Below are positions 1 through 64,000 of a stretch of 64,000 bases of DNA, piece after piece. Position 1 is the stretch's first letter, and each line of letters starts with the position of its first letter. Origin of the DNA: Paludibacteraceae bacterium (lineage in GTDB: Bacteria > Bacteroidota > Bacteroidia > Bacteroidales > Paludibacteraceae); assembly GCA_017962005.1 (NCBI GenBank), contig JAGCWE010000131.1:10068-74067 (forward strand), given 5' to 3'. Position numbers and translations under genes: made by a program. The notes beneath the pieces were generated by a model. The model ran no database searches. It was not told where the DNA came from and saw only the letters and a program-made list of their open reading frames with translations.

Positions 1-1
1 G

Positions 2-988
2 TCAATCGGTTACTCGTCCGTATATATCAACGGCGGTAAGATGACCAACCAGGGTGTTGAGTTCCAGGCTAATGTGCACGCTTTGGATATGCGTAACATC
101 AAGTTGGACATCCGTCTCAACGGCGGTCACTACCACAATAACATTGAGGAGTTGCCCAAGAGCATTGACAGCGAGACGGAGATGACCACCAACGGCGGAC
201 TCTTCGTGGGACACTCGATGCTTGACTGGAAACTGCCCACCTACGTAGGTGTGAATCCTGCCAACGGTAAAGCGATGTACGTAGGTTACTACGACAGGGA
301 CAAAGGTAGTTTCGGTGACACGAAAGAAGCCTCACAAATCACGGATGAGGATCTTGAAAAGTCCAAAACCGGCATGGTTGACAACTACATCTCCGATGTG
401 TACAAATATCGTCTCGAGCATCCGAATGCAGATATTGACACTGTTCATACGGATGATGCCCGTCTTATTGGTTCGGACTTCATCGGCAAAACGGCTGAAC
501 CCGCATTGGATGGTGGTTTCGGTATCGACTTTGAGGCATACGGCTTCACGCTGAACGTGATGTGCAGCTATCGTCTCGGCGGTTGGGGATACGACAATAC
601 GTACGCCATGTTGATGGCCAACGAGAAAGTGGGTAACTACAACTGGCACATTGACATGCGCAACGCATGGACACCCGAAAACACGGATACCGACATCCCG
701 CGTCTGAACAACGGTACGGATACCTACACCAACACCGGTTCCACGCGTTTCCTCACATCCAACTCCTACCTCAGTCTCAACAACATCCGTCTTGGTTACA
801 AGTTCCAAAAGAAACTGGTTGAGAAGATCAAACTTAGCCGTCTGGAGCTCTATCTGCAGGCTGACAACCTCGCTATCGCTTCGGCTCGTCGCGGTTACAA
901 CCCGACCTCCAGTCTTGACGGTTCATCCTCCGCTTACCGTTACACTCCTCTTTCCACCATTATCGGAGGCGTGAAGATACAATTCTAA
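2..988 (+). CDS. SusC/RagA-family TonB-dependent outer-membrane receptor, C-terminal part (5' end outside window)
   Basis: The frame is open from nt 2. The sequence is G/Y/N/D-rich beta-barrel type and ends in a terminal aromatic (...IGGVKIQF). A SusD-like lipoprotein gene follows directly, the canonical PUL pair. Confidence 0.85.
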   Translation, partial: SIGYSSVYINGGKMTNQGVEFQANVHALDMRNIKLDIRLNGGHYHNNIEELPKSIDSETEMTTNGGLFVGHSMLDWKLPTYVGVNPANGKAMYVGYYDRDKGSFGDTKEASQITDEDLEKSKTGMVDNYISDVYKYRLEHPNADIDTVHTDDARLIGSDFIGKTAEPALDGGFGIDFEAYGFTLNVMCSYRLGGWGYDNTYAMLMANEKVGNYNWHIDMRNAWTPENTDTDIPRLNNGTDTYTNTGSTRFLTSNSYLSLNNIRLGYKFQKKLVEKIKLSRLELYLQADNLAIASARRGYNPTSSLDGSSSAYRYTPLSTIIGGVKIQF

Positions 989-1026
989 CTTAAGGTATGA
1001 GATAAAGCAAACGGACTAATTCAGAT

Positions 1027-2703
1027 ATGAAAGGAAAACAAGATATGAAAAAGCACATTATTCTGACCTTGACAGCCGCAGCATTCGTACTTACCGCCTG
1101 CGAGAAGGATTTTCTGGAGCGTTATCCCGAGGGAGGCACCATCCGTCAGGACCAGTACGAGAAACTGGACAACCAGCTTGAAGGCTCGGTACGCGGTATG
1201 TACGCCCGTCTCTACACAATGGGCGGAAGCAGCCACGATGAGTTCGGCAAGCGCAGTATCGACCTCTGGACCGACATACTCGCATCCGATATAGCCCTCA
1301 CCGGCAAGACATACGGATGGCTCTATACCGACGAGCAGATGCTCACCACCAACCGTACGGGTACCATCTGGGGCTTCTATTTCAGCCAGATTCACAATAT
1401 CAACGCCACCATCAAGGCGTTCAAGAACGGCAACACGTTCCTCAGTACCCTCGAGGAGAACGGCTGGCCTTCCGAACTGGCGGCATCCGGAATGAAAAAG
1501 GCGCAGATGGACAGCATCTACAACAAGACCGCATACACCAACGCGCTGTACTATGCGCAGGTTCTCGGTCTGCGCGGATACATGTACTCCCAACTCGCCA
1601 AGTTCTACACACCCGTGCAGGAGAGCGACAAGTTCCTCGCCGACTCCATCGGCAATTTTGACTGCGTACCTCTCTATAATGAGGACAATATGGACGCTTT
1701 CCAGCCGCTTTCCACCAGTGCCGCTGTGTATAATCAGGCTTTCTCCGACCTTGAGATGTCCATCAAGCTGTTTGAGGAGTTCGGCGCCAACTACGTCCGT
1801 GACAGCAAGCTCGAGCTTGACCGTGAGGTTGTTTGCGGTATTCTCGCTATGGCGTACCTCAACGAGTGCGTCTATCGGGCCGGCACACCGCTTTATACCG
1901 TCCACGTGCAGAAAGCGCTGGACAACGCCGAGAAGGTGATTAACAGCAACAAGTACCAGACCCTCAAGGAGAGCGAGTTGCTCACCACCGGTTTCAACAG
2001 CGTGACCGACCCCGGATGGATTTGGGCGCAGGAAGTGACTGTAGAGACCAGCGGCGGACTCAAGAGCTGGTTCGGACAGGTGGATATCCACTCCTACAGT
2101 TATGCATGGGCAGGCGACACGAAGGTCATTGACGCCACGCTGCGTGACATGATTCCCGCTTGGGACAAGCGCCGCCTCTGGTTCAACGACGGCAAGGCCA
2201 ACAGCATCTACAAGGATTGCCCCGACGGCAAGTTCTTCTCCGCGATGAACCCTTATTCCACCGATGCCGATGACATTGACCGTGACTGGCTCAGCGACAA
2301 CGTCTTTATGCGTATCGAGTCGATGTACCTCATCGCCGCCGAGGCCAACTGGCGACTGGGCGATTTCACGCAAGCCGCTTCCTACCTGACCACCATCACC
2401 GACCAGCGTGTTGACACGACCGCTTTCCTGTGGGAGGACGAGTATAATAGTTTCAAGACGGGTTTGTCGGCCAGCAACTCGCTCAAGGATGCCATCATCT
2501 ACAACTGGCGCATTGAGATGTGGGGTGAGGGCTACGGTCTGGACACGTTCCGCCGCTTCGGAGAGCAGCGCAAGCGCGGTGGCAACCACGATTACGCCAA
2601 GGGTGTGGCCATCATTCCCTCTGACTCGAAATTTAATTTCAGCATTCCCTCGTCGGAGAATACCTATAATCCTTATCTGAGAGATAAGACTACCCAAAAT
2701 TAA
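1027..2703 (+). CDS. SusD/RagB-family nutrient-binding outer-membrane lipoprotein
   Basis: Lipoprotein signal (MKKHIILTLTAAAFVLTAC; alternative ATG at 1045). It is ~550 aa and W/Y-rich like SusD proteins, and lies 39 nt downstream of the SusC-like gene. Confidence 0.88.
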   Translation: MKGKQDMKKHIILTLTAAAFVLTACEKDFLERYPEGGTIRQDQYEKLDNQLEGSVRGMYARLYTMGGSSHDEFGKRSIDLWTDILASDIALTGKTYGWLYTDEQMLTTNRTGTIWGFYFSQIHNINATIKAFKNGNTFLSTLEENGWPSELAASGMKKAQMDSIYNKTAYTNALYYAQVLGLRGYMYSQLAKFYTPVQESDKFLADSIGNFDCVPLYNEDNMDAFQPLSTSAAVYNQAFSDLEMSIKLFEEFGANYVRDSKLELDREVVCGILAMAYLNECVYRAGTPLYTVHVQKALDNAEKVINSNKYQTLKESELLTTGFNSVTDPGWIWAQEVTVETSGGLKSWFGQVDIHSYSYAWAGDTKVIDATLRDMIPAWDKRRLWFNDGKANSIYKDCPDGKFFSAMNPYSTDADDIDRDWLSDNVFMRIESMYLIAAEANWRLGDFTQAASYLTTITDQRVDTTAFLWEDEYNSFKTGLSASNSLKDAIIYNWRIEMWGEGYGLDTFRRFGEQRKRGGNHDYAKGVAIIPSDSKFNFSIPSSENTYNPYLRDKTTQN

Positions 2704-2732
2704 CCTTAACCATAACCAAAAAACTCAACACT

Positions 2733-3977
2733 ATGAAAAAGTTCCTTTTCGGAGCATTAGCGCTCCTCGTTGCGGGTTCTGTACTCACAGGCTGCAAGGA
2801 TGACCCCAACAAGGGTAAGACTAACCCTGAACAACTGACCCTGAGCAAGACAAGTGTCAGGATGGCTGTAACGGTTTATGACAGCGAACAAGGTGCGGAA
2901 GTGCCCAACACCGACCGTTTCACCATCACTCCCAAGGAAGGCACCTATGAAATCACCGCTTCGGTGGAAGGTGTCGTAACGTGGAAGATTGCGAAGAGCG
3001 TGGTAACACTCACCGCTGTAAGCACGGGTAAGACCACTCTGACCATCACCGAGAAAACGAGCAAAGCCACTGCTACCTACGAGGTGGAAATCGTGTCGCT
3101 GCTTGAGAGCCTTTCGTTCACCCAGGCGAGCGTTTCCTATTTCAACGGTGATGAATATCTTGCCACACTGGATACAGTGGACAGCGTATTCACATGGACC
3201 AACGATCAGGGTGAGAAAATTCCTCTCCGCGCATTCCTTGTAGATGTAAATGTGAATCTCTTCTCGGACGGCTTCTTCATCAGCGATGAAGGCGACTATG
3301 CCGGTTCGTCGGTAGGTTATGTCGCTTCGTTCCCCGGCAAGGCTTGGTATGCTCCCGAAGGAATGAACTCCGACCGTGGTTGGGACTATTCGGCTTCTCT
3401 CACCCCTGGTGTTTGGAGCACGCAGAGCAAGGCTAAATCCAAAGTTCTCACCGCCGGTACTGTTTCCAATGAGGAGGAGGCGTTTGAGCATGTCAAAGTC
3501 GCTATCGACAACTTCAACATGTATATCGCTTCGGATTATGAAGATGAAGCCGCTCTCGAGATTTTCCAGAACGAGATGACGATGGCTGACACGATGGCTT
3601 TCCATGGCGCACAGCTTATCCGCATGATGTACATGCCCACCTATGGTGGTTACGGCTACGACTTCATGCCCGCTGCTATTATCCCCGCAGGTGCCATGCA
3701 GCTCGCTTACAACGACAAGTCGATGTACATGTACACTGTTCCCGCAGCAGAGATGCATTTCCAGCCTCTCTATGGCGACAACGGTTGGGGTGTAAAGGTT
3801 GAGATGAACGAAATCACCAACGAGTACACGCTCATCAGCACCGGCTTCGAGTTTGGCGACATGATCAAGTACAAACACACCGCCACCGATGACGAGGAAG
3901 CTGCTCCCGCACGCAAGGCGATGCAGTTCGACCGTCACGTCCTCACCACCATGCCCAAGAACGTCATCAGACGCTAA
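2733..3977 (+). CDS. PUL-associated surface lipoprotein of unknown function
   Basis: Lipobox (LLVAGSVLTGC) followed by a beta-rich sequence. It occupies the third position of the PUL, where SusE/F-like proteins normally sit. I recognise no specific family. Confidence 0.55.
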   Translation: MKKFLFGALALLVAGSVLTGCKDDPNKGKTNPEQLTLSKTSVRMAVTVYDSEQGAEVPNTDRFTITPKEGTYEITASVEGVVTWKIAKSVVTLTAVSTGKTTLTITEKTSKATATYEVEIVSLLESLSFTQASVSYFNGDEYLATLDTVDSVFTWTNDQGEKIPLRAFLVDVNVNLFSDGFFISDEGDYAGSSVGYVASFPGKAWYAPEGMNSDRGWDYSASLTPGVWSTQSKAKSKVLTAGTVSNEEEAFEHVKVAIDNFNMYIASDYEDEAALEIFQNEMTMADTMAFHGAQLIRMMYMPTYGGYGYDFMPAAIIPAGAMQLAYNDKSMYMYTVPAAEMHFQPLYGDNGWGVKVEMNEITNEYTLISTGFEFGDMIKYKHTATDDEEAAPARKAMQFDRHVLTTMPKNVIRR

Positions 3978-4023
3978 TCGCATAAAAATACGCTGACCGG
4001 CACATCCGGTCAGCAGAAAGGAA

Positions 4024-4059
4024 ACCGGCTGCCAGACATCTGGCAGCCGGTCTCTTTTG
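4024..4059 (+). terminator. Rho-independent terminator of the PUL operon
   Basis: 13-bp perfect stem ACCGGCTGCCAGA/TCTGGCAGCCGGT followed by CTCTTTTG. A second 9-bp hairpin lies at 3992-4014. Confidence 0.65.
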
Positions 4060-4111
4060 CGCTGATTCGTCTTCTATGCCCGCGGGTATTGAAGAACTGC
4101 GTAAACTTGTA

Positions 4112-5650
4112 TTATCTCCTTGTCCTTGAGGTGTTGTCGCTTGAGGATTTGGCATCGCGTACACCGGTGTTCTCGTTCGCGCGGCTGCGCGTTGTGCTTT
4201 TCGTTGAGGTGGCTGCCGGTGTAGCTGTTGTGGTCTTGGCGGCACGGTTCGTTGTAGCCGGATTGGTTGTGCCCTGATTGGTCTCGGCACGGTTGCTTAT
4301 GGCGCTGCTGCGCTCCGAGACCTTGCTGCGCGTGGATGTCTGTCCGGTGGTACGGTTGGTTTTCGTGGTCGTGGTGACTTTGCGGGTGGATGTGGATGTC
4401 GGGTCGGTGGTTGTGGTGGTAGTCGTTATTTTCGTCTGTGTCGGCGATGCCTGGACACGTGTCTGGGTCGTTACCTGCTTGTCGCCGTCCACCATCCGTG
4501 TCGTTGAATTGGAGCGTGTTGTGTTGCCCGATTTGCGCGATGTGGTTGTTGTGGTGCTGTTAGCGGTCCGGCTCGTTGTGGTCACTTTCCCGTTTGCGGC
4601 GGCGTTTGCTTTTGTGCCCGTTGTGGTTGCGCTTGTATTCGTGCTTGTGCTCGTCCGTGTGGCGGAACGTGAGGCGGACGATGACTGGGTGCTGTTGTCT
4701 TGGGTGCTGCCGGTTGAGCTGGCTCTCGTGCCGGATGTCGAGGAGGATGTCTTTGTGCGCGTGGAGATGGTGCGGGTGGAGCTGATGTCGCGGGTGCCTG
4801 TCAGCTGGCGCGCATTGGTCGCGCGGGTGCCGTTATACGTTGTCGTCAGGCGGGAGGCAAACGACTGGTCAGGGTACTGGCGTCCGTAGTCATTCCGGTG
4901 GTAGGATTGATATACCGTGGGATAATTGTTGTAGTGATACGTCTCGGCGTAGCCGAAATCGGAGCAGTAGTAGTGGTTGGTGATGTATATGTCTATGTGC
5001 GAATAGTAGGTCTGTTGGGGTTTCGGTGCGTGGTGTTGGTGGCGGGGCGGGTAGTGGTTCCAGTGATAGGGCGATGTCCATACCTTGTAGTTCGCACCCC
5101 ATTGCGAATAGACAGCCGGACGGCTCACAAAGACAGGCTCGATGATATAGTTCGCGCCGTAGATGTACGGATTGCCGACAATCTGGGTGTAGTAACTGTT
5201 CTCAACCACGATAGTGGCGACATCCTGACAGGCGTTCAGCGCATACACGTCCTGTACGATGATCAGGTGTGTGCCGTTGTATATCTGCTCTACCACCCGC
5301 AGGTAGTCCACATATCCGTCGCGGTTCAGGTCCAGATTGCTTATCTGGCGGGTATAGTCGTTGAGGAACCATTCGAACTCTTCCAGTGTGCGTGCCTCTG
5401 CAAAGGCGATGGCTACTGCCTGCAGGTCGAGGTCGTAACTCAAGTCGGAGGTGGCATTGACATAGACGGTTTTCGCAGGTGTCGTCACTGTTTTGGTTGT
5501 AACGACCGTGGTGGCAGGCTGCTTGACAACTACAGTAGCGGGTTGTTTGACCACTACGGTGGTGGGTTGTTTGGTGACCACCGGAGTGGATACAATGCAC
5601 GATGTCAGGCCGAGCGCTGCGGCTATGACACAATAGATATTCCTTTTCAT
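4112..5650 (-). CDS. Lipoprotein with Tyr/His-rich core and ~240-aa Ser/Thr/Arg-rich low-complexity C-terminal tail
   Basis: I chose the internal start MKRNIYCVIAAALGLTSC (ATG at 5650). It has a lipobox and lies 28 nt downstream of a TAnnTTTG box. Other features are the triplicated TVVVKQPA motif, a DLNRDGYVDYL Ca-binding-like motif, and a tail dominated by T/S/R. Confidence 0.6.
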   Translation of the reverse strand: MKRNIYCVIAAALGLTSCIVSTPVVTKQPTTVVVKQPATVVVKQPATTVVTTKTVTTPAKTVYVNATSDLSYDLDLQAVAIAFAEARTLEEFEWFLNDYTRQISNLDLNRDGYVDYLRVVEQIYNGTHLIIVQDVYALNACQDVATIVVENSYYTQIVGNPYIYGANYIIEPVFVSRPAVYSQWGANYKVWTSPYHWNHYPPRHQHHAPKPQQTYYSHIDIYITNHYYCSDFGYAETYHYNNYPTVYQSYHRNDYGRQYPDQSFASRLTTTYNGTRATNARQLTGTRDISSTRTISTRTKTSSSTSGTRASSTGSTQDNSTQSSSASRSATRTSTSTNTSATTTGTKANAAANGKVTTTSRTANSTTTTTSRKSGNTTRSNSTTRMVDGDKQVTTQTRVQASPTQTKITTTTTTTDPTSTSTRKVTTTTKTNRTTGQTSTRSKVSERSSAISNRAETNQGTTNPATTNRAAKTTTATPAATSTKSTTRSRANENTGVRDAKSSSDNTSRTRR

Positions 5651-5677
5651 GTTCGGTTGGGTTTGGTTAAACAACGG

Positions 5678-5685
5678 CAAAAATA
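5678..5685 (-). promoter_or_regulatory. Bacteroides-type -7 promoter box (TATTTTTG on minus strand)
   Basis: The plus strand reads CAAAAATA, i.e. TAnnTTTG on the minus strand, 28 nt upstream of the ATG at 5650. Confidence 0.5.
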
Positions 5686-5800
5686 CAACTCCTTTTTGAT
5701 ATGCCGATACATTTGCACGCTTTTTATTTTCTCTCTGTTTTCTCAAGCCGTTTTGAAGTGAGCGGTTATTCTGATATTTTTGGCCATGCGGAATATAACC

Positions 5801-5838
5801 AATCAGAGTGAGCGGCCTGTGTGCCGCCCACTCTGATT
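5801..5838 (-). terminator. Long hairpin downstream of the 889-aa adhesin gene
   Basis: 16-bp stem AATCAGAGTGAGCGGC / GCCGCCCACTCTGATT with one mismatch. The U-tract is weak, so terminator function is uncertain. Confidence 0.4.
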
Positions 5839-5886
5839 CAGCTATTTGCTTTCGTCTCGTTCGCGTATGTGCGATGAGGTCTGTGC

Positions 5887-8556
5887 TTATTCGGCACGCT
5901 GACCCTGTGCGTCGTAGCGTACGCCGTTGCGCTCGATATAGAGGATGCCGTTCTCAATACGTTTTTCGGTAACGTCAACCACTTCGCCGTCTTCGGTCAG
6001 TTCTTTAGTAGTCTCCACGCCGTCAAGACTGATAACAACACGGCGGGGTGCGCCCAGATTAACTATGCGGTGGAAGTACGAACGGAAAGCACGGAATGTG
6101 GTACCGCCTTCAGTCTTGACATAACGCAGGTTGTTGCCTGTTGCAAGATAGAAATCGGGTTTCTGGGCATCGTTAATCAGTGTAGTCTGCCACGGCAAAC
6201 TGATAAACTGTACTTGATTGGACTCGGCAGTTACGGTCTGTTGCGCAGGTGCTTCGTCTATCGTTACATGGTCGAACTCAAGGTCGCTCAGAGTGGTCAT
6301 CGTGGGAACAATGAGGTAAGGCACGTTGGCTTTCATCTCGTAGGTGCGGCGGAAGTCAAGACTGATATATGCAGCCGTATTGGTGCCCGACATAGTTGCA
6401 TCTTGAAGTTCATACACAGCACCACGGAACGGGTGACCTGCAGGAATGTCGAAGTCGAACGGAGCGCAGAATGTCATCCAGCTGCCTTCAGTGAGCTGTC
6501 TGCCTTGCATAATAACGGTCAGCACTTCGCCGTCGTGTCCGCTATAGAGAGAGGTGTAGTAAGCCTGGTTGTGGTTGTCCTCAAGCGTGATAGTGGTATT
6601 ATTAGCGAACGTAGGAGTATAGGTCAAATCACTGCCAAGTGTACGGATATCAATAACGGCTTCTTCTTCGTTGTCTTCTACCCAACCGTTGAAGTGGTAG
6701 TAAGCGTTCGGAACAGCCTGAATGGTAACGCTCTTGCCTGCACCGAATGTAAATACTCCACCTGTGGAGCTTACTGTTTGCGTATTGCCTTGTGAGGTAA
6801 TAACAACCTGTCCGTTGGCATTGGCGGCGAAATTGCCGATGGTGATATTGTAAGTAACAGGACCAGCCTCTATAATCTGTTCGTCGAAGCTGGCAGTGAA
6901 TACCATATTGCCGCTGACGGTCATTGCATCAACTTGGGCATTCGAATAGGTGTTCCCCGTACCTTCAAGAAGCCATCCGATGAAGGAATATGTGTGTGTC
7001 TCATCACCAATGCGCTGAGGGTCAATGGCTGGGCGGTTGGTAATTAAATCGCCACTGTGATAGTCACTCTTGACAGCAGGATTCTGATCCTCCGCCGATG
7101 TGCGGAAGGTTACAGAGTAGGTAGGAATCGCGGTGTAATTGGCGGTGTAAGTCTTATCGGTAGTTACAGTGAACTCCTGTGTGGCATTTGTACTAAGAAC
7201 ACTATTGCCGTCTTTCCAGTTCGTAAATTCATAACCATTGACATCATCATCGGCAGTTATCTTAACTTTCTCACCATCATTGCAACGATAAGTATGTGTA
7301 GCAACCACACTGCTACCCACTTTGACTTGGATAGTCAGCACCTTGGCAGCAACACCAGCGCGAACAGGACGGATAGGCATACCGTGATGTGCATAGCCGT
7401 CTCCAGAATGACCTGTACCAGCAGCATCTGTAACCCTAGCTTCGTAACCATTATAACCTAAAAGATAATATGGCATTTTAGTTGCTCCTGAACCCGATTC
7501 GTAGGTAGATGACCAATAATAGCAACAACTTGAACTATTCCATTGTTCCCCACGACCTATACCACAAGCAAGTAATGTAATGGATTGTCCTGCATTGCTA
7601 ACAGTAAATTTATTTGAACTCCATACCCAAGTACAATTGTCTAATAGTTCTTGCCATTCCGCTTGAGTGGGGGTATGGTCGGAAGCATTGGTCGATGTGG
7701 CAACATCATAAGTGCTGTTACCTGTATAAGTGGCTGTTAATGCTGTCGCATCATAATTGGCGTATGTGAACTGATTGTATGAGGAGTTACTTCTTGCGGT
7801 TTTACTTCCCCAAGCATACAGATTGCCCAGAGCATATTCAGAATCAGCACCGAGATTCTTTGTGGACCATAATGTTCCGCTCGGCAGACCCAAATCAACA
7901 TATCCGTCAGGAACTACGGCTGAAGTCCAATTGGTATTGCTGTTGTTGTCCGTGGGACTTACAGTACTTGTCTTGTAAGCAGCAAATACTGCATAATAAG
8001 TAGCATCACTTGCAGAAACCGTATAAGAAGCATTGTTACTTACTATAGTATTTCCATTCTGTGTTGTACTCCAACCTTTGAAATAATAGTTAGCATTTGC
8101 AGAAGCAGTAATGGTGACACTTGTTCCAGAAGCAACTGTGGTGCCACCACTTACAGTACCCATACCGGTGCAACCATCTGCCAAAGCTACGGCAACGGTG
8201 ACATCAGAAACATCAAGTTCAAAGACTGCAGTGATAGTGGGAGCTGAATATTTTGCATACGTATCCCCCATGCTTATACTATTTCCAGAAATAGTAGGAG
8301 AAAGTGTTCCATACGTCCATTGCTTAAACTTATAACTAGAGTTTGTTATAGTATAAGATAAATTAAATGCAACATAAGTTGTGTAAGTTTTCGTAACACT
8401 GGTAGAGGTGCTTATTGAAACAGCACTTCCTTTATCAGGCGTATATGTACCTGATACCGTTGCTACGTTTTCAGGACTTACTCTCACAATAAAATTTACT
8501 GCCCACATCTGCGAGGAGATGAGAGCTACAAGAATTAAAGAAAATAGTTTTTTCAT
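5887..8556 (-). CDS. Large secreted repeat protein (left-arm adhesin); InlB-B-repeat-like 'Y-x-F-x-G-W' modules plus a FISUMP/DUF1566-like segment
   Basis: Signal peptide MKKLFSLILVALISSQMWA. Recurrent modules end in YxFxGW/NW (YYFKGW, YEFTNW, YSFIGW, YHFNGW). There is a segment VDLGLPSGTLWSTKNLGA...YAWG. It is a paralog of 11857-14382. Confidence 0.6.
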   Translation of the reverse strand: MKKLFSLILVALISSQMWAVNFIVRVSPENVATVSGTYTPDKGSAVSISTSTSVTKTYTTYVAFNLSYTITNSSYKFKQWTYGTLSPTISGNSISMGDTYAKYSAPTITAVFELDVSDVTVAVALADGCTGMGTVSGGTTVASGTSVTITASANANYYFKGWSTTQNGNTIVSNNASYTVSASDATYYAVFAAYKTSTVSPTDNNSNTNWTSAVVPDGYVDLGLPSGTLWSTKNLGADSEYALGNLYAWGSKTARSNSSYNQFTYANYDATALTATYTGNSTYDVATSTNASDHTPTQAEWQELLDNCTWVWSSNKFTVSNAGQSITLLACGIGRGEQWNSSSCCYYWSSTYESGSGATKMPYYLLGYNGYEARVTDAAGTGHSGDGYAHHGMPIRPVRAGVAAKVLTIQVKVGSSVVATHTYRCNDGEKVKITADDDVNGYEFTNWKDGNSVLSTNATQEFTVTTDKTYTANYTAIPTYSVTFRTSAEDQNPAVKSDYHSGDLITNRPAIDPQRIGDETHTYSFIGWLLEGTGNTYSNAQVDAMTVSGNMVFTASFDEQIIEAGPVTYNITIGNFAANANGQVVITSQGNTQTVSSTGGVFTFGAGKSVTIQAVPNAYYHFNGWVEDNEEEAVIDIRTLGSDLTYTPTFANNTTITLEDNHNQAYYTSLYSGHDGEVLTVIMQGRQLTEGSWMTFCAPFDFDIPAGHPFRGAVYELQDATMSGTNTAAYISLDFRRTYEMKANVPYLIVPTMTTLSDLEFDHVTIDEAPAQQTVTAESNQVQFISLPWQTTLINDAQKPDFYLATGNNLRYVKTEGGTTFRAFRSYFHRIVNLGAPRRVVISLDGVETTKELTEDGEVVDVTEKRIENGILYIERNGVRYDAQGQRAE

Positions 8557-8652
8557 AATTGTTGAGTTTTAGTTAAACAATAAGTTTATTTGGTTTGTTG
8601 TTTTGTTATTCTTTTCACACGTTTGCTGACACTTGTCTGTCAGCAACTATTG

Positions 8653-8696
8653 CACACAAAAAGCGGCAATATCGCTTCCTATTGATATTACCGCTT
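8653..8696 (-). terminator. Rho-independent terminator after the nucleotidyltransferase gene
   Basis: 13-bp stem (one mismatch) AAGCGGCAATATC/GATATTACCGCTT, followed on the minus strand by TTTTGTGTG. Confidence 0.55.
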
Positions 8697-8716
8697 TCTT
8701 CGTTATGACATTTTCT

Positions 8717-9013
8717 TTATATTGCCAATCCTGTTCGCATCACATCGTCATATAAAGGCGAATGAGAACCGGCTTCTAAAATGACAGGCTCTATCATTGA
8801 GTTGACCTGACGAGCATATTTCCATAAAGGAGGAACTACCGTGAACCAATTGCCACTGATTTTCGGTACAACAACTGCAACATCTATATCACTGTCCTTG
8901 TGAGCAGTTCCTTTGCTGTAAGAACCATACAGATACACCCTCGCATCCGTATAGTGCTGCAGGATAGCTGCCTTGTACGCCTTGACTATATCTATAACTT
9001 GCTCTTTATCCAT
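8717..9013 (-). CDS. Minimal nucleotidyltransferase (MNT-type, antitoxin-like) domain protein
   Basis: Pol-beta-fold NTase signature YLYGSYSKGTAHKDSDIDVAVVV in a 98-aa protein. Confidence 0.8.
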   Translation of the reverse strand: MDKEQVIDIVKAYKAAILQHYTDARVYLYGSYSKGTAHKDSDIDVAVVVPKISGNWFTVVPPLWKYARQVNSMIEPVILEAGSHSPLYDDVMRTGLAI

Positions 9014-9048
9014 TCTCTCATCTGAAAGAGCTTTTCGGTTTGCGTCTG

Positions 9049-9056
9049 CAAAAGTA
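9049..9056 (-). promoter_or_regulatory. -7 promoter box TACTTTTG (minus strand) for the MNT gene
   Basis: The plus strand reads CAAAAGTA, 36 nt upstream of the ATG at 9013. Confidence 0.55.
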
Positions 9057-9203
9057 CTGCCTTTTCACTAAACTGACAAATATTCAACGAAAAAACAGTA
9101 ATTTGTAGAGTATTCAATTACCCTTTGCGGTAATACCAATACGTCAAAGAGCATTTTTTGATAGCACTCGCTTGTGCTATCACGCAACATTACGCTGCGG
9201 GTC

Positions 9204-10094
9204 TTACAGCCCCTGACCGAAGAGGTTGTAACTACGCGTGCCGCGGATAATCACCACCCTGCCGCCATGCAGCACTTTGCGGGCGGATACGGAGGATGTC
9301 TGTTCATCTGATACGTGCGTCTGCTCCACGGCTGTTGGCGTCTCTGTGTCTTGTGGACCTTCAAACGAGTTGAAATAGTCGCCTATGCCGAAGCAATCGT
9401 TGTACGCCTCGTATGCACCTTCGGGGTAAGTCACTTTCACATCCGGCAACGTACATGCTTCTACATCCGTCCACGGATTGTATGCACCTATACCTTCGCG
9501 CAAAACCTCACAACGGGGAGGGGTTGTTCCCATAAAGCACAACTCCTGCAGTCGGTCAAGCACAATGGCACTCACGCAGAGAGAGTCCAGCGATGCAGGA
9601 AGAACCAGCTTGGAGATATAGTCGGCAGTTTCTTTCCCCACCACCACATAAACCGCTTCCTTCTTTATAAGTTTCAGCGATGAGGGCAGTGTAAGCGTGC
9701 CGCTGACCCAGACATCGTAGAGGGCTCTTTCTCCGAGCGTGACAATAGATGACGGCTCGGCAAAGGTGATGCTGTAAGCTGTAGCACCTTTCAGAGCATT
9801 GTCCTCCAGCTCAGTCACCGTAAAGACCATTTCGCCCTGTGATGTGCCGCCTGTCGAAATCGTTCCCTGCTCTACCGTGATGGTGGCAGGAACAACTATA
9901 TTCTCCATACGGTACTTCTTTGCGTTCTTCTCCTGCGTGGGCAAAAGCGAAGCGGTCATTGTATTAGGGTCACAGCGGAAATATAGTCCGCTTGCATCCT
10001 TTTGTACGAACGGCTGCAACTGCGGCTCGGCTTCCGTCGCTGCCGCACAGAGAAGAATCAACTGGAATAATATGACCTTTCCGAATGTTCGCAT
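9204..10094 (-). CDS. BspA-like leucine-rich-repeat surface protein (left arm)
   Basis: It has a signal peptide and LRR_5-like repeats (...LVLPASLDSL...). It is a paralog of 10816-11697 with the same C-terminal motif ARKVLHGGRVVIIRGTRSYNLFGQGL. Confidence 0.65.
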   Translation of the reverse strand: MRTFGKVILFQLILLCAAATEAEPQLQPFVQKDASGLYFRCDPNTMTASLLPTQEKNAKKYRMENIVVPATITVEQGTISTGGTSQGEMVFTVTELEDNALKGATAYSITFAEPSSIVTLGERALYDVWVSGTLTLPSSLKLIKKEAVYVVVGKETADYISKLVLPASLDSLCVSAIVLDRLQELCFMGTTPPRCEVLREGIGAYNPWTDVEACTLPDVKVTYPEGAYEAYNDCFGIGDYFNSFEGPQDTETPTAVEQTHVSDEQTSSVSARKVLHGGRVVIIRGTRSYNLFGQGL

Positions 10095-10136
10095 TGTGAT
10101 GTCGTTTCGTGTCTTCTTTGGTGCCGTCTGCTATTC

Positions 10137-10283
10137 TTATACGGGATTGTCATCATCTGGCACTGTACCGGGATCGGTAATGGAGCCGGACAAGTTGGCT
10201 GTGGAGCCATCCATCATTGCATGCAGCGCGTACATGACGATCTCTTCGCAGCAGGGAGTAGAATAAGCTTGTTTCTGTTTCAT
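10137..10283 (-). CDS. Small ORF (48 aa), first gene of left arm
   Basis: Not in the ORF track because it is under 60 aa. My hand translation is MKQKQAYSTPCCEEIVMYALHAMMDGSTANLSGSITDPGTVPDDDNPV. It is positionally equivalent and weakly similar to the 46-aa ORF at 10640-10780. Confidence 0.4.
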   Translation of the reverse strand: MKQKQAYSTPCCEEIVMYALHAMMDGSTANLSGSITDPGTVPDDDNPV

Positions 10284-10334
10284 TTGTTTGTCATTTTTAA
10301 TGTTATCAATTGGGGTTATCTGTTAACGACTTAA

Positions 10335-10353
10335 TAAACGACCGTTTTTTCGG
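10335..10353. repeat. Left inverted repeat (IR-L) of candidate invertible promoter
   Basis: TAAACGACCGTTTTTTCGG. Its reverse complement recurs at 10558-10577. Confidence 0.6.
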
Positions 10354-10541
10354 TCGTCGCAGACGGCGCCTTATTATAAACATTATGAGAGTGTTGATAC
10401 AAGCGGCATAAGCCCGTATGTCGGTGAACGGAATGTGTGAATACAGGGAGAGATTGTGTCATAAAAACAGGCAAAATGCCATAAAATCATAAAAAAGAGA
10501 AAAAAACGGTCGAATTGTTTGGCAGAATGAAAAGAGTTCTC

Positions 10542-10549
10542 TACTTTTG
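10542..10549 (+). promoter_or_regulatory. Canonical Bacteroides promoter (-33 TTTG at 10518-10521, -7 TACTTTTG) facing the right arm
   Basis: TACTTTTG with TTTG 20 nt upstream. It is the only TAnnTTTG box on either strand in the 10284-10639 divergent region. Confidence 0.6.
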
Positions 10550-10557
10550 CCACCCTC

Positions 10558-10577
10558 CCTGAAAAAAGGGTCGTTTA
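10558..10577. repeat. Right inverted repeat (IR-R) of candidate invertible promoter
   Basis: CCTGAAAAAAGGGTCGTTTA is the reverse complement of TAAACGACCCTTTTTTCAGG. It matches IR-L at 16 of 17 core positions, with one 1-nt indel. Confidence 0.6.
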
Positions 10578-10639
10578 ACGCCCTGTGGGAAGAAACTATA
10601 GAATAAACCGAATATTAACCTTATAAAACCAACAAGTGT

Positions 10640-10780
10640 ATGAAGAAAACGTATTACTTGCCTCTGACGGAGACAGTTCCGTTTGGCGCCATGGAGCGTA
10701 TTATGGATGCTACCGTTATCAGTGCTGATCCTGTCATTCAAGACGAGGATCCCAGTGATCCCAATGCCATGATATGGTAA
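10640..10780 (+). CDS. Small ORF (46 aa), first gene of right arm
   Basis: My hand translation is MKKTYYLPLTETVPFGAMERIMDATVISADPVIQDEDPSDPNAMIW. It starts ~90 nt downstream of the promoter box, and its stop overlaps the ATG at 10774 of the next ORF. Confidence 0.4.
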   Translation: MKKTYYLPLTETVPFGAMERIMDATVISADPVIQDEDPSDPNAMIW

Positions 10781-10815
10781 ACCCGTCAGCCGGAAGGATG
10801 CTTGAAACGACGGAT

Positions 10816-11697
10816 ATGAACTCGAGTCTGAATCACATAGTGCTTGCAAAGTGCCGCGCGTTGTTGCCGCTGCTTCTGCTTGCGTTTGTTCCGCGGCTTG
10901 CGGCGCAGACGTTCACCTACGATGCCGACGGGCTGTACTACAGTTGCGACCCCGGCACGAAGGAGGCGGTGCTGATTGCCTGCAGGGATGCCAATACCGG
11001 TTATGTCTATGAGCAGGCGAACGTGTTTGTCCCCGCAACCATCACGGTCAGCGGCGCGAGCATGGGAGGTGACAGCAGTTCGGAGAGCGAGAACACCTAC
11101 ACCGTGACGGAGATAGGCGAGGGTGCGCTGGAGGGTGCGTGGGCGCAGACGCTCGCGTTCGGAAAAGGCAGCCAGGTCCGCATCATCCGCCGCAGGGGAC
11201 TGTACGGATTGGGCATCAAGACGCTCGAACTGCCTGCCTCGCTGCGCGTCATCGAGGAGGAGGGATTGTATATCCGTTCGTCGCAGAAAACCCAGTCGTT
11301 CATCGCCACGCTGGTTCTGCCTGCGTCGTTGGACAGCCTCGGCCTGAGCAGCATCGTGCTTAACCGGTTGCAGAAACTCCGTTTCCTCGGAATGACGCCT
11401 CCCAAGTGCGCTGTCGCGGAGGGCGACGCCCGCAACCCGTGGACGGCGGCGGACAACGCCACGCCCGAGGACATAACGGTGGAGTACCCAGAGGGGTGCC
11501 GCGACTTATATAAGGAACGCGTGGGCATAGGCGACTATTTCACCGCCTTTGCCGAGCCGGAGACTCCCACGGGTGTCGAGGAGACGGACGCGGAAACACG
11601 GTCGTCTGCCGGAGCGGCCCGCAAGGTGATGCAGGGCGGCAGGGTGACGATTATCCGCGGCAACCGCACCTACAATCTTTTCGGACAGGGATTGTGA
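10816..11697 (+). CDS. BspA-like leucine-rich-repeat surface protein (right arm)
   Basis: I set the start at MNSSLNHIVLAKCRALLPLLLLAFVPRLAAQ (signal peptide); upstream in-frame ATGs at 10774 and 10798 are possible. It is a paralog of 9204-10094 and ends ARKVMQGGRVTIIRGNRTYNLFGQGL. Confidence 0.65.
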   Translation: MNSSLNHIVLAKCRALLPLLLLAFVPRLAAQTFTYDADGLYYSCDPGTKEAVLIACRDANTGYVYEQANVFVPATITVSGASMGGDSSSESENTYTVTEIGEGALEGAWAQTLAFGKGSQVRIIRRRGLYGLGIKTLELPASLRVIEEEGLYIRSSQKTQSFIATLVLPASLDSLGLSSIVLNRLQKLRFLGMTPPKCAVAEGDARNPWTAADNATPEDITVEYPEGCRDLYKERVGIGDYFTAFAEPETPTGVEETDAETRSSAGAARKVMQGGRVTIIRGNRTYNLFGQGL

Positions 11698-11856
11698 CAT
11701 TTTGATATCGCGGCAGGTTCGCAGACATCCGCTACCCTTGCCGAAGGGATGCCGAAGGGTTGAGCTACCCTTGCCGAATGACAAAGTGTCAGTAAATACA
11801 AGGAATAACAACCAAAACAACAAACAAAATATTGTTTAACAAAAAAACGTACAATT

Positions 11857-14382
11857 ATGAAAAAACTGTTTTCACTAATTCTTATGGCTCTCATCTCATC
11901 GCAGATGTGGGCGGCTACATTAACGTTCTCGACAAATAACGGGACAATATCAGCTACCAAAGGAACTTCTTCTGTAACAAGTGTTACATCCGGATCAAGT
12001 TTATCAACATGGTATGATTATACCATTACAGTTACCTCACCTACTTGGGATTTTGAAAAATGGACTGTGACCTATGGATCTACTTCTGCAGACGTAACAA
12101 CCTCTGCTGTCACGAATACTCTAACTTTTACCCCAAGCACAAGTGGTACAAGCAGAATCCTAAAGTTCTCAACTAAAAGTTCACCAAGTAACATTACTAT
12201 TGTTGCTCATTTCATTGACCCAAGTACTGTTCCTTCGGGTCCAGTTGCACCGACAGCTGGGGCAAAAGTGAGCTATACTGCTACTCCGGGAACAAACGCT
12301 ATGCAATTAGGTCCTAATGTGGAGATTCCTAATTTCTCCAATTCTGTAGATTTAGGTTTCGCGGTGCTTTGGGCAAAAAAGAGTGTAGGTGCTTCTTCTG
12401 TTGATAGTAGAGGAACGAGATACACGAATTCAGCAGCAAAAGCATTGTCTTCTGCTACACTTGGAGGACTTGGTTGGCGCCTCCCGGCAGCTGCTGATTT
12501 TCAATCATCAGGTGGACTTTATGATCTCAACGTAAATGCTGTTGGCAACAATGTTGTTTTAACTCACAAAACGGCTTATAATGGTGTCGAACTTATAATT
12601 GCGACGGAAGGAGCTAGCGCAATGGATTTGTGGTGCAGTTATTCATCCGGTTCATACAATTACTACGGTCGTGCAAATAGAACTAGTAAGACATGGAGTT
12701 ATCCGAATAGTTCAAATAGTTCATCGTATGAGGCTTGGGTACGTCCTGTCTTTGACCTCGCAGCCGCCGGCATCAAGAAACTCACTATTAACGTAGTGAA
12801 AGATGGTGTTACCACCACGAACAACTACTACGTGGCAAACAATCAGCAGGTTGATATTACACCTGCAACAGTTAGCGGTTACAACTCTTCATGGACCAGT
12901 GGTGTCAGCGGAACGGGTAAAAAGACGTTCACCGTTACCTCAAACACTACCGCTACGATAACCTATACAGTGGCTATTACTTACGTTACCGCTACGTTCA
13001 ACAACTATGATGGTACGCAGTTGTATCAGAACACTTCCGTTGTTTCCGGAACGACTCCGACTTACAGCGGTTCAACTCCGACCAAACCGAGCACGCAGAC
13101 TGTATCTGAGGTTACCACCTACTCCTTCACAGGATGGAGTCCCGCTCTTGGTGCTATCACGACCAACACCACCTATACGGCGCAGTTCTCTTCTTCGACC
13201 GCTCCGCGCCAGTACCTCATCCGCTTCCTGCAGGAGGACGGCGAGACCGTAATTCAAAGCAGCAACGTCAATTACGGCGGAAACCCCATTGCCCCGGCTG
13301 ACGAGGATATGACAAAGATAGATGACGAAAACTACACTTACACTTTCGCGGGATGGGATGCCAATAATGACGGTATCGTGGACGAAGTGGCGGAAGTGAC
13401 CGGCGCACAGGACTATGTGGCTGTGTTCACCGCAACGCCGATTGTGGTAGTGCCCACTTACAACATCACCGTAGGCGCATACAGCAACGGTACTGTAACG
13501 CTGACAGCAGGCGGCGACGTGCAGGTTGTTCCTGCGGAAGGCGGCGTATATAACTACCTGGAGGGAACCACCATCATCGTCAAGGCTACAGCCAATCGAG
13601 GCTTCCACTTCACGGAGTGGAGCGACCATACCACCAACGCCAGCGTGCGCGTGCGCGAGATCGATGAGAACAAGACGTTCACCCCGACCTTCGCTGCCAA
13701 CACGCCGTTCACCATGCTTGACACATGGACTGAGGCGGACTGCCTGAGCAACTACGACTTCGCCAATACGCTGACCGTTGTTCTTGACGGACGCACCTTC
13801 ACCGCTGACCAGTGGGCTACGCTGTCCGTACCGTTCACCACTACGCTTACCGCGGATGACGCCCTTTACAATATGGTTTACAGACTCAGTGTTGCCACAC
13901 TCTCTCAGGATGGCGGAAGCATGCATTTCGAGTTCGTGCGCACCAATGCCATTGAGGCGAACGAGCCTTATCTGATTGTGCCGCGCCAGGCGGTCAATGA
14001 GGTGGTGTTCTACGGAGTTAAACTTGAGACACCCGTTGAGAAACATCCCACTACGGATAACCGTGTTGAGTTCGTCAGCAGCCTGTGGAAGCGGACCATC
14101 TACGGCCGCAACGAGTTCTATGTAGGCGCGAACAGCACCCTGCGTTACGCCTCCACCACCGGTACGACCGTGAAGGGCAACCGTGCGTTCTTCCGTAAGA
14201 TTAATGACGCCGCTTCTGCTCCTCGTCGCGTTGTCATCAGCATTGACGGTGTGGAGACAACGAAGGTTCTGACCGAGGACGGCGAACTGGTTGACACCAC
14301 CACCAAGCGCATGGAGAACGGTATTCTCATCATCGAGCGCAACGGTGTCCGTATGGATGCACTGGGCAACCGTATCGACTAA
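11857..14382 (+). CDS. Large secreted repeat protein (right-arm adhesin), paralog of 5887-8556
   Basis: The signal peptide MKKLFSLILMALISSQMWA matches the left copy at 18 of 19 residues. It has YxFxGW-type modules (YSFTGW, YTFAGW, FHFTEW). The C-terminal ~55 aa are conserved with the left copy. Confidence 0.6.
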   Translation: MKKLFSLILMALISSQMWAATLTFSTNNGTISATKGTSSVTSVTSGSSLSTWYDYTITVTSPTWDFEKWTVTYGSTSADVTTSAVTNTLTFTPSTSGTSRILKFSTKSSPSNITIVAHFIDPSTVPSGPVAPTAGAKVSYTATPGTNAMQLGPNVEIPNFSNSVDLGFAVLWAKKSVGASSVDSRGTRYTNSAAKALSSATLGGLGWRLPAAADFQSSGGLYDLNVNAVGNNVVLTHKTAYNGVELIIATEGASAMDLWCSYSSGSYNYYGRANRTSKTWSYPNSSNSSSYEAWVRPVFDLAAAGIKKLTINVVKDGVTTTNNYYVANNQQVDITPATVSGYNSSWTSGVSGTGKKTFTVTSNTTATITYTVAITYVTATFNNYDGTQLYQNTSVVSGTTPTYSGSTPTKPSTQTVSEVTTYSFTGWSPALGAITTNTTYTAQFSSSTAPRQYLIRFLQEDGETVIQSSNVNYGGNPIAPADEDMTKIDDENYTYTFAGWDANNDGIVDEVAEVTGAQDYVAVFTATPIVVVPTYNITVGAYSNGTVTLTAGGDVQVVPAEGGVYNYLEGTTIIVKATANRGFHFTEWSDHTTNASVRVREIDENKTFTPTFAANTPFTMLDTWTEADCLSNYDFANTLTVVLDGRTFTADQWATLSVPFTTTLTADDALYNMVYRLSVATLSQDGGSMHFEFVRTNAIEANEPYLIVPRQAVNEVVFYGVKLETPVEKHPTTDNRVEFVSSLWKRTIYGRNEFYVGANSTLRYASTTGTTVKGNRAFFRKINDAASAPRRVVISIDGVETTKVLTEDGELVDTTTKRMENGILIIERNGVRMDALGNRID

Positions 14383-14422
14383 AGGCTTCCCTGTTCCGCA
14401 TAGGAACATAGATGCATGACAA

Positions 14423-14467
14423 GTGCCGGAAATGTGTACGTTTACACATTTTCGGCACTTCTTTTTG
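14423..14467 (+). terminator. Rho-independent terminator of the right-arm operon
   Basis: 16-bp stem GTGCCGGAAATGTGTA / TACACATTTTCGGCAC (one mismatch) followed by TTCTTTTTGTG. Confidence 0.7.
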
Positions 14468-14541
14468 TGTGTTTTTACACATTTTCGGCACTTCTTTTTG
14501 TGTGTTTTTACACATTTTCGGCACTTGTCCGTGTGTGCTTG
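14443..14541. repeat. Three tandem copies of a 33-nt unit (TACACATTTTCGGCACTTCTTTTTGTGTGTTTT)
   Basis: Units start at 14443, 14476 and 14509. The unit is the 3' arm plus T-tract of the preceding terminator. Confidence 0.85.
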
Positions 14542-14672
14542 AGCCTTCCCGGCACGTTGCTTTCGTGCTTTCGCGGATATGTTCAGTGGTAGATACGGGT
14601 CAAAACAACGACAGGAAACGGATATCCGTTACCTGTCCTCTATTGTCCGTGATATATGCCTCTCTTGTCCGA

Positions 14673-14906
14673 GATATATGCAGGATTTCTTCGTAATCCT
14701 TCACCCTTCGGTGTGAAGTCTTACAAATCAAAACGAAAAAACCTCACTTGAAAGTGAACTTTCAGATGAGGTTTTCTGTTTCGGTTAGTGATATATGCAG
14801 GATTTCTTCGTAATCCTTCACCCTTCGGTGTGAAGTCTTACAAGCCATAAAAACAAACAAGCGCTTGAAAGTAAACTTTCAGACGCTTGTTCATTTTCAT
14901 GTCTCG
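14673..14906. repeat. Two tandem 117-nt units, each an identical 54-nt structured module plus a hairpin with compensatory stem changes
   Basis: The 54-nt module GATATATGCAGGATTTCTTCGTAATCCTTCACCCTTCGGTGTGAAGTCTTACAA occurs at 14673-14726 and 14790-14843 (54/54 identical). The following hairpins share the core CTTGAAAGTnAACTTTCAGA, but their outer stems differ with pairing preserved (AACCTCA..TGAGGTT vs ACAAGCG..CGCTTGT). Confidence 0.8.
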
Positions 14907-14980
14907 TGATCCATGCAGGATTCAAACCTGCAACCCCCACATCCGTAGTGTGGTACTCTATTCAGTTGAGCTAATGGACC
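14907..14980 (-). tRNA. tRNA-Arg (anticodon ACG)
   Basis: I folded the cloverleaf by hand. Acceptor GGTCCAT/ATGGATC (one G-U pair), D stem GCTC/GAGT, anticodon stem CCACA/TGTGG with loop CTACGGA, T arm GCAGG-TTTGAAT-CCTGC, discriminator A. CCA is not encoded. Confidence 0.9.
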
Positions 14981-15195
14981 GTTTCGCTTTTGCTTGCAAA
15001 CCAAACTATAAATACCATGAAACAACACGGTTTGCCCTCAAAAGCGGGCGCAAAAATAGTGTCTTTTTGCGGACTGACAAAATATTTTTGCGATAATTTT
15101 GTCAGAAAGTATATAACCTGTTATAAATGAGGATGCGGAGCAACGGAGTCTGGTCTTCCGTTGTTCCGCAATCCTTATTGTTCCGCCGTGTCTGT

Positions 15196-16686
15196 TCAGT
15201 ATGCGATGGCGAAGACCACGCGGCGGGGCGACGGCTTGCCTGTTACCATGCACTTGCCTGTCTCTTCCTTGAATCCGGGCAGCGGGTCAAGCGGGATGCA
15301 GCGGATGGTGGCTTTGGTTTCCTCCTTGATGCGCTCTTCCGTTTCGGGCGTGCCGTCCCAGTGGCACAGCAGGAATCCGCCTTTCTGTATCTCCGTCTTG
15401 AATTCCTCATACGAATCGCACGTGCGTATATGCGCTGTACGGAAGTCAAGCGCTTTCTTGTAGCAGTTATACTGTATGTCTGCCAAAAGTCGCTCTACGT
15501 GCCCGCAAATGCCTTCTACGGGCATTGTCTCTTTGGTGAGTGTGTCACGCCTTGCCACCTCGATGGTGTTGTTCTCAAGGTCGCGTGCGCCCATAGCCAG
15601 GCGGACAGGCACGCCCTTGAGTTCGTAGTTGGCGAACTTGAAGCCGGGTGACGACTGGTCGGAGGTGTCCACTTTGACGCGGATGTTGCGGCGGCGCAGT
15701 TCGTCTGCAAGCGGGTTGAGTTTCTCCATCAGTGCCGCAAGGTCCTCCTGCTTCTTGAAGATGGGAACGATGACCACTTGTGTGGGAGCGAGGGCGGGCG
15801 GCAGTACAAGTCCGTTGTCGTCGGAGTGGGTCATGATGAGCGCGCCCATCAGACGGGTGCTGACGCCCCACGAGGTAGCCCATACGTATTCGTACTTGTT
15901 CTCTTTGGATAGGAACTGCACGTCGAAGGACTTGGCGAAGTTCTGTCCGAGGAAGTGGGACGTTCCCGCCTGCAGGGCCTTGCCGTCCTGCATCATCGCC
16001 TCGATGCAGTAGGTGTTGAGCGCGCCCGCGAAGCGTTCGTTGGCGGACTTGACACCTTTGATGACGGGTATCGCCATTATCTTTTCCGCGAAGTCCGCAT
16101 AGACGTCGAGCATGCGGCGGGCGTAGTCCTCCGCCTCCTCACGGGTGGCGTGGGCTGTGTGTCCCTCCTGCCAGAGGAACTCGGCGGTACGCAGGAAGAG
16201 GCGCGTGCGCATCTCCCAGCGCATGACGTTGCACCACTGGTTGCAGAGGATGGGCAGGTCACGATATGAGGATATCCAGTTCTTGTAGGTGGACCAGATG
16301 ATGGTTTCCGACGTGGGACGGACGATAAGCTCCTCTTCAAGGCGTGCGTTCGGGTCCACCACCACGCCCTTGCCGTTCGGGTCGTTCATCAGGCGGTGGT
16401 GTGTCACTACGGCACATTCCTTGGCGAAGCCTTCCACATGCTCCGCTTCGCGGCTGAGGAACGATTTGGGGATAAGCAGGGGGAAATAGGCGTTCTGTAC
16501 GCCCTGCTGCTTGAAGCGGCTGTCCAGCTCGCGCTGGATGGTCTCCCAGATGGCGTATCCGTACGGCTTGATGACCATGCAGCCGCGCACTGCGGACTGC
16601 TCGGCAAGGTCGGCTTTTACCACCAGTTCGTTATACCATTTGCTGTAGTCTTCCTGTCGGGAAGTGAGTTTCTGAAAGTTTGCCAT
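15196..16686 (-). CDS. proS: Proline--tRNA ligase (archaeal/eukaryote-like class IIa type common in Bacteroidota)
   Basis: 496 aa with N-terminus [48 protein letters not shown]. Class II motifs and a C-terminal Zn-binding-type domain are typical of this ProRS subtype. Confidence 0.9.
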
Positions 16687-16696
16687 TGTGCAAAAT

Positions 16697-16717
16697 GAAG
16701 CGGCTTTCCGCCGCTTC
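16697..16717 (-). terminator. Hairpin terminator between OM-protein gene and proS
   Basis: 8-bp stem GAAGCGGC/GCCGCTTC, followed on the minus strand by ATTTTGCAC. Confidence 0.45.
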
Positions 16718-16738
16718 GTATTTTATAGGTTTATACGT

Positions 16739-17692
16739 TTAATAAATCATTACACGGCTTCCGCGCCGGCGGTCGCGGCGTGTCGGGAATCCCGACTGGC
16801 ACATTACGCAGCCGTACTTGACACCCGATGAGAGTACAAAGGTGAGTTTGATACCGGCAAAGAGGTTGCGCACGGGCGATGTGGCGGCGCTTGAGCTCAG
16901 GTAATCGACCATCTTCAGTCCTGCGGTCATGTCCGCGTTGGCGGCATACTGCTGGGGGTATGAGAGCATCGGCTGGCTGGACTTGATGCGGTCGTCGAGG
17001 ATGTTCATGTCGGCGAACAGGGCAATGCGGAAGTAGTTCTCCGCATCCGAGCGTCCCGAACCGGACAGAGTCATCTCACCGCCTATTTCCACGGAGCCTG
17101 CCACGTTCACCTTCATGGTCGTCTTGTCTTCGGTTTTCAGGGCGTAGTCCGTGAAGAACCCGTGGTTGGGCATGTTGGCGAGCGGGTCAATGAACTCCTT
17201 GTAGATACCTACAGCCGAGTAGGTCGCTTCCGCCTTGAAGTTGTTGATGACGTTCAGATTGACTTTGGCACCGGCAAGGAAATAGAAATGGTTGATGTGC
17301 GCACCGACCAGCAAAGGGATTTGCGCCGTGATGGTGGTATAACTGTCCTTGCGGTTCTTCTGAATGTATTGGTAGTCGAACAGTCCGTCCACAGCCTGCG
17401 GGTCAAGTTGGTTGGGCAGCAGGTACGTGGCATCGTCGATGCGGAGTCCTGAGTATGCGTACTTGCCTGCCAGACCGGTCTGCAGCAGGAATGCCGAGCC
17501 TCGCCATTCGTATCCCAAACCTAACGCTCCACCGCCTCCGATACCCATTTTGGCACCGGGGGTGGACCCTATATAGTTGGAGATACCACCATTAGCCCAT
17601 ATAACAAATCCGTGGGCTCCGAGGTTGTCGTTTGCCTTCACAGTCAGTGGCAGCAGCGCGAGCAACGCGATGATAAGGTGTTGGTGTTTCAT
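16739..17692 (-). CDS. Outer-membrane beta-barrel (porin-like) protein
   Basis: I set the start at MKHQHLIIALLALLPLTVKA (signal peptide). The alternating G/Y/A-rich amphipathic strands are typical of small OM barrels. It lies directly downstream of an OmpA-family gene. Confidence 0.5.
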   Translation of the reverse strand: MKHQHLIIALLALLPLTVKANDNLGAHGFVIWANGGISNYIGSTPGAKMGIGGGGALGLGYEWRGSAFLLQTGLAGKYAYSGLRIDDATYLLPNQLDPQAVDGLFDYQYIQKNRKDSYTTITAQIPLLVGAHINHFYFLAGAKVNLNVINNFKAEATYSAVGIYKEFIDPLANMPNHGFFTDYALKTEDKTTMKVNVAGSVEIGGEMTLSGSGRSDAENYFRIALFADMNILDDRIKSSQPMLSYPQQYAANADMTAGLKMVDYLSSSAATSPVRNLFAGIKLTFVLSSGVKYGCVMCQSGFPTRRDRRRGSRVMIY

Positions 17693-17742
17693 ATTCGTTT
17701 TTGTGAAATTAGTCAATCTGTTACGGGCTTCAGTTCTTTTGT

Positions 17743-19302
17743 TTACTGTTGCTCAGTAGCGGGTGCGTCACCCTCCGTGTCCGGAGAGTCAGCCTCTTGT
17801 GGCTGCTCTCCGGCGGGAGTATGCTCGATAATCTGCGTCTGGATGTTCTCAACGATAATCTCGTCGAAGACCACTTCAACGCGGCGGTTCTCCGCACGTC
17901 CTTCGGGCGTTGAGTTGTCGGCGATGGGTTCCGATTCACCCTTGCCGATGGTGTTGATGCGGTTGGCATCAATGCCGCGTTTGACGAGTTCCGCCTTGAC
18001 GGAGTTGACACGTCCTTCGGACAGGCGCTGGTTGTATTCCTCTGTGCCGACATTGTCGGTGTGTCCGATGAGGGTGATGTGAGCGGACGGATGACGCTGC
18101 AGCAGGTCAGCCAGTTCGTCCAGGGTGTTGTCGCTGATATGGCGGATGTTGGTGCGGTCGTTGTCGAAGAAGAGGTTCTCCATCACGATGGTGTCACCAG
18201 CCTGGATGGTGTCGCCGTTGTAAACGATAGTATCCTGCGGTATGATTTCAGGCTCAACCACAACAGTATCCACCACCTCGGGTTTGGGCTGCACTTTCTT
18301 CTTTTTCTTCGCTTTCTTTACGGGCGGCTGCTCGTAGAACTCGTAATAGACATTGAAGCGCACACCGGCGTTCCACGGCAGCATCTTGCCCGAGGCCAGT
18401 TCGCTGTCCTTTGTTACCGAATAAATGTTGGCAATCTTGCCTTGCGAGTCAGGATGCGTATAGAAAGTGGCTCCGGTTGCGGGCGTCTGGTGATAGTCCA
18501 TCACGCCGATGTTGGCATAGAGCGCCACCTCATAGTGCAGCAACTGCGCAAAGGGGAGTTTCTGTTTCACTTCGTTCTTGCCGTTGCTCTTTGGCGGAGC
18601 GGGAATGGCCGCTTTGGAAGCCATATAGGGGTCGAGGTTGTAGCCTATCTCCAGCGCAATCTGCGGGTTGAACTTCTTGAGGTTCATCTTGCCCTTGTCG
18701 TCTTTTGAATCAGAGAAGAGCTGGTGGTTACCCAAATCCGTGTACGGGTCAATGCCTTTGCCGTCCTTAATCCAGCGTGTGAAATCGGTATTGACGGAAT
18801 AGGATGACATCAAGGGCAGCCCTACGCGGACACCTGCCATGGCATACAGTCCCTTGTAGATGTCGGCACCGAACAAAATGGGCACCCCCACCTCAAATGT
18901 GGACTGGCTCTCCTTGATGGAAGAGAAGTCAAAGTTGTAGGTGCTCAAATCGGGATAAACCAGTTCATATTCCTTCTGTATAGTACCTTTCGCGCTGTTA
19001 CCCGCATACGTACCGTCGATACCGACAGTCATGCGGAAGAGGTTGTACTCCATCTTGTAGCGGAACTCCAGTCCGGCGTTCAGCCCGCCCGGAAAAGAGA
19101 GGTCGGACCCGGTGATCGGGAACTGGCTGTAACCTATCTTCGGACTCAGTCCGATGTAGTGAACGGGTTTGGTGTAGGTCTTCTTGGCCTGCGTCCATGC
19201 GCGGTCGGTGACCGATGTCTTCTTCTCCGCAAAGAGCATCAGCGGCATTGCTGCCAGAAGAATCAAAGCGATGTATTTGTTCATTGTCTTGGTGTTTGTC
19301 AT
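17743..19302 (-). CDS. OmpA-family outer-membrane protein (N-terminal barrel plus C-terminal OmpA/peptidoglycan-binding domain)
   Basis: The C-terminal domain reads NLFFDNDRTNIRH...LIGHTDNVGTEEYNQRLSEGRVNSVKAELVKRGI...GKGESEPIADNSTPEGRAENRRVEVV. The signal peptide follows MTNTKTMNKYIALILLAAMPLMLFA (an ATG at 19284 is also possible). Confidence 0.85.
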   Translation of the reverse strand: MTNTKTMNKYIALILLAAMPLMLFAEKKTSVTDRAWTQAKKTYTKPVHYIGLSPKIGYSQFPITGSDLSFPGGLNAGLEFRYKMEYNLFRMTVGIDGTYAGNSAKGTIQKEYELVYPDLSTYNFDFSSIKESQSTFEVGVPILFGADIYKGLYAMAGVRVGLPLMSSYSVNTDFTRWIKDGKGIDPYTDLGNHQLFSDSKDDKGKMNLKKFNPQIALEIGYNLDPYMASKAAIPAPPKSNGKNEVKQKLPFAQLLHYEVALYANIGVMDYHQTPATGATFYTHPDSQGKIANIYSVTKDSELASGKMLPWNAGVRFNVYYEFYEQPPVKKAKKKKKVQPKPEVVDTVVVEPEIIPQDTIVYNGDTIQAGDTIVMENLFFDNDRTNIRHISDNTLDELADLLQRHPSAHITLIGHTDNVGTEEYNQRLSEGRVNSVKAELVKRGIDANRINTIGKGESEPIADNSTPEGRAENRRVEVVFDEIIVENIQTQIIEHTPAGEQPQEADSPDTEGDAPATEQQ

Positions 19303-19322
19303 AGTTTTTTCCTCCCGCTTGT

Positions 19323-21527
19323 TTATTCCACAATCCATTTTTTCGTTGTCTGCATTCCGTCGTCGGAGCGGAAGAAGATCACATACGTTCCTCTTGTCAC
19401 AGACGGGTTGATGGTGATGTCGGGCGAACCGTAGGCTTCACCGTAGTTGCCCTGTTGCACGGCACGGCCTGTCATGTCGTAGATGGTGTATGCACCGGAA
19501 GTGACGGTAAGCACCTGCAACTGTCTGTTGTCTCCTCTGCGCGGGGCCAGGTCAATGCCTTCTCCTTTGAATACGGGTTTGTCGTCCGCGCTGTTGTATT
19601 GCGGCGTGAAACGGCAGGTGCAGAACGTCTTGCGGTCGTCCGAGCGTGTCAGTTCCGCATAGTAGGAATCGATGTTCGTTACAAGATCGGGAACGTGGAT
19701 GTAGGAATGGTGCTCTCCGCGTCCTACCACTTCCTGTTTGTTGCGGAACCAGCGGACAGTGGCAACAGGGTTGCCTCCGTTGAACTGTTCGTTCTTGATA
19801 GAGAGAATGTCGTTCCAGCGCTGGTAGATGACCCAAGCGGGATAGAGTACGGTGAATCCGATCTGGTGTTTCTCCTCCTGTCCGCAACTGTTCTGGACGG
19901 TGAGGGTCATTGTGTAGTCGTCCGGCCGCGGGTAAGCGTAGATGTATTCGCCTGTCTTGTCGTAATAAACGGAGTCATAGGGCATCGGAATGGTGATGAT
20001 GCTGTCCATTGACGTGCCGTTCACGGTGACAGCCGTAGTGATATCCTCGTATCCTGTTCTGACGATTGAGGTGTTGTCGTCGATTTTCACTGTCGTGCCT
20101 TCCTGGTTGTTCCAGTTGTCCGAGAAGTCCACTTTGAAAGTCTGCACAGAGGGGTGGATAACGACGGGCGGGTCTTTGGTGTCGTCTCTCTTCTCCTCAT
20201 AATGGAAAGCCACCTTGAATCCTTTTGCGTCGCCGCAGATGCTGTCCTTGACCGTGAACGTGCCCGGGCAGTCCAGCGAAGCCGCCTCCACGTGGATGCG
20301 GTAAATCTTCTTGGCGCAGGACTTGCTGTAATGATTCAGGTCGCTGCCTGTATAGGGCTCAATGTACTCATAGTCGCCCGTATAGGATATTGTCTCGCCC
20401 GAACGCGGCCATGTGAACGTCTTGCCGAAGTCCACTTCCACAGGGTCGTCCGTAATGACTTCAGCGGCATCCACAAACTGCTCCAGTTCGAAGGTGCCGA
20501 CGTGGTTGGTGAGTTCGCACACATAGGTGGCATCCACATCCGCCGCAGGCATGCGGAGCGTGCGTTCAGTGGACAATTCTTTTCCCTTGTCGCTCTTCTC
20601 ATACCAGCGGTAGGAGAAGCCCTCGGGAGCGGTAATGGAGATGCTGTCCTCCTTTCCTTCGCAGTCCTTGCTGAAGACAAGTTCCTTCGCGGCGCAGGTG
20701 ACGTGCGCGTACATGTGCGCTTCATGGCGTTCCGTGCATATCTGCACTTCCTTGCTTCCGACAGCGCTGATGGCGCAGTCGTAATTCGCCAAGACTATAC
20801 CTACGGTGCTTCCCGCCCAATTGGAAAGGTCAATACCCACTTTCGACCAGTCTTTCCAGTAGGTCAGCACATCCTTCCGTTCGCTGTTGTTGAAAGACTC
20901 CCATCCCTTGATGCTCGCCTTGTCGGTCGTATAATGGTACAATTCTCCATAGAGTTGTCCGTAATCCTTGTGCTTGTCGTCAAGGTTCTGCGCATAGAAG
21001 CCGCAATATGGCTGATACCAGCCGGGGATGTTATAGTGGTTCGGCGCTTCCAGTACGGCGGCGTAATTGATAAGGATAATGGGATGGGCGGCATCCACTG
21101 TCAGACGGAATACAACCCATTCGCCTTTTGCAGAGTCGCTTTCCGCATAGCCGTCGTTCATCAGCCGGACGCTGGTCGTCAGTTCAGGCGGCAACACAGA
21201 CAACTCCTTGCACAGGTTGTCCGTTCCCTCCGCCGTCATCAGCGTCTGACGGGGATGCGATGTCGGGGAAAGATAGGGGGCTTTCCACCCAATAGAGTCC
21301 ATTGTCCCCAACTCACTCTCCGCATGGTACGTAATACCTGCCTCGATGTTGATGAAACGTTTGGTACCGTCATCCAAATTGGACATGTCAATGCACTGTG
21401 CCCACGCAGTGCCGGCCGCCAACGCCATCAGCCCCACGGCGACCCAAGTCTTCAGATTACAAGAGTGTTTCACGATATTGTGTTTTATTAGTTCCTTCTT
21501 CCCAACAGTCATTATCTGGCGAGCCAT
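19323..21527 (-). CDS. Secreted protein of unknown function with T9SS type-A C-terminal sorting domain
   Basis: The C-terminus GAYTIYDMTGRAVQQGNYG...TRGTYVIFFRSDDGMQTTKKWIVE fits the Por-secretion-tail pattern. It is a paralog of the upstream gene. An alternative ATG at 21512 would give a TAATG overlap with the upstream stop. Confidence 0.65.
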   Translation of the reverse strand: MARQIMTVGKKELIKHNIVKHSCNLKTWVAVGLMALAAGTAWAQCIDMSNLDDGTKRFINIEAGITYHAESELGTMDSIGWKAPYLSPTSHPRQTLMTAEGTDNLCKELSVLPPELTTSVRLMNDGYAESDSAKGEWVVFRLTVDAAHPIILINYAAVLEAPNHYNIPGWYQPYCGFYAQNLDDKHKDYGQLYGELYHYTTDKASIKGWESFNNSERKDVLTYWKDWSKVGIDLSNWAGSTVGIVLANYDCAISAVGSKEVQICTERHEAHMYAHVTCAAKELVFSKDCEGKEDSISITAPEGFSYRWYEKSDKGKELSTERTLRMPAADVDATYVCELTNHVGTFELEQFVDAAEVITDDPVEVDFGKTFTWPRSGETISYTGDYEYIEPYTGSDLNHYSKSCAKKIYRIHVEAASLDCPGTFTVKDSICGDAKGFKVAFHYEEKRDDTKDPPVVIHPSVQTFKVDFSDNWNNQEGTTVKIDDNTSIVRTGYEDITTAVTVNGTSMDSIITIPMPYDSVYYDKTGEYIYAYPRPDDYTMTLTVQNSCGQEEKHQIGFTVLYPAWVIYQRWNDILSIKNEQFNGGNPVATVRWFRNKQEVVGRGEHHSYIHVPDLVTNIDSYYAELTRSDDRKTFCTCRFTPQYNSADDKPVFKGEGIDLAPRRGDNRQLQVLTVTSGAYTIYDMTGRAVQQGNYGEAYGSPDITINPSVTRGTYVIFFRSDDGMQTTKKWIVE

Positions 21528-23467
21528 TTCTTGGTTTCCTCGTTCTGCTCGCTGTCACGGAAGCGTATGACATAGACACCCGCTGCGGGCAACTGGATGA
21601 CGGGCGAGCCGTAATCGGCACCAAACACGCCCTGTCCGAGGGTCTTTCCGTCTATGTTGTACAAAGTATATGTTCCTGATAGGTCTGTATTCACGCGGAC
21701 GATGCGGTCGTTGTTGTTGTCCGCCGTGAGCTGTATGCGCTCGTCAGTCCGCTCGGGTGCATACTGCCGTGCGGCAGGGCTGACGGGACAAGTGCAGAAG
21801 GACAGTCCGTCCAGCGTGCGTGTGAGCACAGCCCAGTAATCACTTTCGGGGTTCAGACCGCCGGGCTGGTAGAGGTAACTCTGATAGGGAGCCATCGTCC
21901 ATGCGGGCGCGCCGTCCTGATACCATTCGACCTTGGAGAACACATATCCGCCGTTGTAGTTCTGGTTGAGGAGAGCAAGCACATCATCCCAGCGCTGGCT
22001 GATAAGCCATGACGGATAGCGCACTTCCAGTATCTGCGTATAGACGGCGTCTGTGCCGTTCGACTGGTGAACACGGAGGGTATAGGAGTAGAAATTCGGC
22101 CGTGCGTACTGTGCGGCACTTGACGGCGGCATCGGAACAGAAATCTTGTTCGAGCCTTGCAGGATGGCCTGGTCGGTCCTGTTGACAAAGCCGTTTGCCA
22201 CAGCGTTGTCATCAAAGACGATGTCATAGCTCTTTGGATAGCCCGATGTGTAGTTGAATGCTATATCGAGAGTGGCCGCATCCGCACATACATACTGCGG
22301 GAACTCATACGAACATTCGACAACGCACTTGTCGGTTATGTCCACGCTGAGTGTGGTAGGACTCATAAAGGACGGGGACTGCATCTCGCAATAGAGAGTG
22401 GTCGTTTCGCCCGTATATGCGAACTGGTAGGTGCAAACCCTGTCGGTGGAGATAACCACCCCGGGATTGGCGGCGGTGTACCAGCGGTACGAGAAGCCTT
22501 CGGGTGCGGAGTAGGTGACCGCCGATGCAGGTTCGCAGGTCTCCGATTCCTTCTGGAGGACGGCTTGCGTGCAGACCAAGGAGGAATACAGGCGTGCCAT
22601 GTGGTGATCCCAGCATATCTCCGGGTCCTCATAGTCCCCCGCCTTGTAACTGATGGCGCAGTCGTAGTACTCGCACCAGATGCAAACCTTCTGGCCTATC
22701 GCGGCGCGGAGGTCAAAGCCCGCAGACGACCAGTCCTTTTTCAGCAGCACCATATAACGTTTCAAGTCTCCCGTAGTGACGTCATGAAGCGGGATATTGT
22801 TCAGTTGCTCCCATCCGTCCGCCGTGGCAGGCTGTTTCCAACCGGACAACCCGTTGGGAGCGGCATAGGCGTGTATCATACGGGTGGGTTCCTGCGGGTA
22901 CTCGTTGCCTCCGTCGTCCACCACGGAGATGAAAATCTGCACCCACGGCTGGTAGTACTTCCATCCGTTTCCGTCCACCACGATATTGTGGGTCTGGGGA
23001 TATTCCAGCATAGCCGCATAGTCCAATACGGCGATGGCGTTCTGCTCGGTGACGGTGAAGACATATCCGATACGTCCACCCTTTGCGGACTCATCCCAGC
23101 AGTCGTATTCGTCACATCCTGTCAGATAGCGCTGGGTAGCCAAGCGCACCGACGAGGAATGATTGTCGGGAATGCCTTTGATGCCGATATGCGGGTCAGT
23201 GTTGGAGCGGTCCGTGATGCGTTTGATACGTATGTCAGGATTAGACGGGTCGGGACCATCATAGACGCCGTACGGAACCCAGCCCCAGATGTTGGCTTCG
23301 CTGGTTTGTTCAACGACATCGAAATCGTAGTATCCTTGTACGATGCTGCCCTGCTGCATCATATCTATCGTCGTACGTGTTCCCTCTTGAGCAATGACAG
23401 TGCCTGAAAAGAGCATTGCAAACAGACTTGTCGCCAGTAGTTTGGAAAATAGCCTTGTTCTATTCAT
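21512..23467 (-). CDS. Secreted protein of unknown function with T9SS type-A C-terminal sorting domain (paralog)
   Basis: It has a signal peptide (LFAMLFSGTVIAQ). It shares the motifs APEGFSYRWY and YDCAIS with 19323-21527. The C-terminus is GTYTLYNIDGKTLGQGVFG...AGVYVIRFRDSEQNEETKKWLAR. Confidence 0.65.
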   Translation of the reverse strand: MNRTRLFSKLLATSLFAMLFSGTVIAQEGTRTTIDMMQQGSIVQGYYDFDVVEQTSEANIWGWVPYGVYDGPDPSNPDIRIKRITDRSNTDPHIGIKGIPDNHSSSVRLATQRYLTGCDEYDCWDESAKGGRIGYVFTVTEQNAIAVLDYAAMLEYPQTHNIVVDGNGWKYYQPWVQIFISVVDDGGNEYPQEPTRMIHAYAAPNGLSGWKQPATADGWEQLNNIPLHDVTTGDLKRYMVLLKKDWSSAGFDLRAAIGQKVCIWCEYYDCAISYKAGDYEDPEICWDHHMARLYSSLVCTQAVLQKESETCEPASAVTYSAPEGFSYRWYTAANPGVVISTDRVCTYQFAYTGETTTLYCEMQSPSFMSPTTLSVDITDKCVVECSYEFPQYVCADAATLDIAFNYTSGYPKSYDIVFDDNAVANGFVNRTDQAILQGSNKISVPMPPSSAAQYARPNFYSYTLRVHQSNGTDAVYTQILEVRYPSWLISQRWDDVLALLNQNYNGGYVFSKVEWYQDGAPAWTMAPYQSYLYQPGGLNPESDYWAVLTRTLDGLSFCTCPVSPAARQYAPERTDERIQLTADNNNDRIVRVNTDLSGTYTLYNIDGKTLGQGVFGADYGSPVIQLPAAGVYVIRFRDSEQNEETKKWLAR

Positions 23468-23494
23468 CGTAAAAAGAAATTACCGATTTGCGGG

Positions 23495-23502
23495 CAAAAG
23501 TA
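23495..23502 (-). promoter_or_regulatory. -7 promoter box TACTTTTG (minus strand) for the T9SS-cargo operon
   Basis: The plus strand reads CAAAAGTA, 28 nt upstream of the ATG at 23467. Confidence 0.55.
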
Positions 23503-23725
23503 TTTCAAAATTCGGAAATGTGCAACAAAGGCTGTATTTTTTTTGACTTTTGAATAGCGCAGGCGTTTTTTTGGCAATAATCATGCTCCTGTTCAATACG
23601 GGTGAGCACAAGTAATTATGTCCCTGCGCTCGCAGGTTTGAGACGGTGTTTTATGACCCTATTCTGAGTTATGAGTTCCTGTTCAGGCTGTACGCTATTC
23701 CGCAAATATTCAGCTTTGCAATCCT

Positions 23726-23782
23726 AACTTGCCGAACGAAACTGTCCCAACTTGCCGAATGAAATAGTCTCAACTTGCCGAA
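23726..23782. repeat. Three AACTTGCCGAA boxes phased at 23 nt, upstream of a promoter
   Basis: Boxes lie at 23726, 23749 and 23772. The -7 box of the downstream ATPase gene is at 23821. Confidence 0.75.
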
Positions 23783-23820
23783 TTTGACAAAAAATATTTG
23801 TACGATTAAAAGATAGTCAG

Positions 23821-23828
23821 TACTTTTG
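23821..23828 (+). promoter_or_regulatory. -7 promoter box TACTTTTG
   Basis: It lies 26 nt upstream of the ATG at 23854. Confidence 0.6.
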
Positions 23829-23853
23829 CGGCATCATACAAATATATGGAACC

Positions 23854-25128
23854 ATGAAGGAATACAAACACCGTATCGCAGACTTGCTGCTACGTCGCAA
23901 ATTGGAGGGAAAAGGAGCCGTGCTGATTGTAGGTCCCAAATGGTGCGGAAAGACAACCACAGCCAAGCGGCAGTCGCGCAGTTTGCTGGATTTGAGCAAG
24001 AAACTTATTCTTGAACAAAGCCGACAGATGATGGAAATCAATCCGGAAAGTCTGTTGGCAGGTGATACCCCGCGCATCATTGACGAGTGGCAGCAGATAC
24101 CCGCGTTATGGGATGTGGTACGGACGGAAGTGGATGAGAGGAACGAATTCGGGCAGTTCATATTGACAGGTAGCGCCGTTCTTCCGGAAGCGGAAGAGAC
24201 ACTGCACAGCGGTACCGGCAGAATCGGGCGTGTCAAGATGCGTCCGATGAGTTTGTTTGAATCAGGCGAAAGCAAAGGAGAAGTGTCTTTGGAGGATTTG
24301 TTCAACAATGCGGATATCCCTGTCATTACCAATGATATGACCATTGACCAGATGGCATTTCTCGTATGTCGCGGTGGATGGCCCCAATCCACTTTCCTGC
24401 AAGGGGATACCGCGCTTGACCAGGCAGATGACTACTTGGAGTCACTACTCACTACGGACATGCACCGTGTGGGAAAAGTACAGCGTTCATCGGATAGGAT
24501 GCGATATATAATGCGCTCGTACGCGCGCCATCAAGGGGCGCAATGCCCTGTGAGTATGATACGGGCGGATGTGTCGGCGAGCGACAATCAGTCGGTTTCT
24601 GACGATACGATTGCTTCCTATCTGGACGTGTTGAACCGTTTGTTTGTCATAGAGGATATGCCGGCATGGAATCCCAATCTGCGGTCCAAGGCTGCCATCA
24701 GGACTTCTCCCACCCGATACTACATTGACCCGTCTATTGCCACAGCGGCATTGGGCATTTCTCCCCAAGACCTCATAAACGACCTGAATACATTCGGTTT
24801 TATGTTTGAGACAATGGCAGTTCGTGACATTCGCACCTATTCCGACGTACTGAAAGCCAATGTGTTTCATTTCCGTGACAGTAACGGTTTGGAGTGCGAT
24901 ATGGTTATTCACCGCCGCGACGGTTCATACGGGCTATGCGAGGTCAAGTTAGGCGGTCCGCATAATATTGAGACGGCGGCGGGTAGTCTGAAAGCGGTTG
25001 CCGCCAATATTGACACAAGCAAGATGAAAGAGCCGACATTCCTGATGGTGCTTACCGCTGTCGGTCCATACGCATATCGGCGCAAAGACGGCGTGTACGT
25101 TGTCCCTATCGGCTGTCTGAAGCCGTAA
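23854..25128 (+). CDS. AAA-family ATP-binding protein (AAA_14/DUF4143-type)
   Basis: It has Walker A (VGPKWCGKTT). The length and C-terminal region are typical of the widespread Bacteroides 'ATP-binding protein' family carrying DUF4143. Confidence 0.7.
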   Translation: MKEYKHRIADLLLRRKLEGKGAVLIVGPKWCGKTTTAKRQSRSLLDLSKKLILEQSRQMMEINPESLLAGDTPRIIDEWQQIPALWDVVRTEVDERNEFGQFILTGSAVLPEAEETLHSGTGRIGRVKMRPMSLFESGESKGEVSLEDLFNNADIPVITNDMTIDQMAFLVCRGGWPQSTFLQGDTALDQADDYLESLLTTDMHRVGKVQRSSDRMRYIMRSYARHQGAQCPVSMIRADVSASDNQSVSDDTIASYLDVLNRLFVIEDMPAWNPNLRSKAAIRTSPTRYYIDPSIATAALGISPQDLINDLNTFGFMFETMAVRDIRTYSDVLKANVFHFRDSNGLECDMVIHRRDGSYGLCEVKLGGPHNIETAAGSLKAVAANIDTSKMKEPTFLMVLTAVGPYAYRRKDGVYVVPIGCLKP

Positions 25129-25394
25129 AAGGAACCGACAACGAAGAATGTTCAATATGCCAATGAAAGCTTTGTCTGACCGGAATCTAAAAGATTCTGA
25201 AAATTACGGAAGTATATTCTTTTCAGACACATCTCTATGTGCGCGAATATCTTTTTGTAGGCAGGACAAAGGATAGTTCAATCGTTCAAAAATCCGCCAA
25301 ATTCACGCCTTTTACAGAAAAACCTATTGCAACGTATCCATTGACAGGCTTTCTGACTATGTGCGTCCCTCGGTGAAATCCGCTTAATCTATCA

Positions 25395-25493
25395 TTTATC
25401 TATCGTGTATCTAACGTATATCTATCGTATATCTAACGTATATCTATCGTATATCTAACGTATATCTATCGTGTATCTAACGTAAATAATACG
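25395..25493. repeat. Array of alternating 11-mers TATATCTATCG / TATATCTAACG (22-nt period)
   Basis: Eight to nine consecutive 11-mers, preceded by the leader CGCTTAATCTATCA (25381). An inverted copy of the array lies at 44852-44941. Confidence 0.9.
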
Positions 25494-25518
25494 TACCGCC
25501 TCCGAAACGGAAGCGGTA

Positions 25519-25628
25519 CGGTCAGAATACGGAAACAGCGCGGTCAGAATACGGAAGCGGTACGGTCAGGGTACGGAAACGGTACGGTCAGAACACGGAT
25601 ACAGCGCGGTCAGAACTCTTTCGGCTTG
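25519..25628. repeat. Five tandem 22-nt units (CGGTCAGAATACGGAAnnnGCG family)
   Basis: CGGTCAG recurs at 25519, 25541, 25563, 25585 and 25607, exactly 22 nt apart. The last unit contains the stop codon (25610-25612) of the AddB-like gene. Confidence 0.85.
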
Positions 25629-28267
25629 CCCAATCCGCAGAGAGAACGGAAGTCGCAGTAGTGGCAGCGGGTGGTGTCGGACTTGTCATAGAAGGAGGCA
25701 TCCCTTCCCCTGCTTGTGTCCCACGGCGACTCGAAGGGACGGTCGGGATTGAACATCTCGTCTCTGAGGAATGCCTCGAACCGCGCCTCGAAGGTTTCGC
25801 ACACATCGTTGTAAGACAGGATGGTGTCCAGTGCGCCATCGGCGTTGACGTAGCGCACGCGGGGCTGATAGTCCGGTTCCCTGCCGCTGAGCGGGAAGCA
25901 GAGGGCGGGCAGAATGGTCCTGCCCGGGTATTTCCGCTGCAGGACATAGGCATAGAGAAGGAGCTGCACCTGATAGTGCGCGGCCGGCTTGTAGCAGTCG
26001 ATGCTGCATAGTTCGTCGAGCGAGGCATAGGCGGTTTTCCCGGTTTTCTCCTTGCTGCCAGTCTTGTAGTCCATAATGCGCAGGGTGCCGGAGTCAAGCA
26101 GATGGTCGATACGGTCGATGTATCCCCCGATGCTTAGCGGCTGTCCGTTGACGGAGAGGGTGGTGTAGCAGCGCTCTTCGAGGGCGAAAACCGTGAAGGG
26201 CGTGACCGCCTTGTCCAGTTCGATGAGGCGTGCCATCATCTCGCCGAGGACGCTCCGTATGACCAGCAGGAAGCCCGGGTCGGACTTCAACTGCGGGTTC
26301 TTGCTGTAGATGACCTCCTCAAACGCCTTGTCCATCGCGCGCTCCGCTTCGCCGGACGCCTTGGCTTGGTCGAGGACCTGCGCGGTGACTGGCGTCTGTT
26401 TCTCCATATAGGGGCGGTAGAAACATTCCGCCGCCTTGTGGAAGAGCGTGCCAATCTGGTCCGACTGCAGGTCCGCGGTGAGCGTCTCTTCCTTCCGCAG
26501 TTCCCTGACGTGTGAATACCAGTAAGAGCGCGGGCAGTTGATATAGGTGTTGAGCGCGGACGGGGACAAGGGTCGCGCCATCATGGCCCGGACGGTCTCC
26601 TCCGTCTTGGGAACGGCTGTCCGCACCTTGCCCTCCGTCGGGGCGGCGGGTGATGTCAGCCGGTGGAAGGTGACGGGCCAGTCGGTTTCCGCGAGCAGCT
26701 GGCGGATGAACCGCGACTCCTCGGCTTCGCCGGAGGCGTTGTAAAGCGAATACACGATGTCTATATGTCGCGCGCGGCGGAATAGGCGGAAGAAATTGTT
26801 GGCATAGATGGCGACCTGCTTCTCCTCATCGGCAAGGTGGAAATGCTTGCGTATGATGTAGGGAATCATTGATTTGGCGCGCTCGTTCTTCGGCAGTACG
26901 CCTTCGTTGGCGGAGAGGATGAGCAGGTTGTCAAAGTCGAGCGAGCGCGTCTCCAGCACGCCCATCACCTGCAGTCCCTTTGCCGGTTCGCCGTGGAAGG
27001 CGATGGAGTGCGCCGCCAGCATACGTATGAGGATGCGCTGGACGAGCGGCAGGGACAGCCCCGTGATGCTGCCGAGCAGCCCGGTGCGGATGTTCTGCAG
27101 TAGTTTGTCGGTCTCGAAGAGCGCCTGCGCGAGCGCTTCGTCCATCAGATGGAAGAACCAAGGGGCGTTCCTGTCCGCCGGTCCCTCCTGCATCCGCTGG
27201 CGGACGGCCTGGATGACGTACTGCAGGTAGTCCTCCGCCGTGCCGTCGGGCGAGGTCCGGTTGAATTCCTCCCGCAAGGTGTTGATGAAGGGCAGCAGAG
27301 GCGTCTGCGCCAGCGGGTAGCCCATCGTGATGTTGGTTTCGACAGGCGGCAGGGACGAGATGACGGGCAGGAGCAGTCCCTCGTCCGCCAGCACTACGGC
27401 CGTGTGGGTGAGGCGGTCGGACGTGATGCGTCCGTTGCGCATGTTCGTGTCAATCCATGTGTGGACGTACTCCGCCTGCTGTATGTCGGTGGACGCCTGG
27501 ATGACGCTTATCTCGGGACGGTTGTCACCCTCCTCCTCATCATCGCTGATGAACAGGGACACATCGCGCAGCGCGTCCATCAGGGCTTTCTCGGTCTCGG
27601 TCAGCACCTTGAAGCCGACGAACACGTACGTGTATCCCTCTTTCGGCCGTACTTTCCCGCTTTCGATTACTTCCCGCTGCAACGCACCCTTGTATGCCAG
27701 CGGAAAGTCCTTCGCTGCGGCAAGCAGTTCGTTGAGGCGGTGGTAGACGGAAGGCATCTTGGTCCACAGGTCCATCCACCGGCGGAGCTGGTTCTTGGCG
27801 TGAGGCGTGCCCCCGAAGCGGTCCAGCACGGCTTCCGTCTTCGCATCTAACGTTTCGGGTAATAAACGGAAGTCGATTTCCTCAAGGTCCTTGGCGTTCT
27901 GGAACAGCCGGTCGGCATCGACCAGTTGCTGGTCAATCTCGTTGAAGTCGCGCACAAGAATCTCCCCCCATCCGTAGAAGTCGTCAAGGGGCATGGTAAA
28001 TGACAGGCGGGCATCGCAATACGCCTGATACGCCATGCAGACAGTCGTCACAGGGTCGGCAAGGCGTTTGTCGCTGTACGACTCGAAGAGTTCGTCGATG
28101 GTGGTGTACTGCGGCGCGAGGACAGGCCGGCCGCCGTGCGCCTTCGCGATGGCCCTGTTGAGGAAGAGTCCGATGCGTTTGTTGGGGAAAACAACAATGA
28201 CCCGGCGCATATCGTTGCCGAAAGCGTCCTTCAGGCGGTTGGCAACACGTGTGAGGAATGTCTGCAT
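25610..28267 (-). CDS. AddB-like PD-(D/E)XK nuclease subunit of a helicase-nuclease complex
   Basis: 885 aa. The C-terminal nuclease domain has an AddB-style Cys cluster (CPRSYWY ... RCHYCDFRSLCG). It lies 2 nt downstream of a UvrD/AddA-like helicase gene. Confidence 0.7.
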   Translation of the reverse strand: MQTFLTRVANRLKDAFGNDMRRVIVVFPNKRIGLFLNRAIAKAHGGRPVLAPQYTTIDELFESYSDKRLADPVTTVCMAYQAYCDARLSFTMPLDDFYGWGEILVRDFNEIDQQLVDADRLFQNAKDLEEIDFRLLPETLDAKTEAVLDRFGGTPHAKNQLRRWMDLWTKMPSVYHRLNELLAAAKDFPLAYKGALQREVIESGKVRPKEGYTYVFVGFKVLTETEKALMDALRDVSLFISDDEEEGDNRPEISVIQASTDIQQAEYVHTWIDTNMRNGRITSDRLTHTAVVLADEGLLLPVISSLPPVETNITMGYPLAQTPLLPFINTLREEFNRTSPDGTAEDYLQYVIQAVRQRMQEGPADRNAPWFFHLMDEALAQALFETDKLLQNIRTGLLGSITGLSLPLVQRILIRMLAAHSIAFHGEPAKGLQVMGVLETRSLDFDNLLILSANEGVLPKNERAKSMIPYIIRKHFHLADEEKQVAIYANNFFRLFRRARHIDIVYSLYNASGEAEESRFIRQLLAETDWPVTFHRLTSPAAPTEGKVRTAVPKTEETVRAMMARPLSPSALNTYINCPRSYWYSHVRELRKEETLTADLQSDQIGTLFHKAAECFYRPYMEKQTPVTAQVLDQAKASGEAERAMDKAFEEVIYSKNPQLKSDPGFLLVIRSVLGEMMARLIELDKAVTPFTVFALEERCYTTLSVNGQPLSIGGYIDRIDHLLDSGTLRIMDYKTGSKEKTGKTAYASLDELCSIDCYKPAAHYQVQLLLYAYVLQRKYPGRTILPALCFPLSGREPDYQPRVRYVNADGALDTILSYNDVCETFEARFEAFLRDEMFNPDRPFESPWDTSRGRDASFYDKSDTTRCHYCDFRSLCGLGKPKEF

Positions 28268-28269
28268 AT

Positions 28270-31200
28270 CTAATTGAGGCTTTTGACGTTAATGACTCGG
28301 TTGTCGCGCAGGAACCACAACCATCCTTCCGCGGGAACCTGGTAGAAACGCTGTATCATGCCGATATAGCCGGTGAGCTGGTCGAAGTACTGCCGGCGCT
28401 GGAGGGCGTGCCGTTCGTCGTCGAGCATAAGATGCCGGTAGAAAGAGAACTTGTAATCAATGACTAAGGCACGGTCACCGAAGAACGCCACGCGGTCGGG
28501 GCGGACGGTCTCCACGCCGTCGGGAGTGGTGACGATGAAGGTGGCTTCGGCAAGAATGCGGGCTGCAGGCGAGAAGGCTTCGCGGAGGATGTCGCTGGTC
28601 TGTGCCTCCTGTACGAACTGCCGGAACGCCTGTTCGTGCCGCTCGTCCAGTTCATGAGTCAGCCGGTACAGGTCAACGGATTGCCGCACGTGCTCAGGGG
28701 ACAGCGTGGCGAGGTTCTCGAACAGGGCGTGATAGATGAGTCCGTCGTCAATGAACGACTTCTGCTCCTGTATGTCGGCCGTGTCCGCCTGAATGTCACG
28801 GAAGAGCCGCAAGGCACGGTTGCTGTTGACGATTTCGACGGGAAGGGTCCGCGTGTCAGGGAACATCGGCGTTATGATCGGATTCTGTCCGGCGTTCTTC
28901 GTGATGTCCAGCCGACTGACGGCCGTTTCTTTTTCCGCTTTGGCTGCTGTCTGTTCCGGCTGCGCACATTCACCGGTGAAAACGATGACGTCCTCCGTCA
29001 GCTCCTCCCTTCCGAGTCCGCTGATGCTGCCAAGGGCCTTCAGGAGAGGTGTCCCGATAGAGTCCGTGTCGGTTGTCTTGGGACTCATCGAGTAGGCGCA
29101 CCAGCAGCAGTAGGCCTGCTTGGCTCTTGTGAAAGCGACATAGACGGTGTTGATGGCATCCATGAAACGCAGTCGGACCTCTTCGCTGTAGGGCGCTGAC
29201 CAAAGGGACTGGGACGTGCGGCTCTTGAGCGAGGTGACCGACAGGACGGACACGGACTGCAGGTCCTGGCAGATGCCGTAGCCGCCCGTGTCCTGCGCCA
29301 CCGTCCGCGTGTCCCAAAGCAGCGTTGTCTTGTACTCCTTGTTCATCGTGCTGTTGAACAGCGGCACAAAGACATAATCGAACGCCAAACCCTTCGACTT
29401 GTGGATGGTCATCAAGGTGACGGAGTCCTTTTCGGGCGTCTTGTTCACCTTCACCTTGCTCATTGTCTCATCCCAGAAGGCGAGAAGGGCGGTCAGGCCG
29501 GACGTGGTGCTGGTGTTTGCCGTCAGCCATGCCTTGAGGCAGGAGAGGTACTTCTCTATGAACTCGTCCTCGTGCATGCGAGTCAGGCCGAAATGCCGAA
29601 TCAGCCGGTCGCTCATCTCGTACAGCGGATGACTGAGCCAATGTGTGCGGCTGTTTTCCAGTTCGTCCAACGCCTCCTGACCCAGCCGGTCCTCGATATA
29701 CTGTCTTTCGACGCTGTGCTGACGCGTGTCCATGTCCTCCGCGGCGATGTACTTGAGCATGGCCACCAACAGCTGCAGGGTAGGCGAGGACGCCAGTTGG
29801 TAAGAATCCTCCGTCTCGACGGACAGGTTCTTCAGGTCTTCGTCCTGCTGCATCCATTCCAACACCCGGTCGCCATCGTCCCTGGTGCGTACCAGTATGG
29901 CGATGGATGCGGACTCATTGTTTGCCGCCAGCCCTTGGCGGACGGCCTTGAACTGCCCGCAGAAGTCCTGTCTGAGGCGTTCCTCTTCCGCCTCTTTGGC
30001 CTCGCCTGTCTTTCTGGGATAGAGGTAGAACCGCACGTTGCCGCCCTCCTTCTTCACGTTCTGGCGCACTTCCTCTTTATCGTATACGGGCGACAGGTAG
30101 TCCGTTCCGTAGCCGTTGGCATCCAGTATGCGGTCCATCTCCTGTGCCAGCAGGGGAAAGAGCTCGTTGTTGGTCTGTACAACGGCACGTGTGCTGCGGA
30201 AATTGTCGCCGAGGGATACGGAACCGCAGTTGCCGGCGATGTCCGCAAGCAGTTTCCACTTGCCGTTGCGGAAGCGGTAGATGCTCTGCTTGATGTCGCC
30301 CACGATGACGCAGTGTTTGCCGTTGCTGTTCAACTCCTCCACCAGCGGCTGGAGGTTGTCCCACTGCATCTGCGAGGTGTCCTGGAACTCGTCGATGAGC
30401 AGGTGGTTGAGCTTGGGGCCGGTCTTGCTATAGACGAAGCCGCGCGCATCGCCTGCCAGCAGGTCGCGCAGGAAAAGGTTGGCATTGGAAAGGAGCATCT
30501 GCATGTTCTCCCTCTGGATGTCCTTCATATTGCTTTCGATGTTTGCCAACAGGGTGATAGTGTAGAGATTAGGAAGGACAATAGTAAGCGTGTTGAGCAG
30601 CGGGAGGCACTGCATATATGTGTTGTACAGGGCCGTGAAGTCATCGTAGACGGAATCGCCGCTGAGTTCCCCGTTGAGCACTTTCTGCACAGTCTGGTTG
30701 GGGCCGTCCCATTTCAGGCCGCGCATGTTGACTGCGGCGGTTACCAGCACAGAGACGGGTTTCTTTCCGCTGAGAGGGTATGCGGATGCTTTCTGAAGGA
30801 AGCCGTCGCAAGCCTCCTCAATGTGTCTGGCTATCTGTGCCTTCTTGGCATAGAGTGTCTTGCGCAGCGTGTCATAGCGGCCTCCACGGCTCTCTTCCTC
30901 AATGGCTTCGGCTTGGAACTTATACACCTCCTGTCCGAGTTTCTCCGCCTCGCTCTTCAGCTCCTTGCGTATGTCCCATACGCTCTTGTTGTCGTTGAGA
31001 CTGTCTTTGGCGAAATCCAAAATGGGATTCAGCACCGCCATGCTTTTCTGGTCATCGTGCAGGCTGTCAATCATCCGGTCCACACTCTGGTTGTGAATGT
31101 CCGTCTCATCGAGTAGGAGCTGCTGCTCGGCGGGCAGACCGAGTTCGTACAACACGCCCTGCAGGACGGACTGGAAGAACGAGTCGATGGTGGTGACGTT

Positions 31201-31590
31201 AAAGCGCGCGTAGTTCCTCAATATGGCGCTGAGTATCTCCCGCGCACATGTTTGCAGTTTGTTCTGTGCGCCCGGCGCCATAATGTCAATCGAGTCGTCC
31301 TTGAGACGTAGCAGCTCGCCCAGTTTGGTCTTAAAACCGATGAACGATTGGTCCTGCCTGCCCTGACCGAGATCGTACAGGTAGGACAGTATGCGGTCTT
31401 TCATCTCCTTAGTCGCCTTGACAGTGAAGGTCATGGCGACAATATTCTCAAAGGACCTGTAATTGTTGTATTTCCAAGCATCATAAAGTACGATGCTGAT
31501 GTATTGCGCGGCGAGGGTGAATGTTTTGCCGCTTCCGGCGGATGCCTTGTAAACGGTCATCGGCAGGAGTTCGCTGGCGGTTGTTTTCAT
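28270..31590 (-). CDS. AddA/RecB-like UvrD-family helicase with C-terminal PD-(D/E)XK nuclease domain
   Basis: Walker A reads ASAGSGKTFTL and helicase motifs include LIDEFQDTS. The C-terminal nuclease motif is ...VIDYKFS. Total length is 1106 aa. Confidence 0.75.
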   Translation of the reverse strand: MKTTASELLPMTVYKASAGSGKTFTLAAQYISIVLYDAWKYNNYRSFENIVAMTFTVKATKEMKDRILSYLYDLGQGRQDQSFIGFKTKLGELLRLKDDSIDIMAPGAQNKLQTCAREILSAILRNYARFNVTTIDSFFQSVLQGVLYELGLPAEQQLLLDETDIHNQSVDRMIDSLHDDQKSMAVLNPILDFAKDSLNDNKSVWDIRKELKSEAEKLGQEVYKFQAEAIEEESRGGRYDTLRKTLYAKKAQIARHIEEACDGFLQKASAYPLSGKKPVSVLVTAAVNMRGLKWDGPNQTVQKVLNGELSGDSVYDDFTALYNTYMQCLPLLNTLTIVLPNLYTITLLANIESNMKDIQRENMQMLLSNANLFLRDLLAGDARGFVYSKTGPKLNHLLIDEFQDTSQMQWDNLQPLVEELNSNGKHCVIVGDIKQSIYRFRNGKWKLLADIAGNCGSVSLGDNFRSTRAVVQTNNELFPLLAQEMDRILDANGYGTDYLSPVYDKEEVRQNVKKEGGNVRFYLYPRKTGEAKEAEEERLRQDFCGQFKAVRQGLAANNESASIAILVRTRDDGDRVLEWMQQDEDLKNLSVETEDSYQLASSPTLQLLVAMLKYIAAEDMDTRQHSVERQYIEDRLGQEALDELENSRTHWLSHPLYEMSDRLIRHFGLTRMHEDEFIEKYLSCLKAWLTANTSTTSGLTALLAFWDETMSKVKVNKTPEKDSVTLMTIHKSKGLAFDYVFVPLFNSTMNKEYKTTLLWDTRTVAQDTGGYGICQDLQSVSVLSVTSLKSRTSQSLWSAPYSEEVRLRFMDAINTVYVAFTRAKQAYCCWCAYSMSPKTTDTDSIGTPLLKALGSISGLGREELTEDVIVFTGECAQPEQTAAKAEKETAVSRLDITKNAGQNPIITPMFPDTRTLPVEIVNSNRALRLFRDIQADTADIQEQKSFIDDGLIYHALFENLATLSPEHVRQSVDLYRLTHELDERHEQAFRQFVQEAQTSDILREAFSPAARILAEATFIVTTPDGVETVRPDRVAFFGDRALVIDYKFSFYRHLMLDDERHALQRRQYFDQLTGYIGMIQRFYQVPAEGWLWFLRDNRVINVKSLN

Positions 31591-31602
31591 GGGTTGGCGT
31601 GT

Positions 31603-32415
31603 TTACAGGAGATTGGCGAGTGCGTCATAGTAACGCGGTGAGACAGGAATGGCTTTCAGGTTGGGAGTGGTCAGTTCGGCGGTGATGACTCCCTCCTTGT
31701 CCTTGCGGAGCACCTTGACGTGGACAGGGTTGATGTAGTAACTGCGCTGGCAGCGCACCAAACCGTGCTTGCGCATCAGTTCCTCCAAGGCAATCATTGA
31801 TGAACGGAGCGTGTATTCCTTCACTGTGTCGCCATCCTTGTATTTGACAATCACGTAGTTCTCTTTCGCCTCAATATACAGCACCGCAGCAGAGGCGATG
31901 ATGAGTCTGACCTGCTTCTGCTGGTCGCGGAAGCGCATCAGCGTGTCGTCTTCCACAGGCGCTTCCTCTTTCGCTGCGATGGCGTTCCATACAAGATACA
32001 GGATGGTGTAAGGATAAACCAACGTCAAGGTCAGGAAGCTCATACTGACACCCGCCAGTCCATAGTATGTGTACTGCCCCTTGTACATCAACGTCAGATA
32101 AAGCGATACAAAAAGGCTCATACCGACCAGTTCCGCCACATGCCACAGCCGCCAGCTCATACGTGACAGTGCGGAGTGACGACCGGTGACAGCCATCAGC
32201 ACACGCGACAGGGTCATCACACCCAGCAGGATGCAACTGATAATGGTCACATTGAACGAGAAGAGACCCTGCGGTGCCATATCAAGTAATTGCACGACCC
32301 GAAACGGACGGTATAAGGTGGTGAAAATGAGGAAAAACACCGGGATGCCCAAGATGTAATACAGCAGGCATCTGATACTGGTGAAGACAGCGGAAATGCG
32401 AGGTGATTCGGTCAT
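31603..32415 (-). CDS. Membrane-anchored LytTR-family DNA-binding protein
   Basis: About 4 predicted TM helices lie in the N-terminal 150 aa. The C-terminal LytTR-like domain reads LYIEAKENYVIVKYKDG...LRSSMIALEELM...VRCQRSYYINPVHV. Confidence 0.7.
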   Translation of the reverse strand: MTESPRISAVFTSIRCLLYYILGIPVFFLIFTTLYRPFRVVQLLDMAPQGLFSFNVTIISCILLGVMTLSRVLMAVTGRHSALSRMSWRLWHVAELVGMSLFVSLYLTLMYKGQYTYYGLAGVSMSFLTLTLVYPYTILYLVWNAIAAKEEAPVEDDTLMRFRDQQKQVRLIIASAAVLYIEAKENYVIVKYKDGDTVKEYTLRSSMIALEELMRKHGLVRCQRSYYINPVHVKVLRKDKEGVITAELTTPNLKAIPVSPRYYDALANLL

Positions 32416-32559
32416 ATTTTAGTCCCTGATTTTGATGTGACGAAATTCGCTATGTCCGTTTTTTCGTCACGATATTCTTATTTTTATCACTATATTTGCG
32501 ATTACAACAAAAACCGTGCCACTTAATCACGAACTTTTTTTGATACGTATTGACAGGTG

Positions 32560-32567
32560 TACTTTTG
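32560..32567 (+). promoter_or_regulatory. -7 promoter box TACTTTTG
   Basis: It lies 39 nt upstream of the ATG at 32606. This argues against the GTG start at 32516 given in the ORF track. Confidence 0.55.
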
Positions 32568-32605
32568 CGCCGCAAATCATAAACGAAACAAAAATTTTCA
32601 TTGTT

Positions 32606-33307
32606 ATGTTGGCAGGATTTGGAGATTCAATTATGAAAGGGGTGATGCTTCGCAGTGCCATTAAGGAGGGACATCCCGAGTATGAACTGAGCAAGCGGTC
32701 CATCATTGACCGGTGTGGCGAACTGTTGGGTGAGTCCGTGTCCAATTTTGCGCGGTTCGGTTGTACAGCTCCGATGGGAGAGAGACTGGTGGAACGTTAT
32801 GAATCGCGTCTTAGTGAAGGCGAGACGGTACTCATCGGATACGGAGGCAACGACAGCGATTATGACTGGGAGGCGATTGCAGACCACCCCGGGGATACTC
32901 ATCTTCCGCGCACGCGGATGGAGGATTTTGTGGCCGCCTATCACCGTATCATCAACCGCATACGCAACGCGGGTGCAATACCCGTCATGCTGTCTATGCC
33001 TCCTATGGATGCTGACCGCTATTTCCGTTTCTTCACCCGCAATATGAGCGACTGGCACAAGAAGAACATACTCACTTGGTTGGGTGGCAATACCGCTCTC
33101 ATTGTTTCCGGACACAAACAATACGACATGGCACTCTACAATATTGCGCAGGAGGAGCAGGTCCGCATTCTGGATATAAAGTCCGGTTTCCTTTCGGAGT
33201 GCGCGTATGATTCGTATCTTTGTGACGATGGCATTCATCCGAATGAGGCGGGACAGGCGCGTATGTCCTCGTTTATAGTCAGCCAGTTGCGTCCTGTTGC
33301 GGCGTAA
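32606..33307 (+). CDS. SGNH/GDSL-family hydrolase
   Basis: It has an N-terminal GDS block (MLAGFGDSIMKG) and a C-terminal DGIHPN block. Confidence 0.75.
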   Translation: MLAGFGDSIMKGVMLRSAIKEGHPEYELSKRSIIDRCGELLGESVSNFARFGCTAPMGERLVERYESRLSEGETVLIGYGGNDSDYDWEAIADHPGDTHLPRTRMEDFVAAYHRIINRIRNAGAIPVMLSMPPMDADRYFRFFTRNMSDWHKKNILTWLGGNTALIVSGHKQYDMALYNIAQEEQVRILDIKSGFLSECAYDSYLCDDGIHPNEAGQARMSSFIVSQLRPVAA

Positions 33308-33330
33308 TCTGTTTATACTGTTCCGTTTTT

Positions 33331-34419
33331 TCAGCTCTGTCGGATGGCATCGAAAGTGCCGTCCGACAAGTGTGTTTGAAAGACCTTTCCGGCAGGCACT
33401 TCGCTTACGGACCGGAGAGGATGATCGTTGTAAGTGGCTAATGAGTAACCCATACTGTAGATGCGCTCCGGGGAACATGCTGTGAGACGTTGTCGGAGCA
33501 TCTCAATGCGGTGACGGCGGACGAGAATCTGTATCTCCGCTGTTTTCTGCAGGCGGAGACGGAGTCGTTGCAGCCTTTCGGCTTGCTGCTGAAGCCGTTC
33601 TACGAGGAAACCAGCCACTGCGGTAGGCGTCTTCAGAGGCATGAACACCACTTGGTCGACAACACTCACATCGCGTGTGTGACCGATGCCGGACAGGATA
33701 GGCAGCCGGCATCGCGCGCATGCTGCCGCCAGTGGATAAGAGTCGAAACAGCCGAGGTCGGTGGTCGCTCCACCGCCGCGTATGAGAATGACGGCATCGA
33801 ACTGTTCCTTGTATGAACCAATGGTTTGCAGCGCGTCAATAATGGATGCTTCAGCCCGCTCGCCTTGCATTATCGCAGGGAACAATTGCACGCGGAAGGC
33901 AAAGCCCGCTTGGTTGAGTTCGTCCGTGAAGTCGCCATAACCGGCAGCCTGTTCCGAGGATATGACAGCTAACCGAAGGGGTAGTGTGGGTAGTGCGAGC
34001 TCCTTCTGCAGTTCCATCAATCCTTCCTGTTGCAGCCGTCGGAGTGTCTCTTGCTTTTGGCGTGCCAAGTCGCCCACTGTGAACGTAGGGTCGATATTGA
34101 GTATGTTTAGACTGAGCGAATAGACGGGGTGAAAACTGACTTCCGCCTCCACGAGCACCTGCATTCCCGCCTGCAGATTCTGACCGGTCTCCTTCTCGAA
34201 GAACGCGGCGAGTATCGGGAAGAGGTTGCTCCAGCAGATGGCGCGCATCTTGGCGGCAAGTTGCCCGTTGGGGGCTTTCTCCACCAGTTCCATATAGCCG
34301 TGACCGTTCTTGCGGGTCAGGGAGGCAATCTCCGCGCGCACCCAGAACGTCTGCGAGGATAGGATGGCGAGCGACTGGTCGATACATGCGGTCAGTTGAG
34401 TGAGAGTGTAGGGTGTCAT
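33331..34419 (-). CDS. xseA: Exodeoxyribonuclease VII large subunit
   Basis: The N-terminal OB-fold region (FWVRAEIASLTRKNGHGYMELVE) and the catalytic region (ILIRGGGATTDL) fit XseA. I set the start at MTPYTLTQL (ATG at 34419), which overlaps the comEC stop as ATGA. Confidence 0.85.
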   Translation of the reverse strand: MTPYTLTQLTACIDQSLAILSSQTFWVRAEIASLTRKNGHGYMELVEKAPNGQLAAKMRAICWSNLFPILAAFFEKETGQNLQAGMQVLVEAEVSFHPVYSLSLNILNIDPTFTVGDLARQKQETLRRLQQEGLMELQKELALPTLPLRLAVISSEQAAGYGDFTDELNQAGFAFRVQLFPAIMQGERAEASIIDALQTIGSYKEQFDAVILIRGGGATTDLGCFDSYPLAAACARCRLPILSGIGHTRDVSVVDQVVFMPLKTPTAVAGFLVERLQQQAERLQRLRLRLQKTAEIQILVRRHRIEMLRQRLTACSPERIYSMGYSLATYNDHPLRSVSEVPAGKVFQTHLSDGTFDAIRQS

Positions 34420-35786
34420 TGGACTATGCGGTTTAGAAGTATGACAAAAAGAAATATGATCAGATACATACCTGCCATTGCAGGAAGTGAAAGTTCTGCA
34501 TATGTGACGGCGTGGGGGAGGCTTTCCACCCACCCGGCTGAGCGGTTCATCGCGTCCGCAATCCAGCTAGTAAAGGTTGCTAGGACTTTGTCAATCAGTG
34601 GCAACCATCCGAGCGTTAGCAGCAGCAACGCGCTGACCATCAACAGAAACGCCAACGGAACAACCATCAGATTGGTGACGAAGAAGAGGTTGCTTGTCTG
34701 TGAAAAATAGTGGAGCGTAAGGGGTAGAGTGAAAATCTGTGCCGCTATGGAAACGGTCAGCAGTCCGAGTATGTAACGGATAATATAGTGAAAGATGCTA
34801 TGTGGCGGGGCGGGAATAGGAAACAGGGCGCGTAACGTCGGATTAATCAGCAGGATGCTTGCCACAGCGGCGAAACTGAGTTGGAAACTAACGGAAAATA
34901 GGTCGCTGGGACGGAAGAAAAGAATGAGGAATGCGGTGACGAAAAGGGCGTTGAGGGTGAAGGGCTGCCGGTGCCAAATCTTGGCTATTTCGAGGAGGGC
35001 GACAAAAAGGACACTTCGCACCACGGACGGACTGCCGCCTGTTAGCATAGCGTAAGCGATAAGCAAGGCTACGATTAGTCCGCTTACGATGCGCTGATGC
35101 CAACGCGCCTCGTACAAAGGCGGGTACAATCCGAAGCAGGTGAAGAGAAAGAACAGCACGCAGTACAGAATACCCGTATGCAATCCGCTGACGGCCAGAA
35201 TGTGTGCCGCACCCGCTTTCTGAAAACTGCTTTTCAGTTGCGGGTCGAGGTCATCCTTATAGCCCAGCGTAAGTGCCGCCGTGGTGGCAAGCGCGTCGCC
35301 GGACAGACCGAGTTCCTTATATCTTTCGTATGCAGCGTATTGCCACATCAACGGGCGCAAACGGAGTGGGATGGAAACAGCCGTTCCTACTATCTGCCAG
35401 TCGCGGCTGCGGACAAAAGCCGTTCCGGCGATGCCGTTGAGACGTAAGTAGCGGCCGTAATCGAAGTTGCCCAACAGCCCTCCCTGCTTGAAATGCGCTC
35501 GGACAAGAAGCGTATCGCCCAAGTCGGGCAATGAGCGTGTGGAGTCCCTTTGCAGATAAAGGTACGCGTGACGGCGGTCTGGCACTAGTTCAACCTCCAC
35601 GCGCCATGAGCGGGGACAAGGTTTTGCATAGTCCTGCACAACAGCTCGATATACGTAGGGAATACTATCAAGCGGAGCGGGTGTGCCTAAAAAAACATTC
35701 CAATTTTGGCGGTCGGCACACAAGACAAGCACCACCAACGGCACTAACAGGAACAAGACAGGGAATTTGCGCAGCATTTCCGGCAT
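34416..35786 (-). CDS. comEC: ComEC/Rec2-family membrane protein (no metallo-beta-lactamase domain)
   Basis: It is polytopic with a competence-domain-like core (AGAAHILAVSGLHTGIL). I set the start at MPEMLRKFPVLFLLVPL (ATG at 35786) because the longer ORF-track version overlaps the SIMPL gene on the other strand. Confidence 0.7.
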   Translation of the reverse strand: MPEMLRKFPVLFLLVPLVVLVLCADRQNWNVFLGTPAPLDSIPYVYRAVVQDYAKPCPRSWRVEVELVPDRRHAYLYLQRDSTRSLPDLGDTLLVRAHFKQGGLLGNFDYGRYLRLNGIAGTAFVRSRDWQIVGTAVSIPLRLRPLMWQYAAYERYKELGLSGDALATTAALTLGYKDDLDPQLKSSFQKAGAAHILAVSGLHTGILYCVLFFLFTCFGLYPPLYEARWHQRIVSGLIVALLIAYAMLTGGSPSVVRSVLFVALLEIAKIWHRQPFTLNALFVTAFLILFFRPSDLFSVSFQLSFAAVASILLINPTLRALFPIPAPPHSIFHYIIRYILGLLTVSIAAQIFTLPLTLHYFSQTSNLFFVTNLMVVPLAFLLMVSALLLLTLGWLPLIDKVLATFTSWIADAMNRSAGWVESLPHAVTYAELSLPAMAGMYLIIFLFVILLNRIVQ

Positions 35787-35889
35787 AGATTCACCGACAA
35801 AAGTACGGCAATGCACCCGATTGCGCAAGCATACACCGTATCGCAGGAATAAATTTTGCGTACCATACGTTGTTTTCTGTATTTTATAG

Positions 35890-35897
35890 TACCTTTG
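35890..35897 (+). promoter_or_regulatory. -7 promoter box TACCTTTG
   Basis: It lies 37 nt upstream of the ATG at 35934. Confidence 0.55.
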
Positions 35898-35933
35898 CCC
35901 GCGATGTGTAACTTTAAACAAAATTACGTGAAT

Positions 35934-36617
35934 ATGAAAAAGGAAATCATTGTGGCGCTCATCGTGGCTATCGGGCTGGTGGGTGCGGGCTGTCTGGTGC
36001 AGCTCGGACTGAAACGAATTGCAGACAAGGATCGTTTTGTGACTGTCAAAGGTCTGTCGGAAAGGGAGGTGAAAGCCGACCATGTGACATGGCCGATGCA
36101 CTTTTCCGTATCGGGCAACGACCTCCGGCAACTGACTGCCGATTGTGCTGCATATACGGAAAGAGTCAAGGAATTTATGCAGAGCAAAGGTTTTAAGGCG
36201 GAGGATATGCAGGCGGGTTCCGTGTCGTTCAACAACAACTGGAGCCAGTATTACAGCACCCAACGCCCTGAGTACCATTACACTCTTTCGTCATCTCTGG
36301 TGCTCACGACCACCGATGTGGACAAGGTTGTGGCCAATCAGAACTGCCTTAACGAACTGTTAGAAAAGGGTATGGTTGTCGAGTCGGGCTGGATCAACTA
36401 TCAGTACAAGGCGTTCACCGACCTCAAACCGGAGATGATAGCTGAGGCGACGAAGAACGCGCGCGCGGTGGCACAGAAATTCGCGGACGATGCAGCATGC
36501 CGTTTGGGCAGTATCCGTCAGGCCAATCAGGGGCAGTTCTCTATGGACAACGACTCTGACCAGCCGTGGATAATCAAAGTGCGGGTCGTTTCCACGTTCC
36601 AATATTATCTCAAATAA
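35934..36617 (+). CDS. SIMPL-domain (DUF541) periplasmic/membrane-anchored protein
   Basis: It has an N-terminal TM anchor (MKKEIIVALIVAIGLVGAGCLV). The length (~227 aa) and the VTVKGLSEREVKAD start are typical of SIMPL-family proteins. Confidence 0.55.
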   Translation: MKKEIIVALIVAIGLVGAGCLVQLGLKRIADKDRFVTVKGLSEREVKADHVTWPMHFSVSGNDLRQLTADCAAYTERVKEFMQSKGFKAEDMQAGSVSFNNNWSQYYSTQRPEYHYTLSSSLVLTTTDVDKVVANQNCLNELLEKGMVVESGWINYQYKAFTDLKPEMIAEATKNARAVAQKFADDAACRLGSIRQANQGQFSMDNDSDQPWIIKVRVVSTFQYYLK

Positions 36618-36629
36618 CGTTCAATTGAT

Positions 36630-37607
36630 ATGGCGTTCTTCTCTTTTTTCAAGCGCTCCAAGGAAGAGGAGCAGAAGACACTTGACCAAGGACTTGACAA
36701 GAGCAAGCAGTCCCTGTTGTCGCGGATAGGACACGCTATCGCCGGCAAAACGACCATCGATGACGAGGTACTTGACAACCTGGAGGAGGCTCTTATCGCA
36801 TCCGATGTTGGCGTAGAAACCACTTTGCAAATCATTGAACGTCTGCAGGAACGTGTCAAACGCGACAAGTACGTGAACACGGACGAACTCAATCATATTA
36901 TGGTCGACGAGATATGCCAGATGCTTGAGGAAAACGCGCCCAACGCGGCATTACAACCGGAAGGCGGCGAGGTCTCATCTGCAGCACAGAAGCCCTATGT
37001 GGTGATGGTGGTCGGCGTGAACGGTGTGGGCAAAACCACGACGATAGGCAAGCTGGCATGGCGGTACAAGCAGGCGGGCAGGAGCGTTTATCTGGGTGCT
37101 GCCGACACGTTCCGTGCCGCCGCCGTGGAGCAGCTCTGCATTTGGGGTGAACGCGTGGGAGTGCCTGTCATCAAACAGCAGCAGGGGTCCGACCCCGCGT
37201 CCGTGGCATACGACACTCTTCAGTCTGCCAAAGCCAACAACGCCGATGTCGTGCTCATTGACACCGCGGGCAGACTGCACAACAAGGTGAATCTGATGAA
37301 CGAACTGACCAAAATCAAGCAGGTGATGAAGAAGGTCGTGCCCGATGCACCGCATGAGGTGCTGCTCGTTCTGGACGGCTCCACCGGGCAGAACGCGTTC
37401 GAGCAGGCACGGCAGTTTGCAGCCGCCACACAGATTACCTCGCTTGCTGTCACCAAACTGGACGGCACAGCAAAGGGTGGCGTGGTCATCGGTATCAGCA
37501 ACGAGATGCGAATCCCCGTCCGTTACATAGGACTCGGCGAAAAAATGGAAGACCTCCAGACTTTCAACCGCGAGGCGTTCGTCAGGGGTATATTAGGAAT
37601 CGAATAA
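36630..37607 (+). CDS. ftsY: Signal-recognition-particle receptor FtsY
   Basis: SRP GTPase motifs are present: GVNGVGKTTTIGKLA, DTAGRL, TKLDGTAKGG. Confidence 0.92.
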   Translation: MAFFSFFKRSKEEEQKTLDQGLDKSKQSLLSRIGHAIAGKTTIDDEVLDNLEEALIASDVGVETTLQIIERLQERVKRDKYVNTDELNHIMVDEICQMLEENAPNAALQPEGGEVSSAAQKPYVVMVVGVNGVGKTTTIGKLAWRYKQAGRSVYLGAADTFRAAAVEQLCIWGERVGVPVIKQQQGSDPASVAYDTLQSAKANNADVVLIDTAGRLHNKVNLMNELTKIKQVMKKVVPDAPHEVLLVLDGSTGQNAFEQARQFAAATQITSLAVTKLDGTAKGGVVIGISNEMRIPVRYIGLGEKMEDLQTFNREAFVRGILGIE

Positions 37608-37620
37608 TCAATCTACCTGT

Positions 37621-39966
37621 ATGAAAAAGTCTTTGTTTTCTCTTTTTGCCCTTTTGTTGGCGCTTGTCGGCTGTGTGAGGCAAAAAAACGTCGCGCCCTT
37701 CGCAGACGCTTGCTGGATAGGCAAACCAATCGCCGACTCGGCTTTCTACGATGCCGATGGTCATTCGCAGGTGCCTGCGCTCTGTCTGCAGCGCGAGTTC
37801 CTCTTGGAGAAGCCTGTGACGGATGCGCAGCTCTATATCAGTTCGATGGGATGGAACGAAGTGTATATCAACGGTGAGCGCGTGGGTGACAACGTGTTTG
37901 GCAACCTGCCCACCGAGTACGACCATACCATTTATTACCTCACGTACAATGTCGCACCGCTGCTGCAGGAAGGGGATAACATCATCAGCATCTCGCTTGC
38001 TCCAGGCTATTCCGTCGGTATGCAGAAAGGCATGGCTCTGTTCGGTGCGCCGCGCGTTATAGCCGACTTGCGGATGTACAGCCGCTGGAACGGGCAGCGC
38101 TTTGTAACCGATTCCACGTGGATAATGACCGACAAAGGACCAATCACCCGCAGCGACCTCTACGATGGTGAGACCTATGATGCGCGCCTCGAATATACGC
38201 CCGATTGGGAGCAGGCGCAGGTGCTGCCCGCCCCCGAAGGCAGACTCTTGCCTCAGCCGTCGCCCTCAATGGCGGTGATGGACACCATTGTCCCGCTGTC
38301 CGTGCAACCCGTTGTCCGCACTGAAAAGAAAAAGCAGATTGAAACGGGACATTTTCTGGTGGATATGGGGCAGAATATGGTCGGTTGGTTCAGCCTCAAA
38401 GCCAAAGGAAAAACCGGACAGCCCGTCGTGATGCGCTTTGCGGAAACATTGCAGGCGGACGGCATGACCATCTATACGGACAACCTGCGTGACGCCCGTT
38501 GCACCAACACCTATATCCCTGCCGAAGATGGCGAGTTCACCTATTGCCCTTCAACGGTCTATCAGGGCTTCCGCTATGTGGATATAGAGGGGCTGGAAGA
38601 GATGCCTGCATTGGGCGATATGGCAGGTCTGGTTATTTACGACCGTATGGCATCCACCTCATCGTTCGAGTGTTCCGACTCGCTGCTCAACCGTCTGCAC
38701 GAGGCGGCGTACAACGGCATTCGGGGCAACTACCATGGTATGCCCACCGACTGCCCGCAGCGTGATGAGCGTCTTGGTTGGCTCGGCGACCGCTTCACCG
38801 GAGCCTACGGCGAGAGTTACCTCTTTGACAACCGCGACCTCTACCTTAAGTGGTTGCAGGACATTGAGGACACGCAGGATTCCACCGGACAGGTGGCGCA
38901 CATCGCTCCCCAGTACTGGCTGCGCCTTCGTTCAGCCAACGTCACGTGGTGCGGCACTTATATCAGCATTGCCTATATGCTCCTCCAGCGCTACGGTGAC
39001 GAGCAGGGCTTCCGCCTCCACTATGACTCGATGCGCCGATGGGTGCAGTTCATCGTCAATAACGCGATGGAGGACAATATCGTTGTCAAGGACACCTACG
39101 GCGACTGGTGCATGCCCCCTGAGAGTCAGGAACTCATCCATAGCAAAGACCCGTCACGCATTACGGAGAAAGCGGTTCTCTCCACTACCGTCTTCTACCA
39201 GCTGTTAGGCTACATGCAGGAATTTGCCCGCCGTATGGGCAAGACCGCTGACGAGAAGGAGTACGCAACGCTTGCCGAAACGATGAAGCAGGCGTATAAT
39301 GAACGCTTCTTCAATCCCGTAACGGCACAGTACAGTAACAACACCGTCACCGCCAATATTCTCTCCCTTGCGCTCGGATTGGTGCCCGAAGGACAGGAGC
39401 AGCGCGTGATGGAGAACATTGTCAATGTGACCGTCAACCGCTTTGACAGCCACGTCAGCGTAGGCGTGCTGGGCATTCAGCACCTGATGCGCACGTTGAC
39501 CCGTATGGGGCATCCCGAACTGGCGTACAGGATTGCCACCAACACGTCCTATCCCTCGTGGGGCTATATGCTGGAGCACGGTGCCACCACCATCTGGGAA
39601 CTCTGGAACGGCGACACAGCCAATCCCGCGATGAACTCCGGCAACCACGTCATGCTCCTCGGCGATGTGCTGCTCTGGATGTACGAGGATTTGGCGGGTA
39701 TCCGTCCCGCGTGCGATGTCCTGCCCGATGCCCCGGATGCATACGCGCAACTCTATATGCGGCCGTATTTCGCCCCGGAACTCAGTTTCGTAAAGGCCTC
39801 TTATTACTCGGTGAACGGACTCATCTGCAGCGAATGGCAACGTCAGGATGACGGCACGATCCGTTGGAATGTAACACTGCCGAAAGGTGTTTCCGCCCTT
39901 GTGCAGTTGTCTGGACAACCGCAGCAAACCTTCAAAGAATCATTCGTCTGTACGGTCAATCCGTAA
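37621..39966 (+). CDS. GH78-family alpha-L-rhamnosidase-like lipoprotein
   Basis: It has a lipobox (LLLALVGC). The 781-aa length and the central (alpha/alpha)6-type region (YHGMPTDCPQRDERLGWLGD) are characteristic of bacterial rhamnosidases. Confidence 0.75.
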   Translation: MKKSLFSLFALLLALVGCVRQKNVAPFADACWIGKPIADSAFYDADGHSQVPALCLQREFLLEKPVTDAQLYISSMGWNEVYINGERVGDNVFGNLPTEYDHTIYYLTYNVAPLLQEGDNIISISLAPGYSVGMQKGMALFGAPRVIADLRMYSRWNGQRFVTDSTWIMTDKGPITRSDLYDGETYDARLEYTPDWEQAQVLPAPEGRLLPQPSPSMAVMDTIVPLSVQPVVRTEKKKQIETGHFLVDMGQNMVGWFSLKAKGKTGQPVVMRFAETLQADGMTIYTDNLRDARCTNTYIPAEDGEFTYCPSTVYQGFRYVDIEGLEEMPALGDMAGLVIYDRMASTSSFECSDSLLNRLHEAAYNGIRGNYHGMPTDCPQRDERLGWLGDRFTGAYGESYLFDNRDLYLKWLQDIEDTQDSTGQVAHIAPQYWLRLRSANVTWCGTYISIAYMLLQRYGDEQGFRLHYDSMRRWVQFIVNNAMEDNIVVKDTYGDWCMPPESQELIHSKDPSRITEKAVLSTTVFYQLLGYMQEFARRMGKTADEKEYATLAETMKQAYNERFFNPVTAQYSNNTVTANILSLALGLVPEGQEQRVMENIVNVTVNRFDSHVSVGVLGIQHLMRTLTRMGHPELAYRIATNTSYPSWGYMLEHGATTIWELWNGDTANPAMNSGNHVMLLGDVLLWMYEDLAGIRPACDVLPDAPDAYAQLYMRPYFAPELSFVKASYYSVNGLICSEWQRQDDGTIRWNVTLPKGVSALVQLSGQPQQTFKESFVCTVNP

Positions 39967-39974
39967 TCACAAAG

Positions 39975-40008
39975 CAATCCCAGGCAGCTGCTTGGGATTG
40001 TTATTTTA
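39975..40008 (+). terminator. Rho-independent terminator after the rhamnosidase gene
   Basis: Stem CAATCCCAGG/CTTGGGATTG (one G-T pair) followed by TTATTTTA. Confidence 0.55.
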
Positions 40009-40038
40009 TCGAGACTGTGCAGGCGGACTGCACGCTGT

Positions 40039-41271
40039 TCAATGGAAGAACAGGTAGCCGAGCAGGATGGCTGCAAGAATGCCGAAGAAATCGGCTATCA
40101 GTCCGCAGAGAACGGCATAGCGGGTGTCCTTGATGCGGACGCTGCCGAAATAGACGGCTATGATGTAGAACGTGGTGTCCGTGCTGCCTTGCACGATGCT
40201 CACCAGTCTGCCTACAAACGAATCAGCACCGTACTGCACCATCGCGTCCACCATCAGTCCGCGTGCGCCGCTGCCGCTCAATGGGCGCATCAGAGCTGTC
40301 GGAAGGGCGGGCACCCAGTCCGCATTCAGCCCCAATAAAGTGACGAACCACGTCACTCCGTCCACCACATAGCCCATTGCGCCGCTTGCACGGAAGATGC
40401 CGATGGCGACAAGGATGGCGATGAGGTAGGGGATGATGCCGACTGCCGTCTGGAAGCCGTCTTTAGCCCCGTCGATGAATGCGTCATAGACGTTCACGCG
40501 CTTCACCATTCCTGCTATGATGAACCACACAATCACGCCCAGAAGAATGGCGGCGGCCAGCACGCCCGACCACTTCGCCACTGTTTCCTGGGGCAGACGC
40601 ATAGCTCCCCAGATGACAAGTGCGACAAAGAGTGTCAGACCGCCCAGTGTGCCCATCACAACGCGGTTGAAAAGATTGATTCGCTGTGCTACGGCAACAC
40701 TGATGATTCCTGCCATGGCGGCGAAGTACGTGGCGAGCAGGATGGGCAGGAACACGTCTGCCGGATTGGCGGCACCGAGTTGCGCCCTGTAGGTCATTAT
40801 GCTCACCGGAACCAGTGTCAAACCGCTGGTTACCAGTACGAGGAACATTATCATTGAGTCCGAGGCGCGTTCCTTGTCCGTGTTGGTCTCCTGCATCTCG
40901 CGCATCGCCTGCAGTCCCAGGGGGGTGGCGGCGTTGTCGATGCCCAGCATCGTGGCGCTCAGGTTCATCAGCATGCTGCCGAAAGCGGGATGACCTTTTG
41001 GCAGACTGGGGAACATACGGGTGAAGAACGGGCTGACAAGGCGTGACATCCGGTTCACCACTCCGCCGCGCTCTCCGATTTTCATTATGCCCATCCACAG
41101 CGACAGCACACCCGTCAGGCCGATGGATATCTCAAAACCCGTCTTCGCGCTTGCGAAGGTCGAGTTGAGCATTTCCGAGAACACGTCCGCCTGACCGGTC
41201 AGTGCCCAATGGATGAAGCCCACCAGCACGCCGATGAGTATCAGCCCTATCCAAATGTAGTTGAGAGCCAT
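40039..41271 (-). CDS. Nucleoside-recognition-domain membrane protein (fused SpmA/SpmB-like)
   Basis: 410 aa and polytopic. The N-terminus MALNYIWIGLILIGVLVGF and the overall pattern match the SpmA/SpmB-type family. Confidence 0.65.
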   Translation of the reverse strand: MALNYIWIGLILIGVLVGFIHWALTGQADVFSEMLNSTFASAKTGFEISIGLTGVLSLWMGIMKIGERGGVVNRMSRLVSPFFTRMFPSLPKGHPAFGSMLMNLSATMLGIDNAATPLGLQAMREMQETNTDKERASDSMIMFLVLVTSGLTLVPVSIMTYRAQLGAANPADVFLPILLATYFAAMAGIISVAVAQRINLFNRVVMGTLGGLTLFVALVIWGAMRLPQETVAKWSGVLAAAILLGVIVWFIIAGMVKRVNVYDAFIDGAKDGFQTAVGIIPYLIAILVAIGIFRASGAMGYVVDGVTWFVTLLGLNADWVPALPTALMRPLSGSGARGLMVDAMVQYGADSFVGRLVSIVQGSTDTTFYIIAVYFGSVRIKDTRYAVLCGLIADFFGILAAILLGYLFFH

Positions 41272-43041
41272 TTATCTGCAGTTTTTAAAAGCGTTCTTGC
41301 CCACTTTGATGCCGCTCAGGTCGGGTGTCTGCAGTTTGATGCAGTCGCGGAAGGCCTCTTTGCCCACTTCTTCAAGGCTGTCGGGCCACTCCACTTTCTG
41401 CAGGTTCTTGCAGTCCGCAAATGCGCTCTCGCCTATCACCAGAAGACTCTTTGAGAACTTCACCTCCTGCAGGCTGCGGCACGTGGCGAAGGCGCGGGCG
41501 CCCACTTTCTCAAGCGTGGCGTTCATATATACCCTGCGCAGGTTGATGCACTGCTCGAATGCCCGTTCGCCCAGTGTCTCCAGTTCCTTGGGTAAGCTGA
41601 TTTCTGTCAGTTTGATGCAGTGGAGGAATGCCTCTTGCTCGATGACGTGTACGTGTTCGTTCATCGTTATGCGCTCCAGGGTCTGGCAGTTGGTGAACGC
41701 GTTCTTGCCGATGCGGAACAAATCCTTCGGGATGTTGATTTTCTCCAGCATCATGCAGCCCATGAAGGCCTCGTCGTCTATTGAGTACAGGCCTTCCGGC
41801 AGACGCACCCCGTACAGGCGTGTGCAGTCTTTGAAGCAGCCTTTGCCCACTTGTGTGACTGCATAGGGCACCTCCACCTTGAACAGGGTCTGGCAGCCCG
41901 CAAACGCCATCTCGCCGAGGTATTCCACTGTTGTGGGGAATACTATCTCTTCCAGTTGTGAGCAGCCGTAGAACGCGCCGTCATCAATCCGTTCGGTCTC
42001 CTTCGGCAGTTGGATGTGTTTGAACTTCCGGCACGCGTAGAAACATGCCATCGGGATGCCTTTCAGTTTGTCCGAGAGTGTCTGATTCTCAAGGTTCAGG
42101 CAGCCGTAGAACGCCCCTGCGCCCAGCGATTCAAGCGTTGCGGGCAGCGTGGCTGAGGTCAGGCGTTCGCAGCCGTAGAAGGCGTACATGCCCACTTTCG
42201 TCACCATGGAGGGTATTACCGCCTCGCGCAGTTCCGTGCAGCCCATGAACGCCCCGGCGGGTATCTCCCACAGGCTGTCAGGCAGCACAATGGAGGTTAG
42301 GACTTTGTTGTCCTTGAACGCGCCGCTTGCTATCAGACGGACGGGTTTCTTGCTTGAAAAGGTGTATTTCGCTTTGATGCCCGCATTGGTATGGATTAGG
42401 CAGCCGTCCACGACGAGCGAACCTTTCTTCCAGTGGTTCTCGTCAAGGTACAGGGCTGTTCCGGCGAGGATGTCTTCGCCGATGTGCCGTACCGAGGCAG
42501 GGATGTTTATCTTGGTCAGGTTCTTGCAGCCCTTGAATGTGTCGTGGTCTATCTCGCGCAGTCCGTCCGGCAGGATGACGCGTGTCACGGTCTTGTTGTT
42601 CTCAAAGGCGCCGGCGGCTATCAGGCGCACGCCTTCCGGCACTTCGTACTTGGGGGCTATGTCCTTGCTTGTGGCTATCAGGCAGCTGTCAATAATCAGC
42701 GCGCCGTCCTCCCAGAATGTCTTGTTCTTCATCAGTCCCGTGCCGTCAAACGCGCTGCGGTAGATGTGCTCGATGCTCGATGGGATGACGATGGCTTCGA
42801 GGTGCTTGTTGCCTTTGAACGCCTTCTCGCCGATTTCGGTCACGCGGTATGTGCGGTTGCCCACGCGTATCTCCGACGGGATGACGAGGTCGCCGTACGC
42901 TTTCGGGGTTTCTGTCACCTGCGCCGTACATTCTATCGGGTCAAGCAGGTAGTAAATCTCGTTGTAGAGAGTCTTTTCTTGTGCGTTGCCGTTCCATAAT
43001 GCCCCGAACACTGCGAGGACTGACCATACGAATCTCTTCAT
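41272..43041 (-). CDS. BspA-like leucine-rich-repeat (LRR_5) surface protein
   Basis: It has a signal peptide followed by ~20 repeats of the pattern I(P/G)xxAFxxCxxLxxIxIPxSV. It lacks the C-terminal motif seen in the small LRR proteins at 9.2-11.7 kb. Confidence 0.8.
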   Translation of the reverse strand: MKRFVWSVLAVFGALWNGNAQEKTLYNEIYYLLDPIECTAQVTETPKAYGDLVIPSEIRVGNRTYRVTEIGEKAFKGNKHLEAIVIPSSIEHIYRSAFDGTGLMKNKTFWEDGALIIDSCLIATSKDIAPKYEVPEGVRLIAAGAFENNKTVTRVILPDGLREIDHDTFKGCKNLTKINIPASVRHIGEDILAGTALYLDENHWKKGSLVVDGCLIHTNAGIKAKYTFSSKKPVRLIASGAFKDNKVLTSIVLPDSLWEIPAGAFMGCTELREAVIPSMVTKVGMYAFYGCERLTSATLPATLESLGAGAFYGCLNLENQTLSDKLKGIPMACFYACRKFKHIQLPKETERIDDGAFYGCSQLEEIVFPTTVEYLGEMAFAGCQTLFKVEVPYAVTQVGKGCFKDCTRLYGVRLPEGLYSIDDEAFMGCMMLEKINIPKDLFRIGKNAFTNCQTLERITMNEHVHVIEQEAFLHCIKLTEISLPKELETLGERAFEQCINLRRVYMNATLEKVGARAFATCRSLQEVKFSKSLLVIGESAFADCKNLQKVEWPDSLEEVGKEAFRDCIKLQTPDLSGIKVGKNAFKNCR

Positions 43042-43077
43042 ATTGCTGTTTTATGTTTAGTCACATTCTTTTGCGCC

Positions 43078-43085
43078 GCAAAGAT
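43078..43085 (-). promoter_or_regulatory. -7 promoter box TATCTTTG (minus strand)
   Basis: The plus strand reads CAAAGATA, 37 nt upstream of the ATG at 43041. Confidence 0.5.
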
Positions 43086-43116
43086 ACGGCGTTTTTCGCA
43101 ACTGTGCGATAGATTG

Positions 43117-43158
43117 CGAAAAAAAACTGTCCGGCAGCCTTACGGGGCGTCGGACAGT
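43117..43158 (-). terminator. Rho-independent terminator of gdhA
   Basis: Hairpin AACTGTCCG...CGGACAGTT, followed on the minus strand by a run of 8 T. Confidence 0.7.
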
Positions 43159-43181
43159 TCGTTCTGTGTGTCTCTTGCGGA

Positions 43182-44525
43182 TTAGATGATGCCCTGCTCG
43201 AGCATGGCGGTGGCGACTTTCATGAAGCCGGCGATGTTGGCGCCCTTCACGTAGTCCACATGGCCGTCGGCTTGTGTGCCGAACTTCACGCACTGCTCGT
43301 GGATCGACTCCATGATGTGGTGCAGACGCTCGTCAACTTCTTCGCCTTTCCAGCTCAGGTGCTCGGCGTTCTGTGTCATCTCCAGACCGGAGGTGGCTAC
43401 GCCGCCTGCGTTCACGGCTTTGCCCGGAGCGAACAGGAAGCCCTGTTTCTGCATGTAGTGGATGGCGTCTGCCTGGCAGCCCATGTTCGAGATCTCGGCG
43501 CAAATCTTGCAGCCGTTCTTCTCCAGTTCCTTCGCGTCTTCCAGACTCAGCTCGTTCTGGAATGCCGACGGCATGGCGATGTCGCAGGGTACGGACCATG
43601 ATTTCTTGCCCGCTGTGAATTTTGCCTGTGCGGGGAACTTCTGAGCCATCTCTTCCACTTTGTTGTGGTTAGAGGCGCGCATGACGAGCATGTAGTCAAT
43701 CATTTCGTTCGTGATACCGTCCTTGATTTCGCATACGCCGTCAGGACCGGAGATGGCAACCACTTTAGCACCCAGTTGCACGGCCTTGATGGCTGCGCCC
43801 CATGCTACGTTGCCGAAGCCCGACAAGGCTACGCGCATGCCTTTGATGTCCTTGCCCGCTTTGTGGAGCATGTGCTGGGTGAAGTACAGCGCACCGAAAC
43901 CGGTAGCCTCGGGACGGAGTACAGAACCGCCGAATGTCATGCCCTTGCCGGTCAGAACGCCGGTATGGTACTGGCGGGCGAGTTTCTGGTACATGCCGTT
44001 CAGGAAGCCGATCTCGCGGCCGCCTACGCCTACGTCACCCGCGGGAACGTCCTGGTCGGGACCGATGCAGCGCCACAACTCCAGCATGAACGCTTGGCAG
44101 AAACGCATGATTTCAGCGTCTGACTTGCCTACGGGGTCGAAGTCCGAACCGCCTTTGCCGCCGCCCATAGGAAGGGTCGTCAGGGCGTTCTTGAACGTCT
44201 GCTCGAAGCCGAGGAACTTCAGCATGCTCGGGGTCACCGCCTTATGGAAACGCAAACCGCCTTTGTACGGGCCTATCGCGCTGTTGAACTGAACACGGTA
44301 GCCGAGGTTGGTCTGTACATTGCCTTTGTCATCCACCCAAGTAACGCGGAACGTAAAGATACGGTCCGGCTCCACCATGCGCTCCACGATTTGAGCCTTC
44401 TCAAATTCAGGATGCTGGTTGTACACTTCCTCGATTGACTCGAGAACTTCCTGAACGGCCTGCAGATACTCTGCCTCGCCCGGATGCTTTGCAGCCAAAC
44501 GCTGCATGATTTCAGCTGTTTTCAT
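43182..44525 (-). CDS. gdhA: NAD(P)-specific glutamate dehydrogenase
   Basis: 447 aa carrying the GDH signature LPMGGGKGGSDFDP and the dinucleotide fold GFGNVAWGAA. Confidence 0.93.
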   Translation of the reverse strand: MKTAEIMQRLAAKHPGEAEYLQAVQEVLESIEEVYNQHPEFEKAQIVERMVEPDRIFTFRVTWVDDKGNVQTNLGYRVQFNSAIGPYKGGLRFHKAVTPSMLKFLGFEQTFKNALTTLPMGGGKGGSDFDPVGKSDAEIMRFCQAFMLELWRCIGPDQDVPAGDVGVGGREIGFLNGMYQKLARQYHTGVLTGKGMTFGGSVLRPEATGFGALYFTQHMLHKAGKDIKGMRVALSGFGNVAWGAAIKAVQLGAKVVAISGPDGVCEIKDGITNEMIDYMLVMRASNHNKVEEMAQKFPAQAKFTAGKKSWSVPCDIAMPSAFQNELSLEDAKELEKNGCKICAEISNMGCQADAIHYMQKQGFLFAPGKAVNAGGVATSGLEMTQNAEHLSWKGEEVDERLHHIMESIHEQCVKFGTQADGHVDYVKGANIAGFMKVATAMLEQGII

Positions 44526-44578
44526 GCTAAAAAGCTAAAAATAAGTTAATAATGTTGGTTGTTTGGGGTAAAACACCG

Positions 44579-44586
44579 CAAAAGTA
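44579..44586 (-). promoter_or_regulatory. -7 promoter box TACTTTTG (minus strand) for gdhA
   Basis: The plus strand reads CAAAAGTA, 54 nt upstream of the ATG at 44525. Confidence 0.55.
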
Positions 44587-44639
44587 CGGCGACTTTTTTG
44601 TATAAAAAAATAAAAATGCAATTTTCACTTTGCAAACCG

Positions 44640-44850
44640 CCTCTTACCCTTCTCCTTCTCTCGTCTTTCCTTTCTCGGCATGTCTTCGGTTTCTTGTCTT
44701 TTTTCGCCTTATTCTTATCTTCATCTCGTCCTTCTTTTCCCGTTATCTCGTCCCTCTTTTCCTGTTATCTTGTCCTTCTTTTTTTCTTTCTCTTGCCATT
44801 CTTTTTTCCTCCTCTTCTCGCTCTTTTCAGCATCTTCTTGCGTAACATAC
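44640..44850. repeat. Polypyrimidine (plus-strand T/C) tract with 22-nt periodicity
   Basis: TCG(T/C)CC-type unit starts recur at 44704, 44726, 44748 and 44770, with degenerate copies either side. There is almost no purine, so all three plus frames stay open. Confidence 0.75.
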
Positions 44851-44851
44851 A

Positions 44852-44941
44852 CGATAGATATACGTTAGATACACGTTAGATATACGATAGATATACGTTA
44901 GATACACGATAGATATACGTTAGATAAACGATGGATTAAGC
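44852..44941. repeat. Array of 11-mers CGATAGATATA / CGTTAGATA(T/C)A, inverted copy of the 25395-25493 array
   Basis: The reverse complement reads CGCTTAATCCATCG-TTTATCTAACG-TATATCTATCG-TGTATCTAACG... This is the same leader and the same 11-mer family as at 25381. Confidence 0.9.
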
Positions 44942-45027
44942 GCCTCTCATCGGACTTTTACAGTGGTCTGACAGAAGTTTTGCAATATTTTTTACGGGTT
45001 AAAATTGTATATGGCATTTATTTCTTG

Positions 45028-45035
45028 TACTTTTG
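45028..45035 (+). promoter_or_regulatory. -7 promoter box TACTTTTG
   Basis: It lies 28 nt upstream of the ATG at 45063. Confidence 0.6.
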
Positions 45036-45062
45036 CGCGTTTGATTGATTGTGTTCTGTAAG

Positions 45063-46256
45063 ATGCGTAAAAAATATCTTTTCTTCTTGTTGTGTCTGAC
45101 CCTGTCTGTGTCTGTCTTCGGGCAGGGTGATGAGTTGTCTGTCGCCGAGCGCAATGCGCGGCAGGGTTTCAACGACACTATCGACCGCCTCGCTCCTGAT
45201 TTCGTGTTGGTCAGCCTCTGCATCGCCGACCCGACGGATTGGCGCGAAGATGCGTTAGGTGCATCAGGACATGCGTTCCTGCGTCTCAGGTGCCCGGTTT
45301 TTGGTCTCGATTATTGTTTCAGTTATGAAGGGGAGAATGTGAATGATAATCTGTTTCGCTATTTGAGCGGCAAGACAAAGATGGGAATGTTTGCCGTGCA
45401 TACGGACGAGTATTTGGAGGACTATAGGAAGTGGAACCGTTCGGTGCATGAGTACGCCTTGGCCTTGCCTCCGGAGGTCGAGCAGCGCTTGTGGGAGATA
45501 ATGGACAATCATCTGACGAAAGGTCTGGTTCTCCGCCATGATTTGAACAAGTATGGCTGTGCCATTACTGTGGTTCGTTACATTAAGAAAGCCCTTGGTG
45601 ATGTGCCGGTTGTCTATGCTGCGGACTCTGATTTGGAGGGCATGACGCGTCGTGAGATTGGGTATCGTTCGTTGGCTTCTCATCCTTGGTTGCGTTTGAC
45701 ATCCATGATTTTTACCGACAACCGTGCGGACAGTGAATTGCCGATAGACGAGAAGTTGATTATACCTGCCGATTTGGCACAGGTCTGGCAGCTGGCCACG
45801 GTGCAGAATCAGTCTTTTGCAACCTATGTGGGCGATGTCGTGGAAGGTGCTCCGTTGGACAGTTCGGAACCTTGGTTTACGCCGATGTTGGTGGCTGTTT
45901 TGATTCTGCTTCTGACCATAGGTTTTGCGTTTACCGGATATCCGTATTGGGATTGGTTGTTATTGGGCGTACAGGCTCTTTTCGGCATAGCGTTGGTTGT
46001 GCTGTGGATTGTTATGAAAGAGTTCGGAAGCGCGGCTTGTTTGCTGATGGTGTTGTTCAATCCCTTGCCTCTTGTCTGCTGGCGTTGGCATCGTTATTGG
46101 GCATTGGCGTATGCTCTGTTGCTCGCGGTAGGCATTGTCGTTCTTGCCTGCTGGCCGCACATGTTGGTTGATCCGGCATTCTTGGTGCTCGCTGTGTCTT
46201 ACGTGGTGTTATTGGGTAAGGAGGGCATCAAGTCCCGTCTGAGTGTTCGCCGGTGA
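45063..46256 (+). CDS. DUF4105/Lnb-like membrane protein (periplasmic N-domain plus C-terminal TM bundle)
   Basis: It has a signal peptide (MRKKYLFFLLCLTLSVSVFGQ) and a GHAFLRL motif typical of the DUF4105 (Lnb N-terminal) domain. There are 4-5 C-terminal TM helices. Confidence 0.5.
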   Translation: MRKKYLFFLLCLTLSVSVFGQGDELSVAERNARQGFNDTIDRLAPDFVLVSLCIADPTDWREDALGASGHAFLRLRCPVFGLDYCFSYEGENVNDNLFRYLSGKTKMGMFAVHTDEYLEDYRKWNRSVHEYALALPPEVEQRLWEIMDNHLTKGLVLRHDLNKYGCAITVVRYIKKALGDVPVVYAADSDLEGMTRREIGYRSLASHPWLRLTSMIFTDNRADSELPIDEKLIIPADLAQVWQLATVQNQSFATYVGDVVEGAPLDSSEPWFTPMLVAVLILLLTIGFAFTGYPYWDWLLLGVQALFGIALVVLWIVMKEFGSAACLLMVLFNPLPLVCWRWHRYWALAYALLLAVGIVVLACWPHMLVDPAFLVLAVSYVVLLGKEGIKSRLSVRR

Positions 46257-47419
46257 GTTATCCGCTTCTTCCATATTCGCAGTTGGTGTTCGATTTGCTC
46301 AGGACCAATCCGGACGTGTACTGGACTTGTTTCTGTATGCGGCTGGATAAGAAGAAGGTGGATGTCGGGCGCTTGAAGCGGGCGATGGAACAGGCCATTC
46401 GGAATCATCCTGTTTTCTTTATGCGTGTGGACGGGAGCGGACAGCAGCGGTATGAACCCCGGCCCGATATGCTGCATGGTCAGTATTATTCGGTGGATTT
46501 TGTGGAAGACGGGCAGTTCGTGGATGTGCGTGTGAGAAAGAACCGCATATTGGGCGACGGGCGGAGCGATCGTCTTATTATGGAGGATGTGATGCGAGCG
46601 TATTGCAATTTGCCGCTGGAGCACGATGATTATCTGGATTATTTGCAGCGTGTTGAGCAGGAGAGGCAGTCTCCGCGTTATCAGCGGAACCGGCAATGGC
46701 TGGAATCGGAATATGGGCAGCTGTCTTGTCCTGTTCATCCGGTGACGGACGTACCGGTTGACATGGCGGATATGGAGGAAGAGGGCATGCTGACGGAAGA
46801 TTATAGCCCGATGCGGTCAGACTTGAACCGCTTGGGCGAAGAGCGGCTTGTTACATTGACGGCATTCTTCTCGCTTGCGTCCGCGTTGGCAATGATGGAG
46901 TATAACGACTGCAACGAAGCGGCATTGACGTGGGCGTATGAAGGTCGTGAGCGTCCCGAAGAGCAGCGCATCTTTGGAAGTCTGCACCGCGATATTCCCT
47001 TCCAAATCAAAAATTTGAAATCAGAAAAAATCGTACCCTTTAAGGGTAAAGAAATCAGAAATCAGAAATCGGATTTGATCCGACAGGCTCGTAATCAAAT
47101 CCGCTCCGGCATTGCGCATAGTGGTTATCCGTTTACGCTTGTTTGTCCGCATACGGATATTTGGAACTATGCGTTGAATGTGTTGGAGCAGTCTTCAATG
47201 CAGGCGAAGATGGCGGATGTGCCGTTCCCGTTCGAAGTGTATGAGCTGGAAGATGCGCCGCATGTGGCGTATTCGTTGATGGATGTGGAGATTTATAATG
47301 AAGAGCGGTTGCTGGTCATGTATCGCTATTCCGCTACGCATTACAAGGAATCGTCTGTCCGCCGCTTTGCGGCATTGGTGAGAAAATATGCCGGATGGCT
47401 ATTGGAAGATGAAGGATAA
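46253..47419 (+). CDS. Condensation-domain-fold protein with degenerate catalytic motif
   Basis: The GTG start overlaps the upstream stop (GTGA). The N-terminal half resembles an NRPS C-domain or PapA-type acyltransferase, but the HHxxxDG position reads NRILGDG. It contains a low-complexity insert, FQIKNLKSEKIVPFKGKEIRNQKSD. Confidence 0.4.
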   Translation: MSYPLLPYSQLVFDLLRTNPDVYWTCFCMRLDKKKVDVGRLKRAMEQAIRNHPVFFMRVDGSGQQRYEPRPDMLHGQYYSVDFVEDGQFVDVRVRKNRILGDGRSDRLIMEDVMRAYCNLPLEHDDYLDYLQRVEQERQSPRYQRNRQWLESEYGQLSCPVHPVTDVPVDMADMEEEGMLTEDYSPMRSDLNRLGEERLVTLTAFFSLASALAMMEYNDCNEAALTWAYEGRERPEEQRIFGSLHRDIPFQIKNLKSEKIVPFKGKEIRNQKSDLIRQARNQIRSGIAHSGYPFTLVCPHTDIWNYALNVLEQSSMQAKMADVPFPFEVYELEDAPHVAYSLMDVEIYNEERLLVMYRYSATHYKESSVRRFAALVRKYAGWLLEDEG

Positions 47420-48542
47420 AAGGGATATGGTGGAAATCTTGCGGCAGTTGCTGGCAGCCGATTCAGCCTTGCTGCAGCTTGCTGGGCAGTCGCTGGCGCA
47501 GGCGGCGCGGGCGAATCCGCACCTGCGCACCAATCCCGTGCGCTCGTTGGATGACTGGTTCGCTTATCTGGAGCGTTTCCTGCATCGGATGCCTTGGCAG
47601 ACGATGGATATAGGTGAAGACGCCTCCTTCTTCCGCCGCATAGACCAGAATATAGGCTATTTCTATTTCCTCATCGACCAGCCCCTCGATGCCCTCAGGA
47701 ACTGCGGTTATATCTGGCCTTCGTTGCAATACGAACCGCGCATTGCGGCATGGCTTGTGGACTACAACAAGGCTTGGGGCGAATGGCTGGGTGGTGCGGA
47801 TAGTTGGAATGATGAATATTACCGGTTGGCGCGTACGGACAGCCGCTTTGAATTGGATACCGACCGCTATGAGTCACCCGATAACTGGCACTCATGGAAT
47901 GATTTCTTTGCCCGCAGACTGCGCCTTCCCCCTTTCAATTTTCCACTTTCCACTTTCCACTTTCCGCTTTCCACTTTCCACTTGACCGCTCCTTGCGACG
48001 GTGTACTGATGAACTATCCTGTGAAGACAATGAGTACGGATCATCTGCAGGACTTGTTGGGCGGCAGCCCCTGTGCGGAGAGGTTTGAAGGAGGAGAGGC
48101 GGTGCATATAGTGCTTGATGTCTTCGACTATCATCGTTTCCATGCGCCGTGTGCGGGCAGGGTGGTGGAGCGGAAGATTATACCTGGTATCCATGCCGGC
48201 GGCGGAGTCATTATCTGGGATGAGGCGGAAGGACGCTACCGCTATGAGCAGTGTGGTGCCACGGACTTCCAATCGCTTGAGACCCGCGGAGTGCTGGTGT
48301 TGGATACACCCGGCTTCGGTCACATTGCGCTTGTCGCCGTAGGTGTCCAGCAGGTCAGTTCGGTTGTCTGGTCCTCCAATCTTCAATCTTCAATCATAAA
48401 TCATAAATCCCCAATCCGTCTCTCGCAGGGAGACGAGTTGGGGTCCTTCCTCTTCGGTGGCAGCGATATCGTTCTTCTCTTCGAACCGGGTAAGGCCCCG
48501 CGTATTACCGAGAAATCGGTTAAAGTAGGGGATATCTTATAA
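47409..48542 (+). CDS. Phosphatidylserine-decarboxylase-family (pyruvoyl-dependent) decarboxylase with long N-terminal extension
   Basis: PSD-family blocks are WNDFFARRL ... APCDG ... HRFHAP ... GDELGSFLFGGSDIVLLFE, with GGS at the self-cleavage position. The start is uncertain (47388, 47409 or 47427). Two heptamer tracts lie inside the gene. Confidence 0.7.
   Translation: MKDKRDMVEILRQLLAADSALLQLAGQSLAQAARANPHLRTNPVRSLDDWFAYLERFLHRMPWQTMDIGEDASFFRRIDQNIGYFYFLIDQPLDALRNCGYIWPSLQYEPRIAAWLVDYNKAWGEWLGGADSWNDEYYRLARTDSRFELDTDRYESPDNWHSWNDFFARRLRLPPFNFPLSTFHFPLSTFHLTAPCDGVLMNYPVKTMSTDHLQDLLGGSPCAERFEGGEAVHIVLDVFDYHRFHAPCAGRVVERKIIPGIHAGGGVIIWDEAEGRYRYEQCGATDFQSLETRGVLVLDTPGFGHIALVAVGVQQVSSVVWSSNLQSSIINHKSPIRLSQGDELGSFLFGGSDIVLLFEPGKAPRITEKSVKVGDIL
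47941..47982. repeat. Heptanucleotide tract (TTCCACT)x6, one variant unit, in frame within the decarboxylase gene
   Basis: TTCCACT x3, TTCCGCT, TTCCACT x2 make 42 nt and encode FPLSTFHFPLSTFH. Confidence 0.9.
48375..48416. repeat. Heptanucleotide-period tract (nnCAATC / nnAAATC x6) in frame within the decarboxylase gene
   Basis: TCCAATC TTCAATC TTCAATC ATAAATC ATAAATC CCCAATC, encoding SNLQSSIINHKSPI. Confidence 0.85.
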
Positions 48543-48592
48543 AAAATCGGATAAGTCCGCGATTTTTCTTGCATATATCATATTATTTGTAG

Positions 48593-48600
48593 TACTTTTG
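48593..48600 (+). promoter_or_regulatory. -7 promoter box TACTTTTG
   Basis: It lies 64 nt upstream of the ATG at 48664. Confidence 0.55.
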
Positions 48601-48663
48601 CAGCGAATTTTACGTAACGAACTTTTCGACACGACAAAAGTGTTACTGTAATTGGGTATTATT

Positions 48664-49800
48664 ATGACTATTAAAAACACCATTACAAACCCTTTCTCCA
48701 TATTGTCTTATTTAGGACCTGAATATTTTTGCGACCGTCAAAAGGAAACGCAAGATTTGAGAAATGCGTTGTATAATGGACGGAATGTGACTCTCTCTAG
48801 TCCGCGTAGAATGGGTAAAACTGGGTTGATACAACATCTCTTTCAGCAAATTCCGGCGAAAGAGGCCCACTGCTTTTATGTGGATCTCTATCATACCAAA
48901 AACATGTCAGACTTCACTAAAGCTTTTGCGGAGGCCGTTCTTTCACAGCGTATGACGCCGTTCATAGAGCGTGTCGGTAAAGAGATTATGCAATTCTTTG
49001 GATCTGTACGTCCTGTGTTTACACCTGATCCTATTACCGGTTCGATGCAATGTACGGTGGATATTCAACCGCGGAATGAAGAAATGACATTGCAACAAAT
49101 ATTCGCCTATCTGGAACAATCTAAACAGCGTTGTTATGTGGCTTTTGACGAGTTCCAGGAGATAGCAGATTACTCGGATGGAAAAGCTGAAGCCATATTA
49201 CGTACGTATATTCAACAGCTGAAAAATGTGCAGTTCATTTTTGCCGGAAGCAAAAGGCATATTATGACGCAGATGTTCTTGTCTCCCAAACGTCCATTTT
49301 TTCAAAGCACTCAATTAATGAGCATTGGTGCTATTGATGAAAAGCTTTATTATACCTTTGCTTCCAAACATTTTGAATTACATAATCAGCATATGGATGA
49401 GACAACTTTTCATGAATTATACTCCTTAGTTAACGGACATACATGGTATATGCAGGCGTTGCTGAATAAAATATATCAGAATGGCTCTATGGAAATCTCA
49501 AATGATGATATGCTTCTGGCGCTAAATCAGTGGATCGAGGAAAATACACCTGCATATCATACTTATTGCCGCTTAATCACTGATCGCCAATTTGATGTAA
49601 TGCGCGCGGTGGCAAAAGAAGGAGTTGTAACTGAACCCGGAAGCAGTGCATTCTTGCAGAAATATCACTTGGGTGCATACAGCACGGTGCGAAGCGCTAT
49701 CTTGGCACTTGATGAAAAAGAATTGCTCTATTGCGATACAGATGGTAACTATAGCGTCTATGATCGCTTTTTCGGTTTATGGCTACAGAGACAATACTGA
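48664..49800 (+). CDS. AAA ATPase (archaeal-ATPase / DUF234-type 'ATP-binding protein')
   Basis: Walker A reads SPRRMGKTGL and Walker B is VAFDEFQE. The C-terminal DUF234-like region contains YSVYDRFF. Confidence 0.65.
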   Translation: MTIKNTITNPFSILSYLGPEYFCDRQKETQDLRNALYNGRNVTLSSPRRMGKTGLIQHLFQQIPAKEAHCFYVDLYHTKNMSDFTKAFAEAVLSQRMTPFIERVGKEIMQFFGSVRPVFTPDPITGSMQCTVDIQPRNEEMTLQQIFAYLEQSKQRCYVAFDEFQEIADYSDGKAEAILRTYIQQLKNVQFIFAGSKRHIMTQMFLSPKRPFFQSTQLMSIGAIDEKLYYTFASKHFELHNQHMDETTFHELYSLVNGHTWYMQALLNKIYQNGSMEISNDDMLLALNQWIEENTPAYHTYCRLITDRQFDVMRAVAKEGVVTEPGSSAFLQKYHLGAYSTVRSAILALDEKELLYCDTDGNYSVYDRFFGLWLQRQY

Positions 49801-49820
49801 CCACTGATAACTGACCACTT

Positions 49821-50564
49821 ATGAAACGATATGCATTAGTGACTGGCGCAAGCCGGGGAATAGGAAGAGCCATTGCCGTTGAGTTGGCAAAGGACGGCTG
49901 TTCTATTCTGTTGAATTATAAATCCAATCACGCTGCGGCGGAAGAAACTCTGCGTCTCATTGAAGCAACTGGCGGCGAAGCGGAACTGATGCCCTTTGAT
50001 GTCAGTCAGCCTGATGCCGTCAATGCTGCCTTGGACAAATGGTTTTCAGCCCATCCGGATGAGTATATTGACGTGCTGGTGAACAACGCCGGTATCGTGG
50101 ATGACGAGATTATGCTCCTGATGGAGCCGGAGCAGTGGCATCGTGTCATTGATGTCAACCTCAACGGCTTCTTCTATTGCACCCGCCGCGTGATAGAGGG
50201 CATGGTGGAGAACCATCACGGACGTATCGTCAATATATCTTCTATAGCAGGACAAAAAGGTCATCCGGGGCAAGTAAATTATGCAGCAGCAAAGGCTTCT
50301 CTTATTGGCGCGACAAAAGCATTGGCAACGGAATTGGCGACTAAACAGGTGACAGTCAATGCTGTGTCACCGGGCTTGGTGGAAACGGATATGGCAGAAA
50401 AAGTTGCAGAATATTTACCGGAGCGTATGCGTGATATCAATAGCATCCCCATGCGCCGCCTCGGTAAACCGGAAGAAGTTGCATATCTTGTATCTTTCCT
50501 CTGTAGTAATCGCGCCGACTATATCTCCGGACAAGTAATCGGCATCAATGGTGCCGCATTATAA
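49821..50564 (+). CDS. fabG: 3-oxoacyl-ACP reductase (SDR family)
   Basis: Diagnostic motifs are TGASRGIGRAIA, NNAG, and the S...YAAAK catalytic triad. Confidence 0.85.
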   Translation: MKRYALVTGASRGIGRAIAVELAKDGCSILLNYKSNHAAAEETLRLIEATGGEAELMPFDVSQPDAVNAALDKWFSAHPDEYIDVLVNNAGIVDDEIMLLMEPEQWHRVIDVNLNGFFYCTRRVIEGMVENHHGRIVNISSIAGQKGHPGQVNYAAAKASLIGATKALATELATKQVTVNAVSPGLVETDMAEKVAEYLPERMRDINSIPMRRLGKPEEVAYLVSFLCSNRADYISGQVIGINGAAL

Positions 50565-50566
50565 AA

Positions 50567-50613
50567 GCTGAAAACTGACCACTGGCAACTGAATACTGAA
50601 AACTGACCACTTC
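50567..50613. repeat. Heptanucleotide-period intergenic spacer (ACTGAnn x7)
   Basis: GCTGAAA ACTGACC ACTGGCA ACTGAAT ACTGAAA ACTGACC ACTTCCA, immediately before the KS1 ATG. The related spacer ACTGACCACTGATAACTGACCACTT precedes fabG (49796-49820). Confidence 0.8.
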
Positions 50614-50615
50614 CA

Positions 50616-51836
50616 ATGAAACGCGTAGTAATAACAGGCATGGGCATCTGGTCTTGCATAGGGCAGGATCTGCAGACCGTCACTGAGAGCCTTCGGATGG
50701 GACGCTCAGGAATCGGCGTGCGCCCGGAACGCAGGGCATTGGGCTATCACTCCTTGTTGACGGGCATTGTGCCACGCCCGGATTTGAAACCTTTGTTGAA
50801 TCGTCGTCTGCGCAATACGCTCTCTGAAGAGGCGGAGTACGCATGTATGGCTGTGCGTGAAGCGCTGATGAATGCCTATTTGGATGAAGACTATCGTATG
50901 CAAAATGAGATAGGTGTCGTGTTTGGTAATGACACCTCCAATCAGTCTGTAGTGGATTCGTATGTGACCGCGAAAGAGGCAGGTGATACCTTTATTTTGG
51001 GCTCCGGTATGGCGTTTCAGGCACTCACCGGCAATGTGGCGATGAATATGGCGAATATCTTCCATCTGCGCGGAGCAAATTTTACGACGGCATCTGCATG
51101 CGCTTCCGGCGCACAGGCAATCGCTTTGGCGGCGATGCTCATCCAAACAGGGCAACAAGACATCGTGGTGGCTGGAGGTGCGCAGGAGACCAACGACAAG
51201 TCCATGATTGCTTTTGATGGAGTCAACACCTTGTCCAAGCGCAACGATGACCCGCAGCATGCCTCGCGTCCGTTCTGTAAACAGCGGGACGGACTGGTGC
51301 CGGGCGGAGGCGCGGCCGCGCTTGTCTTGGAGGAATATGAACACGCCGTTGCCCGTGGAGCGCATATCGTGGCGGAGATTGCGGGATATGGATTCTCGCA
51401 GAACCTGACTCCGCTTGGCCAGCCCTCTGCAGAAGGCGAATATGAAGCGATGGTACGCGCCTTGCGGAATGCTGGTCTGAATCCGCAAGATATAGATTAT
51501 GTCAATGCCCATGCCACTTCCACGATGGCAGGAGATATGGCGGAGGCCGAAGCCTTGACACGATTGTTTGGCAGGAAACCGTTTGTGTCCTCCACGAAGT
51601 CGATGACCGGACATGAATGTTGGATGGCGGGGGCGAGCGAGACGGTATACAGTGTTCTTATGATGCAGCATGACTTTATAGCCCTGAATATCAATATCGC
51701 CGAGTTGGACGATGCTGCCAAAGACCTCAGTATCGTTCGTGAGCCTTTGGAGGCAAAGATAAATATCGCTCTCTCCAATTCCTTTGGTTTCGGCGGTACG
51801 AATTTCACTTTGGTTTTTAAAAAGCCCAACGTCTGA
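50616..51836 (+). CDS. Beta-ketoacyl-ACP synthase (KS1), catalytic Cys-His-His intact
   Basis: Active-site Cys in TASACASGAQAI, first His in NAHATST, Lys in SSTKS, second His in TGHECWMAGA. The terminal block is FGFGGTN. Confidence 0.85.
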   Translation: MKRVVITGMGIWSCIGQDLQTVTESLRMGRSGIGVRPERRALGYHSLLTGIVPRPDLKPLLNRRLRNTLSEEAEYACMAVREALMNAYLDEDYRMQNEIGVVFGNDTSNQSVVDSYVTAKEAGDTFILGSGMAFQALTGNVAMNMANIFHLRGANFTTASACASGAQAIALAAMLIQTGQQDIVVAGGAQETNDKSMIAFDGVNTLSKRNDDPQHASRPFCKQRDGLVPGGGAAALVLEEYEHAVARGAHIVAEIAGYGFSQNLTPLGQPSAEGEYEAMVRALRNAGLNPQDIDYVNAHATSTMAGDMAEAEALTRLFGRKPFVSSTKSMTGHECWMAGASETVYSVLMMQHDFIALNINIAELDDAAKDLSIVREPLEAKINIALSNSFGFGGTNFTLVFKKPNV

Positions 51837-51868
51837 CAAAATAGTGGTCAAACCTCTAATATCTATAT

Positions 51869-52132
51869 ATGACAAAGCAAGAGATTATTGAAAAGACGAA
51901 TGCCTTTCTTGTTGAAGAATACGAGAAAGATCCGGCGTTGCTTGCACCAGAAGCGCGTTTCCGCGAAGATTTAGACTTGAACAGTCTGGACTACATGGAT
52001 TTGATGGTCACTGTCAAACGGGTCTTTGGGGTTATGCCTGCTCCGGCAGAGATGAACCTCGTGGTGACATTAGGTGATTTCTACAATTTCATCGAGCGCA
52101 AACTGTCTGAACTGCCCCCATCCAATGAGTGA
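51869..52132 (+). CDS. Acyl carrier protein (ACP1)
   Basis: 87 aa with the phosphopantetheine-site motif DLDLNSLDYMDL. Confidence 0.8.
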   Translation: MTKQEIIEKTNAFLVEEYEKDPALLAPEARFREDLDLNSLDYMDLMVTVKRVFGVMPAPAEMNLVVTLGDFYNFIERKLSELPPSNE

Positions 52133-53579
52133 CAATAACCGACATACAGCCTGTATCATTGGCGGCGGCATGAGTGGTTTGTTTACCGGTGCACTGCTTG
52201 CCAGGAACGGTTATAAAGTGACCGTTCTGGAGAAAAACCACATCATCGGCGGAGGACTGCAATCCTTCCGCCGTGGTGATGCGGTGTTCAATACCGGTAT
52301 GCAATCTTTTGCCGGATATATGCCCAATATGATTAGCCTTCAATTTTGCAAATATTGTAGGGTGGATGATTTACTTGATGTTATGCCGACAGACGAGAAC
52401 CAACAGGAAATAGTATGGGTGGATAATCAGACAAATTATCGTCTTCCCAAAGGACGAGAGGCATACCAATCTTATCTAATCAAAATGTTTCCGCAAGAGG
52501 AAAAGGGAATTGGAGATTTAATGGATGCCGTATTCTACATAGGTCATACGTATGATTACCTGTTTCTTAACCCAATTCGGCGTCATGAGGAAAACATCCC
52601 GTATGCCTATATGAATGCATATGATTTTATTCTGCAATATGTCCATAATGAGCAATTAATCTCTGTTTTTGAATATGTATCTTGGACTACGGGACCCAGT
52701 TTGAAAGCCATGCCTGCGTTAGAGTTCTGTATGATGCTTACATTGTATATAATTGGTTCTCATCGCTTTGTGGGGGGTACAAAACAAATGGTGGATGCAT
52801 TTTGTCATGTGATTGAAAAAACGGGAGGAAAGGTGTATAATGAAACGGAAGTTTGTAAAATAAATGTTGAGAATGGCCGTGTTGTAGAGCTTATTGATAC
52901 AAATGGTAAAAAATGGGGGAGTGATGTTTATGTTTGGGCTTGTACGCCTAAAATTTTATTAGATGCCTGCAATGCGCCTGTATTCAGACTTGCTATGACT
53001 CAAAGAGTCAGAGAGTTTGTCAATCCCTTTACAATGTATATTGTATTTTGTAAACTAAAGCCAAAAAGATTCCCTTTTATCAATAGTGCAGTTTATATGC
53101 CTCGTCCATCGGATAAATCATACCTTCCGCAATCAATAGTCCTTGTGACTTCCCCGCACAGAAATCAAAACCAATGGGCACAGACAGCAGAAATATATAT
53201 ACCGGCTTGTTATGAGGAGTTGGGCAAGTGGGAGAATACAAAAGTACAGGATCGCGGTAGATTCTATGAGGAACATAAGAATCAAGTTGCTCGGAAAGCT
53301 TTGGATATGGTCTCTAATTTCTATCCGGATATAACAGATGCCGTTATGGATATAAACGTAGCGTCAGCTTTAACTATACGGGATTATTATGGTAATCCTC
53401 ATGGCGCTACGTACGGACAGCAGGGATTGTACCTGCCAATAAAAACCAAGGTGGCAAACTTATTCATGACAGGTCAAGCAGTGCAAAATCAAGGAATAGC
53501 TGGTATCGCAACTGCTGCAACACTTACAGCGGAAACTATACTTGGGAAAAGTATAATAGATGAAATAGCAAAAGCATAA
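52125..53579 (+). CDS. FAD-dependent oxidoreductase of the phytoene-desaturase (CrtI-like) family
   Basis: I set the start at MSDNNRH (an 8-nt overlap with ACP1). The dinucleotide fold reads CIIGGGMSGLFTGALLARNGYKVTVLEKN. The TAATG stop/start overlaps KS2. Confidence 0.75.
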   Translation: MSDNNRHTACIIGGGMSGLFTGALLARNGYKVTVLEKNHIIGGGLQSFRRGDAVFNTGMQSFAGYMPNMISLQFCKYCRVDDLLDVMPTDENQQEIVWVDNQTNYRLPKGREAYQSYLIKMFPQEEKGIGDLMDAVFYIGHTYDYLFLNPIRRHEENIPYAYMNAYDFILQYVHNEQLISVFEYVSWTTGPSLKAMPALEFCMMLTLYIIGSHRFVGGTKQMVDAFCHVIEKTGGKVYNETEVCKINVENGRVVELIDTNGKKWGSDVYVWACTPKILLDACNAPVFRLAMTQRVREFVNPFTMYIVFCKLKPKRFPFINSAVYMPRPSDKSYLPQSIVLVTSPHRNQNQWAQTAEIYIPACYEELGKWENTKVQDRGRFYEEHKNQVARKALDMVSNFYPDITDAVMDINVASALTIRDYYGNPHGATYGQQGLYLPIKTKVANLFMTGQAVQNQGIAGIATAATLTAETILGKSIIDEIAKA

Positions 53580-54838
53580 TGAAACGCGTTGTCGTAACAG
53601 GAATGGGAATATGGTCATGTATTGGACAAGACCTGCAAACAGTAACTGAAAGCCTTCAACAAGGGGGGTCGGGAATTGTTTTCGACCCTAAACGTATTGA
53701 ATACGGTCTCCAATCCGGTTTGGTAGGCAATGTGCCTCATCCGGATTTGAAACCTTTGTTGCCCCGTAAATTTCGTGCTACGATGTCTGAAGATGCCGAA
53801 TATGCCTATATGGCTGCCTGTCAGGCATTCGGGCATGCGCATATTCAGAAAGATTATCTGTTGCACAATGATGTGGGTGTTCTATGGGGAAATGACAGCG
53901 GAACTTCCACTGTGGTTGCAGCGATGAATGCCATGAACCAACACCATGATTCGTTTATGATAGGACCTTCTTGCCTGTTCCAAGGTGGAGCGTCAAGTGT
54001 TGTGATGAATCTGAGTACCATTTTCCATTTGCGCGGATGTGGAATAACGACAGCCGCCGGGTGTGCCAGTTCTTCCCATGCAATAGGAATGGCTTTTGTT
54101 TTAATTCAGACCGGTAAGCAAGATGTGATATTGGTAGGTGGCTCCTCAGAACTTCATCCTCTAATGACGGCAACATTCGATGCAACCAATATATTGTCTC
54201 TCCGCAATGAAGAACCGACTCATGCTATGCGCCCGTATGATGCGGAGCGAGACGGTACGGTTTTCAGCGGAGGAGCTGCGGCTTTGGTGCTCGAAGAATA
54301 CGAACATGCCGTAGCACGCGGAGCAACCATACTCGCCGAAGTATGCGGCTATGGATTTTCATCGAATGGTATCGATGAAATCTCCATGCCATCCGCAGAT
54401 GCGGAATATATCGCCATGAAGCGTGCTATCGAAGATGCTGGAATGCAGCCCTCCGATATTGATTATGTCAATGCCCATGCCACTTCCACTATTGCTGGTG
54501 ATGCCGAGGAAGCTAAAGCCCTGACACGCCTGTTTGTGGAAGAGAATCAAATCATAAATCATCAATCTGCAATCATAAATAGGAAACCCTATGTTTCCTC
54601 CACCAAGTCCATAACCGGTCATGAGAACTGGATGGCGGGTGCCAGCGAGGCGGTGTATAGCGTTCTCATGATGCAAAACGGCTTTGTCGCACCCAATATC
54701 AATCTGGGGCACAAAATTGATGAAGCGAAGGATCTCAATATCGTCACAGAAACCGTCTATACCCCCATCAACACCGTCCTGTCCAACTCCTCCGGCATGG
54801 GGGGCACGAATAGCGCGCTTGTGTTTCGAAAAATATAG
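53579..54838 (+). CDS. Beta-ketoacyl-ACP synthase (KS2), carrying a 13-aa low-complexity insert
   Basis: Diagnostic motifs are AAGCASSSHAI, NAHATST and TGHENWMAGA. The insert VEENQIINHQSAIIN lies between LTRLF and RKPYVSSTKS, relative to KS1. Confidence 0.85.
   Translation: MKRVVVTGMGIWSCIGQDLQTVTESLQQGGSGIVFDPKRIEYGLQSGLVGNVPHPDLKPLLPRKFRATMSEDAEYAYMAACQAFGHAHIQKDYLLHNDVGVLWGNDSGTSTVVAAMNAMNQHHDSFMIGPSCLFQGGASSVVMNLSTIFHLRGCGITTAAGCASSSHAIGMAFVLIQTGKQDVILVGGSSELHPLMTATFDATNILSLRNEEPTHAMRPYDAERDGTVFSGGAAALVLEEYEHAVARGATILAEVCGYGFSSNGIDEISMPSADAEYIAMKRAIEDAGMQPSDIDYVNAHATSTIAGDAEEAKALTRLFVEENQIINHQSAIINRKPYVSSTKSITGHENWMAGASEAVYSVLMMQNGFVAPNINLGHKIDEAKDLNIVTETVYTPINTVLSNSSGMGGTNSALVFRKI
54550..54584. 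repeat. Heptanucleotide-period tract (AATCnnn) inside KS2
   Basis: AATC recurs at 54550, 54557, 54564 and 54571. The tract lies in a 92-nt block (54515-54606) identical to 57105-57196 in KS4. Confidence 0.85.
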
Positions 54839-54931
54839 CCCATCTGGAATATATAGAGCATATGGAAAGCAGATTGAATCTAAAAAACAAATCCTAAAAA
54901 ACAATTGACAACGGATAACGTACAAATTTCA

Positions 54932-56161
54932 ATGAGGCGTGTCGTCGTAACAGGTATGGGTATTTGGTCTTGCATTGGGCAGGACTTGCAAACCGTGACA
55001 GAGAGTCTTAAGCAAGGTCGTTCCGGAGTCATCTTTGATCCGAAACGTGTTGAGTATGGTCTTCATTCCGGTCTTGTAGGCAATGTGCCCCGTCCGGATT
55101 TGAAGCCTTTGCTACCTCGCAAGTTCCGCGCAACGATGTCCGAAGATGCAGAATATGCTTACATGGCTGCGTGTCAAGCACTGGAAAAATCCGGTATAAC
55201 CGATGAATATTTGCGTCAAAATGAGGTGGGGCTGATATTTGGGAGTGAAGGCGCAACAGATTGCATTGTACAAGCAGCGGACATAATGGCGCAGGAGAAG
55301 GAGGTTACAGCATTACAGCCAAATATGTTGTTCCAAAGCGAAGCATCCTCTGTCTCGATGAATTTGAGTACGATTTTTCACATAAAAGGAATCAACTTGA
55401 CCATTAGTGCTGCATGTGCAAGTTCTTCGCATGCGATTGGTTTGGCGACGACGTTGATAAGAGATGGTATGCAGGATAGTATTCTTGTCGGAGGCTGTTG
55501 TATGTTGTCTGAAGTAAGCGCACCTGTTTACGATGCTATTAATGGCTTATCCAGAAGGAACGATAGTCCGCATAAGGCTTCCTGTCCTTTCGATGAGGCA
55601 CGTGATGGTATCGTCCATTCCGGAGGAGCAGCTGCTTTGATGCTTGAGGATTATGAGCATGCGATTGAGAGAGGAGCCGATATATTTGCAGAAATTGTAG
55701 GAATAGGAGTATGTAGCAATGGAGATGAAATCTCTGCCCCTACCACGATGAAAGTGGATGTGGCTATGCAGCGGGCAATAGCAGATGCCGGAATAGAGGC
55801 AGGTGATTTGGATTATATATGTCCAATGGCAGCTTCGTTAATCAATGAGGATGAGTATGAGGCGATAGCGATTGACAGACTGTTCCGGGATAAAAAGGCG
55901 TATGTCTCATCTACCGAATCTATGACCGGACATGAGAATTTCATGGCAGGTGCGTCTAAAACGGTATATACTATATTGATGATGCTGAATAATTTCATAG
56001 CGCCCAATATCAATTTGAAGACACCTTCTGAAGCGGCAAAAAATCTCCGGATCGCAAAGCAAACAATCCAAACTCCGATTCAATATGCAATGATTAATGC
56101 ATCTGGATTGGGAGGAACCAATTGCTGTATTGTAGTTAAAAATTATTCGAAAAGTAGTTGA
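54932..56161 (+). CDS. Ketosynthase-like protein (KS3) with degenerate catalytic His and Lys (CLF-like partner?)
   Basis: The Cys is retained (SAACASSSHAI). The first His block NAHATST is replaced by CPMAASL, and SSTKS by SSTES. The second His is retained (TGHENFMAGA). Confidence 0.75.
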   Translation: MRRVVVTGMGIWSCIGQDLQTVTESLKQGRSGVIFDPKRVEYGLHSGLVGNVPRPDLKPLLPRKFRATMSEDAEYAYMAACQALEKSGITDEYLRQNEVGLIFGSEGATDCIVQAADIMAQEKEVTALQPNMLFQSEASSVSMNLSTIFHIKGINLTISAACASSSHAIGLATTLIRDGMQDSILVGGCCMLSEVSAPVYDAINGLSRRNDSPHKASCPFDEARDGIVHSGGAAALMLEDYEHAIERGADIFAEIVGIGVCSNGDEISAPTTMKVDVAMQRAIADAGIEAGDLDYICPMAASLINEDEYEAIAIDRLFRDKKAYVSSTESMTGHENFMAGASKTVYTILMMLNNFIAPNINLKTPSEAAKNLRIAKQTIQTPIQYAMINASGLGGTNCCIVVKNYSKSS

Positions 56162-56165
56162 GACT

Positions 56166-57428
56166 ATGCGTAGGAGAGTTGTCGTCACAGGAATCGGGAT
56201 CTGGTCGAGTATCGGACAGAATCTTCAAACTGTCAGCGAGAGCCTTAAACAAGGGCGTTCCGGAATTGTTTTTGATTCGGAACGGATTGACTACGGCATG
56301 CGTACCGCGCTAATAGGAAATGTTCCTCTGGCTGATTTGAAACCATTATTACCGCATAGCCAAAGAGCTACCATGACTGAAGATGCGTGCTATGCGTATA
56401 TGGCCGCTCGTCAAGCATTTGAACAAGCGCGAATGGATGATGCATTTTTGCGAACAAACGAAGTGGGAGTCATCTTCGGAAATGATGGTAATTCCAGTGG
56501 TACAGAAGTGTCACCTGTTATGCGAAAGGAGAAAGACTCGGAAATGGTGGGTCCCTATTTATTATTTGCGGATCACACCTCATCACCGGTATTTCATTTA
56601 AGTTCCTTGTTTCATTTGAGAGGTGTAAGTTATAGTGTGGATGCAGCATGTTCTTCATCATCTCATGCAATAGGAATCGCCTCTGTTCTGATTCGTAACG
56701 GGATACAATCTACGATATTGGTAGGAGGCTCTATGGAGGTACATAGATTGCCTTTCTTTGCGGAGATGGATGTTGCAGATATGCTGTCTCGTCGTAATGA
56801 AGAACCGGAAAAAGCATCTCGCCCATTCGACCAAGATCGAGATGGTATGGTTCCTTCTGGTGGCGCAGCAGCTTTAGTTTTAGAAGAATACGAGCATGCC
56901 GTAGCACGCGGCGCAACTATTTTGGCGGAAGTGGCAGGCTACGGCTTCTCCTCCAACGGTATAGAAGAAATATCCATGCCTTCCGCCGATGCGGAGTTCA
57001 TCGCCATGAAACGTGCTATCGCAGATGCCGGACTGCAACCTTCTGACGTCGACTACGTCAACGCCCATGCCACTTCCACTCTCGCGGGCGACATCGAGGA
57101 AGCCAAAGCCCTGACACGCCTGTTTGTGGAAGAGAATCAAATCATAAATCATCAATCTGCAATCATAAATAGGAAACCCTATGTTTCCTCCACCAAATCC
57201 ATGACAGGCCATGAAAACTGGATGGCGGGTGCCAGCGAGGCGGTATATAGTATTCTCATGATGCAAAACAATTTTGTCGCACCCAATATTAATCTCGAAA
57301 ACGTCATCGACGAAGCCAAAGACCTCAATATCGTCCGCAAGACGGTCTATACCCCCGTCCGTACCGTTCTTTCCAACTCCTCCGGCATGGGAGGTACCAA
57401 TAGCGCGTTGGTTTTTAGAAAAATATAA
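56166..57428 (+). CDS. Beta-ketoacyl-ACP synthase (KS4), same 13-aa insert as KS2
   Basis: Diagnostic motifs are DAACSSSSHAI, NAHATST and TGHENWMAGA. The C-terminal half is highly similar to KS2, including VEENQIINHQSAIIN. Confidence 0.85.
   Translation: MRRRVVVTGIGIWSSIGQNLQTVSESLKQGRSGIVFDSERIDYGMRTALIGNVPLADLKPLLPHSQRATMTEDACYAYMAARQAFEQARMDDAFLRTNEVGVIFGNDGNSSGTEVSPVMRKEKDSEMVGPYLLFADHTSSPVFHLSSLFHLRGVSYSVDAACSSSSHAIGIASVLIRNGIQSTILVGGSMEVHRLPFFAEMDVADMLSRRNEEPEKASRPFDQDRDGMVPSGGAAALVLEEYEHAVARGATILAEVAGYGFSSNGIEEISMPSADAEFIAMKRAIADAGLQPSDVDYVNAHATSTLAGDIEEAKALTRLFVEENQIINHQSAIINRKPYVSSTKSMTGHENWMAGASEAVYSILMMQNNFVAPNINLENVIDEAKDLNIVRKTVYTPVRTVLSNSSGMGGTNSALVFRKI
57140..57174. repeat. 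Heptanucleotide-period tract inside KS4 (copy of the KS2 tract)
   Basis: It has the same sequence as 54550-54584. Confidence 0.85.
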
Positions 57429-57484
57429 CGTCTAACCTCTAACCTCTAACAACAAAGTGGTCTGACATCTAACTTCTTATTTAT

Positions 57485-57727
57485 ATGGATACGCAAGAAA
57501 TTCAATCAAAGGTAAATGCCTTTATGAACAATCGTCTGGAGTATGATGCAGAACGCCTCACTCCTGAAACAGAATTGAAACGCGACCTTGGCATGACGTC
57601 TCTCGATGCTGTGGAGACCTCTCTTTTCATTAAGCGCACCTTCGGCTTTCAGCCGGAACGTGGTGTGATGAAGACCATAGGAACGCTCCAGGATCTGTAT
57701 GATTACATCGAAGATCATCAAGGATGA
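57485..57727 (+). CDS. Acyl carrier protein (ACP2)
   Basis: 80 aa with the motif DLGMTSLDAVE. Confidence 0.8.
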   Translation: MDTQEIQSKVNAFMNNRLEYDAERLTPETELKRDLGMTSLDAVETSLFIKRTFGFQPERGVMKTIGTLQDLYDYIEDHQG

Positions 57728-57845
57728 TAGTGTATGGTGTGCATGTTTCCGAAAAATACGGAAAGATTTTTGAATTATTTCCGCGAAACAATGACAATTT
57801 TTGAAAAGTCATAGTAAAATATTTGGATATATTCCTGAAGAGTTG

Positions 57846-57853
57846 TAATTTTG
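57846..57853 (+). promoter_or_regulatory. -7 promoter box TAATTTTG for the AbiE module
   Basis: It lies 27 nt upstream of the ATG at 57880. Confidence 0.55.
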
Positions 57854-57879
57854 CAGCGTTTTTGGAATGAAACGCAGAA

Positions 57880-58500
57880 ATGACATACACACAATTCTAT
57901 AATCAATGGCACTCGTTAGGTTGTTTTTCGGTAAACCAAGTGCATGCTATCGTACCGACTTTCAATAGGTCGAACCTTCACCAATGGCAGAAAGCCGGAT
58001 ACATCGTTCCTCTTCGGAAAGGATGGTATGCATTTGCCGATTATGTGCAACAGCCGGATTATGCTCGGTATTTTGCAGGTAAGATATGCGCTCCGTCGTA
58101 CATCAGTCTGCATACTGCATTATCTTTCTATGGTATAATTCCGGAGGCTGTGGTAGAGATAACGAGCGTGACGACGCAAAAGACGTGCCGATACAAGAAC
58201 GCGTTTGGCCAGTTCAGTTATCAGACGGTTCGTCCGCGGTTATTCTGGGGCTTTGAACCTAAGACGATGCGGGATGGAAAGCAATATATGATGGCTACAC
58301 CGGAGAAGGCGATTATCGACTTGCTGTACCTCTATCCACAATATGCGACAGTAGAAGAGATGCGGGAGTTGCGGTTGGATGAGGAATGGATGCAGGAAGA
58401 GTTTGACAAAGAGCGGTTGATGAGTTATGTGGAGCGGATAGGAAGTCCGATAATAAAGAAAAAAGTGCGTTTGCTTTTAAATGCGTACGAAATTAGATAA
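57880..58500 (+). CDS. AbiEi-family type IV antitoxin / transcriptional regulator
   Basis: The N-terminal wHTH-like AbiEi_4-type region reads FSVNQVHAIVPTFNRSNLHQWQKAGYIVPLRKGWYAF. A cognate AbiEii gene follows. Confidence 0.75.
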   Translation: MTYTQFYNQWHSLGCFSVNQVHAIVPTFNRSNLHQWQKAGYIVPLRKGWYAFADYVQQPDYARYFAGKICAPSYISLHTALSFYGIIPEAVVEITSVTTQKTCRYKNAFGQFSYQTVRPRLFWGFEPKTMRDGKQYMMATPEKAIIDLLYLYPQYATVEEMRELRLDEEWMQEEFDKERLMSYVERIGSPIIKKKVRLLLNAYEIR

Positions 58501-58528
58501 ACGAATAGCTCATTGCTGAAAACAGAAC

Positions 58529-59311
58529 ATGATTGACATGGAATACATACGGGGATTTTACCCCCCGTACATTGCCCTGAATGCAAACATGCAGAAGCAT
58601 ATGCTGAAGGAGTATGTGGAGTTGTTGGCGCTGGAGTGGATAACCCGTTCTCCGTATGCGGCGAAATTGGTGTTCATCGGAGGTACGAACTTGCGGTTGA
58701 TACAGGGTATTGACCGGTTCTCAGAGGACTTGGATTTTGATTGCAAAGGGCTGAGCGAGGAAGAGTTCCGGCGGATGTCGGATGAGTTGGTGAAATACCT
58801 GCAACAGCATGGATTGAACGCAGAGTTGCGCAACAAGGAGAATACGCGGTTGATGGCATTTCGCAGCAATGTGTATTTCCCGGAACTGCTGTTTGACTTG
58901 CAACTAACCGGTCATCGGGAGGAACGTTTTCTGATGAAGATAGAGGCGCAGGATCAAAGAACGGATTATCCTCGTGAGATGGCTATTATGCAGCGGAACG
59001 GGTTCTCGTTCCCGGTGCCGGTGCCACCGTTGAGCGTACTGCTATCGATGAAACTATGTGCACTACTGGCGCGGCAGAAAGGAAGGGATTTCTATGACAC
59101 GATGTTTCTGATGCAGCGGACAGAGCCGGATTATGGCTTCTTGCTGAATCAGAAGGGGATTGCGAACAAGGAGCAATTGGATGCTGCCCTACGGGAGATG
59201 GTAAGCAAGACCGATATGAAGACCAAACAGCGCGACTTTGAGCACTTGCTGTTCGATAGCCGCAAGAGCGAGACGATACTGGAATTTATTAGACTGACCT
59301 CTGTCATATGA
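58529..59311 (+). CDS. AbiEii/AbiGii-family nucleotidyltransferase toxin
   Basis: NTase motifs are FIGGTNLRLIQGIDRFSEDLDFDC. It is 260 aa. Its stop overlaps the ACP3 start (ATGA). Confidence 0.8.
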   Translation: MIDMEYIRGFYPPYIALNANMQKHMLKEYVELLALEWITRSPYAAKLVFIGGTNLRLIQGIDRFSEDLDFDCKGLSEEEFRRMSDELVKYLQQHGLNAELRNKENTRLMAFRSNVYFPELLFDLQLTGHREERFLMKIEAQDQRTDYPREMAIMQRNGFSFPVPVPPLSVLLSMKLCALLARQKGRDFYDTMFLMQRTEPDYGFLLNQKGIANKEQLDAALREMVSKTDMKTKQRDFEHLLFDSRKSETILEFIRLTSVI

Positions 59312-59556
59312 CAAAGCAAGAAATAATACAACAGACCAACGCGTTTTTCAGCGACAGACTGGATTCTGACATGTCGCATGTCACTCCGGATACGGAACTC
59401 AAACATGATTTGGGAATCACCAGTGTCGATGCCGTAGCCATCGCCTCTTTTGCACAAAAATCTTTCGGCTGTCCCGTCATCATGTCCGAAATCAAAGCCA
59501 TCATCACAATGGATGATCTCTACAACTATATTGAGAAGAATGGTAAATTATCTTGA
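59308..59556 (+). CDS. Acyl carrier protein (ACP3)
   Basis: 82 aa with the motif DLGITSVDAVA. The 5' end (ATATGACAAAGCAAGA...) resembles that of ACP1. Confidence 0.8.
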   Translation: MTKQEIIQQTNAFFSDRLDSDMSHVTPDTELKHDLGITSVDAVAIASFAQKSFGCPVIMSEIKAIITMDDLYNYIEKNGKLS

Positions 59557-60952
59557 CATCCTTGCTGAAACTATCCGCAATAACTGGGATCAGCCTGCCC
59601 TTACGGATTTCTACCTCACCGAAGACGGTAAGGCTCAAGACACCTCACGCGGTAACCGTTACACCTACGGCGAGATGTATGCAGAGATTGTCCGCGTCGC
59701 CGATTTTCTCACACAACTTGGTTTGCAAGCCGGCGACCATATTGCTATTTGCGGCGCCAATTCTGCCCACTGGGTTATTTCCTACCTCGCCATCGCCAAG
59801 ATGCAAGATGTGTCTGTCGCCATCATGCATACCCTTCAACCGGATCAGATTGCGCAGATGATCAATTTCTCCGATGCCAAAGCGTTGTTTATAGATAAGG
59901 AATTATGGGAAGAATTAAAACAACAATCGTTGCCAAGGGTGGCGAGTGTGATTGCGTTGGAAGATTGGATTGTACTATACGGGCATCGAATAAGAATAAA
60001 TGACAATAATCAATTAACAATTAACAATGACCAATGCCAATTCATCCATGGTGAACTTGACGAATTGGCAATGCTCTGTTTCACCTCTGGTTCATCAGGA
60101 AAACCGAAAGGGGTGATGCTGTCATATAGGAATATTCATTCATCAGTACGTTGCGTTGGAGATACATATCCTGTCAATAAGAACAGAAACACTTTAGCGT
60201 TAATTTCTTTGTCACATCTTTTAGGTTTTGGTAGTACTTTGGTACAACTAACCAAGTGTTGTCATATATTTATTCTTCGGCAGTCAAATGATTTTGTCCG
60301 TTTGCCTCAAATCATATGGATAGTGCAACCTTATGTGTTATTCGGAGTTCCTCAATTATTAGCAATAGCTGCTAAAATGTGGAATCAGAAAAAAATGTTA
60401 TTTTTGGAGAGTTTTGTTGTAGGTGGTGCTGTTGTCTCTGATGTGCTGTGCCGCCAACTAAAGGAGGTGGCGTTCCCATTAGCGACAGGATATGGGGCTA
60501 CAGAATCAAGTGGAACAATCAGTCTTGCATCTGCTCTCTCTTTTCGAGAAGAGTCTTCTGGGAAAGTCGTTGAAGGTTGTAGTGTTAGCATCGCTCCTAA
60601 CGGTGAAATTCTTGTCAAAGGTGAAAATGTCATGTTGGGCTATTATAAAGATCCAGAAGCGACGGCGCAAAAGATAGACAAGGACGGTTGGCTCCATACT
60701 GGCGATAAGGGACATCTGGACGAGGATGGCTATCTCTATGTGGAAGGTCGTTTGGAGCAGGACATCATCGTTCTTCCCAACGGCGAGAACATCCGTCCGG
60801 ATGCTATTGAATCCCTCATCAATGCGCTGCCTGAGGTCTCCGACTCCATCGTCTTCGCCCGTGATGGTCACCTCATCGCAATAGTCGTACCACCAATCAC
60901 CAATCACCAATCACCAATGCGGATTTACGCCGCAGCATATTGCGTGCGATAA
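59540..60952 (+). CDS. AMP-dependent synthetase/ligase (acyl-ACP or acyl-CoA ligase-like); reading frame leaves the conserved C-terminus at a (CACCAAT)4 tract
   Basis: ANL motifs are FTSGSSGKPKGV, GYGATESSG and GWLHTGDKGHLDEDGYLYVEGR. I set the start at MVNYLDIL. After the tract the frame gives PMRIYAAAYCVR-stop, while the conserved tail lies in another frame. Confidence 0.75.
   Translation: MVNYLDILAETIRNNWDQPALTDFYLTEDGKAQDTSRGNRYTYGEMYAEIVRVADFLTQLGLQAGDHIAICGANSAHWVISYLAIAKMQDVSVAIMHTLQPDQIAQMINFSDAKALFIDKELWEELKQQSLPRVASVIALEDWIVLYGHRIRINDNNQLTINNDQCQFIHGELDELAMLCFTSGSSGKPKGVMLSYRNIHSSVRCVGDTYPVNKNRNTLALISLSHLLGFGSTLVQLTKCCHIFILRQSNDFVRLPQIIWIVQPYVLFGVPQLLAIAAKMWNQKKMLFLESFVVGGAVVSDVLCRQLKEVAFPLATGYGATESSGTISLASALSFREESSGKVVEGCSVSIAPNGEILVKGENVMLGYYKDPEATAQKIDKDGWLHTGDKGHLDEDGYLYVEGRLEQDIIVLPNGENIRPDAIESLINALPEVSDSIVFARDGHLIAIVVPPITNHQSPMRIYAAAYCVR
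59988..60044. repeat. Heptanucleotide-period tract (CAATnnn x~8) in frame inside the ligase gene
   Basis: CAAT recurs at 60004, 60011, 60018, 60025 and 60032. The tract encodes RINDNNQLTINNDQCQ. Confidence 0.8.
60891..60918. repeat. Perfect heptanucleotide repeat (CACCAAT)x4
   Basis: Four perfect units of 28 nt, which is not a multiple of 3. The tract sits exactly where the ligase frame and the conserved C-terminal frame diverge. Confidence 0.95.
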
Positions 60953-61056
60953 ATCCGCAACTCCCTCTTTTCTCCCAGCTCTATGATGTGGAAATCACGG
61001 ATATCCCGCTACAAAGAACCGAAAAACAAACCCTCAAGAGGTATCTCTATAAATAA
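60916..61056 (+). other. Out-of-frame 3' segment encoding the conserved ligase C-terminus
   Basis: The alternative frame reads NADLRRSILRAINPQLPLFSQLYDVEITDIPLQRTEKQTLKRYLYK-stop. This is the expected ANL C-terminal subdomain ending, including the conserved Lys-containing T-x-K-x-x-x-K-R block. Confidence 0.7.
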
Positions 61057-61078
61057 AAGCGCAGTAAAATGCGCTTTT
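61055..61078 (+). terminator. Rho-independent terminator of the biosynthetic operon
   Basis: Stem AAAAGCGC/GCGCTTTT with an 8-nt loop, then a T-tract. Confidence 0.65.
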
Positions 61079-61102
61079 CAGTTGCAGATCTCAAAAAAGC
61101 TG

Positions 61103-61110
61103 TACCTTTG
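61103..61110 (+). promoter_or_regulatory. -7 promoter box TACCTTTG for hipBA-1
   Basis: It lies inside direct repeat copy A, 73 nt upstream of 61183. Confidence 0.5.
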
Positions 61111-61182
61111 CGGCGATTAAGATACTATATTATCCGTTACTTGTAATAGTAAGCTGTAAGGCACATAATAATATCTCTTATA

Positions 61183-61488
61183 ATGTACTCATTCGGACAA
61201 ATATCATCGGGAGAATTGATGCAACAATTGGCAGAGCGGTTGAAAGCAAGGCGGTTGGAAAAAGGCTTGTCACGTCCGGCATTGGCGGGACTGTCCGGTG
61301 TCCCGGCTCCTACGATTGCGCGTTTTGAGCAGCGGTATGCGATATCCATGCGGCAGTATATTGACTTGGCGATGGCTTTGGGGTATGCGGACCAGTTGCA
61401 GGTGCTGATGCAAGAGCCGATATACAGAACGATGGAGGAACTTGAAACGATAAAGCAGAATCAGCATCGCAAACGCGGTCGGGGATGA
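61183..61488 (+). CDS. hipB: XRE-family HTH antitoxin (HipB-like)
   Basis: HTH segment LSRPALAGLSGVPAPTIARFEQ. It overlaps the downstream HipA-family gene by 4 nt. Confidence 0.7.
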   Translation: MYSFGQISSGELMQQLAERLKARRLEKGLSRPALAGLSGVPAPTIARFEQRYAISMRQYIDLAMALGYADQLQVLMQEPIYRTMEELETIKQNQHRKRGRG

Positions 61489-62585
61489 TGTCAAAAATCA
61501 AGAATATTGATAAGTTACGTGTCACGTACCATAGCCGATTGGTCGGTACGCTGATGATGTCACCCAATGGCGAGTCAGTGGTGTTTCAGTATGCGGAAGA
61601 ATGGTTGGGAGATGGTTTCTCAATTTCTCCGTTGGAACTGCCTTTGGAGAATAAGTTGTTTATTGCTCCGCGTACTCCGTTCTATGGCGATTTCGGTATT
61701 TTCGAGGATAGTATGCCGGACGGTTACGGACGATACTTGCTCAATCGTATCTTGCGCGAACAGGGTGTTGATGATTTCTCACTGACGCCGCTGCAGCGCT
61801 TGGCGATAGTTGGGGCTGCAGGCATGGGGGCATTGTGCTATGAGCCGGCAGTGCAGGCTGTAGCAGGAGCGGCACTGCCGGAACTGGATGAGTTGCAGCA
61901 GTTGGCGTTGGATGTGCTGTCGGAGAAGCAGACCGAAGGGGCGGATGTGCTGTATTTCAATAGCGGCAACTCCGGAGGCTGTCGCCCTAAATGCCTGTTG
62001 CGTCAGGACGGAAAGGACTGGTTGGTGAAGTTCCGGCATACATACGATCCGAAAGACATGGGCAAGCGGGAATATCGCTATATGCAGATGGCTGCGAAGT
62101 GCGGGATAGAGATTCCCGAGTGCCGGTTGATACAGGGCAGGTACTTTGCCTCCCGGCGTTTTGACCGGACGGAGGCGGGAGAGCGTATTCATGTGGCAAC
62201 GGCAGCTGCGCTGTTGACAGAGAGTGTCAATCCTCCGAAGGCGGATTATAAGACGTTGTTGAGTTTGACCGGATGGCTGACCCAGTCGCCGCAACAGGTG
62301 GAGCAGATGTTCCGCAGGATGGTGTACAACGTGCTGATAGAGAACAAGGATGACCATGCGAAGAACTTCACGTTCCTATGCCGCGACGGGAAATGGCAGC
62401 TGGCTCCGGCGTATGACTTGCTGCCGTGCATAGAGGGCTGTCACGGCCAGCATGCCACATCTGTGATGGGCAAAGGAAACCCGACGGACGAAGATCTGAT
62501 TGCGGCCGGAGAGACCATTCGTATCAATGCGCGTCGCGGCAGACTGATTATTGATGAGATGAGAAAAATAATAGCAGAATGCTGA
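61485..62585 (+). CDS. hipA: HipA-family Ser/Thr kinase toxin
   Basis: The N-terminal HipA-coupling region reads LRVTYHSRLVGTL...FQY. The kinase core has GGCRPK and the catalytic block NKDDHAKNFTF. Confidence 0.8.
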   Translation: MMSKIKNIDKLRVTYHSRLVGTLMMSPNGESVVFQYAEEWLGDGFSISPLELPLENKLFIAPRTPFYGDFGIFEDSMPDGYGRYLLNRILREQGVDDFSLTPLQRLAIVGAAGMGALCYEPAVQAVAGAALPELDELQQLALDVLSEKQTEGADVLYFNSGNSGGCRPKCLLRQDGKDWLVKFRHTYDPKDMGKREYRYMQMAAKCGIEIPECRLIQGRYFASRRFDRTEAGERIHVATAAALLTESVNPPKADYKTLLSLTGWLTQSPQQVEQMFRRMVYNVLIENKDDHAKNFTFLCRDGKWQLAPAYDLLPCIEGCHGQHATSVMGKGNPTDEDLIAAGETIRINARRGRLIIDEMRKIIAEC

Positions 62586-62627
62586 TAACTGATAATTTTT
62601 TCTCCGGCGAACGCCCTCCCCTCCCGC

Positions 62628-62725
62628 ACCGAAAAACAAACCCTCAAGAGGTATCTTTATAAATAAAAGCGCAGAAAAATGCGCTTTTCAGTTGCAGATC
62701 TCAAAAAAGCTGTACCTTTGCGGCG
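62628..62725. repeat. 98-nt direct repeat, copy B
   Basis: It duplicates the last 12 codons of the ligase tail frame, the terminator hairpin and the TACCTTTG box. Confidence 0.9.
62713..62720 (+). promoter_or_regulatory. -7 promoter box TACCTTTG for hipBA-2
   Basis: It lies inside direct repeat copy B, 51 nt upstream of 62771. Confidence 0.5.
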
Positions 62726-62770
62726 GATTTTGATTGGGGAAGCAGTCACTATCTCGCGGAATCATGTTCA

Positions 62771-63097
62771 ATGTGTGTAAAAGCAGTCATTATGATAGAC
62801 TATTTTATGACGAATGAGGCGCTGTTGCAGTACGTGGGTAAACAGATGCGGCAAATGCGAATCAACGCACGGTTAAGTCAGCAGCAATTGGCGGAACGTG
62901 CAGGTGTGTCGCGCTCTACGGTCACGCAAGTGGAGAATGGGAAAGGAATGAAATTGGAGTCAGTAGTGGCTATGCTGCGTGTGCTCAATAAACTGGAGAT
63001 TCTCAATAATTTCGAGACAAATGCCTTGGTCAGCCCGTTATTGATTGCCAAGCAGGCAGGTAAAACCCTTAAACGTATTCGTCCTCGTCATGATTAA
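62771..63097 (+). CDS. hipB: XRE-family HTH antitoxin (HipB-like), second module
   Basis: HTH segment LSQQQLAERAGVSRSTVTQVENGKG. Internal ATGs at 62792 and 62807 are alternative starts. Confidence 0.7.
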   Translation: MCVKAVIMIDYFMTNEALLQYVGKQMRQMRINARLSQQQLAERAGVSRSTVTQVENGKGMKLESVVAMLRVLNKLEILNNFETNALVSPLLIAKQAGKTLKRIRPRHD

Positions 63098-64000
63098 TTT
63101 TGCGAATGTTTATCTTTGGGATTTCCACATGGCGTCCCTCTCTGAAGACGAATCCGGACGTATCACAATGGCATACACACCCGAGTTTGTCAGCAGTGGT
63201 TACAACCCGTCTCCTCTCTTCACGACTCCGGAAAAAGATAAGATTTATGAGTTCTCCCAACTGCCGTTTAAGACATTCAAGGGGCTGCCCGGCTTTATAG
63301 CGGACTGTTTGCCGGATAAGTTCGGTACAGCTATTATCAATCATTGGCTGGAGAAATCCGGTCGTTCGAGAGATAGTTACACAACTCTCGAACGCTTGTT
63401 ATACCAGGGCTCGCGCGCGATGGGCGCTTTGCGTTTTGAACCGCAGGAACGCAAGGACTTGAATAAGCAGGTGGCGATTGACCTGGACGGCTTGATTGCG
63501 GCAACGGCTGAGGTGTTGGAAGAGCGAATGCGGATGGATACAAACCTCAAGACAGACGAAGAAGCGTTATTGACGATTCTCCGGGTGGGTACTTCTGCAG
63601 GAGGAGCCAGACCGAAAGCCGTGGTGGCATATAACCGTGAGACCGGAGACTTGCGTTCAGGACAGGTGGACGCGCCGGAAGGATACGAGCATTGGTTGTT
63701 GAAGTTGGATGGCGTGGATGAGAACAACCCCGGTTCGTATAGCGAGACAACGAACTACGGCTGTCTGGAGTACGCCTACTATAAGATGGTGCGGGATTGT
63801 GGGATTGAGATGATGGAGTCGAGGTTGTTGGAGGACGGGAATCGGCATCATTTCATGACGCGCCGTTTTGACCGCATCGGTGGTAGTCATCGCGTGCACA
63901 TGGTATCGCTCTGCGGCATGGCGCACTATGATTACAACCAACCGGATTCATGGTCTTACGAGCAGTTGTTTCGCGTCATGCGGGGGCTGCGAATGACGCA
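63090..64000 (+). CDS. hipA: HipA-family kinase toxin, second module (3' end outside window)
   Basis: Not in the ORF track because it has no stop inside the window. My hand translation from the ATG at 63090 (ATGATTAA overlap with the HTH gene) begins MINFANVYLWDFHMASLSEDESGRITMAYTPEF...LPDKFG...GTSAGGARPKAVV..., which is typical of HipA. Confidence 0.75.
   Translation, partial: MINFANVYLWDFHMASLSEDESGRITMAYTPEFVSSGYNPSPLFTTPEKDKIYEFSQLPFKTFKGLPGFIADCLPDKFGTAIINHWLEKSGRSRDSYTTLERLLYQGSRAMGALRFEPQERKDLNKQVAIDLDGLIAATAEVLEERMRMDTNLKTDEEALLTILRVGTSAGGARPKAVVAYNRETGDLRSGQVDAPEGYEHWLLKLDGVDENNPGSYSETTNYGCLEYAYYKMVRDCGIEMMESRLLEDGNRHHFMTRRFDRIGGSHRVHMVSLCGMAHYDYNQPDSWSYEQLFRVMRGLRMT

Follow-up and report, generated by a model that had tools for sequence, protein, structure and literature searches.

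The window analysed here, a stretch of 64,000 nucleotides from a Paludibacteraceae bacterium, probably carries, in an ANL ligase gene associated with an acyl carrier protein (ACP), a hypermutable slipped-strand tract in its OFF form. The kind of mechanism, an SSR contingency locus, is known; the ligase tract would add to it a member from the Bacteroidota that affects an enzyme of a lipid pathway. The functional state is a five-unit tract encoding a dispensable surface linker (QITNHQSPITN), which in the C-terminal subdomain follows a beta-strand and precedes the final helix. When one 7-nt unit is lost, most likely through replication strand misalignment, the frame shifts and the enzyme stops 11 codons on, without its last ~45 residues and the invariant P-x5-K motif that they include. 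Judging from what is known of the family, the truncated ligase should not adenylate its acid; the adjacent ACP would then stay unloaded and the product of the Lnb/condensation/decarboxylase/KS island would be absent. Regain of one unit would restore the gene. The features concerned are collected in Table 1.

Table 1. Features of the ligase gene and its surroundings (window coordinates)
Feature	Position	Strand	Evidence or remark
Ligase-bearing gene island, rich in period-7 arrays	45045..61056	+	
(TAACCTC)-type heptamer array at the stop codon of a KS gene, ahead of a further ACP gene	57424..57450	+	
Acyl carrier protein gene directly upstream of ligase	59308..59556	+	NCBIfam ACP models, E ~1e-9
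Truncated AMP-dependent (ANL) ligase ORF, 470 aa, putative OFF allele	59540..60952	+	Identical to P0001; PF00501
Second period-7 array in ligase, ACAATTA-like, about 3.7-4.7 units, in frame	60004..60036	+	Variable site at ~residue 155-160
(CACCAAT)x4 heptanucleotide tract	60891..60918	+	Encodes PITNHQSP in C-terminal subdomain linker
Out-of-frame ligase remainder, 46 codons + stop, conserved A9/A10 region with K498	60916..61056	+	tblastn, PF23562
Strong stem-loop adjoining the tract on its 3' side, GCGGATTTACG..CGATAAATCCGC	60918..60959	+	MFE -24.8 kcal/mol

The tract is a perfect period-7 array of 4.0 copies of the unit CACCAAT, as seen both by TRF and by direct reading of the sequence. Its 21 consecutive self-matches at lag 7 would be expected ~3e-8 times in 64 kb, according to our own calculation with a match probability of ~0.26. 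The ligase ORF runs through the array in frame 2 (mod 3) up to the TAA at 60950-60952, which is preceded by MRIYAAAYCVR, and frame 1 encodes NADLRRSILRAINPQLPLFSQLYDVEITDIPLQRTEKQTLKRYLYK, ending at the TAA at 61054-61056. Queried with an orthologue in tblastn, the ligase falls into two HSPs, which differ in frame and share an overlap at 60892-60919. When the gene was rebuilt in silico with 1 to 7 units, the two frames were fused with 2 or 5 units only and the product was truncated with 1, 3, 4, 6 or 7. An earlier sequence-only reading of this DNA had described the perfect four-unit repeat within the ORF, the stop 11 codons past it, and a fusion of the frames by five or two units as against truncation by three or four; all of these hold. 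Natural alleles behave likewise, those with five units coding for 507-511 aa and those with four for 469-498 aa. The tract thus combines two features of SSR loci, namely an intra-ORF position with a unit that is not a multiple of three, and a unit number that toggles between full-length and truncated product. Its four copies also pass the PhasomeIt cut-off for candidate phase-variable tracts, which is at least 3 copies for 6-9-nt units (PMC5953494).

The ORF most likely begins at the ATG given in Table 1, to judge from P0001, the database protein that matches it and starts identically ('MAG: AMP-binding protein [Paludibacteraceae bacterium]', with contigs from at least 7 samples); at this start the ligase ORF and the end of the preceding ACP gene overlap by 17 nt. 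An N-terminal AMP-binding domain is evident from PF00501 (E = 6.6e-57, residues 14-369), the only domain found in the database copy, and PDB matches include 4CL, luciferase and FadD13. A complete C-terminal subdomain is present in the frame-restored ligase and not in the ORF as found: in the repaired protein, PF23562 (AMP-binding_C_3) spans the junction at residues 408-503 with 31.9 bits against a cut-off of 20.8. The tail is 81% identical to that of the orthologous ligase L087, in a different frame (tblastn), and is under strong constraint in the orthologue alignment, where all 89 sequences share T496, K498, T500, K502, R503, Y504, L505 and Y506; the window tail keeps every invariant tail residue. 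The frame-restored ligase aligns end to end with 88 orthologues, so that both the earlier assignment of the next-frame tail to an ANL-type C-terminus and the check proposed for it, an alignment of the restored protein with ligases over its full length, came out in its favour.

Adenylate-forming enzymes possess a catalytic A10 lysine within a PxxxxGK motif. Since the invariant P492-x5-K498 agrees with A10 in spacing, K498 is presumed to be this lysine, by motif spacing and in a region where structures give no guide: the PDB alignments, for which one sequence or the profile served as query, end at residues 440-478, near residue 478 at the furthest. With 4-coumarate-CoA ligase (3a9u), FadD13 (3r44) and an acyl-ACP synthetase (8hsy), the ligase can be aligned over its N-terminal domain and half-way into the C-terminal subdomain. 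The family profile matches the solved ANL structures with E = 1.8e-51 at ~25-30% identity, the last ~30 residues being unaligned by sequence, and the ligase family, unlike these structures, has its own Pfam C-terminal model, PF23562. An AlphaFold2 model of the repaired ligase, built from 89 sequences, reached a mean pLDDT of 62 with values <50 in the C-terminal subdomain; because of this low pLDDT the model was set aside and kept out of the fold search.

Comparison with orthologues identifies the four-unit state as the derived one. The reading frame is continuous through the tract region in ~120 orthologue clusters and 29 orthologous DNA loci, and most of the in-frame loci contain a five-unit heptamer tract, from which it follows that the window lost one unit. 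The five-unit in-frame state was seen in 16 aligned orthologue proteins and at the DNA level in 28 loci; five is one of the two unit numbers predicted by the sequence-only reading to be in frame. A tail-less query still retrieved full-length proteins in 119 of the 120 best clusters, which again marks the frameshift as derived. Heptamer-type linkers occur in 56 of the 88 orthologues and are equal in length in 41 of those, and 2-, 6- and 8-unit alleles were not encountered among the orthologues examined. In ~36% of orthologues the linker is immune to slippage frameshift, consisting of 9-nt arrays or hairpin-type inserts or being absent altogether, so that the family as a whole does not depend on the switch. 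A profile scan of the genome contigs with the family alignment returned ~30%-identity paralogues, L007 being the sole orthologue among the matches listed.

At the DNA level the tract is conserved well above the synonymous background, with a third-codon identity to orthologues of 0.73-0.91 within the tract versus 0.36-0.60 on either side. Each lineage has uniform units, which differ from those of other lineages (CCAATCA, CAAATCA, AAAATCA), and many orthologous tracts consist of degenerate units. The encoded linker maps to the 4-coumarate-CoA ligase loop just ahead of the last helix and appears dispensable, because three ligases (P0054, P0060 and P0182) do without it.

Comparing the members of 90%-identity protein clusters brought to light independent losses of one unit at the same tract in at least 3 further lineages. 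The 90% cluster of P0007 contains the ON protein P0142 (507 aa, 78 contigs) together with P0147 and P0152 (both 470 aa) and P0154 (498 aa), which are frameshifted at the tract. The corresponding loci carry (CAAATCA)x3+CAAAT in L126, L131 and L132 and x4+CAAAT in L128-L130, and over ~13 kb L126 (OFF) differs from L128 (ON) by 1 SNP and the 7-nt indel; L127 is OFF on a haplotype different from that of L126/L131/L132. The P0059 cluster likewise has an OFF member, P0176/L133, which differs from the ON loci L134-L136 by 1 SNP and a 7-nt indel over 13.4 kb. These near-isogenic pairs were picked through their OFF member, and the mutation-rate ratio that they imply is therefore biased upward. Where sampling is best, few alleles are OFF: the P0007 cluster has 4 OFF contigs, versus 78 contigs of the commonest ON allele alone. 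Unit number is thus polymorphic among close relatives, as in SSR loci, and not fixed at one copy number, the outcome that the sequence-only reading had named as evidence against a switch. Recurrent independent loss, together with the difference between near-identical strains, means that the tract behaves as a hypermutable ON/OFF site, and by this behaviour in related lineages it may be classed as an SSR contingency-type locus.

The window's own lineage is uniform. All eight of its assemblies (the window, L006 and L120-L125), which come from at least 7 samples and represent different SNP haplotypes, have the four-unit tract; no unit-number polymorphism was found at the tract among these eight, and the protein collection contains no ON allele of the lineage. 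Another heptamer array, that at the KS stop codon (57424-57450), does vary among these contigs. Like all tract comparisons here, this one rests on consensus assemblies, and metagenome-assembled sequence calls for general caution; an assembly or sequencing artefact concealing a five-unit genome is nevertheless practically inconceivable, since the identical four-unit sequence recurs among assemblies that were made independently, by several assemblers and for at least 7 samples, and that differ from one another by SNPs elsewhere, the 28-nt tract is far below read length and k-mer size (k141 contigs), and the same type of allele is present in further lineages and samples. The proposal of a phase switch is supported as regards the slippage itself, which is seen in at least 3 other lineages; reversible switching in the window's lineage, where eight of eight assemblies are four-unit, is conjectural, and among all orthologues compared only losses were observed, with neither unit gains nor OFF-to-ON events. 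Strict phase switching, meaning frequent, reversible and within a clone, may operate here, and as the tract is short (4-5 units versus 8-38 in established loci), switching rates may be modest. The pattern could also be explained by a fragile spot at which the ligase is lost recurrently and effectively in one direction, the window containing a dead allele, fixed by drift or selection, in a young pseudogene. This explanation, clearly less probable than not, accounts for the uniformly OFF lineage, the deletions without gains and the small number of units; it is also in line with the missing in-frame 2- and 8-unit variants, the five-unit length frozen in most heptamer-type orthologues, the frequent degenerate units and the rarity of OFF in the well-sampled P0142 lineage. 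It has more difficulty with the window tail and all other island genes, which are intact, so that any inactivation must be recent, and with a tract DNA whose conservation and uniformity within lineages need ongoing slippage or repeat-level selection. Moreover, most lineages keep the frameshift-prone form although the linker is dispensable and frameshift-proof alternatives exist, and the ~18-fold enrichment of the island in period-7 arrays at fixed coding-sequence sites would be hard to reach without out-of-frame intermediates.

The four-unit allele might, on the other hand, still yield the full-length enzyme if ribosomes shifted by -1 (or +2) or hopped within the repeat, stimulated by the stem-loop that begins at the last base of the tract. 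This stem-loop is stable (z = -6.8 versus 200 shuffles) and is also found in heptamer-type orthologues, the tail is intact, and a shift within the array would be nearly silent because the heptamers encode the same peptide in all three frames. Such recoding is nonetheless very improbable. Of the hallmarks of a programmed -1 frameshift, an X XXY YYZ heptamer 5-9 nt upstream of a structure and a conserved shift, only the downstream hairpin is present: neither a slippery heptamer nor a homopolymer run occurs in or ahead of the tract, and all other orthologues are simply in frame, so that a frameshift is not something the gene has conserved. The hairpin lies inside conserved coding sequence, its covariation is no better than that of shuffles, and the region has no Rfam match; it was accordingly counted as present, not as selected. 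Another hairpin, GCGCA-N6-TGCGC-TTTT, follows the stop codon of the tail, where a terminator scan gave no match.

The hypermutable tract favoured here can be compared with several known systems. Haemophilus influenzae has heptanucleotide tracts such as (AATTTTG)14 in hmw1A and (AACAACC)n in a HI1369-like TonB-dependent channel gene, and established heptanucleotide phase-variable loci comprise 8-38 units (PMC2651432); Neisseria has 7-nt CATTTCT tracts (PMC5953494). In common with both, the ligase tract has an intra-ORF 7-nt unit whose change in number shifts the frame and truncates the product, and here too the number of units differs between close strains. Those tracts, however, belong to surface adhesin or receptor genes of Proteobacteria, have 8-38 units and in some cases show measured reversible switching, whereas the ligase tract has 4-5 units with ON alleles fixed at five, lies in a gene for a cytoplasmic ANL ligase in a Bacteroidota MAG and has shown losses only. 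Phase variation in Bacteroides, as reviewed in PMC11868660, comprises invertase-mediated systems only (invertible promoters, shufflons). These inversions likewise produce ON/OFF heterogeneity of accessory, probably envelope-related, loci, but by site-specific recombinases instead of a frameshifting tandem repeat. Direct repeats of the heptamer TAACTGA are known from Beggiatoaceae, Cyanobacteria and a few Bacteroidetes (MacGregor 2015, PMC4679880). The island resembles them in carrying short 7-nt arrays just upstream of start codons; the TAACTGA repeats are intergenic, contain stop codons and were proposed as translational regulator sites (PMC4679880), whereas the CACCAAT tract is intragenic, has another unit and acts by frameshift, and is thus not of the TAACTGA type. 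A metabolic enzyme, as opposed to a surface antigen, is also toggled by a repeat-tract indel in Mycobacterium tuberculosis glpK, for which PMC11868660 cites an experimentally shown reversible frameshift; that tract is a homopolymer and differs from the heptamer ligase tract in phylum and pathway. A tandem-repeat frameshift that toggles a biosynthetic loading enzyme, met as ON and OFF in near-identical wild strains, suggests that rumen and gut Bacteroidota can also become heterogeneous by a second route, based on mutation. Comparison within 90%-identity clusters allows metagenome collections to expose such switches. The island product is apparently conditionally dispensable, and the ligase gene should not be dismissed in annotation as a plain pseudogene.

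The island starts with genes for an Lnb-like protein, a condensation-domain protein, a PS-decarboxylase-like protein, an AAA ATPase, FabG and a KS, followed by a short ACP-like ORF, a FAD oxidase, 3 more KS, an ACP, AbiEi/AbiEii, and finally the second ACP and the ligase. Lnb is a Bacteroides lipoprotein N-acyltransferase (PMC11573676), and in relatives the island adjoins Flg_new proteins of 2000-3000 aa. The ACP-ligase pair is kept in those orthologous loci that include the upstream region, and from gene order the ACP is presumed to be the acceptor of the ligase product. PADLOC gave a strong match for AbiEi/AbiEii only, weak ones for the AAA ATPase and HipA, and none to the cassette enzymes. 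An all-against-all comparison of the JGI loci yielded few close pairs. A redundancy of the ligase through the KS genes was considered and rejected, because at least 12 orthologous loci have an upstream FabG and/or KS and 11 of the ligases are intact; in the twelfth locus, L117, the ligase is frameshifted by the loss of 1 nt from a GGG run, which has nothing to do with the heptamers.

Six period-7 arrays of at least 3 copies were detected in the window, all inside the 16-kb cluster, versus 0-2 arrays for each of the periods 5, 6 and 8-12. They include a (CTGACAA-like)x6.3 array at 50568-50611 just upstream of a start codon, and in L087 an (ATAACTG)x3.9 array at 9696-9722 is placed likewise. At the second array of the ligase gene, orthologues carry other heptamer arrays, and L117/L119 a GC-rich hairpin. 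It is conceivable, though rather doubtful, that the tract belongs to a heptanucleotide 'phasome' with many sites, spread across this rumen Bacteroidales island, with six fixed coding positions and further arrays upstream of start codons. The unit sequences would be replaced from lineage to lineage, while the arrays as such would persist for their mutability. Reversible stochastic frameshifts would then toggle single steps of a pathway that decorates giant surface proteins with lipid or lipoprotein groups, an SSR-based contingency system in an order for which PMC11868660 describes invertase-driven systems alone. In the heptamer array at the KS stop codon, the window has one unit fewer and one SNP relative to all five same-lineage contigs that cover the site.

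The sequence-only reading had described a (CACCAAT)4 tract in an ANL/AMP-dependent ligase gene, followed by a frameshift and an out-of-frame tail, and sequence, repeat and frame analysis confirmed all three. The perfect tract is no chance event; by our own estimate, about 3e-8 perfect four-copy heptamers are expected by chance in 64 kb. The ATG listed in the table is the most likely ligase start because the 470-aa product translated from it is identical to the database protein P0001, named 'MAG: AMP-binding protein [Paludibacteraceae bacterium]'. When the gene was rebuilt in silico with 1 to 7 units, the two frames were joined by 2 or 5 units only, exactly as the earlier arithmetic had it.

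Coordinates and allelic states of the features discussed (window positions unless a locus is named)
Feature	Location	Description
Gene island	45045..61056 (+)	16 kb, ending with the ligase
Ligase start	59540	ATG, most likely
Ligase tract	60891-60918	perfect (CACCAAT)x4
Ligase ORF end	60950-60952	11 codons (MRIYAAAYCVR) past the tract
Out-of-frame tail end	61054-61056	TAA; neighbouring frame encodes NADLRR...KRYLYK
Tract-adjacent hairpin	60918-60959	-24.8 kcal/mol, z = -6.8
Other GGATTT-flanked tract end	47067-47080	
Hypervariable ligase middle	~60140-60590	residues ~200-350
In-frame period-7 arrays	47048-47074, 47933-47984, 48373-48410, 54549-54580, 57139-57170, 60004-60036	condensation, PS-decarboxylase-like, KS and ligase genes
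(TAACCTC)-type array	57424-57450	begins at stop codon of KS 56166-57428; upstream of ACP 57485
(CTGACAA-like)x6 array	50568-50611	directly upstream of KS 50616 start
(ATAACTG)x3.9, i.e. TAACTGA repeats	L087 9696-9722	directly before ACP gene start
TACTGAA/TACTGAT array	L129 4911-4967	8 units, before AbiEii start
Shared KS 3' segment	54245-54837 and 56835-57428	~83% identical
AbiEi/AbiEii pair	57880-59311	between an ACP gene and the ACP-ligase pair
Segment absent from L122	51838-51874	37 nt, KS-ACP intergenic or ACP-start region
11/22/33-nt-unit arrays	25387-25616 and 44847-44936	opposite orientation, ~19 kb between
Tandem repeats	14441-14526 and 14673-14883	perfect 33-nt x2.6 and 117-nt x1.8, apparently intergenic
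P0007-cluster tract, ON	L128-L130	(CAAATCA)x4+CAAAT
P0007-cluster tract, OFF	L126, L131, L132	three samples; one unit fewer than L128-L130
P0007-cluster tract, OFF	L127	independent haplotype; CAAATCA CCAATCA CAAATCA CAAAT

The suggestion that the tail is the ANL C-terminal subdomain was borne out. The frame-restored ligase matches Pfam PF00501 as well as PF23562 (AMP-binding_C_3), the latter at residues 408-503 and thus across the junction. A tblastn search with a bovine-metagenome orthologue breaks the window ligase at the tract, where two HSPs in different frames overlap; the window tail is 81% identical to the tail of that orthologue. Every tail residue that is invariant in an 89-sequence alignment (N474, P475, L477-L479, S481-D485, E487, P492, T496, K498, T500 and K502-Y506) is preserved in the window's out-of-frame tail. 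The alignment of the family profile with 4-coumarate-CoA ligase (3a9u) extends as far as the helix after the tract, so that the peptide encoded by the tract falls in the loop bounded by a beta-strand and this helix. K498 is probably the catalytic A10 lysine because the spacing P492-x5-K498 is that of the ANL motif PxxxxGK, an assignment that we presume from knowledge of the ANL family; PDB alignments end short of this residue, and the AlphaFold model, with pLDDT below 50 in the region, is too poor for use.

The five-unit reading, QITNHQSPITN(T/A)DLRR, is found in orthologues whose overall identity is just 60-67%. JGI metagenomes were scanned for a DNA pattern tied to the invariant VLPNGENIRP motif, a search that is blind to the state of the tract; its 26 orthologous loci, together with the loci L087 and L090, are all in frame at the tract site. 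The orthologous locus L007 reads through the tract in a single frame by tblastn, and a protein search with a query lacking the tail returned 119 full-length clusters among the best 120. Since orthologous proteins, loci and tail-less-query clusters read in frame, the window has lost one unit, and the predicted five-unit state is the ON allele seen in orthologues.

In the window's own lineage the four-unit frameshift is fixed and no artefact. The exact 470-aa product occurs on contigs from at least seven samples, in several ENA assemblies (contig names tagged XIEF21 and SAMN1583xxxx) and a Logan assembly, and four units are present in 8/8 assemblies. Over as much as 14 kb, 0-12 substitutions or indels separate the same-lineage contigs from the window, and all of these contigs have four units; the frameshift therefore predates this small diversification. 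An ON allele of this lineage was not found in a collection of 15 billion proteins.

Unit loss in relatives was followed by reading the members of two 90%-identity orthologue clusters, those of P0007 and P0059. In the first, P0142 (507 aa, 78 contigs) reads ..QITNHKSQITNTDLRR.., and P0147 and P0152 (470 aa), on the same background, end after ..QITNHKSQIRIYGARYCER; P0154 (498 aa) has another background and is likewise frameshifted at the tract. At the DNA level, the OFF locus L126 and the ON locus L128 are separated by one SNP and a 7-nt indel over ~13 kb, far-end locus differences excepted. The P0059 cluster contains the OFF allele P0176/L133 and the ON loci L134-L136, again with one SNP and a 7-nt indel, over 13.4 kb. 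Such pairs were found because one member is OFF, which biases the implied rate relative to point substitution upward. With the window included, the ligase tract has lost one unit independently at least four times, a recurrence that looks like the picture of a hypermutable simple-sequence repeat. Unit number in related genomes, a check that had been proposed, is thus not a single fixed copy number (L126-L136). The proposed slipped-strand phase switch holds for slippage and for natural ON/OFF alleles (L126/L128, L133/L134-L136); as to switching back, only losses are seen.

The tract is also conserved as DNA. When the window is compared with six orthologues, identity at third codon positions is 0.73-0.91 in the tract and 0.36-0.60 in its flanks. 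Tract units are the same within a lineage and differ across lineages (CCAATCA, CAAATCA, AAAATCA), a pattern suggestive of slippage-driven concerted evolution or of selection acting directly on the repeat DNA. Because the linker is wholly absent in three orthologues (P0054, P0060, P0182) and replaced in others by 9-nt Ser-rich arrays or GC-rich hairpin-type inserts, the linker peptide cannot be the reason for this conservation. The replacements include in-frame GC-rich inverted repeats, e.g. CCCTTCCC..GGGAGGG and CCTCTTCCCTATAGGGAGGAG, and variable-length 9-nt TCTAGTGNN arrays that code for Ser-rich linkers; the variant loci are L093, L094, L100, L101, L103, L104, L108 and L112 at ligase site ~456 and L117/L119 at site ~155, and small repeats or hairpins seem to insert preferentially at both sites. 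The stable hairpin abutting the tract recurs in heptamer-type orthologues, and covariation gave no support for selection on it. Tracts tend to end AAAT(N)CGGATTT; the GGATTT flank is the complement of the units' AAATC core and, at the ligase, also of a downstream TAAATCC with which it forms the hairpin; pairing of this flank with alternative units could favour misalignment.

Taken as a whole, the window probably shows a slippage-prone ligase tract in its OFF state. Loss of a unit changes the reading frame and deprives the product of the A9/A10 region; such loss is recurrent, with ON/OFF polymorphism on near-identical backgrounds. The truncated ligase would fail to adenylate or load the ACP, and the gene would be restored by regain of one unit. 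A tail and neighbouring genes that are still intact, the repeat kept at the DNA level although its peptide is dispensable, and the island-wide enrichment of period-7 arrays all argue against a merely fragile spot with one-way loss of function, which would make the window lineage's gene a young pseudogene. This alternative is unlikely but of some weight, as the lineage is uniformly OFF (8/8), deletions are the sole change observed at a short tract, 2-, 6- and 8-unit alleles were not found among the orthologues compared, and OFF alleles are rare where a lineage is sampled best. Recoding of the four-unit allele into a full-length enzyme is highly improbable, given a frameshift that is not conserved among orthologues and has no slippery site, and an assembly artefact, excluded by independent four-unit assemblies, is given practically no credence.

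By its kind of mechanism, the OFF/ON tract may be filed with classical SSR contingency loci. Haemophilus and Neisseria are known to have heptanucleotide tracts inside genes (PMC2651432, PMC5953494), and the ligase tract has enough copies to count as a candidate under a published threshold, 3 or more for units of 6-9 nt (PMC5953494). Unlike those tracts, it is short, fixed at five units in ON alleles and located in a cytoplasmic ANL ligase. Phase variation in Bacteroidales has been described in a review as invertase-driven (PMC11868660), whereas the ligase tract is a frameshifting repeat in a Bacteroidales host.

The window contains six period-7 arrays of at least 3 copies, all of them within the 16-kb island. 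Across 29 orthologous loci, period-7 arrays have a density of 0.76 per kb in the cassette and 0.34 per kb in the flanks; other Bacteroidales DNA, of which 1.4 Mb was used, has 0.043 per kb, which makes the island ~18 times denser. Six array sites are fixed (condensation N-terminus and residue ~260, decarboxylase ~170 and ~315, ligase ~155 and ~456), with units that differ by lineage; the in-frame arrays are those of the window and of L087, L090 and L093-L119. It is conceivable, though doubtful, that the island as a whole forms a multi-site heptanucleotide phasome. Its array units are G-poor on the coding strand and frequently contain AAATC or CAATC. At the (TAACCTC)n array the window has one unit fewer and one SNP compared with 5/5 covering same-lineage contigs, a copy-number polymorphism within the population. 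Start-codon-proximal arrays resemble MacGregor's TAACTGA repeats of Beggiatoaceae, Cyanobacteria and a few Bacteroidetes (PMC4679880); the ligase tract does not. Two of the four KS genes share a 3' segment with an identical AAATCAT-type array encoding IINHQSAIIN, which points to recent duplication or gene conversion between paralogues.

An ACP gene precedes the ligase with a 17-nt overlap. In relatives the conserved cassette comprises an Lnb-like protein (Lnb is the Bacteroides lipoprotein N-acyltransferase; PMC11573676), a condensation-domain protein, a phosphatidylserine-decarboxylase-like protein, ACP and, last, the ligase, and adjoins 2000-3000-aa proteins, some with Flg_new domains, and HipBA modules. 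An 11-kb insert in the window cassette encodes an AAA ATPase, FabG, an FAD oxidase and ACPs and also holds four KS genes and the AbiEi/AbiEii pair. Redundancy was ruled out as the cause of the frameshift because at least 12 relatives carry FabG and/or KS genes upstream of the ligase and nearly all keep it intact. The window's Lnb-like, condensation, decarboxylase and ACP genes each give one in-frame HSP against orthologues, and its KS, FabG and FAD-oxidase genes are each one unbroken ORF; among these island genes, only the ligase is out of frame.

The ligase family itself is a mosaic, with the N-terminal ~200 and C-terminal ~150 residues ~85-95% identical among orthologues and a middle of ~30% identity; the substrate-binding region may thus be under diversifying selection or undergo cassette-like recombination. 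The window AbiEi is 93% identical to that of L090, compared with 45-70% for neighbouring cassette genes, which marks the toxin-antitoxin pair as a mobile module moving between islands. One same-lineage contig, L122, lacks 37 nt, which cuts a called ACP-like ORF from 87 to 45 aa. Outside the island, the 11/22/33-nt-unit arrays consist of ATCTATCGTAT / ATCTAACGTAT, the first being followed by a 22-nt ACGGAAACGGTACGGTCAGAAT array, and two further tandem repeats lie nearer the window start.
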